Part shown: in pieces, positions 1 through 64,000 of the stretch
Layout of the letters: the number at the start of each line of letters is the position of its first letter
Position numbering within the stretch: position 1 is the first letter of the stretch
Source of the DNA: Nemertoderma westbladi
Lineage: Eukaryota > Animalia > Xenacoelomorpha
DNA: 64,000 nt
NCBI GenBank assembly: GCA_032718475.1
Contig: JAUCBJ010003949.1
Location: 42 to 64,041, forward strand
Direction of reading: 5' to 3'
The notes under the pieces: generated by a model
The model's database searches: none
Seen by the model: only the letters and a program-made list of their open reading frames with translations
What the model was told of the DNA's origin: nothing
Program-made: the position numbers and the translations under genes

Positions 1-293
1 AAAAGCGCGAACAGTAACAGTTATAGCTTCTTGATTGCGGCGTAAGCAATCAAGTTGATAGTACCGGTCGACCGGTAACCAGTAGGCCTGACTGCCTGAT
101 CATCCGGACCGGTACTTACTTACAGTACAGGTACAGCAGTACTATTTCGATTGTGATATTGTATATTGTAGGCTGCTAGGGGATTAGGGATTGATCACCC
201 CTTATTCCTTTGCATGGTTTACTTATTTCTGTCAGTTTTATTTACTAGTAGGCTAATATTGAGCAAAAGACGTGTAAACCTGCTCAGATTGTA

Positions 294-870
294 CAGATAA
301 TTTGTAGGCTGGACTGTTGTCTGACTGTTGATAGGTCTGAACGGATTGCAGTGCATGTAGAGTGTATGTCCGATAAAGTGCCGGTTAGAAATGTAGGGGC
401 AGCCAGAGCTGTAAGGTAAATCCCCCACCGAAAGAATAAGTCGTACTACTAGGTTAGAACGCATACTAACTAACCATTTCGGAGTCTGCATGTCCTGTAG
501 TTTATTTAGGCTTAATAGTAGTCTGCCAGCGTTTGGTCTGTACTTTGTTTGTGTAGTCTGTACGGGTAGCGTATAATTTTATTTAGATAATTTGTAGGCT
601 GGATAGTTGTCTGACTGTTGTTGGGTTTGAGGAAATTTCGGTGTGTGTAGAGCATCTGTCCGATAAAGTGTTGGGAACGTAGGGGCTTCAAGTGCTGTGA
701 GGTAAACCCCCTGTGAAGGAATAAGTCGTACTACTAGGTTAGAACGCATACTAACTAATCATTTCGGAGTCTGCATATACCGTAGTTTGTTTAGGCTTGA
801 TAGTAGTCTGTCAGTATTTGGTCTGCATTTTGTTTGAGTAGTTTGTACGCGTAGCGTAATATTTATTATT
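294..870 (+). repeat. Two ~290-bp diverged direct repeats in the retrotransposon 5' leader
   Basis: AGATAATTTGTAGGCTGGA...ACTAGGTTAGAACGCATACTAACTAA...GTAGCGT occurs at ~294-583 and ~584-870. Confidence 0.85.
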
Positions 871-2211
871 CAGAGTTTATGCGATTATTCGCAACATTCA
901 TATCCCCAAGTTTATTCCTACAGTAATTGTGTTTGTTATACATACCGTTATAGTTAAACTAACCCCGGTACTACATCAGGGCTGCTCGGCGTAGGTAAAG
1001 ACTGGAGATTTTGTGCTTTGGTCACTCCGGCAGATACCGTGGTTCTTTTAGCTGTTCAAGTATTTTTAACTACTGATTATTTGTTGTACAAGTACTTGTA
1101 CCTAATTTAGGGTTTAGTGTACAGTGCTTTCCGAAAGCAATTAGTGTGTAGGCAGTATATTTGTGTTGTAAAGTGGTTAATAGGCACGTTGGTTCTGGTA
1201 GACCGCGGTAATTAATCTCTAGGTAGGAACACTCCGTGATACATAACGTAGTACCTATAGCGATACGGTTATAGGTCGTCAGGCGGTGGTATTTTCCTAT
1301 CTGGACAACGCAGTATATTTACTACTACTTATTATTTTCAAATACCGTAGTAACCTGTCCGTCGTAATAACCAGATATTCTAACCCTTTGTTAGGCTGGT
1401 TTGTAGATTCCCTGTAAAATTACCCTAAAAATTCGTATTTGTGTATTTGTAATTTTTGTGTTTATTTAGAGATTGTAATCTCACCCAGATTGTACGTAAT
1501 TTGTAGTAATAAGTAACTTAGGTAAATTAGAATTATTTGTTTTAGTGTCCAATAATTAGCACTTCACTGAGAGCGCACAGCTTTTGTGTAGTGATTAATT
1601 CCCAGAAATAATAACATCTATTTCAATATTGTAACAAAACCCCTCATACGGGTACATATAAATCCACTAAATCTATTAATAAAATAGTAGGCCTGTTATA
1701 CAACACTTAGGTCTTAATATCAGTTGGACTGCTGCTCAAATAACGGTAATAAAGTAAGTAAAGTAACCAAGTAACCCCTAACATTCAGAAATTCAATTAT
1801 TTTTAAAATAATTGACATACCGGTATTTACAATAGGCTTATTATATTTATTCTATAAATTTACTGATTTAGGCTGAAATCATACCGGTATTCTGTAATTA
1901 ATTCTAGTCTGTAATAATTATACTTATATATACTATAAGTGTCAGCTGTATACCGGTATTCACGATAGGCCTATTATATATTTATATATAGTTGTGCTAA
2001 AATTATATACCGGTACTCTGTGACAAATCTAGTCTGTAATAATACTTATATATATACTATAAGCATACCGGTATTCTAATATATTATATATATATCACGC
2101 TACACTGAGTAGCAGTATCGGTAATTAATTATTAGGCTAACAGTGATACTGAATTACTAGACTTACTTTAGCTGTATTTATAGCCGTAGGCATTCAACTG
2201 TGTAAACAAAC

Positions 2212-2922
2212 ATGTCTGACACAAAACGGGCACTGTCAGATAGTCTTTTGGAAGGTGTTAGAATGAGTCTTAGACTTGGACAGGGTCTTGAAAGGAAGAT
2301 GGCAGAGGCAATGGCAACAGCAGAAGCGGAAAGAAAGGCGGCAGAGACAATGGCAACAGCAGAAGCGGAAAGAAAGGCGGCAGAGGCAATGGCAACAGTA
2401 GAAGCGGAAAGAAAGATAGAGACACCTGTACTCCCAGAACCTGCCTATAAATTCCCTTTGTACAGTACTAAACTACCTGTGCCCAGTAGGACTGTTCCCG
2501 AGTCCGAACCCATCCTGGACGCCGAGCGAGATATTAAGAATTTATCGCCCGTCGTCTCTCGCTTGCCCGCTACTACGTTGGCGACTCCCGCTTCGGCGGT
2601 CGAGTGGGTAGCTGAGGGACGACGGGAGATGGGTCTCCTGCTCGAGCAGCTGAGGGAAAACTGTTTGTGCTCCTCTCAGCAGGTCCGGGAAATGGAAGAG
2701 ACTGTTCAGCAGCTCAAGGGAACAGTCAGGGAAAGTACGTTAGAGTTGCAAAAGGTGCAGCAAAGTATCGCGTTAGAACGCGATAAATTAGTCAATTTAC
2801 AAAAGGGTATACCACCACCCCCTGTAACAATGTGTCAACCCGTTAGGTCTGAAGTATCTCATGCGCAAGGTGTGGAGCATACACGCATCTATCTACGCAG
2901 AAAACACCGGAAAACAAGGTAA
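2212..2922 (+). CDS. Gag N-terminal, coiled-coil-rich ORF of the BEL/Pao element (236 aa)
   Basis: First long ORF after the leader; AEAMATAEAERK repeats and a heptad-like region; lies directly upstream of the zinc-knuckle ORF in a different frame. Confidence 0.55.
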   Translation: MSDTKRALSDSLLEGVRMSLRLGQGLERKMAEAMATAEAERKAAETMATAEAERKAAEAMATVEAERKIETPVLPEPAYKFPLYSTKLPVPSRTVPESEPILDAERDIKNLSPVVSRLPATTLATPASAVEWVAEGRREMGLLLEQLRENCLCSSQQVREMEETVQQLKGTVRESTLELQKVQQSIALERDKLVNLQKGIPPPPVTMCQPVRSEVSHAQGVEHTRIYLRRKHRKTR

Positions 2923-2957
2923 GTGAGAAACCCGTCTCTAGGAGAAAGGTAACACCA

Positions 2958-4637
2958 GTGTGTTATACAGACGACGGCGAAAGCCAGACTGCTCAAGGAG
3001 AGGATAGCGGGAAAGACACTGAAAGATCTTACTATGACAACAAAGCGACTAAGGACGTAAGTAAATTCAAGTCTCGAACCAATGACAGGAGAGAACAGGT
3101 AAGAAAAACTCCTCCTACGTCTCCCAAGAGAATTCAGGTGAGAAAGCCCGAGGAAAGAACGAGCGTGCACCACACAGCACATGTTAAAGTAAGTAACATC
3201 AAGCCCAAATGTGTGTTGTGCGACGGGCCCCACCGTTTGAATATGTGTGATAAATTCCTAAAGAAATCATTAAAGGATAGACGTGAAGTCATGTGGGATA
3301 AGCGGTTGTGTTATAATTGCCTCAGACGAGGACACCAACGGCGAACCTGTTACTCCGACGCAAGGTGTGCGAAGTGCGGCGCGAAACATCATATTTTGTT
3401 GCACACCGAATTCGAAAGAAACAGCCCGAGTCAGGTAAGTGAGTCCAAACTACATGTCCAATTCAGTGATGTGAACGACACTGACCAAAGTTCTGAGATG
3501 GAAGGATTCTATACGGACGAATTCTCAGACGAAAACGAATCCTGTTACTTAATAAATACCGCAGTGTATCGAGCACTTACGCATGAGAAGGAAACCGACA
3601 GTGAGCTCCCCCTAACTACTTCTGACAGACAACCATCTTGGAAAGCGCCACCTTCCAATGTAGGAATCCGAGAATTTCCTGTAGTCCAGGTAAGGGTCCA
3701 CGGACCTAAAAGGAGTTATGTAGTGAACGCCCTCCTTGACTCCGGTAGTACAGGAACATTCATCGACAAAGAACTAGCCTAAGACATCTTTGCTGGACAA
3801 CCCAAGTTCCGAACTAAGCTAAACATGTCAGGAATTATGCAGGATTGGAAATCTACAGTAATCGCGGATTATTATGTAGGTGCGTTGTCCACCCCCCAGG
3901 ATGAACTAGGAGAACACAGCATAAGGTCAGTAAAAATGGTAGCGATAAAGAACTTCGCGACCAGCCAAGAGGAACCTTATAACTGGGATGAGGACGATTT
4001 CACCCAGCAGCTTGAAATACCTAGATTCAACACCGATTACCCTGGAGTCCAAATACTCATTGGTCAAAATGCGCATGAAGCGCTCGAGACATTGGAGAAA
4101 CGGCCTGCTCAACCGCAACCACTACAAGTCTATGCGGGAAGAACTAGAGTAGGTTGGTACTTTACTGGCCCTTCTCGTAGAACTCTTATAGAAAGATTAC
4201 CAAAAGAACAGGTATATCAATTAAGTGAACGGGAAGTGGAGAGCAGTGAAGTTGACGACCCAACTGAGGGAACACCATACTCCTCAGATAATGACGACAT
4301 CAACTCCAATGTAGATCAATGGAGACATTGCCCCGAGACGATCAATCTAGCCGACATCGCCTCCAGAGGAGCAACTCCTCAAGAACTGACAGATACTCCA
4401 GACTGGTTAGGTGGACCCGACTTCCTAAGTAAAGAAGATGAATGGCCTCCTCAGCTTATCCCGGTGAAGATTAGACAGGCCAAGGGAGCGGAGAAAGTAA
4501 CACAACCACATCGCCCAGCTGGTCGTTTATGTTTACCGGAAAGAGACCGAAAACTGTCCGGAAACTATGGAAGGCAAGATACTCTTCCCACGACCACCTC
4601 CCTAATCCAACAAATATCTAGGGACTCCATAACGTAA
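2958..4637 (+). pseudogene. BEL/Pao gag-pol remnant: three Cys-His knuckles, aspartic protease, RNase H C-terminus, integrase C-terminus; RT and integrase core missing
   Basis: CVLCDGPHRLNMC, CYNCLRRGHQRRTC and CAKCGAKHHILLH (BEL triple knuckle); ALLDSGSTGTFI; ILIGQN...RTRVGWYFTGP; QWRHCPETINLADIASRG...WLGGPDFL; RPAGRLCLP. In-frame TAA at 3780-3782 joins the 2958 and 3825 ORFs, which share a frame. Confidence 0.9.
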
Positions 4638-6278
4638 CAACATACGGAGTGGGTGTGTGACTATATTATTTTATATTTATTTTTATTATTTTATATTTAT
4701 GTATGTATTATTATGTAATTTTATTATAATCGTTTTATTTAATTTTGTAGCATGTTATTTTAGCGATTATTTAGTAGATTAGTGCAATATATTCGCATTT
4801 ATTACGTAATTACTTATATTATATATTTAGTGCGACGGCGAGAAACAATTCTTTTTCTCTTTCCTTACTGTCCGTATTACATTATAAATACGTAACTACA
4901 GTAAGATGAAATCTCCGTACTTATTGAAGTACAATAAAGCCACTACTATATTCAAGTATTATTGGTAGGCAGAGTATTAGGAATGCAAAGTTCAGATCCT
5001 CGTGTCTCGGCTAAACCAAGCTCTGGATAGACCTTGGAAACGACTTGCCTCTTCACACTGACATTGCTTCGTGCAATATTGCTCTCATACCGTATATTAA
5101 ATAATACATATAGTAGCGTGATGTCCCTTTAACAGTAGCGTAAAACGCAAAATAAATCTGTTAAACCCTTTGACCATCTGCAATTCTAGTCGATTAAGAT
5201 ATCGCGGCACCCACCGATATACTTGAAAGACAAAATTCTAGAATTAGTGGTTAACGTCCCCAGACAAGTTCTGGAATAAACTGGTGCCCATCCTAAATAT
5301 TAATTATTAATATTTACAAAATCTGTCAAATTTTAGATCCTTTAACATTCTAGTCGATTAAGATATCGTAGCACTTACCGATACTCTTAAAAAGACAAAA
5401 TTCCTAGAATCAAGGATCCCAGTCCCCAGACACGTTCTGGAATAAAATTACGTCTATTTAACATTAAATAATAAAATTTACGGGAATAAATTTAAATTCA
5501 TATATTTCAATGACTTTAATAAATTGTCATTTTGTACAATTTATAACATTCCCAAAATTCCATTAATTAATAGATCATGGGAGCGGAGATTCACTCTATT
5601 AAGTGTATTTGTGTGCGAGAATCTCCAATATATAGTCAATAGCCGATAAAATTCATAAAATCATATATAGAGAGGATATTGACAATTAAAGAATTACTAT
5701 TAAATAGCATCCCAGATCTGTATGCATGGGAATTACCCTAATTCTACCGCTAGCTTTCCATAATGTCACCATGGCAACAACCACGCTAGAATTAGAAGCG
5801 AGTTAACAGAACAATAAAAAGCTTGCTCATTGAATAGCATACGGAATAAATAGCACACCGCTAGTATCCAAGGATACATAATAACAACGTGACATTCTGG
5901 AAGGCACTTGACTAACGGACAAATGACTCGAATGTGTGATAGAATGTGTACCATTTGTGACAGTTACGTGGAATTTGTGCGTTTGTAGGTGAATGTCACT
6001 ACTAAGGTGTGTTTACAGTAGCGAGTCGCAATTGTGAAAGTAACCCTAACTCTCCAGTAAGAACCTGAAGTATATCTAAGCCTTTGGGACGGACGGTGGA
6101 GTGACTTGTGCTGGTTGTTGTAGTCGTTGTGCAGCTACGACGTTGGCGATAGGCACCTCGACGAAAGTACACCAGCGCTGAGGATCTCGCACTGTCCGGG
6201 GGCAGAGAGGGGTAGGCAGCGACGCCCGCTCGCCTAAATATAAACTCATTATAATATGGATAAACTTATATAGCAGAT

Positions 6279-7856
6279 ATGATTGAGTTGATAGAAGATG
6301 ATCTTGGTATCAGGGAGCGATATACTCTACCTTTACAAGCGTTTGTTGATAGCTTGATACGCGGCGACGCTGGTCCAACTACTACGGAGGGCGATGGTCG
6401 TTATATCTAACTGCCAATGTCCCGGGAGCAACTTGAGCGTGGGTTGGACTGTAGAAAATTCACCGCTCGCTATACGCATCGTAATGGTACGTATATGGAC
6501 TTCTTAACTACTGGTCATCCTATCGACCTACACGATACGAACGATATAGACCCCAAAAGGGAAATGGTTTTATTTAAATATCATACCCAGCGGAAGCGGA
6601 ACGATAAAATGAGACTCGAACACGAAAATTCTATTCGAAACCGACTCGAAAGTGCAGATGTCGAAGAGCCGGATAAACGCAGCGACTTCACCAAAATATC
6701 TGGAATTCTTGAGAGAAGCCTATCTTGATATTACCAGTCAACAGAATCTAGAAACTCGATATCCTCAAGGTATACATCATGACCGCATGGTAGAACTCAA
6801 ACAGCTCTATTCCACTATGATGTATCTTACCGTCGATCGACCGCTACCTGTTGTACCGGATAGCTTCGAACGGATGGAGGAATATTGTAAGCTGGAGAAA
6901 GATCACTCGCGTTTCCCCTATAAGACGTGCGTCTTTGGTATTATTGAGATGAATGCCCTAGACCCAACCAACAAACGGAAAGATATAAACATCCGCGGAG
7001 ACGTTGCGCTAAACACGGTTTTACTCGCTATACTTACGGGAGTTTCGAGCGAAACTTGTTCGATGTATCACCTACGCTCGCTCGGCTCAAACGATCCTTA
7101 AATAAACCTATGATCAGAGTTCCGGAATACTCGATCAGACCTCCTCATTCCCTAGTGAGACCTCAAGCTCTTGATCTTAATAGTATGACGGATCCTCCTG
7201 AACTGTATTCATTGTTTAAAGATCTAGTGTTACCCGAGCAATTAGTCGGTGGCACTCCGGTTGTGGGCTCCCTAAATATCCGCCCATCTTACCTGGCCGG
7301 ATTGGGGCACGGACACCTGATATCGCCATTCAACCGTATAATCGTAATCGTCCCCATTTAACACGATACAACCGTCATCAAGGTGGAGGAGAGCGTTGTA
7401 CGAAACGAGTTAAACGCTATTCTACAAAGATCAGAAAAGAAACCTACGTTTGTTCAGATAAACTTAAATTATAACGGCAAGTCCAAGCGGTAAACGGATT
7501 GGCTTTATCCCAGTTCGATTGGGAAATCCAGAATCTCTAAGACGATATTGAGCTTGGATGACCCTATTCTCGGCGAGAGTTTGGACGAACGTATCCAACG
7601 ATGAGCGGAGGAAAATCAGCTTGAGGAGAAGCATGTCGAAACGGCGGATACCCCGACCATAATCCTACACCTTATGATGCAATCACATTGCACCCTTCAC
7701 CCAGGAGTTATGGCCCTCCTAGTAAAGTGGCTCCCCCCAAAGCGAAAAGGACTCTTGCTAGCTTTAAAAAACTGCGTAAACGCCGTCCACGCAAGACAGA
7801 CTAACTGTTTAGGGTATTTTTATATTTTAGAAACTGTGATTTTTTATATTTTATAG
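6279..7856 (+). pseudogene. Decayed ~520-codon ORF of unknown family between the pol remnant and the 3' LTR
   Basis: ATG at 6279 is in frame with ORF 6417 across a TAA at 6408. Overlapping ORFs 6417, 6652 and 7056 imply two frameshifts. The 7056 frame continues through stops at 7359, 7491 and 7602 into ORF 7674. GC content is higher than in the flanks. Confidence 0.55.
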
Positions 7857-7882
7857 AATTAAATCCCATTTTCTGGGAGCGG

Positions 7883-9082
7883 TGTAAAAGCTTTTGCGGG
7901 ATATAACTGGCCCTTTTGCTTCGCAATCCAGTTTCCCTTAATGCGCTCAAATACTCTAAAGAAAAACTCCCTAACTCAAAGGATGAAAGCTACCGGCTGA
8001 TTGGCTGATTTGCCTAGCGACGGCCTCTTTGTTGGGTTCGATCAACCAACCAGAGCAAGGTCAACCAAGCAGAGCGATTCAGCCTTATGTTGGCTAAATC
8101 AATGTAATTGGCTGCAAAGGCTAGGGTGGTTTGGCATTTTAGACGATTTGGAACCTGTGGAATATGGAACTCTGCCAATGAGAGCTTTTCCTTTCTGTGT
8201 TGAAATCTACCTGCAGCAGCTCACAGGGTTCAGTGTGTTGGTTTTCCTGATGCCATGAACATCGGCCATGGAATTATTCTGAATTATTCCAACATTAGAA
8301 CGTCTTTAATTATAAGATCACATAACTGTTACCGGTACATGACCAGCACTGGACAGCGTGAGGACCGGTACGGTACCTGCTGCTGTATTGCACATTATTT
8401 ACTGCTATTTGCTGTTTGTTATTAAATGTATCATTCGTTTGCATATTGTTATTTGGAGAATAACTATAAACGATCAGAAACCCCGATCTTCTTGATACAC
8501 TAAGGTTAGAGAGACCGGCTACATATAGCAATTGCGGCTTATATTATCGTGGTTTGTAGTGTGTAGTGAATTGAATGCTATTTTATAGGCCCTACAAATG
8601 CCGGTTGCTATTCTCTTTATATATGATTAAAATCAGTGACTATCGGCAATTCAGTGTGCAGCGGTGTGCAATAGTCTGTATGTGCTTGTCCGCGTAACAA
8701 AGCATCTCCTAAAGAATGCGTCTTATGTGTAACTTATAATCCATTCGTTGTGTTTAGTGTAAGCCATAGCTCTGTTTATATAGATAGAGCGCCACGTCCT
8801 AAAGGAACTGCTAATATTTCCCGAAAGTGAATAATATTTGTCAGAGATTATATATTAACGATCAATCGAATAGTACGGTAGGCCTGCACCGCAATCAAAT
8901 TAAAGCATCCGAATCCAGTCTCCCGGGTATATCCAGCGGGTGAATGGTCGCGCATAGACTGGCTTCGGCTAATGTTGGATTTATTTGTGTCAAATACTTG
9001 TCATAGGCTAAAGTCGATTTATAACCTAGAAGACATATAGATTTGGCGGGTTAAACTGCCAAAGGTCTTAAAAGCGCGAACA
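7883..9082 (+). repeat. 3' LTR (~1200 bp)
   Basis: Starts TGTAAAAG after the purine-rich GGGAGCGG (7875-7882) and ends GCGCGAACA; the last 13 nt match window positions 1-13; related termini occur at 63091 and 63953. Confidence 0.75.
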
Positions 9083-11215
9083 CCCAGATACACGTTTCGG
9101 AGCACCTAACCGCCCACCGAGCCTCTCTACTACGCGAACTCGTTTCTCTAAAGAAATCCAAGGATCTACACTCTGCTTTCAGTTATAACGGGGCGATCTT
9201 GGCCAAGGTCTCTGCGACGGATAAAGTTTTTACCATAACATCCGCTGGAGATATAAAATCACTTCTCAAGAAATAGGCATAGTCAGTCAGGATAAAATTT
9301 ACCAAATATATCTACTAATTCTAGAGTTACATATACAGACACTGGTAATGCTGTCAAGCAATTGGGACTCCATACCACCTGTCCAAGATCAGAGCTTCTA
9401 TTATTATGAATCTTGTTACATTCAAATGACCCGATGTTTTGAATGAAAATATGGGTTTTTCTTCTTTCTTCTTTTTTTTTTATTGTATACGTTGCAATAT
9501 TCACCAGTGATCTGAGATATTGATTTTGAACGGAAATGTACATCCAAGTGACTTGAGATTTTGAATGAAAATATTAATTTTCTTTCTTTTTTTTTAATTT
9601 ATTGTATATGTTGCAATATTCACCAGTGATCTAAGATATTGATTTTGAACATTCAAGTGCCTTGAGATTTTGAATGGAAATATTAATTTTCTTTCTTTTT
9701 TTTAAATTTATTGTAAATGTTGCAATATTCACCAGTGATCTGAGATATTGATTTTGAATAGAAATGTAGACCTTGAACTGAGTATATATTTTTTTTAGAA
9801 ATTTTTATGACTCAGAGGATCTTGTTCATATACTGATATTTAGTAATACATATCTACTAAGCATATATTAAATATTTAAAAATAGATTAAAATAATTCAT
9901 TTTATAATAGACCTCCCCTCCGCCCATACTTATAATATTCTGCTTAAATTTATATTACTGTTTATTTCTGCCAGTGAATTGTTAACAACGTGCTATATAT
10001 AGTGGCCTACCTGTCTATATTTTCTTTTTCCGTGCTAAATTGTACTGTTAACGGAGTTTTATTTGCCGCTCCACCTTTTTGCTCTACTTTATTATTATCT
10101 AATGCCATTCAATGACAGACCTGCATCTTGCAACTTTTGTTTTGCACCATTTCAAAAATCAGATAAAAAAATTACATGCTCTATTTGTAAATGCGACTAC
10201 CATTTTCAATGTGGAACATGTGCAGACATATCCTACAACGCTAGTTTATTTTGCATATATTGTTACCTAAGTATATTCCCATTTAGCGACATTTCAAACA
10301 ATGATGATGATATTTTTTCAAAAACGAGAAATGAAGATGATGAACCATTATTGCCGGAAAATTATGCAGATTGTACCCTACCTACTGTACACACACCATA
10401 ATACTAATACCTTGATATCTACAGTAAATGACGAACTACAGAAACTGGATGGATGGCTAACTGATAACAGACTATCTCTTAATCTAAAGAAAACGGAATA
10501 CCTAATATTTTCAAACAAAACAAGAAACCACATAAACAGCGTTAAAATAAACAATATAAATATTATCATAAAAAATGAAACAAAATTTTTAGGGATTTGG
10601 ATAGATAACAAATTAACCTGGAAAAGTCACTGCGCATATGTCCTAAAGAAAATTTCTAAATCTTGCGGTATTATTCTTCAAAATTCGACACATCTTACCT
10701 TTAAATATTTTAAAAATGCTTTATTTCACACTCATTCATCCTTACATATTATACGGCTTAGTACTATGGGGTAACACTTATAACAAATATATAAACCCCA
10801 TTCGAATCAAAATAAATAAATTATTATGAGCAATCACCTTCAATCACTATCAAGCGCACTCCAACCCGATTTACAAATCCATAAATATTTTGCCAATTGA
10901 AAAATTGTATAAATTAGAAGTAGCTAAACTAATGTGGGAGATTCATAATAAGAAAAAGAAAGAATTCATTTCAACCCGATTCACACAAACATCCCAAATT
11001 CACAGTCACGCTACTAGATCCACAACAATGCAGAACTATTTTATTCCCCGTACTAGATTGCTGTCCACACAAAATTCATTAAATTACAGAGGAACTATTA
11101 TATGGAACTCACTAAGCATGGAACTAAAACAATGTAAGTCAAAACACTCATAAGCCAAAAAACTAAAAATATCACTTCTAAATAACCTACAAAATAATAA
11201 TAAATAAATAACTTA
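9083..11215 (+). mobile_element. CR1/L2-group LINE remnant: ORF1 C-terminus, PHD finger at the ORF2 start, RT C-terminal part; internally deleted and frameshifted
   Basis: 9085-9276 reads QIHVSEHLTAHRASLLRELVSLKKSKDLHSAFSYNGAILAK...DIKSLLKK* (LINE ORF1 C-terminal domain). 10102-10290 gives CNFC...CSICKCDYHFQC...CIYCYLSIFPF (PHD). 10400-11180 gives LDGWLTDNRLSLNLKKTEY, KFLGIWIDNKLTWKSH and H.HATRS. A-rich tail follows. Confidence 0.8.
9432..9770 (+). repeat. Three tandem ~110-120 bp repeats between LINE ORF1 and ORF2
   Basis: GTTGCAATATTCACCAGTGATCT(G/A)AGATATTGATTTTGAA recurs at ~9491, ~9610 and ~9719. Confidence 0.85.
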
Positions 11216-14000
11216 TAAACAAACATCACCATCATCACCTCAGTTGAATATTTATCGTCATCATCGTTTTCCGTAAAATACTTGAATGTATCTGCACATG
11301 TTCTACCACCATAAACACCACTTTACGCAATTCAACTATTATAACAACAACCCATACTGATCGCAAGATGTAGAGTACCAAGTTCATTTGAATGGCAATG
11401 AACCAGTATATCACGAATTATTTTCCTATCTTTTAGTCAAATAATGCAACACTAGCTATGCTACTGCTTTATTTGGCTAATTAAATAACTACACAAATTC
11501 TATAGGCTACACAAATTGCAAATAACTGTTCATGTGATATTTCACTAATCAGCTAATAGGCCTATTTATTCGTGAGATTTCAATTTATAAATAAAACTAA
11601 TATATGAGCTCATATGAGCTCAATTGATTGATTGATTGATTGATTGATTACGGTCTGCGATCAGCTGATTTTATTGCAGTACCGGTATTGCTATTATATT
11701 ACAGTATTACTTGTTCTTCTATATTCTGTGTGTCAGTCGGTCAGTATGTTCAACATTAACTGAATTGTTAATTAATATAAAAATGCTGGAAGTGACAAAT
11801 TACTATATTGTTGTCTTTATTTATGGATTTTATATTGGTGGAAACAGTCTGCAACATTTCTCCGAGCCGGATAGTTTACTACTTAATCCAGCATGCCTAA
11901 CTCTGTAACTTCCAGACTGCAGAATTGCTTACCTCAAGTACCGGACCGGTTGACCGGTAGGCCTACTTATCTACCGATACCACTGTACCAGTTTATGTTT
12001 CAACGCTACTTGTATTGGTTCCTAACCTTCATACCTTAACTCATCACTCATCTGATGTCATCATGTATAACATAGTTGTTAACTGTTAATTACAATAATA
12101 ATTAAATGTCAGCTCGACTGGTGGTGCTGCGCGAATCTGCGCGAATATGCGCGAATAAACTGAACTAACTACATGTTACCACTGCAGGCTGTCCTGCCTG
12201 TCCTATAGTGCCTAATTTACCTTGCTGCACTGAGCAGTTGGTTTAGGCTAATTTAATCTTATCACTATCAGACTATTTCATTGAAACCGTTGGGTATCTC
12301 TGTATTTACGATTTTACTGAACAATGGAAGATGATAAAGTGCAAATAAACTTATTTAAAGATGAAAGGTCAGTAGAAAGTTGTAGGACTGTATCGTGATC
12401 ATACTGTATCATGTATCGTTGTATCGTGATCAACAGTCTGCAGATATTGATGTGGATGATTTCGCTTATGCAATAAACCGAGAGAAAGCCGCCCCAATAT
12501 TAGATTATAACAACAACATATCCATTGGGTAAGAAAGTGGAGAAGAGCCAGGCACGACTCTCAATTTTTTCGTTTATATTATGTGATCAATTTTCACTCA
12601 TCTCGTCATGAACACAACATGTATGTAAACTTTTGATAAATTTGTTGGCTATGCGTTTGCGGCTGTTTGGGCAGGGTGTGGTAGGCCTATACTTTTCACA
12701 CTGAAACATTTTGGTTGTGAAATGTTCAGGGCACAGCGATCAGAGATATTTTATATATATTTTATTATGAGAGGAAGAAGAACATACAACGTTATTTACT
12801 ATATTATATGTAACGAAATAATTGTTTTCGGGTTTGGAAGCCTCCCCAAATAGTTGATATACGATTATATTTAAAATTATTTCGATGGTCATGGTCATTC
12901 ACTCGTCTTTAATTAGAAATTTGTTTGCATGAAAGACAGTTTAGTTTAGTTTTTAATGATTTATTATCTCTTATCTGACTGGGGTAATAATAAAGGATAG
13001 GATAAATGGATGCAAAGTGTGACAGTAACAATTATTTCCCAGTCACCCTAGCATGTCTTAAGTATATGATATCTCAAAGGGGGAAGTTTGGATGCACTGC
13101 ATAAATGCAGTTCACCAAACTTCCCCCGAATGCACACTGTAACTTCCCCCTTCCCCCAAATATCCACTGTTGAATTAATTTGAAGCGATATAATAAGTAC
13201 AAAATTGTGCGAGTTTTTAATTGTGTGGTCCATTTGTTATTTGATCTCTATTTATTATTTAAAGTGCATTTAATATCACACTGGTTTTTAGAATATTATA
13301 CTATACAACCTTATGTTTTATTAATTTACCCAATCGAAGCCTCATAAGGGCCGGTTATTTTTGTACGCATATCCCCTAATGCGCTCAGTAAGGTTCAAAC
13401 AACATATTAATATGAAAATAAAGTATCTGCAAAGAAAAGAACCCAATACCCAATACCCAATACTATATAATTTGACCTTATTAAAAAATTTGCACTTTTG
13501 CACACTTATTTGTACAAGTGCACTTTAGCAGATCGTAATGGTGGCTCTTATTTAACAAACTTATGTTTATCCTCTACCGATCTACGATGGTGTATGATCA
13601 AGTGTCAGTCGCTAAAAGTGTCAAAAATCCAATTTAATAAAGCTCGATATTTGCAATTTTGGACCATATTCATGGACATTTTAAGTCACTTTATAAACAT
13701 AAAAAGTTAAACAAATGTTACGATTATAGTTAGAAATCATTCCAAACTACATTTTAATCCAAAAAATAACATTCTACGATGAATAGAACTGGAAATAATA
13801 GTGTTTGAACTATCGAAAAAATGTTCACTATTTAAGTGCATTTTGCACTTAGTGCACATAAGTCTTTTCCCAAGTTTTATCCTATTTCATACACTACAAT
13901 CTATCCTCTATGCAATGAAAATGGTTTCAGATTAAACGGCCCTGTAGAACCGAAGTTATTGATGTTTAAAAATAGTCACTCGAAAATTTCAAATTCTCTT

Positions 14001-14074
14001 GGTCACATAGTCTAGTGGTTATCAATCACGTTAATGAAACCGAAGTTCGCGGGTTCGAAATCCAATATTGACCA
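14001..14074 (+). ncRNA. tRNA-like sequence (pseudo-tRNA or SINE head) inside the 3-kb unit; second copy at 19068-19140
   Basis: GGTCA...TGACCA ends can pair; A box TAGTCTAGTGG; B box GGTTCGAAATCC; anticodon and T stems pair poorly. Confidence 0.55.
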
Positions 14075-16388
14075 TTCTTATATTTTTGCAAAAAAAAATT
14101 ATTTTTATTTTTTCACTAAAATCGCTCTAACTTCGGTTCTGGTGGTCCAAATTCAATAAAATTGGTATATTCTTTGCCGTAATTTTTTTCTTAATCTTTT
14201 GAGAAGGGGTTATTTTTGGCCCCAAAAAAATTAAAAAAAAGGGCCAAAATAACGCGATATTTTTCGACCCTTAAAATTCGTAATTTTAATTATATATGTT
14301 AAGATAAAAGATAGCGGAGTTAATTTGATACTTTTTACAGGTACTTTTGGCGCAATACGCTAAATTATAATGGAATAGCGATTTGTTAAAATAAAAATGT
14401 TTCGTCCCTTTTTATAAATATTATATTTCACACGATCGCCTGCCGCTCCAGTTTTATAATACCTCCGGCGCTGTGATTAACGCTGTTAGATAGATAATTT
14501 AACGCACTATAAGTCTGTGTAAACAAATCTCCCGTAAGTTAAGTAGTTTTCGGGCTAGACGATTTCCCGCGAAGCAAGTTTGAAGCGCGAAATTATAATT
14601 TTGGCCCTCATTTTTTTAATATCATCCTTGGAGCAAAACCGATAGCATATTTGAATTCCCCGTATGGATATTGACTGTATAGAATGTACCTTAACCAACT
14701 AAAGTTAAAAATAAAAAATTATTCGATAAAAACTACTTTACAAATTCTGGCCCTTTTTGGCCCCTATTGCCGACATATTTTTTGTACCCCCATTCGATAG
14801 GAACGTAGCCCCAATGGTATCTACGAGTTTCATAAAAGAATTAGTGGATTCCTACCCGCGTTGTCGAATTAAACATTTCGGAAATAAGTTTTCCAAAAAA
14901 GACGGACAAAAACGTACAAATTTACAGCCCCTTTTTCCACCCGAAATTTTAATAAATATCTTACCCCCATTCGATACGAAGGTAGTACCACTCTTCCCCT
15001 TTCCAACCGCGTTACTTTCGTCCCCGTACGATTAATATTAGCCGAGTTATAGCGGATCCCGCAAAGTCATTTTGTCCGTTTTTTCAACTTTGACGCACAT
15101 TTTCGGAAAAAAGGCGTGGTAATCTTTTTTGAAAAAAAAAACGAATTCACTAATTAATCCCTTCTATCGTATCCCGGCGTCGGCTAAGCAATAACCTAGG
15201 GTTTTTTCGAGCCACTGTAGAGCGCCTTTCAAAAAAATTTTAAAATTGTCGAAAAAATGACGGATTTTTGTCCGCCGTGTCCGTCGAAGGGTTAGATTTA
15301 ATAATGTTAGAGTTGCTAATATCTTAGAATTCCGAGCCGCTCCCCTGGTGAGAAAATAAAATAATTTGGTCTGTTCCTTCATCGAAAAGTCCCCCAGAAT
15401 CCCAAGTTAACCTATATAGTTAGCGATGGCCTGCGGCTTTAGGAGCGGCCGCGGTATTCACCTCCCTCATAGCGGCCGCGGCGGTGTTGCGTCAAATGGA
15501 GAAATATTTATCCCACCGAGAGAAAGCCGCCCCAATATTAGATTATTACAACAACATATCCATTGGGTAAGAAAGTGGAGGAGAGCCAGCCCGTCTCTTA
15601 ATTTTTTACTTTATATTAAGCGATCAATTTTCACTCATCTCGTCATGAACCCAACATGTATGTAACCTTTTGTTAAATTTGTTGGCTATGCGTTTGCGGT
15701 TGTTTGGGCGGAGTGTGGTAGGCCTACACTTTTCACACTTAAATATTTTGGTTGTGAAATGTTACAGGGCATAGCGATCTGAGATATTTCATTTATATTT
15801 TATTATGAGAGGAAGAAGAACATACAACATTATTTACTATGTAACAAAATAATTGTTTTCGGGTTTAACTTGGAAGCCTCCCCAAATAGTTGATATACAA
15901 TTATATTTAAAATTAATTCCATGGTCATGGTCATTCACCCGTCTTTAGTTAGAAATTTGTTTGCATGAAAGACAGTTTAGTTTAGTTTTTACTGATTTAT
16001 TATCTCTTATCTGACTGGGGTAATAATAAAGGATAGGATAAATGGAAGCAAAGTGTGACAGTAACAAATATTTCCCCGTCACCCTAGCATGTCTTAAGTA
16101 TATGATATATCAAAGGGGGAAGTTTGGATTCACTGCATAAATGCAGTTCACCAAACTTCCCCCGATTGCACACTGTAACTTCCCCCTTCCCCCAAATATC
16201 CACTGTTGAATTAATTTGAAGCGATATAATAAGTACAAAATTGTGCGAGTTTTTAATTGTGTGGTCCAATTGTTATTTGATTTCTATTTATTATTTAAAG
16301 TGCATTTAATATCACACTCGTTTTTAGAATATTATACTATACAACCTTATGTTTTATTAATTTACCCAATCGAAGCCTCATAAGGGTC

Positions 16389-18426
16389 AGGTACAGGAAA
16401 AAGAAAAACCCCTCGAAACAGGAAAAGGGCCCCCTGGACTGACAACAAAATTCAGAAGTGCCGAAATGACCTTCATAAGGCGCAGAAAGAGTCCCGACTC
16501 AAACAGACTACAGCGGCCAAGAATGCAGTTAAAGCTGCATCTAGGTCCCTGAACAGGCAGTACTCTGTTAATCTACAGGGGCTAATAAACCAACAGGTTG
16601 ATGCCATCAATGATGCTGACGACATCAGGCAATCATCCCAGGCATGGAAATCGATCAATCTGCTTACTGGGCGGAAAAGCCAACCAACCACCAAGGTTAA
16701 GGCTGAATCACCAGCCGATCGCCTCAATGGTTGGAAAGCCCACTTTGAAAAGCTCCTCAATAATGACAGGGTATTGCCTGATAACTTTATAGAAGTAAAA
16801 GTGTCTGAGTCTGTACTCCCAGATATTCCCATTGGCGATATTTCCTTTGCAGAAGTGAAGGCTGCTGCAAAGAGCATTAAGACCAATCGTGCCAGTGGAG
16901 TAGATGGTGTTCCCCCTGAGGTCTTTAAAATACATGAGTGTTTAAAGCTCATCTATCCCATCATAGTAGACATGTACCGTACAACACGAGTCCCACAAGA
17001 AATGAAAACAAATAAGTTGGTGCCAGTTCCCAAGAAGGGCAACCTAACACTCTATGGTTCTTTTCGGGGAATCTCATTGATCTCGATTGCTGCAAAACTA
17101 TACAATAGAATTCTATTAAATCGCATCAGGGATCCCATTGAGAGACTGCTACGTGGAAATCAGAATGGGTTCCGTAAAGGTCGTGGGACCATGGAGCCCA
17201 TTTTGGCACTTAGAAGGATAATTGAAGAGTTATCAAAAAAGAAAGACAGGCATCTGGCTGTTATCTTTGTTGACTTCTTCAAGGCCTTTGATTCAGTCTC
17301 TCGCTCACGTATGTTCAGCATACTTTCATTATATGGGATTCCTGATGAAATTATTGCAGCAATCAGATCAGTATACGATGGTTCGACAACATTTGTGTCT
17401 ACTGTTGACGGTGACACAGAACCATTTGAAGTGTTATGGGGCGTCCTCCAAGGAGACACACTTGCACCATTCTTGTTCATTATCGTGGTTGACTATGTTC
17501 TACGCATGTCCTTAGATCATCATAATGATGATGGGGTGATGATAACTCCACCTACTGGCTCCAGAAGTCGAGGAAATCCTGCCAAGTACCTAACTGATCT
17601 AGACTTTGCTGATGACTTAGGAGTACTCTCAGAATCATTAGAGGGAGCCCAGCGGCTCCTCAGCTCATTAGAACATGCTGCTTCTAGTGTTGGTCTTTTT
17701 ATTAACTCCAGAAAGACCAAAATTCTGACAGTTAACTTTGAAAGTCCTCAGCAAGTCTCTGATCGGATGAGCATAAGCTCAAAGGATGGTATGCTTGAGC
17801 ATGTGGACGACTTCTGTTACCTGGGATCATGGATCCGGAAGTCAGGTGAGGACCTTCGAATACGTAAGGGAAAGGCATGGGCAGCCTTGAATAGGCTTTC
17901 CAGGATTTGGAAGTCACCTAGAATTAATCGGAAACTTAAGGTGCGATTATTTAGAGCAGCAGTAGTTCCAGTACTCCTCTACGGGAGTCCATGCTGGGCT
18001 CTAACTGCTGAGGACACCAAATCTCTGGATGGCACATTCACAAGAATGCTACGCCGGGTACATTGTGTCAAGTACAATGCACACATCTCCAACCAGACAC
18101 TATATAACATTGGAGGTGTCTCATTGGTTCCCCCAAGCTTGACACTAGAACAAAATCGCCTCCGCTTTGCAGGACATTGCTTTCGCCGTGAGGACCAGCC
18201 AGTGCATAATCTTGTACTTTGGCAGCCTCATGGAGTGAATAAGCATGGTGGACAGCCCATGACTTTCTTGAGACGCATCTTAAAGGACACTGGCCTTAAA
18301 GATGCGGATGATCTAGCAAATGTCATGGGTGATAGGGAGTTGTGGCGGTGCAATTTTGTTGACAAGCCGGCACAGCATTCTTAAAAATGCAGCTGCAATG
18401 CAGCATGCCGATCCTAGTAGTAGTAG
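16389..18426 (+). mobile_element. RTE-clade non-LTR retrotransposon, 5'-truncated, with intact RT frame
   Basis: 11-bp TSD TCATAAGGGTC (16378-16388 and 18427-18437); (TAG)4 tail; empty site present in copy 1 of the dimer (~13342). Confidence 0.95.
16390..18384 (+). CDS. Reverse transcriptase ORF of the RTE element (open from the truncation point; endonuclease absent)
   Basis: PVPKKG, FRGISL, QNGFRKGR, FVDFFKAFDSV, GVLQGDTLAPFLF, LDFADD, FCYLGS, RLRFAGHC. The frame has no stop from 16390 to 18384. Confidence 0.95.
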   Translation, partial: GTGKRKTPRNRKRAPWTDNKIQKCRNDLHKAQKESRLKQTTAAKNAVKAASRSLNRQYSVNLQGLINQQVDAINDADDIRQSSQAWKSINLLTGRKSQPTTKVKAESPADRLNGWKAHFEKLLNNDRVLPDNFIEVKVSESVLPDIPIGDISFAEVKAAAKSIKTNRASGVDGVPPEVFKIHECLKLIYPIIVDMYRTTRVPQEMKTNKLVPVPKKGNLTLYGSFRGISLISIAAKLYNRILLNRIRDPIERLLRGNQNGFRKGRGTMEPILALRRIIEELSKKKDRHLAVIFVDFFKAFDSVSRSRMFSILSLYGIPDEIIAAIRSVYDGSTTFVSTVDGDTEPFEVLWGVLQGDTLAPFLFIIVVDYVLRMSLDHHNDDGVMITPPTGSRSRGNPAKYLTDLDFADDLGVLSESLEGAQRLLSSLEHAASSVGLFINSRKTKILTVNFESPQQVSDRMSISSKDGMLEHVDDFCYLGSWIRKSGEDLRIRKGKAWAALNRLSRIWKSPRINRKLKVRLFRAAVVPVLLYGSPCWALTAEDTKSLDGTFTRMLRRVHCVKYNAHISNQTLYNIGGVSLVPPSLTLEQNRLRFAGHCFRREDQPVHNLVLWQPHGVNKHGGQPMTFLRRILKDTGLKDADDLANVMGDRELWRCNFVDKPAQHS

Positions 18427-21400
18427 TCATAAGGGTCGGTTATTTGTACGCATATCCCATAATGCGCTCAGTAAGGTTCAAACAACATATTAATATGAAA
18501 ATAAAGTATCTGCAAAGAAAATAACCCAATACTATATAATTTGACCTTATTAAAAAATTTGCACTTTTGCACACTTATTTGTACAAATGCACTTTAGCAG
18601 ATCGTAATGGTGGCTCTTATTTAACAAACTTATGTTTATCCTCTACCGATCTACGATGGTATATGATCAAGTGTCAGTCGCTAAAAGTGTCAAAAATCCA
18701 ATTTAATAAATCTGGATTTGCGATTTTGGACCATATTCTTGGACATTTTAAGTCACTTTATAGACATAAAAAGTTAAACAAATGTTACGATTATATTTAG
18801 AAATCATTCCAAACTACATTTTAATCCAAAAAATAACATTCTACGATGAATAGAACTGGAAATAATAGTGTTTGAAATATCGAAAAAATGTTCACTATTT
18901 AAGTGCATTTTGCACTAAGTGCACATAAGTCTTTTCCCAAGTTTTATCCTATTTCACACACTACAATCTATTCTCTATCCAATGAAAAAAGTTTCAGATT
19001 AAACGGCCCTGTAGAACCGAAGTTATTTATGTTTAAAAATAGTCACTCGAAAATTTCAAATTCTCTTGGTCACATAGTCTAGTGGTTATCAATCACGTTA
19101 ATGAAACCTAAGTTCGCGGGTTCGAAATCCAATATTGACCTGACCATTCTTAATTTTTTTGCAAAAAAAATTATTTTTATTTTTTCACTAAAATCGCTCT
19201 AACTTCGGTTCTGGTGGTCCAAATTCAATAAAATTGGTATATTCTTTGCCGTAATTTTTTTCTTAATCTTTTGAGAAGGGGTTATTTTTGGCCCCAAAAA
19301 AATTAAAAAAAAGGGCCAAAATAACGCGATATTTTTCGACCCCTAAAATTCGTAATTTTAATTATATATGTTAAGATAAAAGATAGCGGAGTTAATTTGA
19401 TACTTTTTACAGGTACTTTTGGCGCAATACGCTAAATTATAAAGGAATAGCGATTTGTTAAAAAAAAAATTTTTCGTCCCTTTTTATAAATATTATATTT
19501 CACACGATCGCCTGCCCCTCCAGTTTTATAATACCTCCGGCGCTGTGATTAACGCTGTTAGATAGATAATTTAACGGACTATAAGTCTGTGTAAACAAAT
19601 CTCCCGTAAGTTAAGTAGTTTTCGAGCTAGACGATTTCCCGCGAAGCAAGTTTGAAGCGCGAAATTATAATTTTGGCCCTCATTTTTTTAATATCATCCT
19701 TGGAGCAAAACCGATAGCATAATTTGAATTCCCCGTATGGATATTGACTGTATAGAATGTACCTTAACCAACTAAAGTTAAAAATAAAAAATTATTCGAT
19801 AAAAACTACTTTACAAATTCTGGCCCTTTTTGGCCCCTATTGCCGACATATTTTTTGTACCCCCATTCGATAGGAACGTAGCCCCAATGGTCTTCTACGA
19901 GTTTCATAAAAGAATTAGTGGATTCCTACCCGCGTTGTCGAATTAAACTTTTCGGAAATAAGTTTTCCAAAAAAGACGGACAAAAACGTACAAATTTACA
20001 GCCCCTTTTTCCACCCGAAATTTTAATAAATATCTTACCCCCATTCGATACGAAGGTAGTACCACTCTTCCCCTTTCCAACCGCGTTACTTTCGTCCCCG
20101 TACGATTAATATTAGCCGAGTTATAGCGGATCCCGCAAAGTCATTTTGTCCGTTTTTTCAACTTTGACGGACATTTTCGGAAAAAAGGCGTGGTAATCTT
20201 TTTTGAAAAAAAAAACGAATTCACTAATTAATCCCTTCTATCGTATCCCGGCGTCTGGCTAAGCAATAACCTAGGGTTTTTTCGAGCCACTGTAGAGCGC
20301 CTTTCAAAAAATTTTTAAAATTGTCGAAAAAATGACGGTTTTTTGTCCGCCGTGTCCGTCGAAGGGATAGATTTGCTAATGTTAGAGTTGCTAATATCTT
20401 AGAATTCCGAGCCGCTCCCCTGGTGCGAAAATAAAAAAATTGGTCAGTTCCTTCATCGAAAAGTCCCCCAGAATCCCAAGTTAACCTATATAGTTAGCGA
20501 TGGCCTGCGGCTTTAGGAGCGGCCGCGGTATTCACCTCCCTCATAGCGGCCGCGGCGGTGTTGCGTCAAATGGAGAAATATTTATCCCACCGAGATGGGA
20601 CATGCCACTTCCCTCTCTGCCTCTGCTACTAGTATCAGACCATACCGCAATCAGGTAATTGTAGACAATTCTGTAATTATTACTGAATTAGTAGTAGGCC
20701 TGGGTTTGACTTTACTGCGTATACGTAGGCCTACAAGATTTTAAATAACGGCATGCTAACAGCCAGCCATTTGGAAGACAACGTTTCAGCGACACATGTT
20801 GCTAATTGCAAGGACCGATTAAAGCAACAAGTACATCCTCATTTAAAGGAAAAGGCTGCTATGCCTCGCAAGAATATATCCAAAGCAGCTGAAAAGGTTT
20901 GTGGATCGGGTAGGAAGCCAGGAACCGCCACAACCAGGCGTGGGGGTCGCACGCCATTGGATATTGGCCCTGGCCATAGAGAGAGTGGCGGTAGTTTCCG
21001 TGTAGTACCTGAAATAATACTGCGTTCGTCTTGCAACGCGAAGAAGTGTAGCTCTTGTCATTATATTTTCAAGGAGGAGAAAAATAAATACTATAGTAAT
21101 ATTATAGTAGTGTAGTGGCTCAAACAGTGGATGGGATGATGAACACCCAATATAACTTCAGCCTTTATGATTTTATGATTAATTAAATGTCTGACCGCGA
21201 CTGTTTTGGGCTTTTGTAACTTCTGACAACGTTCAAATAAATTATCATTCATTTCGCCTGTTGACTGCCATAGACCAAGATCATGCGCAGTCTTCTGCAT
21301 TGCGGCAGTGATCGACAAGTCGCATCGGTAGTGCCTGCAGGATGAAGCTGTGCTTCATCAATTATCGGTCACTACCGAGATTGTACAGTATGCCTGAACC

Positions 21401-24164
21401 CTGCGCTGTACCCTGTGCTTTCATTCTAACAGTAATGTATGTAAATTATGTAAATGTTTTATTGGACCTAACGGAAAGAAATATACTGCAATGCTGTACC
21501 CTGTGCTGTATACCCTGATGTATATTGTACTGGACGCAATAAAAATGCATCCCTCTTCAGGGAAAATTGGAGCAAATAACAGATGATTACTCTCCAAAAT
21601 AAAACTGTAACCTGTTCTATTGTGTTTAGTTTATTGTTTTGGTTAAAATATCGTGCCACTGTAACCTGCTCCTTTCCCTAAATTGAGAATTTAACATTAG
21701 GCGGGATAGTAATCCGCCAAGGCGGGTTTTGCGTCGAGTGTTCCCCCCTGTCTCATGTTGTACCGTCAATGTATCTGTTCTCTTCTGGCTTCTGCAGTAT
21801 GAGTGATAGTTTATTCAATGCAGCAGACCAGGCTTTACTCCTTTTCCTTCACAATAAACTACAGCCAATAGAACAGGTCACAGTTTTAATTTTGGGAACA
21901 AGTATCAATGTTAATTTATAAATTAAGGATAAGTAGCAAGTTGCATTGGCACGTTATTTTAACCAAAACAATAAACTACAGCCAATAGAACAGGTCACAG
22001 TTTTAATTTTGAGAACAAATTTTAATTTTAATAAATAATTTTAATTTTTTAACAGTGTAATTGGACCGGAAGTGTAATGTGATTGAACTGTACTCTCTGA
22101 TAGTGTAGTTGTCCAACAGTTCAACGAGGGCAAGCTTAAATGCACATCAAAAGTGCTACATAACGAAAAGTGTATCTTCTCAAATCTCACTTTTTCTCGA
22201 ATGGAAAGATTTCAGTTTTGTTGCAATAGCGGAAGACTATGCCTTGCGGTGTATCGCAGTGTCAGCGGTACACCATTGAGTGTGAAGGTCCCGGTGCTTG
22301 CGCTTAGCTGTATGCGAGCGGTTAGCGGTATCTCACCGTTGACTGTACGACCCAACATGTGGTTGTGCGCTGTGCGGTACACCGCTCCGTTTACTGTGCT
22401 CATTGAAATAGGATAATAAAATTACTGGAGTAACTGGAGGTACTGGAGTACTGGAGGACTATTGAATTAACTGTGTACAGAAGGACGACCAGCAATCTAG
22501 TCTCTTAGTTCTAACCGTAAACGTAATTTGTTCCAATGGAATAGTCCCTTAGTTCTAAACCGAGCACCATTTGTTCTAAACCGGATACGTCAATAGTTCT
22601 AATCAAAGCTCAGTAGTTCTAATTTTGAACGTCATTAGTTCCAATTGAATAGCACTTAGACGTAAACACCTGTCATTTGTTCTAGATCAAGCGTCAGTAT
22701 TCTAGAACATTTTAGCAGCCGTGATTAAGATATTTAACGACTTAATTGTGATTTTAACTATTACCAGGGACATATCCAGAAGGGAATGATGTTTGGGGTT
22801 GTAAGACCTTGCCGAATATTATGCATCTCGATTTTAAATGATGGAAAATAATAACTTGCAAAGTTAGGTATCTATTAATCCGAATGTAAATCAGGCCTCC
22901 CAGAGTTTCCTTTTTTCCTTTTTTTTTTCCTTTTTTTAGAACGTTTCCTTTTTTTTCTTTTTTTTTAGAATGTTTCCTTTTTTTGTCCATTTTCACACCT
23001 TTTTTTCCTCTTTTTAGTTCAGAAAATAGCCTGCTGTAAGTGTAACATATTCTATTCAGTACAAGGCAGCGGGGAGACAGCTGGACAGGTCTTGTAGTCT
23101 AATCAATTTCCGGTACTGTACCACTGTCTGACTGTAGTTCCTTATAAAAAATGACGATTTCAGTACTTACTATATACTGTACTATCAGTATAGTAGTCCT
23201 TGGCTTGATACTAAACTAATATAACAATTTACGGGACAAGTGATTTTCCTGATATCTGCAATCATACTTAACGGTACCGGTAGCAATGGAAACCATTAGA
23301 TCCAAGCAATCATTGGCAGATAAGCTGAAATTTCAGCATGCTGCTGATATTGACAAGGTTATAACAGAGATTGACGGGCATATGCCGATTATATTTTGAT
23401 TATATATTTTATTGACAAAAATCACAAGCTAAGCTACCATAAAAATGTAGCTGTGGAGAGAACTTTAATATATTTATTTCTGAGACAGAGGCTGTCTCTG
23501 TCTCAGAAAATATGTACATTAAAGTTCTCTCCGCAGCTACATTTTTAACGTGTGATTTATTATAATTGACGCAAAACCCGCCTTCGTGATTCAACAATGA
23601 TGATTTTCAATTTAGGGAAAGGAACAGGTTGCAGTGGCAGTCTATTCTAACCAAAACAATAAAAGAGAGCATATAACACTGTTACAGTTTCATTTTTGCT
23701 CGTAATCAGCTGTTATTTGCGTCCATTTCCCCCTGGATATGGTTGTATTTTGATTGCGTCTTAAAGCATTTTTGTTATTTATATAAATGTAGCCACGACC
23801 GGAAATCCGTACCAAAGTTTTTATATCACTTTCAAACTAAAGTTCTATTTACAATCGTTTGATAATCCTCTATCAGTAGTTCAATATCAGTACTATCAGT
23901 AAATGAATAATTATATTAATAATATTAATATATTAACTATAATTAATATTAATTATATTGCCATTGCCTTTGTTCTCTTTCCTGCGTGTTTATATTTTTT
24001 AACTTTCTTTGATATCTTCCTGTCATTTAAAACAGTGACGTTTCTTAATAGGCCTATATAAGGTTAATAAAATAATATACTGTTTACTATCCTTTTTATA
24101 AAGATAATATCTATTCAGTTTGACCCTTTTTTTGAACTGTATCCGATCCTTTTTTTCCTTTTGT

Positions 24165-24360
24165 GGGGCGAGACACGTATGGCGAGCCATCAGCGAACTG
24201 ATATAATTATACTGGGCGAGACACGTATGGCGAGCCATCAGCGAACTGATATAATTATACTATGGCCGTTTTTCAAAAGTCTGTGTGTGTGTGTGTGTGT
24301 GTGTCGGAAGCCATTAATGTCGGAAGCCATAAATGTCGGAAGCCATAATCGAAGTTAATA
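24165..24360 (+). repeat. 48-bp tandem duplication followed by (TG)n and TCGGAAGCCA repeats; end of a dispersed repeat related to 58031-58090
   Basis: GGGCGAGACACGTATGGCGAGCCATCAGCGAACTGATATAATTATACT x2; CTATGGCCGTTTT.CAAAAGTCT.TGTGTG...TCGGAA is shared with 58031. Confidence 0.6.
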
Positions 24361-24742
24361 TCTTCAGCTAAATTGTATGGTTGAGTCATTTTGAACGGTC
24401 TCTCCATGGAAATTAATTGTTTAGCACCATACGATTAAAGTTATTTTGCACAGAAATTAGATACCGGTATCTGGAATCCATGTACCCCATTCCATTATAG
24501 TTTTTTATTTTTTCAAGTGATTTGCGTTAATAAATGTATTTTTAATTGATTTAAACATAATTAACATTGTAAATTCATACGCTGATTCCATTCTCCCCCA
24601 TAGAGCCTAAGGCATGGCAAGGGCAGCCGTGCCCAATAATATTCCTTGAAGTTTTACATTAGTAACATTGCAAGCTAAAGTCTTTGACCAAGCCAGTGCC
24701 TAGGCTAGTACACAAGGACATAGTAGTCCAGTAGAAGGAATA

Positions 24743-25376
24743 CTACTAGGATCGGCATGCTGCATTGCAGCTGCATTTTTAAGAATGCTGTGCCGGCTTG
24801 TCAACAAAATTGCACCGCCACAACTCCCTATCACCCATGACATTTGCTAGATCATCCGCATCTTTAAGGCCAGTGCCCTTTAAGATGCGTCTCAAGAAAG
24901 TCATGGGCTGTCCACCATGCTTATTCACTCCATGAGGCTGCCAAAGTACAAGATTATGCACTGGCTGGTCCTCACGGCGAAAGCAATGTCCTGCAAAGCG
25001 GAGGCGATTTTGTTCTAGTGTCAAGCTTGGGGGAACCAATGAGACACCTCCAATGTTATATAGTGTCTGGTTGGAGATGTGTGTATTGTACTTGACACAA
25101 TGAACCCGGCGTAGCATTCTTGTGAATGTGCCATCCAGAGATTTGGTGTCCTCGGCAGTTAGAGCCCGGCATGGACTCCCGTAGAGGAGTACTGGAACTA
25201 CTGCTGCTCTAAATAATCGGACCTTAGGTTTCCGATGAATTCTCGGTGACTTCCAAATCCTGGAAAGCCTATTCAAGGCTGCCCATGCCTTTCCCTTACG
25301 TATTCGAAGGTCCTCACCTGACTTCCGGATCCATGATCCCAGGTAACAGAAGTCGTCCACATGCTCAAGCATACCA
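24743..25376 (-). mobile_element. 5'-truncated copy of the same RTE family
   Basis: Near-identical to the reverse complement of ~17787-18420; TAG tail; probable TSD AGGAATA (24736-24742 and 25380-25386). Confidence 0.95.
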
Positions 25377-25627
25377 CATAGGAATAGTGCTCCTTCAATA
25401 CATCTCAACAGACATCAATTCATTTGCCTGTGCCTACCAACGCGTGCTCCATAACATAACATATATTCTTGATTTCCATCACCTCTCATCACAATTATTA
25501 TTAGTAATTAAAAGTTTCAATTCGGTTTGTCTTTCCGTTATCTGGTTATTCAGTTATTGCATTATTAATAAATAAATGTTTTAAAATATATCTTATACGA
25601 AATATGGTTAATCATTAAAACTTGTCG

Positions 25628-26180
25628 CTAACATTCTCGCTATGGGGGTTTTAAAGAGTGTTGATTACATTTCTAATGTCAGTTTTCAGGTTTACATAAA
25701 TCTAGTGTGTCTGTCTGTCGGTCTTTCTGTCAGTCAGTCTGCCAAAACATAAAAGAGAATTCAAATTAACTAACATTCTCGCAATGGGGGTTTTAAGGTG
25801 TGCTGATTTCATTTCTGATGTCAGTTTTCAGGTTTAAATAAATCTAGTCTGTCTGTTTGTCGGTCTTTCTGTCAGTCAGTCAGTCTGTCAAAGTCAGTCA
25901 GTCTGTCTTAAAAAAGAATATAAACTAACTAACATTCTCGTTATGGGGGTTTTAATGGGTGCTAATTTTATTTCAGATGTCAGTTTTCACGTTTAAAAAA
26001 ATCTAGTCTGTCTGGCTGTCGGTCTTTCTGTCAGTCAGTCTGTGAAAACTTAAGAAAGTATACTAACTAACCAACATTCTCGCAATGGGGGCTTTAAGGG
26101 TTGCTGATTTCATTTTTGATGTCAGTTTACACGTTTACATAAATCTTGTCTGTCTGTCTGTCGGTCTCTCTGTCAGTCTG
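25628..26180 (+). repeat. Four tandem ~145-160 bp repeats with (GTCT/GTCA)n tracts
   Basis: AACATTCTCG..ATGGGGG.TTTAA...GATGTCAGTTT.CA.GTTTA.A.AAATCT.GT recurs at ~25630, 25772, 25931 and 26073. Confidence 0.85.
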
Positions 26181-27870
26181 AACTACTGTACTGTGGTTGG
26201 CATTACGCCATATACCTAACACTAATAATACAGTCTACAATACAGCCTATCTACAGTACAGAATGGATTTTTTGCCACGAAGAGCAATAAATGTCATTAA
26301 TACTATCCACCAGTATACCTTCTCCAAGAGCCTTCCAATAAAACATGTATTCCAGCATGACGTCCACTGCACGTCTTCGTGTTGTCCATTGTGACGTGCA
26401 GTGGACTTCATAGGCTCTAAGGGGTTAAGCAACACGGTCCCTACTTCGCCCTGTCGACACCCCAGCCATTTTTCACCAATCCTTTTTTAGAGTTTTTTAA
26501 TTTTTTTGGTATTGGTGAAAGTTCTACAACATTAGTAGATATGTTTTTTATGATAGCTAGTGTTTTTTTGCTAGCTAGTATTTTTTGAAATTATAAAAAA
26601 TGTGAAAGTCCATCATATTTCAGGTTAAACTGTTGATGAATATATTAATGACCAAAATAATTTCCAAAAATTACTAGCTAGTAAAAAATACTTGCTATAT
26701 ACCATAAAAAATCTACTAAGGTTCTAGAACATTCACTAATATAAAAAAGCACTCAAAATCACAAAACAATAAAAGTTAAAAAACTCATTCGGGACTCTTT
26801 TGCTTAAGGAGTCAAAATGTAGAAAAAAGTCCCGAAGTTTGCGACGTTTGCGAAATTCGCGAAGAATTCGTCAGTTTCTGTGCCCTAATGGTTTCGTGAC
26901 GAAACAATAAAATCTTACACACTTAACACACACGAACTAATTTAATGTGTGTATTAGTATGCCTGAATAATTAAATAGAAATTGAATTAATGAACGCTAT
27001 TTCAACATGAAATCTACGGAATCAATACACAACACACACACACTACTGAATTTAAAAGTTTATATAGATTGCAACTTATATTTGGCTGCTACCTTTTAGG
27101 CCTAATGGGTGACTAATTTAATTATTCACCCCTATATATTTGTAGCCTTTTTAATTTGTGCCTCTAATTGAATCAAACATTAAACCAAAATATATGTCAC
27201 AATATTGGTCTGTCGGTAGCTGGTCAATGAATCTCTCATAAATTTGTTAATTAGTCGCTGCTCAGTCATTGAACATTTGAACACGTGCTGCTCGAAGACC
27301 CCACAACGTGTTATGAACTGCATCCTATCTTTTTCTCCTTTTTTTTTTAACTACATCCTTTCCTTTTTTTCCTTTTTTTTGAAAATATAAAATCATTTTT
27401 TCCTTTTTTTCTCTTTTTTTGGCTGGGAGGGCTGTAAATTGTAAAACTAATATTTATCACGCCCCCCTCATCCGCCTCTTCCTTCTTAATCCCCAACTAA
27501 AACTCACTTCCCAAGATATTTAACCAAGTTACCTCGCAACGTTATATAAAATTATTTACATTTATTTAAAGAATAATATAGTATTACTGGCAGATAGGTT
27601 ATATTGGACGGATCCAAGAATTCGATGTCCTTATTTCTAACGCGTGTTTGTTTGTTTGTTTGTTTGTGTGTTTGTTTGTACACACAACTTCTGGCACTTT
27701 ATGGTGATGGAATTGGATGAAACTTTGATGATAGGTTCATTATCGGACCTAGTTGTGTATGATGCAAGGTTTTGGTTGCTGGGGACCTGTTGGTTGCTGG
27801 GGGTGCTACCCCACCACCCCCCCCCCCCCCTAAACCTTTATTTTATTGCTCAGTAATATATTTATTATAG

Positions 27871-28064
27871 TTGGGCGGTGCAGAAGAGATAGCATTCTCA
27901 GTGAAGACCATGTCTCTCCCACTAGTAGTCATTGTCCATGGCAACCAAGAAGCGTCAGCAACGGCCACCATACTGTGGGACAACGCATTCGCGGATTCCG
28001 GGAGGATTGGCTTTACTGTACCCGATAGAGTTTCTTGGAAAGATTTAACAACGTCACTTAATAA
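27871..28064 (+). CDS. STAT: STAT5-like transcription factor, exon covering the end of the DNA-binding domain and start of the linker
   Basis: [33 protein letters not shown] matches STAT5 VKTLSLPVVVIVHGSQD.NATATVLWDNAFA; ag/gt boundaries (ttatag, gttagt). Confidence 0.92.
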
Positions 28065-28158
28065 GTTAGTATTGTTGTTGTAGCCACTAAGTAAATACGT
28101 CCTTGGTCTACTTTGTGGGTAGCTTTGTGATACTTAACTCAGGATTTGTTTATTTCAG

Positions 28159-28267
28159 TAAATTCCACCAAATTGGTGCGTTACCTATGACTGAAGAAAA
28201 TTTGCAATACTTGGCGGAGAAAGCGTTCCCCACCTTACCACCGAATCCCGTTTATGATAAATTACAA
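28159..28267 (+). CDS. STAT: STAT exon (linker domain)
   Basis: KFHQIGALPMTEENLQYLAEKAF; phase-consistent tttcag / gttagt boundaries. Confidence 0.88.
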
Positions 28268-28443
28268 GTTAGTGTAAATTACATGTACCGGACTATCCTA
28301 AAGTATGTTACCGTCCTTCTTGGTCAATATCGATATTGATACCGGTACGCTTCTGCATGCATTGCAGTTTTTGTTGCTTCTCTGTGTACTGATATGAGTA
28401 ATATGGTTGCTTTTTAAATTCATATTTCGTGTATTTTTTTCAG

Positions 28444-28663
28444 ATAACGTGGTCCCAATTTAATAAAGATACTTTGGCGCATAAATCATTTACTTTTTGG
28501 GAATGGTTTCACGGAATATACGACTTACTCAAGCGACATCTTAAAGAGTTGTGGAACGATAAGCTTATTGTCGGCTTTTTAGGGAAATTGACCGCCCAAG
28601 AAGCGCTGCTCAATTGTCCACAAGATGGGACGTTTTTGCTTAGATTTAGTGACGGGGAACTGG
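28444..28663 (+). CDS. STAT: STAT exon (linker and SH2 start)
   Basis: ITWSQFNKD...FTFWEWF...LWNDKLIVGFL...DGTFLLRFSDGEL; ttcag / gtgagt boundaries. Confidence 0.93.
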
Positions 28664-28759
28664 GTGAGTGGAACGTTTTTACTTCCCTTAGAACGTTTTT
28701 GTGACTGCGAGCGAACATTATTTTAATTTATACAAATGTCTTACGTCTTCCAACTTTAG

Positions 28760-28949
28760 GCGGAATATCAATAGCGTGGATCGCCACCCACCCTGAGACT
28801 CACACACGACAGGTCTGGCATATCAACCCCTTTATCGCACGAGACTTCATTATTCGTTCTTTAGCGGAACGAGTAAAGGATTTCGACCATCTCACAGTTC
28901 TCTACCCTTGTCGTCCCAAGGCCGAGGCGTTCGGGAAATTCTACGAACG
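28760..28949 (+). CDS. STAT: STAT exon (SH2 domain); not in the ORF track
   Basis: GGISIAW...QVWHINPFIARDFIIRSLAERVKDFDHLTVLYPCRPKAEAFGKFY; tttag / gtaagt boundaries, phases match the neighbours. Confidence 0.92.
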
Positions 28950-29715
28950 GTAAGTATTATTGGAATGCATTGATAATCGCCTGATGGCGCTTAAATGTTA
29001 TAATTAGTTAATTAATTTTCACATTTGATGGCTTTCAATCTGTCTGTAGTTTTTTCTAAGGAGGTTTTATGACTGAGAAATCGGTTAAAATATCCAGTTG
29101 GTTTTTCTTTTGAACTGTTTATTTTGTTATAAGATTGGAAACGTTAAAACCATAGAGCTGTTAATAATTTAAACCGCTGGTTTATTTAATGGTTTTAATG
29201 GTAATTAAAGAAATTAAAGAAAGATATCCTGATATGTTAAACTTAAATATATATTTTATTCATACGAATATTATTCATACACCAGGGGCGTAGCCGAGGG
29301 GGAGGGGGGGGGGGGGGGGGGGGGGTGGTGGTGTGGGTTGGTTCTTTCTATCGCGCTTACTTCGCTTGCAATCTCCCCCCCTTCACAGAATCTTGGCTAC
29401 ATCACTGATTAGCTAGACTGTAAGGCATCGTCCATAGAGTTCGTCAGGTATATGATGTCCGAATACATCCGGGATTTTTATACCGATTACAACATCCCTG
29501 TCCGGCACGCCCCCTGTTTTTGTGTAAATACCCCCCTTATTTCGCGGACGTACTCACTATAATTTATGCCCGAATATGGGCATTACATCTACATCTTTAC
29601 TTCACCTTTCACCTACATCTTCCTCGAATCCGATTGTAAAACGGATTGTTAGACGATTGTGTAATTAGAGATTGGGGCTTTGTAAACTCAAGAGAAATAC
29701 CTTTGAAATCTTGGG

Positions 29716-29930
29716 CACTTTCTTGGACACACTTTTCCTACTTTATTGACACACTTTGGAAACTCTTTGGACACACTTTCTTGGACACTCTTTGGACACA
29801 GTTTGGACACTCTTTGGACACACTTTCTTGGACACTCTTTGGACACTCTTTGGACACACTTTCTTGGACACTCTTTGGACATAGTTTGGACAATCTTTGG
29901 ACACACTTTGGACACACTTTCTTGGACACT
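29716..29930 (+). repeat. Intronic minisatellite of 11-14 bp TTGGACAC units
   Basis: TTGGACACACTTTC and TTGGACACTCT units repeated in tandem. Confidence 0.9.
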
Positions 29931-29959
29931 TGTTAGGAGAATCGCCCATTTGTGTTTAG

Positions 29960-30096
29960 GAATGCGGATCATGTGCAACGGGCTGTCCGTCTAGGTTACG
30001 TCGAAGCCGTCCTTATTAACAAGGTAACTGACCCCGTGGTGGCTGCCCCAATGAATATAGACAACCCAGAGACTCCAGCGCGACCAGACTGTCATG
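29960..30096 (+). CDS. STAT: STAT exon carrying the phosphotyrosine motif
   Basis: RNADHVQRAVRLGYVEAVLINKV; GYV corresponds to STAT5 DGYVKP; tttag / gtatgt boundaries. Confidence 0.85.
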
Positions 30097-30527
30097 GTAT
30101 GTTGGCTTACATTCTTAAATGCTTAATAATTTATACGAAACGCTGAAATAATATTTTTATAGGAATAGGTGTAGAGTTATAATATAGGTGTGAATAAGTA
30201 GATGTATTGTGTGAATTATATGGGTAGAGATGACGATTGGATGAATTTGTTGAACACTCACAGTTTAATCATAGTCCTAATTACTAACTAGTTTCTTAAT
30301 GATAAATAATATAGCACATTATTTTACAGTAATCTTTGTGGTAATGTTGCATATTGTAATTGTAATCTGGTATTATAATTATTCTTATAAAAAAAACTTG
30401 CTGTGATCATACGAACGGCGAGTTAAGATGTTGTCGTTTTTCTCGTAAATTACCATGATACGTTTATTGAATTACTCTTAAATAAACTTAATAAACTTTA
30501 ATTACCTATTTATTGTCTTCTCCGCAG

Positions 30528-30730
30528 ACGGATACCCACTAAGTCCAATGTCGTCGTTAATCTGCAGTCCCCCGCCCCCGAGCATTGGTTCCCAGTCTGT
30601 GGTCACTGACGATGGCCGAGGCATCCACGTTCCACAGATATCCGACCTCCTCTCCGATCTTCCCCACTCGATGGCCATCGACGAAGACGAACTAGCCGAC
30701 TTCCTCACGCGATTCCAAGATCCATCGTAG
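30528..30730 (+). CDS. STAT: STAT terminal exon (Ser/Pro-rich, acidic transactivation tail)
   Basis: cgcag acceptor, phase-consistent; DGYPLSPMSS...DEDELADFLTRFQDPS*; PLSP resembles the STAT PMSP serine site. Confidence 0.78.
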
Positions 30731-31174
30731 TCTCTTTGTTCTCCGTCCCTATAGATCCGTCCGTCCTAGACCTCCCACACTCAGAGACAACCATGCACAG
30801 CCTCGCGGCAATCTTGTAAAAGATGTGGATTATCAGCCATCAAACTTGTTATAGCTTATAACTTAGTTGTTATAGATTTCCAGTGTAATAATGTTGTATT
30901 TCTAGTGAAACCCAGCTGCTGCTATCATCCATACTGCTATTGCTATTACCAAATTCAACCTTGGTATTATCATCCATTCACACCAGTTCCATTAGCATAC
31001 ATATCGCACAGCATACACGCTTGCTTTATCTCTCACACATCCTGATTGTGAATAAAATAGGGTATGACTTTAGCAGGGGAATACTAATATATACTTATAC
31101 AATTTTATACAACTTGTACAATTTGCAGGGTAAGACCCCAAGTTTCGTTTCCTATTTGTATGCCCGGATTGTAA

Positions 31175-31415
31175 CATGCATGTCCTACAACTCTAGCCCT
31201 AACTATTAATTACTGTGAATCATGCATGTCCTACAACTCTAGCCCTAACTATTAATTACTGTAAATCATGCATGTCCTACAACTCTAGCCCTAACTATTA
31301 ATTACTGTAAATCATGCATGTCCTACAACTCTAGCCCTAACTATTAATTACTGTAAATCATGCATGTCCTACAACTCTAGCCCTAACTATTAATCACTGT
31401 GAATCATACATGTTC
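31175..31415 (+). repeat. 46-bp tandem repeat, about 5 copies
   Basis: CATGCATGTCCTACAACTCTAGCCCTAACTATTAATTACTGT(A/G)AAT. Confidence 0.95.
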
Positions 31416-32608
31416 TAAACTTTATTTTGTGGTTCCCCATCCCCCTTCACAACTTTGGTGACTAAGAATTATCTACGGGATATGACGTGTACGTTGGCGT
31501 CGTTGTGCCGTAGAGGGCTATGATGTGCCGCCATCACCATAGGTTAGGTTAGTTCGAAGACTTCTAGGAAATAGTATTTATTCGAATAATAATTTAGAAT
31601 ACAGACCATGCTCTAGAAGTCCTTGGCTAGTTTCATTGTGGGGTGATTTAGGCTCGTACCAAGTGGTCATACTTACAACTATCCCTTATTGCTACAATCC
31701 ATTGTTAACACATCCTATACTCTTTTTATACGTAGTTTTAGTGACATTTAGTTTAAATCGCATCAAAACTCAAACTGAACCTTAGAAATGAACAACCCAA
31801 TTTTGTAACGAAGAAAAACAGGTATTATTAGACTGACGAATAAATAATTTGCATTTAGTGCTGTTTAGTTCAGTGTAAGTAAGTGTACCGGTAAGTAAGT
31901 AGTATGCAGTTCCCAATAGAGGTGACATCTCTTCATTAACGACCATCGTACGATAGGCTCTGCTTTAGACTTTATCATATTATTCATACTTAATGAACAT
32001 GAGAACAACTAGATGCAAATTGTATTGTATTCCATTGTATTTGCATACCTATCTATGTTTAAATTCGTTTCAATTTAAATGTAAATTTATTTAGGTATTT
32101 TTTTGCATTTATTTTAACTTTTGTCAACAATTCGTTGTTATGGAAATCCGGCCGGTACCGAAACCGGATTTTTTTCTCAAAATTTTCTCAAAAATATCCG
32201 CCACACTACTACTCTATATCGTTCTGGCCTGGGATCTGCCGACTATACCTTTCGCCGTTCCGAGCGAGCTATAACGAGCGATTTTATTTATACAAGGGAC
32301 GGTCATAAAATGAAGAACATTTATTTTTCATTTTTTGCCTTTTTTACCTCCCCTTGCTGACTGTAAACCATTGTACAGCTGTACAGGTATAGAGAGAATG
32401 GCGACATCGCCATGTATTTATTGGATATCTGGTGTGGCTTACTCATCGGAAAGCAGAGGTCTACAGCAGTAGGCTATGTACCTCACTACCATCGGAAACC
32501 TTTAGTAAATATGCCAATGTAGACGACAATTATACAAAGTCTGACGACGTATTTCCAGTGCGGTCGTCCCAGAACTTTAAAGCATTCTGGCCAAAACGAA
32601 AACTTACC

Positions 32609-32698
32609 TGACCATCTTGCGGGGCTCGAACCCAAGACCTCTCGAGTCTGATATGTAAATTCAAGGCAACTACGTAATGAAACCACAGCGCCGTGGTC
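32609..32698 (-). mobile_element. tRNA-derived SINE head
   Basis: Minus strand reads GACCACGGCGCTGTGG...GAGGTCTTGGGTTCGAGCCCCGCAAGATGGTCA: strong B box, weak A box, pairing ends; too long and irregular for a functional tRNA. Confidence 0.5.
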
Positions 32699-33069
32699 GG
32701 TATAAATCAGTCGTTTTTAGATATAAGTTGCTTTTGTCTCAGTGTCCATGTATGTATTATATATGTTGGAAAAAACCATCATATCCTAATTCTGATAAAC
32801 TTTAAATCTTTAAAAATTCAACTACGTGGAATAAAATAAGATTTTTCGCAGTTAAGTTTGTAAAAAAATCAACCAGTTTGCATTTAATTTCGGTTTCTGT
32901 GTTCATCTGTCAAACTATTTTGCTATCAAACCTACTAAATATAGTTTCCTAAAATTTGCACTACGGTACTAGTCTTACTACCCTTGTGTCCAATCCAAAT
33001 GGAATAAATAATTTATTGTATTTTTTAATCTTACATAATACTATTAGTAATAGTTTTCGCAATAGTAAT

Positions 33070-36000
33070 CGTTTATTCCTTCCCCCCCCCCCCCCCCCTT
33101 GTCTCCACCCGCCTCGTTTATTCTCGCCCCCTTGTCTCCACCCGCCTCGTTTATTCCCCCCCCCCCCCTTGTCTCCACCCGCCTCGTTTATTCCCGCCCC
33201 CTTGTCTCCACCCGCCTCGTTTATTCCCTCCCCCTTGTCTCCACCCGCCTCGTTTATTCTCGCCCCCTTGTCTCCCACCCGCCTCGTTTATCCCCGCCCC
33301 CTTGTCTCCCACCCGCCTCGTTTATTCCCGCCCCCTTGTCTCCACCCGCCTCGTTTATTCCCGCCCCCTTGTCTCCCACCCGCCTCGTTTATTCCCGCCC
33401 CCTTGTCTCCACCCGCCTCGTTTATTCCTTCCCCCTTGTCTCCACCCGCCTCGTTTATTCCCGCCCCCTTGTCTCCACCCGCCTCGTTTATTCCCGCCCC
33501 CTTGTCTCCACCCGCCTCGTTTATTCCCTCCCCCTTGTCTCCCACCTGCCTCGTTTATTCCCGCCCCCTTGTCTCCACCCGCCTCGTTTATTCCCGCCCC
33601 CTTGTCTCCCACCCGCCTCGTTTATTCCCGCCCCCTTGTCTCCCACCCGCCTCGTTTATTCCCTCCCCCTTGTCTCCACCCGCCTCGTTTATTCCCGCCC
33701 CCTTGTCTCCACCCGCCTCGTTTATTCCCTCCCCCTTGTCTCCACCCGCCTCGTTTATTCCCGCCCCCTTGTCTCCCACCCGCCTCGTTTATTCCCGCCC
33801 CCTTGTCTCCCACCCGCCTCGTTTATTCCCGCCCCCTTGTCTCCACCCGCCTCGTTTATTCCCTCCCCCTTGTCTCCACCCGCCTCGTTTATTCCCGCCC
33901 CCTTGTCTCCACCCGCCTCGTTTATTCCCGCCCCCTTGTCTCCACCCGCCTCGTTTATTCCCTCCCCCTTGTCTCCACCCGCCTCGTTTATTCCTTCCCC
34001 CTTGTCTCCACCCGCCTCGTTTATTCCCGCCCCCTTGTCTCCCACCCGCCTCCTTTATTCCCTCCCCCTTGTCTCCCACCCGCCTCGTTTATTCCCGCCC
34101 CCTTGTCTCCCACCCGCCTCGTTTATTCCCGCCCCCTTGTCTCCACCCGCCTCGTTTATTCCCGCCCCCTTGTCTCCACCCGCCTCGTTTATTCCCGCCC
34201 CCTTGTCTCCCACCCGCCTCGTTTATTCCCGCCCCCTTGTCTCCACCCGCCTCGTTTATTCCCTCCCCCTTGTCTCCCACCCGCCTCGTTTATTCCCGCC
34301 CCCTTGTCTCCCACCCGCCTCGTTTATTCCCGCCCCCTTGTCTCCACCCGCCTCGTTTATTCCCTCCCCCTTGTCTCCACCCGCCTCGTTTATTCCCGCC
34401 CCCTTGTCTCCCACCCGCCTCGTTTATTCCCTCCCCCTTGTCTCCCACCCGCCTCGTTTATTCCCGCCCCCTTGTCTCCCACCCGCCTCGTTTATTCCCG
34501 CCCCCTTGTCTCCACCCGCCTCGTTTATTCCCGCCCCCTTGTCTCCCACCCGCCTCGTTTATTCCCGCCCCCTTGTCTCCACCCGCCTCGTTTATTCCCT
34601 CCCCCTTGTCTCCACCCGCCTCGTTTATTCCCGCCCCCTTGTCTCCACCCGCCTCGTTTATTCCCGCCCCCTTGTCTCCACCCGCCTCGTTTATTCCCGC
34701 CCCCTTGTCTCCACCCGCCTCGTTTATTCCCGCCCCCTTGTCTCCACCCGCCTCGTTTATTCCCGCCCCCTTGTCTCCACCCGCCTCGTTTATTCCCGCC
34801 CCCTTGTCTCCACCCGCCTCGTTTATTCCCGCCCCCTTGTCTCCCACCCGCCTCGTTTATTCCCGCCCCCTTGTCTCCACCCGCCTCGTTTATTCCCTCC
34901 CCTTGTCTCCACCCGCCTCGTTTATTCCCGCCCCCTTGTCTCCACCCGCCTCGTTTATTCCCGCCCCCTTGTCTCCACCCGCCTCGTTTATTCCCGCCCC
35001 CTTGTCTCCACCCGCCTCGTTTATTCCCGCCCCCTTGTCTCCACCCGCCTCGTTTATTCCCGCCCCCTTGTCTCCACCCGCCTCGTTTATTCCCTCCCCC
35101 TTGTCTCCACCCGCCTCGTTTATTCCCGCCCCCTTGTCTCCACCCGCCTCGTTTATTCCCGCCCCCTTGTCTCCACCCGCCTCGTTTATTCCCGCCCCCT
35201 TGTCTCCACCCGCCTCGTTTATTCCCGCCCCCTTGTCTCCACCCGCCTCGTTTATTCCCGCCCCCTTGTCTCCACCCGCCTCGTTTATTCCCTCCCCCTT
35301 GTCTCCACCCGCCTCGTTTATTCCCTCCCCCTTGTCTCCACCCGCCTCGTTTATTCCCTCCCCCTTGTCTCCACCCGCCTCGTTTATTCCCGCCCCCTTG
35401 TCTCCACCCGCCTCGTTTATTCCCTCCCCCTTGTCTCCACCCGCCTCGTTTATTCCCGCCCCCTTGTCTCCACCCGCCTCGTTTATTCCCTGCCCCCTTG
35501 TCTCCACCCGCCTCGTTTATTCCCTCCCCCTTGTCTCCACCCGCCTCGTTTATTCCCTCCCCCTTGTCTCCACCCGCCTCGTTTATTCCCGCCCCCTTGT
35601 CTCCACCCGCCTCGTTTATTCCCGCCCCCTTGTCTCCACCCGCCTCGTTTATTCCCGCCCCCTTGTCTCCACCCGCCTCGTTTATTCCCGCCCCCTTGTC
35701 TCCACCCGCCTCGTTTATTCCCGCCCCCTTGTCTCCACCCGCCTCGTTTATTCCCTCCCCCTTGTCTCCACCCGCCTCGTTTATTCCCGCCCCCTTGTCT
35801 CCACCCGCCTCGTTTATTCCCGCCCCCTTGTCTCCACCCGCCTCGTTTATTCCCGCCCCCTTGTCTCCCACCCGCCTCGTTTATTCCCGCCCCCTTGTCT
35901 CCACCCGCCTCGTTTATTCCCGCCCCCTTGTCTCCCACCCGCCTCGTTTATTCCCGCCCCCTTGTCTCCACCCGCCTCGTTTATTCCCTCCCCCTTGTCT

Positions 36001-39000
36001 CCCACCCGCCTCGTTTATTCCCGCCCCCTTGTCTCCACCCGCCTCGTTTATTCCCGCCCCCTTGTCTCCACCCGCCTCGTTTATTCCCTCCCCCTTGTCT
36101 CCACCCGCCTCGTTTATTCCCTCCCCCTTGTCTCCACCCGCCTCGTTTATTCCCGCCCCCTTGTCTCCACCCGCCTCGTTTATTCCCGCCCCCTTGTCTC
36201 CCACCCGCCTCGTTTATTCCCGCCCCCTTGTCTCCACCCGCCTCGTTTATTCCCGCCCCCTTGTCTCCACCCGCCTCGTTTATTCCCGCCCCCTTGTCTC
36301 CCACCCGCCTCGTTTATTCCCGCCCCCTTGTCTCCACCCGCCTCGTTTATTCCCGCCCCCTTGTCTCCACCCGCCTCGTTTATTCCCGCCCCCTTGTCTC
36401 CACCCGCCTCGTTTATTCCCGCCCCCTTGTCTCCACCCGCCTCGTTTATTCCCGCCCCCTTGTCTCCACCCGCCTCGTTTATTCCCTCCCCCTTGTCTCC
36501 ACCCGCCTCGTTTATTCCCTCCCCCTTGTCTCCACCCGCCTCGTTTATTCCCGCCCCCTTGTCTCCACCCGCCTCGTTTATTCCCGCCCCCTTGTCTCCA
36601 CCCGCCTCGTTTATTCCCGCCCCCTTGTCTCCACCCGCCTCGTTTATTCCCTCCCCCTTGTCTCCCACCCGCCTCGTTTATTCCCGCCCCCTTGTCTCCA
36701 CCCGCCTCGTTTATTCCCGCCCCCTTGTCTCCACCCGCCTCGTTTATTCCCTCCCCCTTGTCTCCACCCGCCTCGTTTATTCCCGCCCCCTTGTCTCCAC
36801 CCGCCTCGTTTATTCCCGCCCCCTTGTCTCCACCCGCCTCGTTTATTCCCTCCCCCTTGTCTCCACCCGCCTCGTTTATTCCCTCCCCCTTGTCTCCACC
36901 CGCCTCGTTTATTCCCGCCCCCTTGTCTCCTACCCGCCTCGTTTATTCCCGCCCCCTTGTCTCCACCCGCCTCGTTTATTCCCTCCCCCTTGTCTCCACC
37001 CGCCTCGTTTATTCCCGCCCCCTTGTCTCCACCCGCCTCGTTTATTCCCGCCCCCTTGTCTCCACCCGCCTCGTTTATTCCCTCCCCCTTGTCTCCCACC
37101 CGCCTCGTTTATTCCCGCCCCCTTGTCTCCCACCCGCCTCGTTTATTCCCGCCCCCTTGTCTCCACCCGCCTCGTTTATTCCCTCCCCCTTGTCTCCACC
37201 CGCCTCGTTTATTCCCTCCCCCTTGTCTCCACCCGCCTCGTTTATTCCCGCCCCCTTGTCTCCTACCCGCCTCGTTTATTCCCGCCCCCTTGTCTCCACC
37301 CGCCTCGTTTATTCCCGCCCCCTTGTCTCCACCCGCCTCGTTTATTCCCTCCCCCTTGTCTCCACCCGCCTCGTTTATTCCCGCCCCCTTGTCTCCACCC
37401 GCCTCGTTTATTCCCGCCCCCTTGTCTCCACCCGCCTCGTTTATTCCCTCCCCCTTGTCTCCACCCGCCTCGTTTATTCCCTCCCCCTTGTCTCCACCCG
37501 CCTCGTTTATTCCCTCCCCCTTGTCTCCACCCGCCTCGTTTATTCCCCCCCCTTGTCTCCACCCGCCTCGTTTATTCCCGCCCCCTTGTCTCCACCCGCC
37601 TCGTTTATTCCCTCCCCCTTGTCTCCACCCGCCTCGTTTATTCCCGCCCCCTTGTCTCCACCCGCCTCGTTTATTCCCTCCCCCTTGTCTCCACCCGCCT
37701 CGTTTATTCCCTCCCCCTTGTCTCCACCCGCCTCGTTTATTCCCGCCCCCTTGTCTCCACCCGCCTCGTTTATTCCCGCCCCCTTGTCTCCACCCGCCTC
37801 GTTTATTCCCTCCCCCTTGTCTCCACCCGCCTCGTTTATTCCCTCCCCCTTGTCTCCACCCGCCTCGTTTATTCCCGCCCCCCTTGTCTCCACCCGCCTC
37901 GTTTATTCCCGCCCCCTTGTCTCCACCCGCCTCGTTTATTCCCGCCCCCTTGTCTCCACCCGCCTCGTTTATTCCCTCCCCCTTGTCTCCACCCGCCTCG
38001 TTTATTCCCTCCCCCTTGTCTCCACCCGCCTCGTTTATTCCCGCCCCCTTGTCTCCACCCGCCTCGTTTATTCCCGCCCCCTTGTCTCCACCCGCCTCGT
38101 TTATTCCCGCCCCCTTGTCTCCACCCGCCTCGTTTATTCCCGCCCCCTTGTCTCCTACCCGCCTCGTTTATTCCCGCCCCCCTTGTCTCCACCCGCCTCG
38201 TTTATTCCCGCCCCCTTGTCTCCACCCCCCTCGTTTATTCCCTCCCCCTTGTCTCCACCCGCCTCGTTTATTCCCGCCCCCTTGTCTCCACCCGCCTCGT
38301 TTATTCCCTCCCCCTTGTCTCCACCCGCCTCGTTTATTCCCGCCCCCTTGTCTACACCCGCCTCGTTTATTCCCTCCCCCTTGTCTCCACCCGCCTCGTT
38401 TATTCTCGCTCCCTTGTCTCCACCCGCCTCGTTTATTCCCGCCCCCTTGTCTCCCACCCGCCTCGTATATTCCCGCCCAATTGTCTCCACCTGCCTCGTT
38501 TATTCCCGCCCCCTTGTCTCCTACCCGCCTCGTTTATTCCCTCCCCCTTGTCTCCACCCGCCTCGTTTATTCCCTCCCCCTTGTCTCCACCCGCCTCGTT
38601 TATTCCCGCCCCCTTGTCTCCCACCCGCCTCGTTTATTCCCGCCCCCTTGTCTCCACCCGCCTCGTTTATTCCCGCCCCCTTGTCTCCACCCGCCTCCTT
38701 TATTCCCGCCCCCTTGTCTCCACCCGCCTCGTTTATTCCCGCCCCCTTGTCTCCACCCGCCTCCTTTATTCCCGCCCCCTTGTCTCCACCCGCCTCGTTT
38801 ATTCCCTCCCCCTTGTCTCCCACCCGCCTCGTTTATTCCCGCCCCCTTGTCTCCACCCGCCTCCTTTATTCCCTCCCCCTTGTCTCCACCCGCCTCGTTT
38901 ATTCCCTCCCCCTTGTCTCCACCCGCCTCGTTTATTCCCGCCCCCTTGTCTCCACCCGCCTCCTTTATTCCCGCCCCCTTGTCTCCACCCGCCTCCTTTA

Positions 39001-42000
39001 TTCCCTCCCCCTTGTCTCCACCCGCCTCGTTTATTCTCTCCCCCTTGTCTCCCACCCACCTCGTTTATTCCCTCCCCCTTGTCTCCACCCGCCTCGTTTA
39101 TTCCCGCCCCCTTGTCTCCTACCCGCCTCGTTTATTCCCTCCCCCTTGTCTCCACCCGCCTCCTTTATTCCCGCCCCCTTGTCTCCACCCGCCTCCTTTA
39201 TTCCCTCCCCCTTGTCTCCACCCGCCTCGTTTATTCCCTCCCCCTTGTCTCCCACCCGCCTCGTTTATTCCCGCCCCCTTGTCTCCACCCGCCTCGTTTA
39301 TTCCCGCCCCCTTGTCTCCACCCGCCTCCTTTATTCCCGCCCCCTTGTCTCCACCCGCCTCCTTTATTCCCTCCCCCTTGTCTCCACCCGCCTCGTTTAT
39401 TCCCTCCCCCTTGTCTCCCACCCGCCTCGTTTATTCCCGCCCCCTTGTCTCCACCCGCCTCGTTTATTCCCGCCCCCTTGTCTCCACCCGCCTCGTTTAT
39501 TCCCGCCCCCTTGTCTCCACCCGCCTCGTTTATTCCCGCCCCCTTGTCTCCACCCGCCTCGTTTATTCCCTCCCCCTTGTCTCCACCCGCCTCGTTTATT
39601 CCCGCCCCCTTGTCTCCACCCGCCTCGTTTATTCCCGCCCCCTTGTCTCCACCCGCCTCGTTTATTCCCTCCCCCTTGTCTCCACCCGCCTCGTTTATTC
39701 CCGCCCCCTTGTCTCCACCCGCCTCGTTTATTCCCGCCCCCTTGTCTCCACCCGCCTCGTTTATTCCCTCCCCCTTGTCTCCACCCGCCTCGTTTATTCC
39801 CGCCCCCTTGTCTCCACCCGCCTCGTTTATTCCCTCCCCCTTGTCTCCACCCGCCTCGTTTATTCCCTCCCCCTTGTCTCCACCCGCCTCGTTTATTCCC
39901 TCCCCCTTGTCTCCCACCCGCCTCGTTTATTCCCGCCCCCTTGTCTCCCACCCGCCTCGTTTATTCCCGCCCCCTTGTCTCCACCCGCCTCGTTTATTCC
40001 CGCCCCCTTGTCTCCCACCCGCCTCGTTTATTCCCTCCCCCTTGTCTCCCACCCGCCTCGTTTATTCCCTCCCCCTTGTCTCCACCCGCCTCGTTTATTC
40101 CCTCCCCCTTGTCTCCACCCGCCTCGTTTATTCCCGCCCCCTTGTCTCCCACCCGCCTCGTTTATTCCCGCCCCCTTGTCTCCCACCCGCCTCGTTTATT
40201 CCCGCCCCCTTGTCTCCACCCGCCTCGTTTATTCCCTCCCCCTTGTCTCCACCCGCCTCGTTTATTCCCTCCCCCTTGTCTCCACCCGCCTCGTTTATTC
40301 CCGCCCCCTTGTCTCCACCCGCCTCGTTTATTCCCGCCCCCTTGTCTCCACCCGCCTCGTTTATTCCCGCCCCCTTGTCTCCACCCGCCTCGTTTATTCC
40401 CTCCCCCTTGTCTCCACCCGCCTCGTTTATTCCCGCCCCCTTGTCTCCACCCGCCTCGTTTATTCCCGCCCCCTTGTCTCCACCCGCCTCCTTTATTCCC
40501 TCCCCCTTGTCTCCACCCGCCTCGTTTATTCCCTCCCCCTTGTCTCCACCCGCCTCGTTTATTCCCGCCCCCTTGTCTCCACCCGCCTCGTTTATTCCCG
40601 CCCCCTTGTCTCCACCCGCCTCCTTTATTCCCGCCCCCTTGTCTCCACCCGCCTCCTTTATTCCCTCCCCCTTGTCTCCACCCGCCTCGTTTATTCCCGC
40701 CCCCTTGTCTCCACCCGCCTCGTTTATTCCCGCCCCCTTGTCTCCCACCCGCCTCGTTTATTCCCGCCCCCTTGTCTCCACCCGCCTCGTTTATTCCCGC
40801 CCCCTTGTCTCCCACCCGCCTCGTTTATTCCCGCCCCCTTGTCTCCACCCGCCTCGTTTATTCCCGCCCCCTTGTCTCCACCCGCCTCGTTTATTCCCGC
40901 CCCCTTGTCTCCACCCGCCTCGTTTATTCCCTCCCCCTTGTCTCCACCCGCCTCGTTTATTCCCTCCCCCTTGTCTCCACCCGCCTCGTTTATTCCCGCC
41001 CCCTTGTCTCCACCCGCCTCGTTTATTCCCGCCCCCTTGTCTCCACCCGCCTCGTTTATTCCCGCCCCCTTGTCTCCACCCGCCTCGTTTATTCCCTCCC
41101 CCTTGTCTCCACCCGCCTCGTTTATTCCCTCCCCCTTGTCTCCACCCGCCTCGTTTATTCCCGCCCCCTTGTCTCCACCCGCCTCCTTTATTCCCTCCCC
41201 CTTGTCTCCACCCGCCTCGTTTATTCCCGCCCCCTTGTCTCCACCCGCCTCGTTTATTCCCGCCCCCTTGTCTCCACCCGCCTCGTTTATTCCCGCCCCC
41301 TTGTCTCCCACCCGCCTCGTTTATTCCCGCCCCCTTGTCTCCCACCCGCCTCGTTTATTCCCGCCCCCTTGTCTCCACCCGCCTCGTTTATTCCCTCCCC
41401 CTTGTCTCCCACCCGCCTCGTTTATTCCCGCCCCCTTGTCTCCACCCGCCTCGTTTATTCCCGCCCCCTTGTCTCCACCCGCCTCGTTTATTCCCTCCCC
41501 CTTGTCTCCCACCCGCCTCGTTTATTCCCTCCCCCTTGTCTCCACCCGCCTCGTTTATTCCCGCCCCCTTGTCTCCACCCGCCTCGTTTATTCCCTCCCC
41601 CTTGTCTCCACCCGCCTCGTTTATTCCCGCCCCCTTGTCTCCACCCGCCTCGTTTATTCCCGCCCCCTTGTCTCCACCCGCCTCGTTTATTCCCGCCCCC
41701 TTGTCTCCACCCGCCTCGTTTATTCCCGCCCCCTTGTCTCCACCCGCCTCGTTTATTCCCGCCCCCTTGTCTCCACCCGCCTCGTTTATTCCCGCCCCCT
41801 TGTCTCCACCCGCCTCGTTTATTCCCGCCCCCTTGTCTCCACCCGCCTCGTTTATTCCCGCCCCCTTGTCTCCACCCGCCTCGTTTATTCCCGCCCCCTT
41901 GTCTCCCACCCGCCTCGTTTATTCCCGCCCCCTTGTCTCCACCCGCCTCGTTTATTCCCGCCCCCTTGTCTCCACCCGCCTCGTTTATTCCCGCCCCCTT

Positions 42001-44223
42001 GTCTCCCACCCGCCTCGTTTATTCCCGCCCCCTTGTCTCCACCCGCCTCGTTTATTCCCGCCCCCTTGTCTCCACCCGCCTCGTTTATTCCCGCCCCCTT
42101 GTCTCCACCCGCCTCGTTTATTCCCTCCCCCTTGTCTCCACCCGCCTCGTTTATTCCCTCCCCCTTGTCTCCACCCGCCTCGTTTATTCCCTCCCCCTTG
42201 TCTCCACCCGCCTCGTTTATTCCCGCCCCCTTGTCTCCACCCGCCTCGTTTATTCCCGCCCCCTTGTCTCCCACCCGCCTCCTTTATTCCCTCCCCCTTG
42301 TCTCCACCCGCCTCGTTTATTCCCGCCCCCTTGTCTCCACCCGCCTCGTTTATTCCCGCCCCCTTGTCTCCACCCGCCTCGTTTATTCCCGCCCCCTTGT
42401 CTCCACCCGCCTCGTTTATTCCCGCCCCCTTGTCTCCACCCGCCTCGTTTATTCCCGCCCCCTTGTCTCCACCCGCCTCGTTTATTCCCGCCCCCTTGTC
42501 TCCACCCGCCTCGTTTATTCCCGCCCCCTTGTCTCCACCCGCCTCGTTTATTCCCGCCCCCTTGTCTCCACCCGCCTCGTTTATTCCCGCCCCCTTGTCT
42601 CCCACCCGCCTCGTTTATTCCCGCCCCCTTGTCTCCACCCGCCTCGTTTATTCCCGCCCCCTTGTCTCCACCCGCCTCGTTTATTCTCCGCCCCCTTGTC
42701 TCCCACCCGCCTCCTTTATTCCCTCCCCCTTGTCTCCACCCGCCTCGTTTATTCCCTGCCCCCTTGTCTCCACCCGCCTCGTTTATTCCCGCCCCCTTGT
42801 CTCCACCCGCCTCGTTTATTCCCGCCCCCTTGTCTCCACCCGCCTCGTTTATTCCCGCCCCCTTGTCTCCACCCGCCTCGTTTATTCCCGCCCCCTTGTC
42901 TCCACCCGCCTCGTTTATTCCCGCCCCCTTGTCTCCACCCGCCTCGTTTATTCCCGCCCCCTTGTCTCCACCCGCCTCGTTTATTCTCCCCCCCTTGTCT
43001 CCACCCGCCTCGTTTATTCCCTCCCCCTTGTCTCCACCCGCCTCGTTTACCCCCCCTCTCCCCCCCCGCCTCCCCCTTGTCTCCCACCCGCCTCGTTTAT
43101 TCCCGCCCCCTTGTCTCCCACCCGCCTCGTTTATTCCCGCCCCCTTGTCTCCACCCGCCTCGTTTATTCCCTCCCCCTTGTCTCCACCCGCCTCGTTTAT
43201 TCCCTCCCCCTTGTCTCCACCCGCCTCCTTTATTCCCTCCCCCTTGTCTCCACCCGCCTCGTTTATTCCCTCCCCCTTGTCTCCCACCCGCCTCGTTTAT
43301 TCCCGCCCCCTTGTCTCCCACCCGCCTCGTTTATTCCCACCCCCTTGTCTCCACCCGCCTCGTTTATTCCCGCCCCCTTGTCTCCACCCGCCTCGTTTAT
43401 TCCCACCCCCTTGTCTCCACCCGCCTCGTTTATTCCCGCCCCCTTGTCTCCACCCGCCTCGTTTATTCCCGCCCCCTTGTCTCCACCCGCCTCGTTTATT
43501 CCCGCCCCCTTGTCTCCACCCGCCTCGTTTATTCCCGCCCCCTTGTCTCCACCCGCCTCGTTTATTCCCGCCCCCTTGTCTCCACCCGCCTCGTTTATTC
43601 CCGCCCCCTTGTCTCCCACCCGCCTCGTTTATTCTCGCCCCCTTGTCTCCACCCGCCTCGTTTATTCCCTCCCCCTTGTCTCCACCCGCCTCGTTTATTC
43701 CCTCGTTTATTCCCGCCCCCTTGTCTCCCACCCGCCTCGTTTATTCCCGCCCCCTTGTCTCCACCCGCCTCGTTTATTCCCGCCCCCTTGTCTCCACCCG
43801 CCTCGTTTATTCCCGCCCCCTTGTCTCCACCCGCCTCGTTTATTCCCGCCCCCTTGTCTCCACCCGCCTCGTTTATTCCCTCCCCCTTGTCTCCACCCGC
43901 CTCGTTTATTCCCGCCCCCTTGTCTCCACCCGCCTCGTTTATTCCCTCCCCCTTGTCTCCCACCCGCCTCGTTTATTCCCGCCCCCTTGTCTCCACCCGC
44001 CTCGTTTATTCCCGCCCCCTTGTCTCCACCCGCCTCGTTTATTCCCTCCCCCTTGTCTCCACCCGCCTCGTTTATTCCCTCCCCCTTGTCTCCACCCGCC
44101 TCGTTTATTCCCGCCCCCTTGTCTCCACCCGCCTCGTTTATTCCCTCCCCCTTGTCTCCACCCGCCTCGTTTATTCCCGCCCCCTTGTCTCCACCCGCCT
44201 CGTTTATTCCCGCCCCCTTGTCT
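33070..44223. repeat. 11.15-kb minisatellite, 33/34-bp unit, roughly 335 copies
   Basis: Unit CCC(G/T)CCCCCTTGTCTCC(C)ACCCGCCTC(G/C)TTTATT; copy number estimated as length divided by unit size. Confidence 0.99.
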
Positions 44224-45165
44224 ATTCGGGACCCTATAACTAAAACGAATCTAAGGGATTATTTTTTAGTTCAGTTTCCTATTTATAACACAATACCTAT
44301 TTTTGGTGTCGCATTACTTTATATAATTTTAATACGTAACTATTGGAAATGTCTTTTATGGTTTTAAATTTGTACTATACATAGACCGTCCGGTGTTGTA
44401 TAATGATATTTTAATTGAATTTATCATAAATATTATGTTTGTCATTAAACTAGACATGAAGTAGATAATATTATTTTTATTGTTTTTTTCTGATTGAATA
44501 CCATTTGGTTTCCTTCTCTTCGGAATATTGTCATTCAGCAGAATAACGCACGTTTTCTTAAAAGAATGCTGATCCTGATGTTTAATTAATTGATTTTTAA
44601 TTAATTGCATCTTTAGTGAATTCAAATAGAACCACGAGTCGAATGTGGCTTTCAGAAAACTGTAATATCTAGTTATCACATTGGAATAAATTTGCGCTCT
44701 TTTTGAGAAATGTATTGATCTATTTGTATGTGGTCACGCCCACGCCCACGCCCACGCCCACGCCCACGCACTAATAAACCAGCAAAATTATCTGACTCTG
44801 TGTCACTGTTAGTTGTTGGCTCCCCAGTACCGAAACGAATTCTAATAACTCGGCCATGTCTTGATAAACTCATTCAGGATATTGAACAAATATTGTGAAT
44901 CTAATTTTATTTGTTTAAAGATGAATGGGTTGTATAAATTATTGGATACATTTTAAACATCTTTGAAGCATATAGAGTAAAAAATTCACTCCAAGTTCTG
45001 CAGTTATTTTACAGGTCAACTGCCTATCTACCTACTTGTAGTTTTCATAATGTAGTTTATAAAGGAAAAAAGTTTATAAGTAAACGATAGGAAACTTAAA
45101 TATTTACTTTTGTTATGTTAGGTTAGGACTATACAACTTGTTATTTACGTATTAATTGTTGACGG

Positions 45166-45560
45166 TGTAAAAGGCTGAGATAACTCACTCTTGAATTGAC
45201 TCCCCAGCCATCTCAGACTAGGCTGAGAACACTCCCCACCCCAGTCGTCTCAGCCTAGGTTGATAACACTCCCTAGTTATCTTAGCCTCGGCTGAGAACA
45301 CTCCCCTTAGGCTGAGATGACTCCCCTAATTGAGTTATAATTCATATCCGTACCTGTGTTATTTTCGTATATTGAAAAAATAAAACTGTAACCTATATTA
45401 TTGAGATATCTTTTATTGTTTTGGTTAGAAAAGCCCGCCACTGTAACCTGCTCCTTTCCGTTAATTAAGAAATCTAGTGAGAAAACTGGGGAGTGTTCCC
45501 AGCCTAGACTGAGATGACTGGGGGGTCATATTTGGCGGGGAGTTATCTCAGCCTGTTACA
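45166..45560. mobile_element. MITE with TGT...ACA termini and a 4-bp TSD (Ginger-like)
   Basis: TIRs TGTAAAAGGCTGAGATAACTC / GAGTTATCTCAGCCTGTTACA; ACGG on both flanks (45162-45165 and 45561-45564); internal TCTCAGCCTAGGCTGAGA palindromes. Confidence 0.75.
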
Positions 45561-46628
45561 ACGGCGTTGTTTGTCAGATAACTCGATAAACAAATATGCC
45601 GTCGTCTTTCCGCGGGTAAGTTTTGAAGGGCTTCAAAATGCACTTTTTCAATGGCTAAAAATGCTAATTTATACCAAAGTTCACCTGATCATCAGTAGTC
45701 CCGACATTACCATGTCTGATTAAACAACCTGATTAGGTTCCTACTATTTAACCCGTGGCTGCGACATTTTAATCGAATTAATAAAAATAGAAGCAAGTCG
45801 TCACTTAGAAAACGGACCCCAAAGAACTCTCTCGGACAAAATTTACAAAAATAAGCAATATTAAATATTGTTGATAGAATTCCCCAAATATTATAGGCAT
45901 CAATGTAGATCTACTTAATATTAACGAACTGCACTTTAACAATTAATTAACAAATTAATTAATTAATTAATTTTAATACTCGCCCCTTTCATTGCAAACC
46001 TAGTATCCGGTTCATAAATTCGCACAAAGACTTGTCATTACCTAGTAAATCTGTTGATTAAATTAACCAAGCAATTAAAAAAATATAAAATTGCTAACCG
46101 TAATTGAACAATTGCGTCAAATGGGCATTGTCGGGTTTTGCCATGCACGTTTTTGGAAATAGTGCGTTTTGTTATTTGTATTCCTTATGTATTTTCATAA
46201 CCAGATCAGATAATTATCGTCGTTAGGTTGCGACAATTTGCAATTTAAATATATTTAAAGTATTTACAAATTATTAATAAAACTGAACCTGAAACTATAT
46301 TGTAGCTAATGTTGTGTCTTTGGGAAAAAGCTTCTTAGCTATAATCTTATAACTCCTAGCTATAGAAAAACACTTTCCCAATGTTTTAAAGCTTTTATAA
46401 AATTCGTTCTAAAATGAAATATATTTGTTGGAGAACATATATTTTTATGCTAAATAATTGCTATCATGTTCTCCAAAAAGATACCAAAAACCTGGTATAA
46501 TATATATTTTGAGGGGTGTGTACTTAAAACGCACAAGTAGGCCTACCCTACCCCGCCATTCTACACTTACACATTTCGCATTTGAAGCCAACTCATATGT
46601 ACATAATTATCAGTTTGAAAATAAGAAA

Positions 46629-47498
46629 TTACTTTTTTTTCATTAGTTTCTCAAAGACATTGTCAATATTAGGTCGCGATCGTCGTTCTTTGTTTGTCTT
46701 CGGTTCAGTTTGTTGTGGTTCCCAAGTAGTTTCTCCTCTATTACCTTCTACACGTTGTAGTAATTTTGTGTCACGACTTGGGCTCGGCTTTGCCTTCGGA
46801 ATCCCGTATCGATAAGCTTTATTCCTCTGATGTAACCGACTAATGTCACCTTTACGCTTTACTTCCTCATCACCGGGAGGTTTCAGTTCAAGATCTTTCT
46901 TATGTTCCTTACTTTCATTTTCACAATAACAGAGAGGATCGGCACCTAATTCATTAAGTGAATTCTGGTAGTCGATATCCTTCATGGCCCTTTCGTCGTC
47001 GGATAAGAGTCGTTGTTCATCAGCTTTCTTTCGCCTTGTGAGTTCACTTTTTCGCTCATTATGGAGTTGTATGATTCTTTGTTCTTTCGTATTTTCCAAG
47101 TCCGATTTCTTGGTCTTGACTTTCTCAACACCGTCTGGCATTGGCAATGCTCTGGATGTCCGCGAGAGTACAGTTTGTCGAGTTGCCACACTTTGACGAG
47201 GTACCGTCCCTGGGGATGAGATGGATGACTTTTTTCTTGTATCAAACGACAGATCTTTCGAGCCAATGGATTTCCTTCCGTTTCTAACATTTCCATTCAT
47301 GTCATTGGCACTTTCCTTTACTTTTACATCCTTCTCCCTAATGCCCGGTGCTTCTGGTTCTGTCTTTGTAGTCTCTTCAAATCGTGCTACATTGTCAGGG
47401 AGTTCTTCACCCTCTGTAGAAGGGCTTGGAGAATTTTCTTCCACGTCACTCTCATCATTCAAAGTAGATATATCAGCTCCTTCATCTTCAGTCGCCAT
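46629..47498 (-). CDS. Uncharacterised 289-aa hydrophilic, low-complexity protein; single exon
   Basis: 870-nt ORF in AT-rich surroundings; good start context (AAGATGG); acidic N-terminus and basic C-terminus; no family recognised. Confidence 0.65.
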   Translation of the reverse strand: MATEDEGADISTLNDESDVEENSPSPSTEGEELPDNVARFEETTKTEPEAPGIREKDVKVKESANDMNGNVRNGRKSIGSKDLSFDTRKKSSISSPGTVPRQSVATRQTVLSRTSRALPMPDGVEKVKTKKSDLENTKEQRIIQLHNERKSELTRRKKADEQRLLSDDERAMKDIDYQNSLNELGADPLCYCENESKEHKKDLELKPPGDEEVKRKGDISRLHQRNKAYRYGIPKAKPSPSRDTKLLQRVEGNRGETTWEPQQTEPKTNKERRSRPNIDNVFEKLMKKK

Positions 47499-47611
47499 CT
47501 TATCAGTTTCATTTAAAGTTTGTTATTTTAAAGTTACTTTAGTTATTATATAGTTACTGTATGCTAATCGATATTACTTACTGAATGTGTTTGAATCTGT
47601 TATAATAGAAG

Positions 47612-48890
47612 GTACTAGTTCGCCATGTCGACACCACCGACCTATTTCTTTTACTATGGTTTTTTTTTATAATTTTTGAAGTGGAAATACTAGAAAAATA
47701 CTTTTTCAAATTAAAAAAATATAATTAATTTATAAATTATTTATTTATTTATATTTATAAATTAATTTTATATACTGGTACTATTTTGTAACTAATGTAA
47801 ATGTACTATATATCTACTAAAAGATAATTATATTATTTTTTTTTTTAAATGCTAGCTAGTACGGTAGGTATATTCTGAAATTATAAAAACATCTTATTAA
47901 CCAACCAAAAAAAAACGAACAAATACTAGCTACTTTAATAAATAATATCTACTAATGTTCTAGAGCACGGTACTACTAGCATGTGTGTCAAATTTTTAAT
48001 GATTTTTATGATGTATTTTATGACAAATTTTCACTTATATTTATATATTATGGTCGATTGTATAAATGATTTTTGTTAAGAACACATTTTTTTGTTCTAG
48101 CACACACACACATTTTTTTGTTCTAGAACATTTCTTGGGAAAAAATTAAATAGTACAGAAATCATCATACAACCCTTACAAAAAATCAATAAAAATTTGT
48201 GAGACATATGCTACATAGTAGTACCCTAGAGCACTTACCAATATCAAAAATCCGAAAAAAATTAATATTTTGCAAATTTTAAAAAATACTAGCTAATAAA
48301 AAAAAAACTAGATACCATAAAAAAATATCTAGTAATTGTTTATATGTTTTAACATCCATAAGTTGTATAAATTATTAAGTAATTTAAACAGTACTTAGGA
48401 TGATCCAATTCTATAGCAAATGGGGCGGAAATGCCTCTATGGTTATTGGTCAGCATACCCGAACGTTTATCTTGAGACGCGGGTCCGATCCCCGCTGGTG
48501 GCGAATTCATTTTTTCCGCTCTATTTGCTATATGGTTGGATCATCCTAAGTCCTGTTTAAATTACTTAATAATATCTAGCAATGTTCCAGAACATTCACC
48601 AATATCAATAAAGACAACAATAACACCAATAAAATCACAAAGGTTCTTACAAATTTGTTATACTTTACTAATACCGGTTATACATACTATATACTAGTAC
48701 CCTATTAATTCATAAAATCAAAAAAATGAGTATAAAAATAATGTCTGGTATCTTATATTTTATTGTTAAATTTATATTTATAAAAACGTTCCAGAATTTT
48801 TTTCTGTAGCCTTTTTAAGAGGTCTAGAACATAGTTCTAGAAACTTGGTATACAATACCGCCAAATGTTCGTAAATCGTGAACGAAACAT
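47612..48890. mobile_element. AT-rich dispersed repeat rich in TTCTAGAA; related copy at ~26440-26870
   Basis: Shared start TA.TTCGCC.TGTCGACACC (26442 and 47616) and shared ACCATAAAAAA..TCTA..AA.GTTC.AGAACATTCAC.AATAT segment. Boundaries are approximate. Confidence 0.55.
48337..48570 (+). mobile_element. tRNA-like short element with inverted 5' segment and tail (Penelope-type insertion structure)
   Basis: TSD AATATCTAG(T/C)AAT (48324-48336 and 48571-48583); 61-bp inverted arms 48371-48431 / 48513-48573; unpaired extension 48337-48370; tRNA-like core 48433-48503 followed by T6. Confidence 0.75.
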
Positions 48891-48966
48891 ACAAATATAA
48901 GAACTGGCTACTATTATCTATTATACATCTTGTTAAGTAATCCACGAATTTAACAATGAAACAACA

Positions 48967-49110
48967 TATTATATTGTGTATAATGTACCTTTATCTCACT
49001 TCGGTCCCGCGTTTCAATATTTCACTCACTCACTCGCTTCGCTCGTTCGTGTAAATATTAACACACGGGACCGGTTTGATATAAAGTTCTACATTATACA
49101 AAATATAATA
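48967..49110. repeat. Foldback palindromic element centred on CACTCGCTTCGCTCGT
   Basis: Arms TATTATATTGTGTATAATGTA...CGGTCCCG / CGGGACCG...TACATTATACAAAATATAATA. Confidence 0.8.
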
Positions 49111-49745
49111 AATAGTTCATATTTAGTTGTTTTATTACGTGTAATTTGTTTTATATGGTACCTATGTACAGTACTACAGTATATAAATATAATGTAATAT
49201 ACATGTTACATGTTACATGTATTGTTGATGTAATAAACGTGTGTTTTTTGGTTTGCTAGCATTTTTGGTTGTTTTGAAAATAAAATAAATTTAACTAAAG
49301 TTATTTTTTTTATATTTGGGCATCAACATATTTTTGACCATAACTTCGCTAGTTTTGATCGCGGGGAGCTGATTTTGGGCTCATTTTGTTCGGAATAAAA
49401 TACCTATCCCCTTTATTGTGTGCAAAAGTGCGGACAATAAAGAAATAAAGAAATGTTCCAATCAATCTTCCAAAAATGCGGATTATAAAATATTTATCCA
49501 ATCAACGATCTAGAAGTTTATTCTGTTGATTTCTCATTATTTATTCTAGATCAGTAATTACGTTGGTAATTGTTAATCAATTTAGCATTAAAAAGTTGCA
49601 TGATAGTTTGCTCAAGTAGGGCCTAGCTAGTTTAATCACACAATCATTTAACATTTAATTACACAAAATTTCAGAATTGACCACAAATTTGCGATTACTT
49701 TGTTACTTTAAACTTCTAATTTAGAATATTTTAAAGAAAACAACA

Positions 49746-49917
49746 TCTTTTACAAAATGAAAGTATTTTTTTGTCCTGCTTAATCCGCATGTCCTAGAAA
49801 TAGTTAAGGCATTTTTTCCTCGCCCTTCGGCCTAGAAAAAAATATGGTTTAACTATTCCTCGACAATGCGGATTATAAAATCGGACAAAGAAATTCTATT
49901 TTCTATTTGTAAGAAGA
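49746..49917. repeat. Foldback palindromic element centred on CTCGCCCTTCGGCCTAG
   Basis: Arms TTACAAA...TTGTCC..TAATCCGCAT..AATAGTTAA / TTAACTATT..ATGCGGATTA..GGACAA...TTTGTAA. Confidence 0.75.
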
Positions 49918-50234
49918 AGTACAGTATATAGATATTTTTAAAGTCCACTTCACAATTTTATGATTTTGTTATGTTTTCTCATTCAAAAACGCTGTGATGA
50001 AATACAATTTAAAAAAATTACGATCCAACATTCGAGATTTTACACTCTAATATAATAATTTCTAAAATATATTGGTTTAAGGGTTTTTATTTCACGGCAT
50101 ACCAATAATTACGTCCCAAATACATCAAATCGTTGTTTTTCTATAATAATTATCGGAATCGTTTAATGTTTAGTTTGACGTGGTTTAATTATAACAGATA
50201 TTTATTTTTAATATTTCCATGAAACCTATTGCAT

Positions 50235-50590
50235 TTGTGGTTGCAGAAGGACCATTATGGTTGCAGACAGACCATTATGGATGCAGACAGACCATTATGG
50301 TTGCAGACAGACCATTATGGTTGCAGACAGACCTATTATCATTGCAGACAGACCATTATGGTTGCAGACAGACCATTATGGTTGCAGCAGACCATTGTGG
50401 TTGCAGACAGACCATTATGGTTGCAGACAGACCATTATGGTTGCAGACAGACCATTATGGTTGTAGACAGACCATTATGGTTTCAGACTGACCATTGTAT
50501 TTGCAGACAGACCATTAGGGTTGCAGGCAGACCATTATGGTTGCAGACAGACCCTTATGGTTGCAGACAGACCATTATGGTTGCAGACAT
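50235..50590 (+). repeat. 20-bp tandem repeat, about 18 copies
   Basis: GGTTGCAGACAGACCATTAT. Confidence 0.95.
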
Positions 50591-50739
50591 GATTATATAA
50601 TGTAGACCGAGGCTTGTCAGCTGTCCAGCTAGCTAAATGTATTTATTTGAGATTTGAGATTCCGTATTAAAAAATAGTAAATATTATACGTCGTAAACAT
50701 TGATAACGCTGGTGATACTTTTTTTCAAATAAAACAATA

Positions 50740-50985
50740 TATTCGATATAAAAACGTAACGGAAAACACTATTTTCCACTCATTTTCTTTAGCGAAATTC
50801 AGTTATTCTGCCCTCGTGTGTTGAGTTTTCCACTCGTTGGCATTTTAACACTCGCTTCGCTCGTGCTAAAAACCTGCCAACTCTTGTAAAACTCAACCAC
50901 TCGGACAGAATATTTGAATTTCGCTAAATTGAAATTGAGTGAAAAAAGCCTCGGTGTTTTACGCTTACTTTTTTTTTATCGAATA
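50740..50985. repeat. Foldback palindromic element centred on CACTCGCTTCGCTCGTG
   Basis: Arms TATTCGATA...TTTAGCGAAATTCA...TTGAGTTTT..GTTGGCA / TGCCAAC..AAAACTCAA...TGAATTTCGCTAAA...TATCGAATA. Confidence 0.85.
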
Positions 50986-51002
50986 ATAGTCATTTAATTA
51001 TT

Positions 51003-51742
51003 TGTGTGGAAGTCTTCGTACTGGGCATTATGTATTCGCCATGGTACCAGAGATCTCCCCGAAGGACTACACCATCTTTTGTAAGTTTATATATATTTTC
51101 GAGTCCTACCCAAAAGGTCTCTTCTATGTCACCGAAGCCTGATCGATAGTTCTACCAATCTTTATAGAAATCCTCGGAAGCGTCTACCCGTCTCTGTATT
51201 ACAACCCAAGGTTCACCAGGCACTTTGGTATCGCATCTGATAAATCCTCGAAGACCGTAATGGTGGTTGACTATAGCGGTGGTGTTTGCTGGAGTGTTTG
51301 GACAAACTAACGAAGAATGGTGCCGCAATCTTTCGTCAATATTTTCTGATAAATTGTCATCCATTCCGTTATTGTTATCTGTGAGTTTATTAATCTTTTT
51401 TGTTATGTCGTCTAATTCGTTATTCTTGGCTGTGAGTTTGTCGTTCAAGTCACGAATCTGTTCAGTAAACTTCTGTTGAAGTAAATAAGACGAAGCTGCT
51501 ATCGTCGCCCCCACCACCAACAACGCAACCAACAACACACCAATAATAACCACAACCCACCATCTTCTAGCTGAAACAACACGTCCCTCATTAACGCTAT
51601 CTCCTATATTCTGTGAGGACTGTGACGTGGTTGGTGAGGAAATTATCTTACCCGGTATGACGTCATAAACGCCTTCCTGATGATCTGGGATTTCATCCAA
51701 TGGTATCTCTGTTGTATCGCTATAGATTCCATTATGGGCCAT
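51003..51742 (-). pseudogene. Intronless type II transmembrane fibrinogen-related (FReD) protein gene, disabled
   Basis: Cytosolic N-terminus, TM (WWVVVIIGVLLVALLVVGATIAA), coiled coil, then FIRCDT...WVVIQRRVDASEDFYKDW* continuing past the TAG (51152-51154) as NYRSGFGDIEETFWVGLENIYKLT; then a frameshift (NAQYEDF) and truncation near 51000. Confidence 0.85.
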
Positions 51743-51909
51743 GATGAACAGTTAGTTCCGAAGAGTAAAATTCCGAAATCCTAAATGTACTAAGAACTAC
51801 TTAATAACTACTTGTGATAAATAATACTTTGTGTAAAGTAGCACAAATAAAGCCCCGAGGATCAGAACACTGTAAAGTACTTTGGAACAAGTATGTATAT
51901 AGTCTATAG

Positions 51910-52306
51910 TCTGGATGGCACATTCACAAGAATGCTACGCCGGGTACATTGTGTCAAGTACAATGCACACATCTCCAACCAGACACTATATAACATTGGA
52001 GGTATCTCATTGGTTCCCCCAAGCTTGACACTAGAACAAAATCGCCTCCGCTTTGCAGGACATTGCTTTCGCCGTGAGGACCAGCCAGTGCATAATCTTG
52101 TACTTTGGCAGCCTCATGGAGTGAATAAGCATGGTGGACAGCCTATGACTTTCTTGAGACGCATCTTAAAGGACACTGGCCTTAAAGATGCGGATGATCT
52201 AGCAAATGTCATGGGTGATAGGGAGTTGTGGCGGTGCAATTTTGTTGACAAGCCGGCACAGCATTCTTAAAAATGCAGCTGCAATGCAGCATGCCGATCA
52301 TAGTAG
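51910..52306 (+). mobile_element. Short 3' fragment of the young RTE family
   Basis: Near-identical to ~18024-18420; ends in TAGTAG. Confidence 0.95.
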
Positions 52307-52559
52307 TATGTAGTCTTATAGTTATAGTCTTATAGTCTTTATAGTTATAGCACCATTTTTAACCTTACTTTTGGCACTTTTTTTTGAGACATTTTATTTT
52401 GAAAATTACATTGTATGAAACATGATTTGTAACATCTCTATTTTTTATTTACACCGGTTTATTCCGGTATATATTACACCGGTCATATAAATTAATAATT
52501 AATAATACAAATTAAAAAAAAACCACCTACAGTTATCGTCTATCGATTGACCCATATAT

Positions 52560-53208
52560 CAAAAATTATTCAATTTGGACAAAGCCTTGTTACCATTGGT
52601 TTTCATTGACTTTGTTAAAAAAGCGCTACCCCCCATTAAGATCTTCTCTCTTACAAGTAACCTCAGAGTTTTGCCATGGCACATCTGTTTTCGTTTGGAT
52701 TTCTGGGGGATATGCCTCTTAGCTGATTCCTTGTGGGCTGTTATTATATTCTGGTATATTGAATCGGTAGACTGGTGTTCATCCATTGACTGAAGTGCTT
52801 CAAAGCGGTTTTGAACTTCTACTGTATAAGCATCCTTTACAGCATTGTCATTTCTGAGTTTCTCCCAGTCATAGTTGATTTGCTTGCTTGTCCTGGGTTT
52901 GATGGCTGTCAAACTGAGTCTGATCTCTGCAGTCACAATTCTGTGGTCCGAAGCAATTAGGTTGAACGAGCTGTATGCCTCGCAGTTGATCATGCTGTTT
53001 CTCCACGTTTGTTGATAAGGATGTAATATAAACCACGGAGTAATGTAAATCATGGAGTTTATATACCAAGCCCTAAACTTGTTAGAATTCTAGATAGCCT
53101 TCTTACGTGTCCCTGCAACCTCCTATGAAATACCTGGTTCGTTTGTTTCCCCTTTACTGTAACTCACTCTATATCACCCCACTCGCTCCACTCACCCCAT
53201 GTGTTAGT
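52560..53208 (-). mobile_element. Second RTE-like LINE family: 5' leader fused to the endonuclease C-terminus
   Basis: WRNSMINCEAYSSFNLIASDHRIVTAEIRL...YDWEKL...EVQNRFEAL (AP endonuclease SDH motif); paralogous to 57075-57957. Confidence 0.8.
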
Positions 53209-54114
53209 TTAACTGTTCCGCTAGCAGGATGAGCTGTTCGGAATGCTCTGGTGCACACGAGATCGGAGACACTGGCGTTAGTTTAACGAGTTTAGGCACT
53301 GGAGGCGCTCGCCTTTTAGCCTTAGCTAACATTTTTTGGGCTCCTCCGGAAGCAGAAGCCATGAGTAATAAAATATAAATTGTAAATGTTTTTTTTAACG
53401 AATAATTTTCCAACTGTTAAGCTCTTTCAAAGTCCTGTTTAATTAACTGACAGTTTTTAAGGAATTATTTAATATTCATTGTAAAATGATACCATATTAT
53501 CTATCAGTTGAAAGTATAAGTTTTCACTAATTAAATTAAAATATTTTAGCATCGGAATTTAAATGGTTGATAATGATAACTTAAATATTATTTATTAGTT
53601 GGTATTGCAAAGCTGCTACGGTAGCGGTGGCTCTATCCGTGCGTCACTTTTTCATTTATCTATTTGTAATTATTGGATGTTCATCTTCAACAACAACTTT
53701 TAACTAAATAAGTTAATAAACCATGAAAGTATTTTTGTTACATTATGTAAACTAATTATATATAACTATATCTATTATAGTACATATCGATACTATATCT
53801 AATATAAATAAATATAGTCATAGATAATTATATATAACTTATTATATATCAGCACTCTTTGGAGATATCCTCGTACCACAGAAAAGCACTTAGTAACTTT
53901 AGTAACAATAAACTTCTGGAACACGTCGAGAATATTCTCCATTGATAATAGCGGGGCCATTGTAGGCTGGCTAAGTAAGGGTAAGATTACTTACCGTACA
54001 GTTGTTACAGTAACTGATATTACTTTACTATATTAAAAATAAAAAGGGTATGAATTTCATAAATATTCCTAAACATTACAAAAGCTAGTAAGTTGATATA
54101 ATATAACAAAATAG

Positions 54115-54232
54115 CTTACACCATCGACCTTACACCATCGACCTTACACCATCGACCTTACACCATCGACCTTACACCATCGACCTTACACCATCGACCT
54201 TACAACATCGACCTTACACCATCGACCTTACA
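54115..54232 (+). repeat. 14-bp tandem repeat, about 8 copies
   Basis: CTTACACCATCGAC. Confidence 0.95.
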
Positions 54233-54451
54233 TAACCATTTTATCTTAAATCAAATGGTAACTTTTCTTCTCCGTCTCATGAGAAAATGACACTATTACG
54301 GGTCATGGTGTATACATTTCTATTTCTAAAAAAATAAAAATATATTTTTAAATAAACTAAATAAAATTTCTAAAATGTATATTTTTAAAATTTATATTTT
54401 TGTCATCATTTTTTCTTGAATTTTAATCAGCTGAATTTCAGAGGATTACGT

Positions 54452-56635
54452 GAGACATAGGGAAACTGTGGTCGCTGTAACTGAACGAGGGGAGACATAG
54501 GGAAACTGTAAGGGTCGCTGTAACTGAACGAGGGGAGACAGGGAAACTGTGAGGGTCGCTGTAACTGAACGGGGGGAGGCCTAGGGAAACTGTAAGGGTC
54601 GCTGTAACTGAACGAGGGGAGACATAGGGAAACTGTAAGGGTAGCTGTAATTGAACGAGGGGAGACAGGGAAACTGTAAGGGTCGCTGAAACTGAACGAG
54701 GGGAGACAGGGTAACTGTAAGGGCCGCTGTAACTAAACGAGTGGAGACATAGGGAAACTGTAAGGGTCGCTGTAACTGAACGATGGGAGACATAGGGAAA
54801 CTGCATGGGACGCTGTAACTGAACGAGGGGAGACATAGGGAAACTGAAAGGGTCGCTGTAACTGAACGAGGGGAGACAGGGTAACTGTAAGGGTCGCTGT
54901 AACTGAACGAGGGGAGACATATGGAAACTGTAAGGGTAGCTGTAATTGAACGAGGGGAGACAGGGAAACTGTAAGGGTCGCTGAAACTGAACGAGGGGAG
55001 ACAGGGTAACTGTAAGGGCCGCTGTAACTAAACGAGTGGAGACATAGGGAAACTGTAAAAGTCGCTGCAACTGAACGGGGGGAGACAGGGAAACTGTAAG
55101 GGTCGCTGTAACTGAACGAGGGGAGACAGGGTAACTGTAAGGGCCGCTGTAACTAAACGAGTGGAGACATAGGGAAACTGTAAAAGTCGCTGCAACTGAA
55201 CGGGGGGAGACAGGGAAACTGTAAGGGTCGCTGTAACTGAACGAGGGGAGACATAGGGAAACTGTAAGGGTCGCTGTAACTGAACGATGGGAGACATAGG
55301 GAAACTGCATGGGACGCTGTAACTGAACGAGGGGAGACATAGGGAAACTGAAAGGGTCGCTGTAACTGAACGAGGGGAGACAGGGTAACTGTAAGGGTCG
55401 CTGTAACTAAACGAGTGGAGACATAGGGAAACTGCAAAAGTCGCTGCAACTGAACGGGGGGAGACAGGGAAACTGTAAGGGTCGCTGTAACTGAACGATG
55501 GGAGACATAGGGAAACTGCATGGGACGCTGTAACTGAACGAGGGGAGACATAGGGAAACTGAAAGGGTCGCTGTAACTGAACGAGGGGAGACAGGGTAAC
55601 TGTAAGGGTCGCTGTAACTGAACGACGGGAGACAGGGAAACTGTAAGGGTCGCTGTAACTGAACGAGGGGAGACATAGGGAAACTGTAAGGGTCGCTGTA
55701 ACTGAACGAGGGGAGACATAGGGAAACTGGGTCGCTGTAACTGAATGAGGGAAGACAGGGGAACTGTAAGGGTCGCTGTAACTGAACGAGGGGAGACATA
55801 TGTAAACTGTAATGGTCGCTGTAACTGAATGAGGGAAGACAGGGGAACTGTAAGGGTCGGTGTAACTGAACGGGGGGAGACAGGGAAACTGTAAGGGTCG
55901 GTGTAACTGAACGGGGGGAGACAGGGAAACTGTAAGGGTCGCTGTAACTGAACGGGGGGAGACATAGGGAAACTGGGTCGCTGTAACTGAACGAGGGTAG
56001 ACATAGGGAAACTGGGTCGCTGTAACTGAACGAGTGGAAGACAGAGGGAAACTGTAAGGGTCGCTGTAACTGAACGAGGGGAGACATAGGGAAACTGTAA
56101 GGGTCGCTGTAACTGAACGAGGGGAGACATAGGGAAACTGTAAGGGTCGCTGTAACTGAACGAGGGGAGACATAGGGAAACTGTAAGGGTCGCTGTAACT
56201 GAACGAGGGGAGACGTAGGGAAACTGAAAGGGTCGCTGTAACTGAACGATGGGAGACATAGGGAAACTGTAAGGGTCGCTGTAACTGAACGAGGGGAGAC
56301 ATAGGGAAACTGTAAGGGTCGCTGTAACTGAACGAGGGGAGGGTAGACAGAGAAACTGTAAGGGTCGCTGTAACTGAACGAGGGGAGACGGGGAAACTGT
56401 AAGGGTCGCTGTAACTGAACGAGGGGAGACATAGGGAAACTGTAAGGGTCGCTGTAACTGAACGAGGGGAGGGTAGACAGAGAAACTGTAAGGGTCGCTG
56501 TAACTGAACGAGGGGAGACGGGGAAACTGAAAGGGTCGCTGTAACTGAACGATGGGAGACATAGGGAAACTGTAAGGGTCGCTGTAACTGAACGAGGGGA
56601 GACATAGGGAAACTGTAAGGGTCGCTGTAACTGAA
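54452..56635. repeat. 2.2-kb minisatellite, 41-43 bp unit, about 50 copies
   Basis: GAGACA(TA)GGGAAACTGTAAGGGTCGCTGTAACTGAACGAGGG with recurring variant blocks. Confidence 0.97.
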
Positions 56636-57362
56636 ATCAAGCCGATATAAGGGATGGCTTGAGATTCAAGAAAAAAATGTTGATCCTTTTCAAGTTGGTC
56701 AACAGCTGGTAATCCACGGCGACGCATTCCTTGTGTTGGTTGCCAGAAAAGTAGAAGTCTTTACTTCTCCAGCAGTGCCCACTGAATCTTAACTTGCATT
56801 CACGGAGGGTGGTTGATACAGGTGGTATACAACCATAAAGCTCGGCGTTTGTCATGTGATGTCTACAGCTGATGTTTAGAGATGCCCTTAGTATTCTAGT
56901 CTTGTGTAACAACCATCAATTCGTTGGTCAAGTGAATTCGTCAGTGTCCAGGTCTCACCACCGTATAAGACTTTCCTATTACAACTAGAACACTGTGGCC
57001 AGAAGAGCTTGGTCTTCAGGTTCCTGGAGATGTCTGATTTCCAGATGGTATCCATTTTGATAGAGCTAGTGAATTCGCTTGCTTGTCCTGGGTTTGCTGC
57101 CTCTTCAACTTAGTGTGATCTCTGCAGTCACAATTCTGTGGTCCGAAGCAATTAGGTTGAACGAGCTGTATGCCTGGCAGTTAATCATGCTGTTTCTCCG
57201 CTTTTGTTGATAAGGATGTAATATAAATAAATTGGAGATGAGCTGTTGCAACTCTAATTAAAGGTGTAATATTATGGGAATATATGCAACTTAAGACTGC
57301 CCGTTCAATAGAAGTGGATTACGTGGGACTGTGAGTGTCAGGGGCTAGTGGCTGAGCTGGTT

Positions 57363-57401
57363 AGCGCTACTGATGTCAGGCCGAAACGTACGTATAGCGC
57401 T
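57363..57401 (+). ncRNA. Defective hammerhead copy (7-nt deletion removing the last core A and one strand of stem II)
   Basis: AGCGCTA CTGATG [AGGCCTG missing] TCAGGCC GAAACGTACGTA TAGCGCT. Confidence 0.8.
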
Positions 57402-57702
57402 GGCTCAACCCCTGTTGACGCGCTTTCTCATTTTTTTCCACTTCTGAACAAACACATAATATTACACCTTTAATTACAGTTGCAACAGCTCATCTCCAAT
57501 TTATTTGATTAATATCACCTGGCAGCAATACTCGAGCTGAATATTTATTTATTTGTACTTCCCTCCTGTTTCACTCTACTAGCATACTTGAGGCCGGTAG
57601 GTCCGCTGTTAGAGATAGAATATATGCAACTTAAGATTGCCCTTTCAATAGAAGTGGATTAGGTGGGAGTGTGAGTGTCAGGGGCTAGTGGCTGAGCTGG
57701 TT

Positions 57703-57748
57703 AGCGCTACTGATGAGGCCTGTCAGGCCGAAACGTACGTATAGCGCT
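57703..57748 (+). ncRNA. Minimal type I hammerhead ribozyme
   Basis: Stem I AGCGCTA/TAGCGCT; core CTGATGA (57710-57716); stem II GGCCT-GTC-AGGCC; GAAA; palindromic stem III ACGTACGT; GTA cleavage triplet 57739-57741. Confidence 0.92.
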
Positions 57749-60433
57749 GGGTCAACCCCCGGTGACGCGCTTTCTCATTTTTTCCATTTCTGAACAAACA
57801 CATAATATCACACATGTAATATAAACCACGGAGATTATATACCAAGCCCTAAACTTGTTAGAATTCTAGATAGCCTTCTATCATGTCCCTGCAACCACCT
57901 ATGAAAGCCCTGGCTCGTTTGTTTCCCTTTTAGTGTGTCTCACCCCATCTGTTAGTTTACACTAGAGTTTGTATGTTCCATTAATTTTTGTATTAGTAAA
58001 TATTTTCTTCTCCAAATAATTTTCCTTCTACTATGGCCGTTTTCCAAAAGTCTTTGTGTGTGTCGGAAACCATAATATTGTCGGAAGCCAATATCAGAAT
58101 AGGCCTATATAATAACTAGCCATAGTATAATTATAATTGTTCGCAAGATGGCTTGCAGCTTTTGCTGCCCGAAAGCCCCACTCGTGTTCTGTTACCTGTT
58201 ATTGATCTATTGTTTCTGTTCCTTTGTTTGTAAATTTGTATCATGTCTACGTATAAATAATAATCTGCCTATGTATAATCTATGTTGTCTGCTCCGCTCC
58301 CATTCGTATTTGCGTGGGGTCTTCGTGCAGCATCTGTGTAAACTGTCTTGCAGTTATAATAAATTTATCAATCCAAAAATTATTGGGCTTGGCATCAGCT
58401 GGTTGCTAGGAGACTGTAGGATGTATCAAGTGGGTTTGAAATTCAGCAATACCAGTACAATGCAGCAATAATGTGGCCTTGGGAAGTGTGGTAGGCCTAT
58501 TTCACTTTCAGCCATTCCAGCATTTCCAGGTTGCAGAGTTCAGAGTACGACACCAGTAATACTTATCTTAATTAATCTTATTAAACATATGTTTTACAGT
58601 ACGGTACCGGTACTGTTAGTAGTACAGAGTTACCGGTAACGTCTTCAGGTCGTTGGCGCCACCTGCCAATCATGCTCGGCCACGGCAACCATGCAGCCAT
58701 GGAAGTTTTGAAATTATGCGGACTTAAAACAGACTGACATATTGTCAGGTTGTACCAGCTGACCTTTATTCCATGTTCCGGTATCCACTCCTGCACTAGG
58801 TACCCCAACCGCCCAATACTGCAATACCAAGCAACGTTTTGGAAATGTACCGGTACTCAAACAACTCGCCATCAAGGCCACCGCCTATGTCTGTCGCAGT
58901 GTCTTTGGCGACCTCGACTTTTGGTATCGCTACTGCGCTAGCGCTACGGGCTAACTGGACTAACCGATGAGCGAGACCCGAGGACTGAAGAATGCATTGA
59001 TTTTTTTGAGTAGTTTGACTGTACTTCTATGACATCTATGCCAAGCTGCCAATGCGAAATTTTGTTTAAAGTAAAAGTTTGGTTAAATTTTCTTAATTAT
59101 TTATTTAAATTTCTTAAGTACCGATTTTGGGATAGAATTGCTCAATTTTAATCTGTATCTAATAACTGACCCTCGTCCTGCGCGATGGCTCCACGAACGT
59201 CCATCCATTTCCAATGTCATTGTACTTCATGGCAGTGTTTTGATGGCAAATCTGATGTTCTTCGTTACAGATGATATTCCATTGCCAAAGCGACCATGTC
59301 ACCCTGTTTGTAATGAGCTTTCAGTGTGCGGTGCGTGCGTTCATTGTGGCAATCTTTTAGTGTCTTTTTACATTTCAACAGGTTGGTTCTTCTTTCTTCT
59401 CTATAATTAATCTCCTAATTAATCTATTTCCAGGTTGTTTACATACTGTTGCTAGTTTATTTTATATAAATTTATAGATTAAAATAGATTGAAATTAAAT
59501 ATGTAAAAAATAATGCCCTGGAATGTTTTCCCCTTTTCATTTGAACTGACTTTGTGACTGACTGTAAAGTTGGGTGATCGGAAGATAAAGTATTGTGAGC
59601 AAACTATAAAGTTGTGTGACCAAAATTTGACGTTGTTGAAACCTACGGATTCAATAATTATTTACATTCCAGAATATAATATATATATATTTGAAACATT
59701 GTATTTAAGGTGAAAACAAACTATTTACTACCGTGCACAAAAATTATTAACCAACAAAATTTTTCACCATTTCGTGAATAAATATTACAAATATAAATTT
59801 ATATTTTCAATAATAAATATTAATAATGACTATATCATTATAGATATATGTATATATATATATATATATATATGAGATTCATTATATTTTTGATACGGTA
59901 ATAACATTATTGTGATTGATTTGTAAAATAAGCTGCCGATATGTCCATATGAATGTAACTAACCGACATTATACATACAGTAATGAAAAGTTAGTGAAAT
60001 TATATATTTATGTTGATAAACTACTTTCCGCTCATTGTTGTTAATGTTACACCTTTACTGTCTTCCTGCTTTAACCACGAAATAGATCTGTAATAAATAA
60101 AAATATTTTCGTTACTAAATTAACATGGTGCGTATAAGATTGCGAGACACGCTTCTGCTACAACTACAGATAATTAATTACTGATTCTAAGTGATAAGAT
60201 ACATGCAGAGCCTATAAATAATATAATACACTCTAATAAACTCTATCATTACAATATAATATCGTATAAACAATAATTATATCCAGGATATACACTATAC
60301 ACTACTGTCTTGTTCACGTCGTTATTTTGGTACTCTAATTAAAAAACACATTACATAAATTTTGAAACATAAAATAGATTTACCAAGTGGTGAATCGTCT
60401 ACATAAGTAATGATAACTATTAATTAATTCAAC

Positions 60434-60595
60434 TCACTTGCAACATGGAAATATCTTCCTAAACACATATTTGTATCCTCTCATAAACTGCGGGTTCATT
60501 CCATAAATAAAAACATTTACAGCTGAATTCATATGATCCATTGAAGCAACCAACATGTATAACTCACTTGGGATAGGATCGTATTGTAATATTAT
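60434..60595 (-). CDS. Class A GPCR exon (ECL3, TM7, helix 8); not in the ORF track
   Basis: ttcag then IILQYDPIPSELYMLVASMDHMNSAVNVFIYGMNPQFMRGYKYVFRKIFPCCK; phase 0 matches the upstream exon; the exact 3' end (stop or further splicing) is uncertain. Confidence 0.75.
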   Translation of the reverse strand: MILQYDPIPSELYMLVASMDHMNSAVNVFIYGMNPQFMRGYKYVFRKIFPCCK

Positions 60596-61143
60596 CTGAA
60601 AAACCCGAAAAACATTTACACTATAAATTCAACATCATATTTTTGTAGTACTGCATGGAAAACAAGGTAAATAATAAGGGAATTTGGGAAAACAAATTGG
60701 TTCTGATGTAGTTAAACTGGAATTCTACTAGCTCATACAATGAAAACTTTTAATATTAATTTAATCAAAAAAATACGTGATACGTGTGAGTGCGCGAGAA
60801 AATTGTTGGGCTATAAACAATTGTATAAGGTGCCCTGAATCGAGTGGCGTTCTTGGTAAAAACATGAAGAAATGTTTTTACTTTAATATAGATTTTTCTC
60901 CAAAATATGAATTCCATGCACAAAAATTTCTTCACTACAAATATGTATTCTCTATCAAAATAATATCGCAACGAAAATCTTTAGAATCGTTAGAAAATCA
61001 AACTGAGTTCGAAATGCTGAAAATCGAGTTTATTGTTAATTTTCGCATATTGCTCGGGAAACAAGCTGAAATTATTTTCGCTAATTTTGATTAAGTGTTC
61101 TATAATATAAATACCGTTTTTTCCGATAATTACACCATGAATT

Positions 61144-62026
61144 ACTATATACTACGGCCTGTTATAGGTCACCTAAAGAGGTTGAAAAAAAGAGGCCAGT
61201 TTTTTTTTACAATATTATGATATTTTTATATGGGGAGAGTTCTGTAAATTTTCATTTGCTGCAATTTGGTTAATGGACGTATTTGAAGTCACCTCGTTAA
61301 GCTAGAAACTAAATTTTATGGTAGCTAGTGTTTTAGGTAGGTTTAGCTTGTAATTTCAACACTGCTTCCGACATCCTACTTCCTTCTATAAATATTTTGT
61401 AGTAGCTAGTTCTTATTATTATTTGTACAGAAAATCTCCAAGAACAAGTTAGCTTTTCATTTAAAAAAAATTATGTTCTAGAACAAATGTTTTTTGTTCT
61501 AGAACATTTTTTTAGAAAAAAATCTGGATTCTATTTATAACGCATGGAATCGTTCTAAAACGTGTTTAAAATCAATAAAAAAAAATTGTGAAAAAAAAAT
61601 TGTGAAAAATATTTTTAATTGGTTTTAAATAGAATCCAGATTTTTTTCTAAAAAATGGTCTAGAACAAAAATTATTTGTTCTAGAACTTATTTTTTAAAT
61701 AATGAATAGCTAACAGGCTCTAGAACATTTTCTATACAAATAGTAATAAGAAATAGCTACTACAAAATATTTATAGAAGGAAGTAGGATGTCGGAACCAG
61801 TGTCGAAATTACTAGCTAAACCTACCTAAAACACTAGCTATCATACAATTTAGTATCTAGCTTAACGAGGAGACTTCAATTACGACCGTTGACCAAATTG
61901 CAGCAAATGAAAATTTTTAGAACTCTCCCTATATCAAAATATTGTATTATCTAGCTATATTGTAAAAATAAACTGGCCTCTAATTTTCAGCCTCTTTAGG
62001 TGACCTAGCAGGTCGTAGTATATAGT
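61144..62026. mobile_element. 883-bp foldback MITE in the GPCR intron
   Basis: Arms ACTATATACTACG..TAGGTCACCTAAAGAGG..GAGGCCAGTTT / AAACTGGCCTC..CCTCTTTAGGTGACCTA..CGTAGTATATAGT; complementarity extends ~380 bp inward. Confidence 0.85.
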
Positions 62027-62787
62027 GGGTCATGATTACACTACTTTCTTAGAAATTGCTATGATACGAGATTCTAGAAGATATGTGTAGCAGTATATTA
62101 TGGTACAGCAAATATACCAAACTTGCTATGGTTTCTTTCACATGCAAAATTTGCAAAATTAAGAAAATCTGTATTGAAAAAAGATTAGCTGAAAATTGTA
62201 ACCATCAATCAATCAATCTGATTTAGACTAAGGAATTCTAAGTACTAACAAAAAATCTGACGATTTCGTTAAAATATTTATATTTTAGATGGGGGGTGTT
62301 ATGGGGGGGGGGGGGGGGGGTCACTATGCCCCCTATAATAAATTATAGATAATAATATAATTAAAATAAGATAATTAAACTATTGTTTTGGACCACAACC
62401 ATTTATAATTTTATTCCAGACCTATCTCAGAGGCAATTATTAATTGTTGTTGTTTATGTTAATTTACCAAACCCAATCTAACATTTTATCATGTGTTCTT
62501 AATTTTCTTCATACACAATTGTGTATTTAGTTTGTTGTTTAAATTTTGCTTTCACAAGTATTATTATTAATAGAAATTTCGCAAAATTGTACCTAAGTAG
62601 AGACATAGCCACCCGCCACACTAATTATGTCTAAATAATTTTTAGTCATAGGAATTTTACATTAAATTACAGTTACAGAACACCTATATCGTGGATTTTT
62701 AACATTTTTACTTTCCTGCCTGTATTGGCTATTCGTCATTGAAACCAATTTAGGTAGGCCAACTGTGTGAGTATAAGTACAACTTAC

Positions 62788-63012
62788 ATTTGAAAATATA
62801 GCAATGTATAATGGAGTTACCAGGAAACAGTAGACAACATATACTGTGAGGATGGTGTTTGCTAGTTTTTTCCCTTTTTTCATAGCTGATACAGCAGCAC
62901 TTCCTCCTGATTCAACAATTTTCTTTTGATGTTTTGAAAAGAAATTCATAATTCCATAGTAGAACATTGGTGTTAATAGGATTGGTAGAATTGTAATGAT
63001 GCAGTAATAAAT
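62788..63012 (-). CDS. Class A GPCR exon (TM5, ICL3, TM6)
   Basis: ctag then IYYCIITILPILLTPMFYYGIMNFF...KKGKKLANTILTVYVVYCFLVTPLYIAIFSN then gtaagt; 225 nt, phase 0 at both ends; TM5 LP...Y and TM6 CxxxxP-type motifs. Confidence 0.78.
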
Positions 63013-63090
63013 CTAGTAAAATACAAATTTATAAAATAAAAATATTAAATTAAATTTTAAATTTAAATTTAATAATCGTCCGGTTAGTGT

Positions 63091-63685
63091 TGTAAAAGCT
63101 CTTGCGACTTAAAATGCACATTTAACTGCCGCCAAGCTCTGTCCCCTACTCCACACGCCCCAACGTGTCTGGTTGCAGTATACACCTAAAGTAATCAACC
63201 AATAAAAGCTATTTGTCACCTAAATCTAAATTCGCAACCCCTTTATGAAAAGGTAAACAAAGCTGGATGGCAGCTTTTAATTGGTAGTTGACAGGTAAAG
63301 CCATGACGTCATTATTTCCAGGAAAATGTTAGCTGTAATTCATTTTGCTGTTTTGCTGATGCTTTGCCTAATAACATTGTGGCAGGGCTCTAAAATCCTA
63401 GTCAAATATTTTGGCTTAAAACTGAATATAATCTTGATTCACTGATTATTGCTGTGCTTGTATTGTTAAACTCTTTTGCGGCAAAAATGTGTCGTTTTTG
63501 TGCAATACGCGAACTACTCTAAAACTGGCATTATCTCTAGGGATTAGAGAACGTATAAAACTTATGCCCTCTAGCGTTTATTTTGGTACAGAGCTGTAGT
63601 GACGAAATCACCAGCCATTGGGCTATGGCATACTTTTAGTATTTTTATTCGACATTTTAATTCCCCTTGATATTCTTCTGAATTT
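63091..63685 (+). mobile_element. Probable LTR fragment related to 7883-9082
   Basis: Starts TGTAAAAGCTCTTGCG versus TGTAAAAGCTTTTGCG at 7883; GC content rises at this point; 3' boundary uncertain. Confidence 0.4.
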
Positions 63686-63687
63686 AG

Positions 63688-63945
63688 TCCCGAGATAAAT
63701 GATTATACTTGCGAGAAAATTATTAAACTCGCGAGAAAATTATTAAACTCGCGAGAAAATAATTAAACTCGCGAGAAAAATGATTAAACTCGCGAGACAA
63801 TTATAAATCTCGCGAGATAAATGATTAAACTCGCGAAAAAATAATTAATTTCGCGAGATTAATGATTAATCTCGCGAGATAAATTATTAAACTCGCAAGA
63901 AATTAATTAATCTCGCGAGATAAATGATTAAACTCGCGAGAAATA
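63688..63945. repeat. 20-21 bp tandem repeat with palindromic CTCGCGAG core, about 12 copies
   Basis: AAACTCGCGAGA(A/T)AA(A)T(T/G)ATT. Confidence 0.9.
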
Positions 63946-63952
63946 AAATAAT

Positions 63953-64000
63953 TGTACGCGCTTTTATAGACCTTCAGCAGTTTAACCTGCCGAAATTTAT
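63953..64000 (-). mobile_element. 3' end of an inverted LTR related to 7883-9082, running out of the window
   Basis: TGTACGCGCTTTTATAGACCTTCAGCAGTTTAACCTGCC resembles the reverse complement of 9045-9082 (TGTTCGCGCTTTTAAGACCTTTGGCAGTTTAACCCGCC). Confidence 0.65.

Follow-up and report, generated by a model that had tools for sequence, protein, structure and literature searches.

A hammerhead ribozyme nested between the A and B boxes of a candidate Pol III promoter in an abundant, probably Penelope-mobilized repeat of Nemertoderma westbladi

Our analysis of a 64-kb window of Nemertoderma westbladi DNA (the whole stretch that was analyzed, 64,000 nucleotides) identified a non-coding repeat in which the A and B boxes of a candidate tRNA-type RNA polymerase III (Pol III) promoter enclose a hammerhead ribozyme, and the order A box, hammerhead, B box, T run holds throughout the repeat family. 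On balance, the window copy is probably a decayed member of an abundant repeat that is copied by Penelope-type machinery and whose Pol III boxes bracket a hammerhead that is predicted to cut only when two units are present in one RNA. The first-pass annotation of this DNA had located the A box, hammerhead, B box, and T run where we find them; the hammerhead extends over 57702-57749 (Table 1).

Table 1. Features of the insertion and of its nested promoter-ribozyme module, in window coordinates
Feature	Position	Strand	Basis or remark
Target-site duplication, left copy, 12 bp, AT-rich	57216..57227	+	Identical to 57814-57825
Inverted 5' piece, 49 nt	57228..57276	-	Reverse complement of 57455-57503, 1 mismatch in 49
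Upstream unit, 5'-truncated	57278..57474	+	Alignment, fold
Non-coding spacer and upstream part of repeat unit	57475..57676	+	High depth in family contigs; no long frame
Outer-stem 5' arm, predicted Pol III start region	57677..57688	+	Start inferred; 57677-57680 pairs with 57763-57766, P 0.55-0.76
A box (tRNA positions 8-19) TGGCTGAGCTGG	57689..57700	+	Strict consensus match
Type I hammerhead, 2-bp palindromic stem III, predicted site after A57741	57702..57749	+	Sequence, descriptor and shuffles, dimer fold
Hammerhead stem I, 8 bp	57702-57709 with 57742-57749	+	
Hammerhead core CTGATGA	57710-57716	+	
Hammerhead stem II, 5 bp	57717-57721 with 57725-57729	+	
Hammerhead GAAA	57730-57733	+	
8-nt palindrome ACGTACGT, holding the 2-bp stem III	57733-57740	+	
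B box (tRNA positions 52-62)	57749..57759	+	GGTTCRANNCC exact in family; this copy carries a mutation at 57751
T6 run, predicted Pol III terminator	57778..57783	+	T-run count per unit
AC-rich tail, likely reverse-transcription start sites	57784..57813	+	Family copies end at 57797-57798, 57808, 57812-57813
Target-site duplication, right copy, 12 bp	57814..57825	+	Perfect match to left copy

With respect to the ribozyme, the CUGANGA core, the GAAA, and the NUH are all present together with stems I and II, placing the motif among type I hammerheads of the short stem III class. The stretch 57702-57749 is the sole match of a relaxed hammerhead descriptor in the window; none of 200 shuffled sequences gave a match as strong, and any relaxed match appeared in only two of them. 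Rfam returned no match for the module at gathering score and, at a relaxed threshold, only a weak match to Hammerhead_3 (18.3 bits, E 0.53).

With respect to the promoter, the strict A-box consensus is matched at just two places in the window, both strands considered: at 57689 and at its tandem twin at 57349. The T6 run starts 18 nt past the B box, and each unit has one run of at least four T. The A box and the B box are spaced 48 nt apart. This spacing falls inside the range of 31 to 93 nt given for yeast in the accessible text of PMC4937561, where runs of T4 to T6 are described as terminating transcription, with frequent read-through. When the 339-nt unit, written in majority letters, was shuffled, a strict A box 25 to 70 nt before a B box was never recovered in 20,000 sequences, and a loosened A box with a B box was recovered in 190 of 20,000. 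Two such boxes at workable spacing with a T run downstream are the pattern by which tRNA-derived SINEs are recognized, and this pattern is found here in full. In majority letters, the boxes are furthermore predicted to pair with each other (57693-57697 with 57750-57754, P about 0.59), which lengthens stem I. The single-strand fold of 57670-57790 is no better than that of shuffles (z -0.25).

What survives of a tRNA in this module is the layout of promoter and terminator. In tRNA-equivalent numbering, the 5' strand of hammerhead stem I covers positions 20a-27, and position 52 is the last one taken up by its 3' strand; a stem I placed in this way is incompatible with the D and T stems. Stem I had originally been assigned to the site of the anticodon stem; this exact position did not hold, but the core and stems II and III do take the place of the anticodon and variable arms. 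Two of four pairs remain in the D stem and three of five in the T stem. ARAGORN detected no tRNA cloverleaf in the module, and a functional tRNA gene is ruled out by the lack of a cloverleaf with D, anticodon, T, and acceptor stems. Calls made by ARAGORN under relaxed settings (threshold 85 with introns) were rejected, as shuffles that keep the boxes also gave a call in 130 of 300 cases; since these shuffles equal the relaxed calls, there is no support for reading the hammerhead as a tRNA intron. The D-arm region may resemble that of tRNA-Asn or tRNA-Leu. A 7-nt direct repeat flanks the core on both sides, its 5' copy sitting in a palindrome, and we speculate that a short duplication of the old D-arm strand could have created stem I in one step.

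Our view of the family comes from contigs of five public sequencing runs (X1 to X5) aligned to the unit; two others, X6 and X7, gave next to no matches. The DNA runs placed 2,579 (X1), 1,615 (X2), and 1,372 (X3) contigs on one unit, X1 and X2 representing one sample, and DNA run X4 placed 98 contigs on a wider stretch. In X1, the unit exceeds the flank in summed depth by a factor of about 10,000; this factor is no measure of copy number, but the family likely comprises thousands of copies. At 57751, T accounts for 99.9% of depth in X1-X3 and 99.6% in X4, giving an exact GGTTCRANNCC. The single mismatch to the B-box consensus recorded in the first-pass annotation is therefore true of the window but private to its copy.

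The window copy belongs to a 586-bp insertion (57228-57813) made of 1.55 tandem units of about 345 nt and an inverted 5' piece. A paralogous RTE-type fragment at 52872-53167 represents the empty site, with the 12-mer of the target-site duplication present once (53021-53032). The insertion interrupts a decayed LINE fragment, the adjoining part of which matches the window's reverse-transcriptase frame at 36 to 40%; from its translation and from motifs familiar to us, we take this fragment to be of RTE type. The second unit spans 57618-57813, and the distance from cut site to cut site is 347 nt, with unit sizes of 339 to 347 nt across our analyses and a GC content of 0.43. In the upstream unit, whose A box lies at 57349, the palindrome (57386-57393) and the site after A57394 are intact; this unit also has a 7-nt deletion in the hammerhead core and stem II, a C at T54 of the B box, and a T7 run (57431-57437). 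A complete hammerhead in two consecutive units, which marks an "active" locus according to Li et al. (10.64898/2026.07.22.740005), is absent at this locus. With T54 of the B box gone from either unit and the upstream core broken, the copy is likely not a working master, and the loss of T54 likely leaves the locus silent for Pol III. No long reading frame was found in the insertion, and none of the 10 window frames scanned matched a GIY-YIG family. Elsewhere in the window, exons resembling STAT, fibrinogen-C, and a rhodopsin-type receptor indicate an animal host.

The insertion begins 71 nt ahead of its first A box. Its template therefore did not start at the predicted Pol III start of that unit, but was a multimer of greater length, a circle, or an RNA initiated farther upstream.

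At the other end, contig ends cluster at 57797-57798 (15 to 40 contigs per run and place) and 57812-57813 (11 to 28), as well as at 57808, and mixed AT-rich sequence lies beyond them. These family 3' ends are 56 to 72 nt past the cut site, and 18 of the 21 letters at 57793-57813 are A or C. Passengers of LINEs such as tRNA-derived SINEs carry poly(A) or a simple repeat at their 3' end; no such end was found for the family among the contig ends of X1-X4, which are fixed internal AC-rich sites. According to the accessible text of PMC11167929, the Penelope-like PAc cuts AT-rich DNA in vitro, and its reverse transcription begins at two internal AC-rich sites that lie next to each other and define the genomic tail, with uncut RNA as the main template. 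Partial tandems, 5' truncation, an inverted 5' piece, and a tail are listed as hallmarks of Penelope elements in PMC8557442, and animal retrozymes have been proposed to be Penelope passengers (10.64898/2026.07.22.740005). The repeat described here displays a partial tandem, a 5' inversion, clustered AC-rich 3' ends, and an AT-rich target. From this insertion anatomy and the AC-rich 3' ends, we infer that the family is likely mobilized by Penelope-type machinery.

Folding predicts that the hammerhead cuts only as a dimer, in line with the first-pass annotation. In a monomer RNA, stem III forms with P <=0.02; the dimer hammerhead has an energy of -46.4 kcal/mol versus a cofold minimum of -46.6, and two monomers have -35.6. 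In the unconstrained fold of the locus's own tandem RNA, an inter-unit hammerhead forms with P about 0.9 (helix P 0.85-0.92), combining the intact core of the second unit with the site of the first, after A57394. The reciprocal half, cutting after A57741, does not form in this fold, and for this locus the cut is predicted after A57394 instead of after A57741, the site that had been put forward for a cleavage assay. That a cut would separate the boxes, as had also been suggested, agrees with our predictions: the cut unit RNA would start with the B box and end with the A box. In the accessible sources, short-stem hammerheads are described as needing dimers and cutting weakly (PMC4209133), and Penelope hammerheads as cutting poorly or needing protein (PMC4209133, PMC11167929).

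Considering these data, we propose the following life cycle for the repeat. TFIIIC would bind both boxes, and Pol III would start just upstream of the A box. One-unit transcripts would remain uncut because their stem III has only 2 bp, and transcripts reading 15 to 30 nt beyond the T6 run would extend into the tail. There, a reverse transcriptase borrowed from a Penelope element may start internally at a nicked AT-rich site and generate short copies that carry both boxes. When tandem copies give rise to longer RNAs, these would pair their palindromes and be cut to a unit of about 345 nt, B box first and A box last, which an RtcB-type ligase may close, rejoining the boxes. Uncut multimers or circles would yield longer, partial-tandem insertions such as 57228-57813. 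In this scenario, the ribozyme is likely a switch that trims multimers rather than a gate for every new copy. Against Pol III multimers, the T6 run should stop most transcripts, and the next hammerhead requires about 300 nt of read-through; for yeast Pol III, 50 to 200 nt is described as typical (PMC4937561).

The same observations open the way for a bolder hypothesis, which we regard as rather unlikely. In this scenario, pairing of the A and B boxes in a Pol III RNA would extend a D-arm-derived stem I, the dimer cut would permute the unit to the order B box then A box, and a 341-nt circle would restore the promoter, with the family multiplying via the circle and the ligation joint lying inside the promoter. 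If true, promoter and catalyst would be interlocked in this repeat, which would then represent a natural tRNA-ribozyme chimera.

A possible RNA form of the unit was found in run X5, for which the RNA label is a guess and the organism label differs from those of the other runs. It provides a single contig of 371 nt at a depth of 5.5. The 30 letters at its start and the 30 at its end map to one place, giving a 341-nt cycle in which the boxes and the core are all intact. At 57737 and 57624, the contig has variants of low frequency in the DNA runs (2-5% and 5-9%, respectively), and thus does not simply reflect the commonest genomic words of the organism behind those runs. A circle would explain the contig, as would a tandem transcript of one master or DNA of a related species, and a cyclic contig can also come from tandem DNA or RNA. 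The neighboring repeat at 58020-58190 has no cover in X5, a weak control given that this repeat is far shallower in X1 and X3. A circular RNA of about 345 nt is plausible.

The first-pass annotation had gone further and held that the promoter is restored in tandem or circular copies alone, a claim that our data do not support. Taken strictly, the family would then propagate only via a cut and re-ligated circle or tandem, the cut parting the A box from the B box, which we consider improbable. The cyclic contig of X5 and the start of the insertion upstream of the predicted start site both speak for such a cycle, and RtcB is reported to close retrozyme monomers in vitro (PMC7229834). Furthermore, both units have letters at 57724 and 57800 that account for about 1% of family depth or less, as expected if one template had been copied repeatedly round, and these letters favor a single template lineage. 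On the other hand, 11 events in 197 columns separate the two units, and two of these events are at common family variants, which weakly hints at a mixed tandem template; the difference from the inverted arm and the duplication (1/61) is not significant (P 0.30). Among the pieces listed (26 rows), records 14 and 15 of X3 and 19 and 20 of X4, for example, have both boxes and unlike flanks on both sides, so solo copies can hold a complete promoter. A circle would also give rise to such copies, so the strict version forbids little. In addition, no pile-up of 5' ends at 57742 is seen among the loose ends listed, and PAc is described as copying uncut RNA (PMC11167929). Since the promoter acts as DNA, cutting matters only if the cut RNA is the template.

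The anatomy of the insertion would be the same if the unit were the terminal repeat (pLTR) of a protein-coding Penelope-like element and the short copies were its truncated ends, and the accessible text of 10.64898/2026.07.22.740005 describes frog retrozymes and pLTRs as related. This origin also appears improbable to us: tandem junctions in other copies, the X5 contig included, connect the tail with the spacer of the unit itself, the frame from the ATG in the hammerhead core closes after 26 codons, and no junction to a reading frame occurs among the loose ends listed.

The variation within the family bears on yet another scenario, in which the boxes were inherited from a tRNA-derived SINE and are now unused, transcription depending on Pol II or on read-through from the host. 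Statistics do not establish conservation of the boxes and the core: of 19 polymorphic sites, one is located in the 52 constrained positions versus 2.9 expected (P 0.18; boxes alone, P 0.44), in a test of low power that omitted all indels and six sites with the window copy as outlier. In the core, no variant reaches 3% in X1-X3. Unused boxes would suit the nonsignificant result, the high depth at which upstream sequence is carried, and the position of the terminator before the tail, and newt satellite transcripts are described as Pol II products (PMC6765202). However, the majority has both boxes exact even though the D, T, and acceptor stems have decayed, and the sole A-box variant at >=3%, G/A at 57696 (26-44% in X1-X3, 90% in X4), keeps the consensus purine. 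Depth also doubles or more near 57684 in X1, X3, and X4, in summed contig depth that is unreliable. A smaller step is seen near 57745, and we take neither step as proof of a start or a cut. Relic boxes therefore seem to us quite improbable.

The remaining common variants either lie in loop 2 or loop 3 or produce a G-U pair within stem II. Among the rows listed for X4, variants in the core at 57716 (9% of depth) and 57732 (8%) and in stem II at 57726 (15%) are carried by two contigs each, and these core- or stem-breaking variants stay below 1% in X1 and X3. A hammerhead that is inactive in vivo and only a structural or protein-binding tag would match the single cut among nine frog retrozyme dimers in vitro (10.64898/2026.07.22.740005) and the PAc cut site without reads in RNA-seq (PMC11167929), but is highly improbable given the rarity of core variants in X1-X3, a comparison that is underpowered, and given the loop-3 variant at 57737 (2-5%), which retains the dimer helix through G-U pairs.

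Returning to the Penelope-copied repeat with a dimer-dependent hammerhead, its membership in the non-LTR retrozymes or Penelope passengers is likely. With animal non-LTR retrozymes, as portrayed in the accessible texts of Cervera and de la Pena 2020 (PMC7229834) and Li, Clavereau and Pollet 2026 (10.64898/2026.07.22.740005), it shares a non-coding tandem unit of 150-450 bp, a type I hammerhead, a GC content below 50%, a target duplication of more than 4 bp (here 12 bp), and likely mobilization by Penelope elements. Unlike in those retrozymes, tRNA-type boxes here bracket the ribozyme, and whereas retrozyme circles are reported to be highly self-paired (PMC7229834), the circular unit in window letters folds no better than 100 shuffles (z -0.2, 56% paired). 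The words "tRNA," "promoter," and "box" are absent from the main text of 10.64898/2026.07.22.740005 as far as it is accessible, and the accessible part of PMC7229834 makes no mention of a Pol III promoter.

Like the hammerheads in the pLTRs of Penelope and Poseidon elements (PMC11167929, PMC4209133, PMC8557442, in their accessible text), the one described here has a short palindromic stem III and predicted dimer cutting, and its insertion likewise combines a partial tandem and 5' inversion with AC-rich tail ends and an AT-rich target. Unlike those elements, the repeat has no reading frame, and its internal promoter is tRNA-type. The SINE-like Schistosoma repeats Sm-alpha and Sj-alpha resemble it in carrying a hammerhead within a tRNA-derived Pol III repeat for which tandem copies are said to be needed (PMC6765202, PMC2770079), and in Sm-alpha the cutting of multimers is described as displacing the promoter (PMC6765202). 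There, however, the promoter precedes the hammerhead (PMC6765202), whereas the B box here lies 3' of the cut site. Furthermore, tRNAscan is reported to call many copies of these Schistosoma repeats tRNA-Gln, in contrast to the missing cloverleaf here, a comparison made by layout. Helenus TRIMs (Kojima 2024, PMC10886601) are similarly non-autonomous and have tRNA-derived A and B boxes in their repeat, but they are of LTR type with 5-bp duplications, and in the accessible text the word "hammerhead" appears once, in the reference list.

In viral and metagenome collections, which are mostly microbial and leave other animals outside their scope, an A box with a hammerhead core was found at 3 viral and 41 metagenome loci; we reject these as chance matches, as none of the 44 had both stems or a downstream B box. 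Circularly permuted tRNA genes are reordered through a circular intermediate. They encode functional tRNAs, unlike the repeat described here, which has its elements in normal genomic order and makes no tRNA. The likeness lies in the cut unit RNA, which would have its B box before its A box as in those genes (PMC3978253).

The first-pass annotation had called the architecture undescribed, and in the open-access literature covered by our searches (listings, abstract openings, and accessible text) we found no account of a hammerhead placed between an A box and a B box; the dependence on tandem copies has already been stated for Sm-alpha. The animal retrozyme texts, where accessible, name no promoter, and the role of Penelope hammerheads is unsettled in the accessible literature. 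The repeat packs a candidate promoter, a ribozyme, a terminator, and a reverse-transcription start into about 135 bp, and this compactness makes both the promoter and the hammerhead-role questions addressable in one small cassette. In conclusion, the repeat is likely of a known retrozyme or Penelope-passenger kind, a similar tandem logic has been published for Sm-alpha, and what appears new in comparison is a candidate promoter nested around the hammerhead.

Among contigs of the public DNA run X4 aligned to the wider stretch around the repeat unit, a single contig spanning 57682-57798 has a depth of 1,108, and through equal depths across tables, rather than from the contig's letters, it was assigned an insertion of 4 nt following 57708, along with changes at 57743, 57762, and 57764. 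It appears to represent a variant subfamily of the hammerhead repeat, in which predicted stem I (57702-57709 with 57742-57749) would apparently carry a bulge.

Another short, high-copy repeat lies beside the insertion at 58020-58190 and ends abruptly at 58188; it also occurs at 24230-24329. The 43-bp satellite stops directly ahead of the RTE-type fragment interrupted by the insertion. The array of 33-bp units has one open frame of about 3,800 codons, which likely stays open only because the unit has no stops in that frame.

Features of the window
Positions	Feature	Details
2206-4634	Frames with motifs	Cysteine-histidine knuckles, aspartic-protease-like motif
16384-18381	Reverse-transcriptase frame	666 codons, PF00078
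24230-24329	Short repeat	High-copy
24782-25375	3' fragment of PF00078 frame	97-99% amino-acid identity (both fragments)
28402-28701	Host exon	STAT linker/SH2
33090-44223	C/T-rich array	33-bp unit, 11 kb, 96-97% matches
51155-51751	Host exon	Fibrinogen-C (weak)
51908-52267	3' fragment of PF00078 frame	
54452-56635	Satellite	43-bp unit, about 52 copies
58020-58190	Short repeat	GT microsatellite, internal tandem units
61165-62007	Long inverted-repeat element	Arms 310 nt, 87%
62665-63012	Host exon	7tm_1 (weak)

The knuckles and protease-like motif at 2206-4634 suggest a decayed LTR retrotransposon; a Pfam scan of two frames within that interval returned no match. The inverted-repeat element is MITE-like. 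The reverse-transcriptase frame and its two 3' fragments are a young LINE family.
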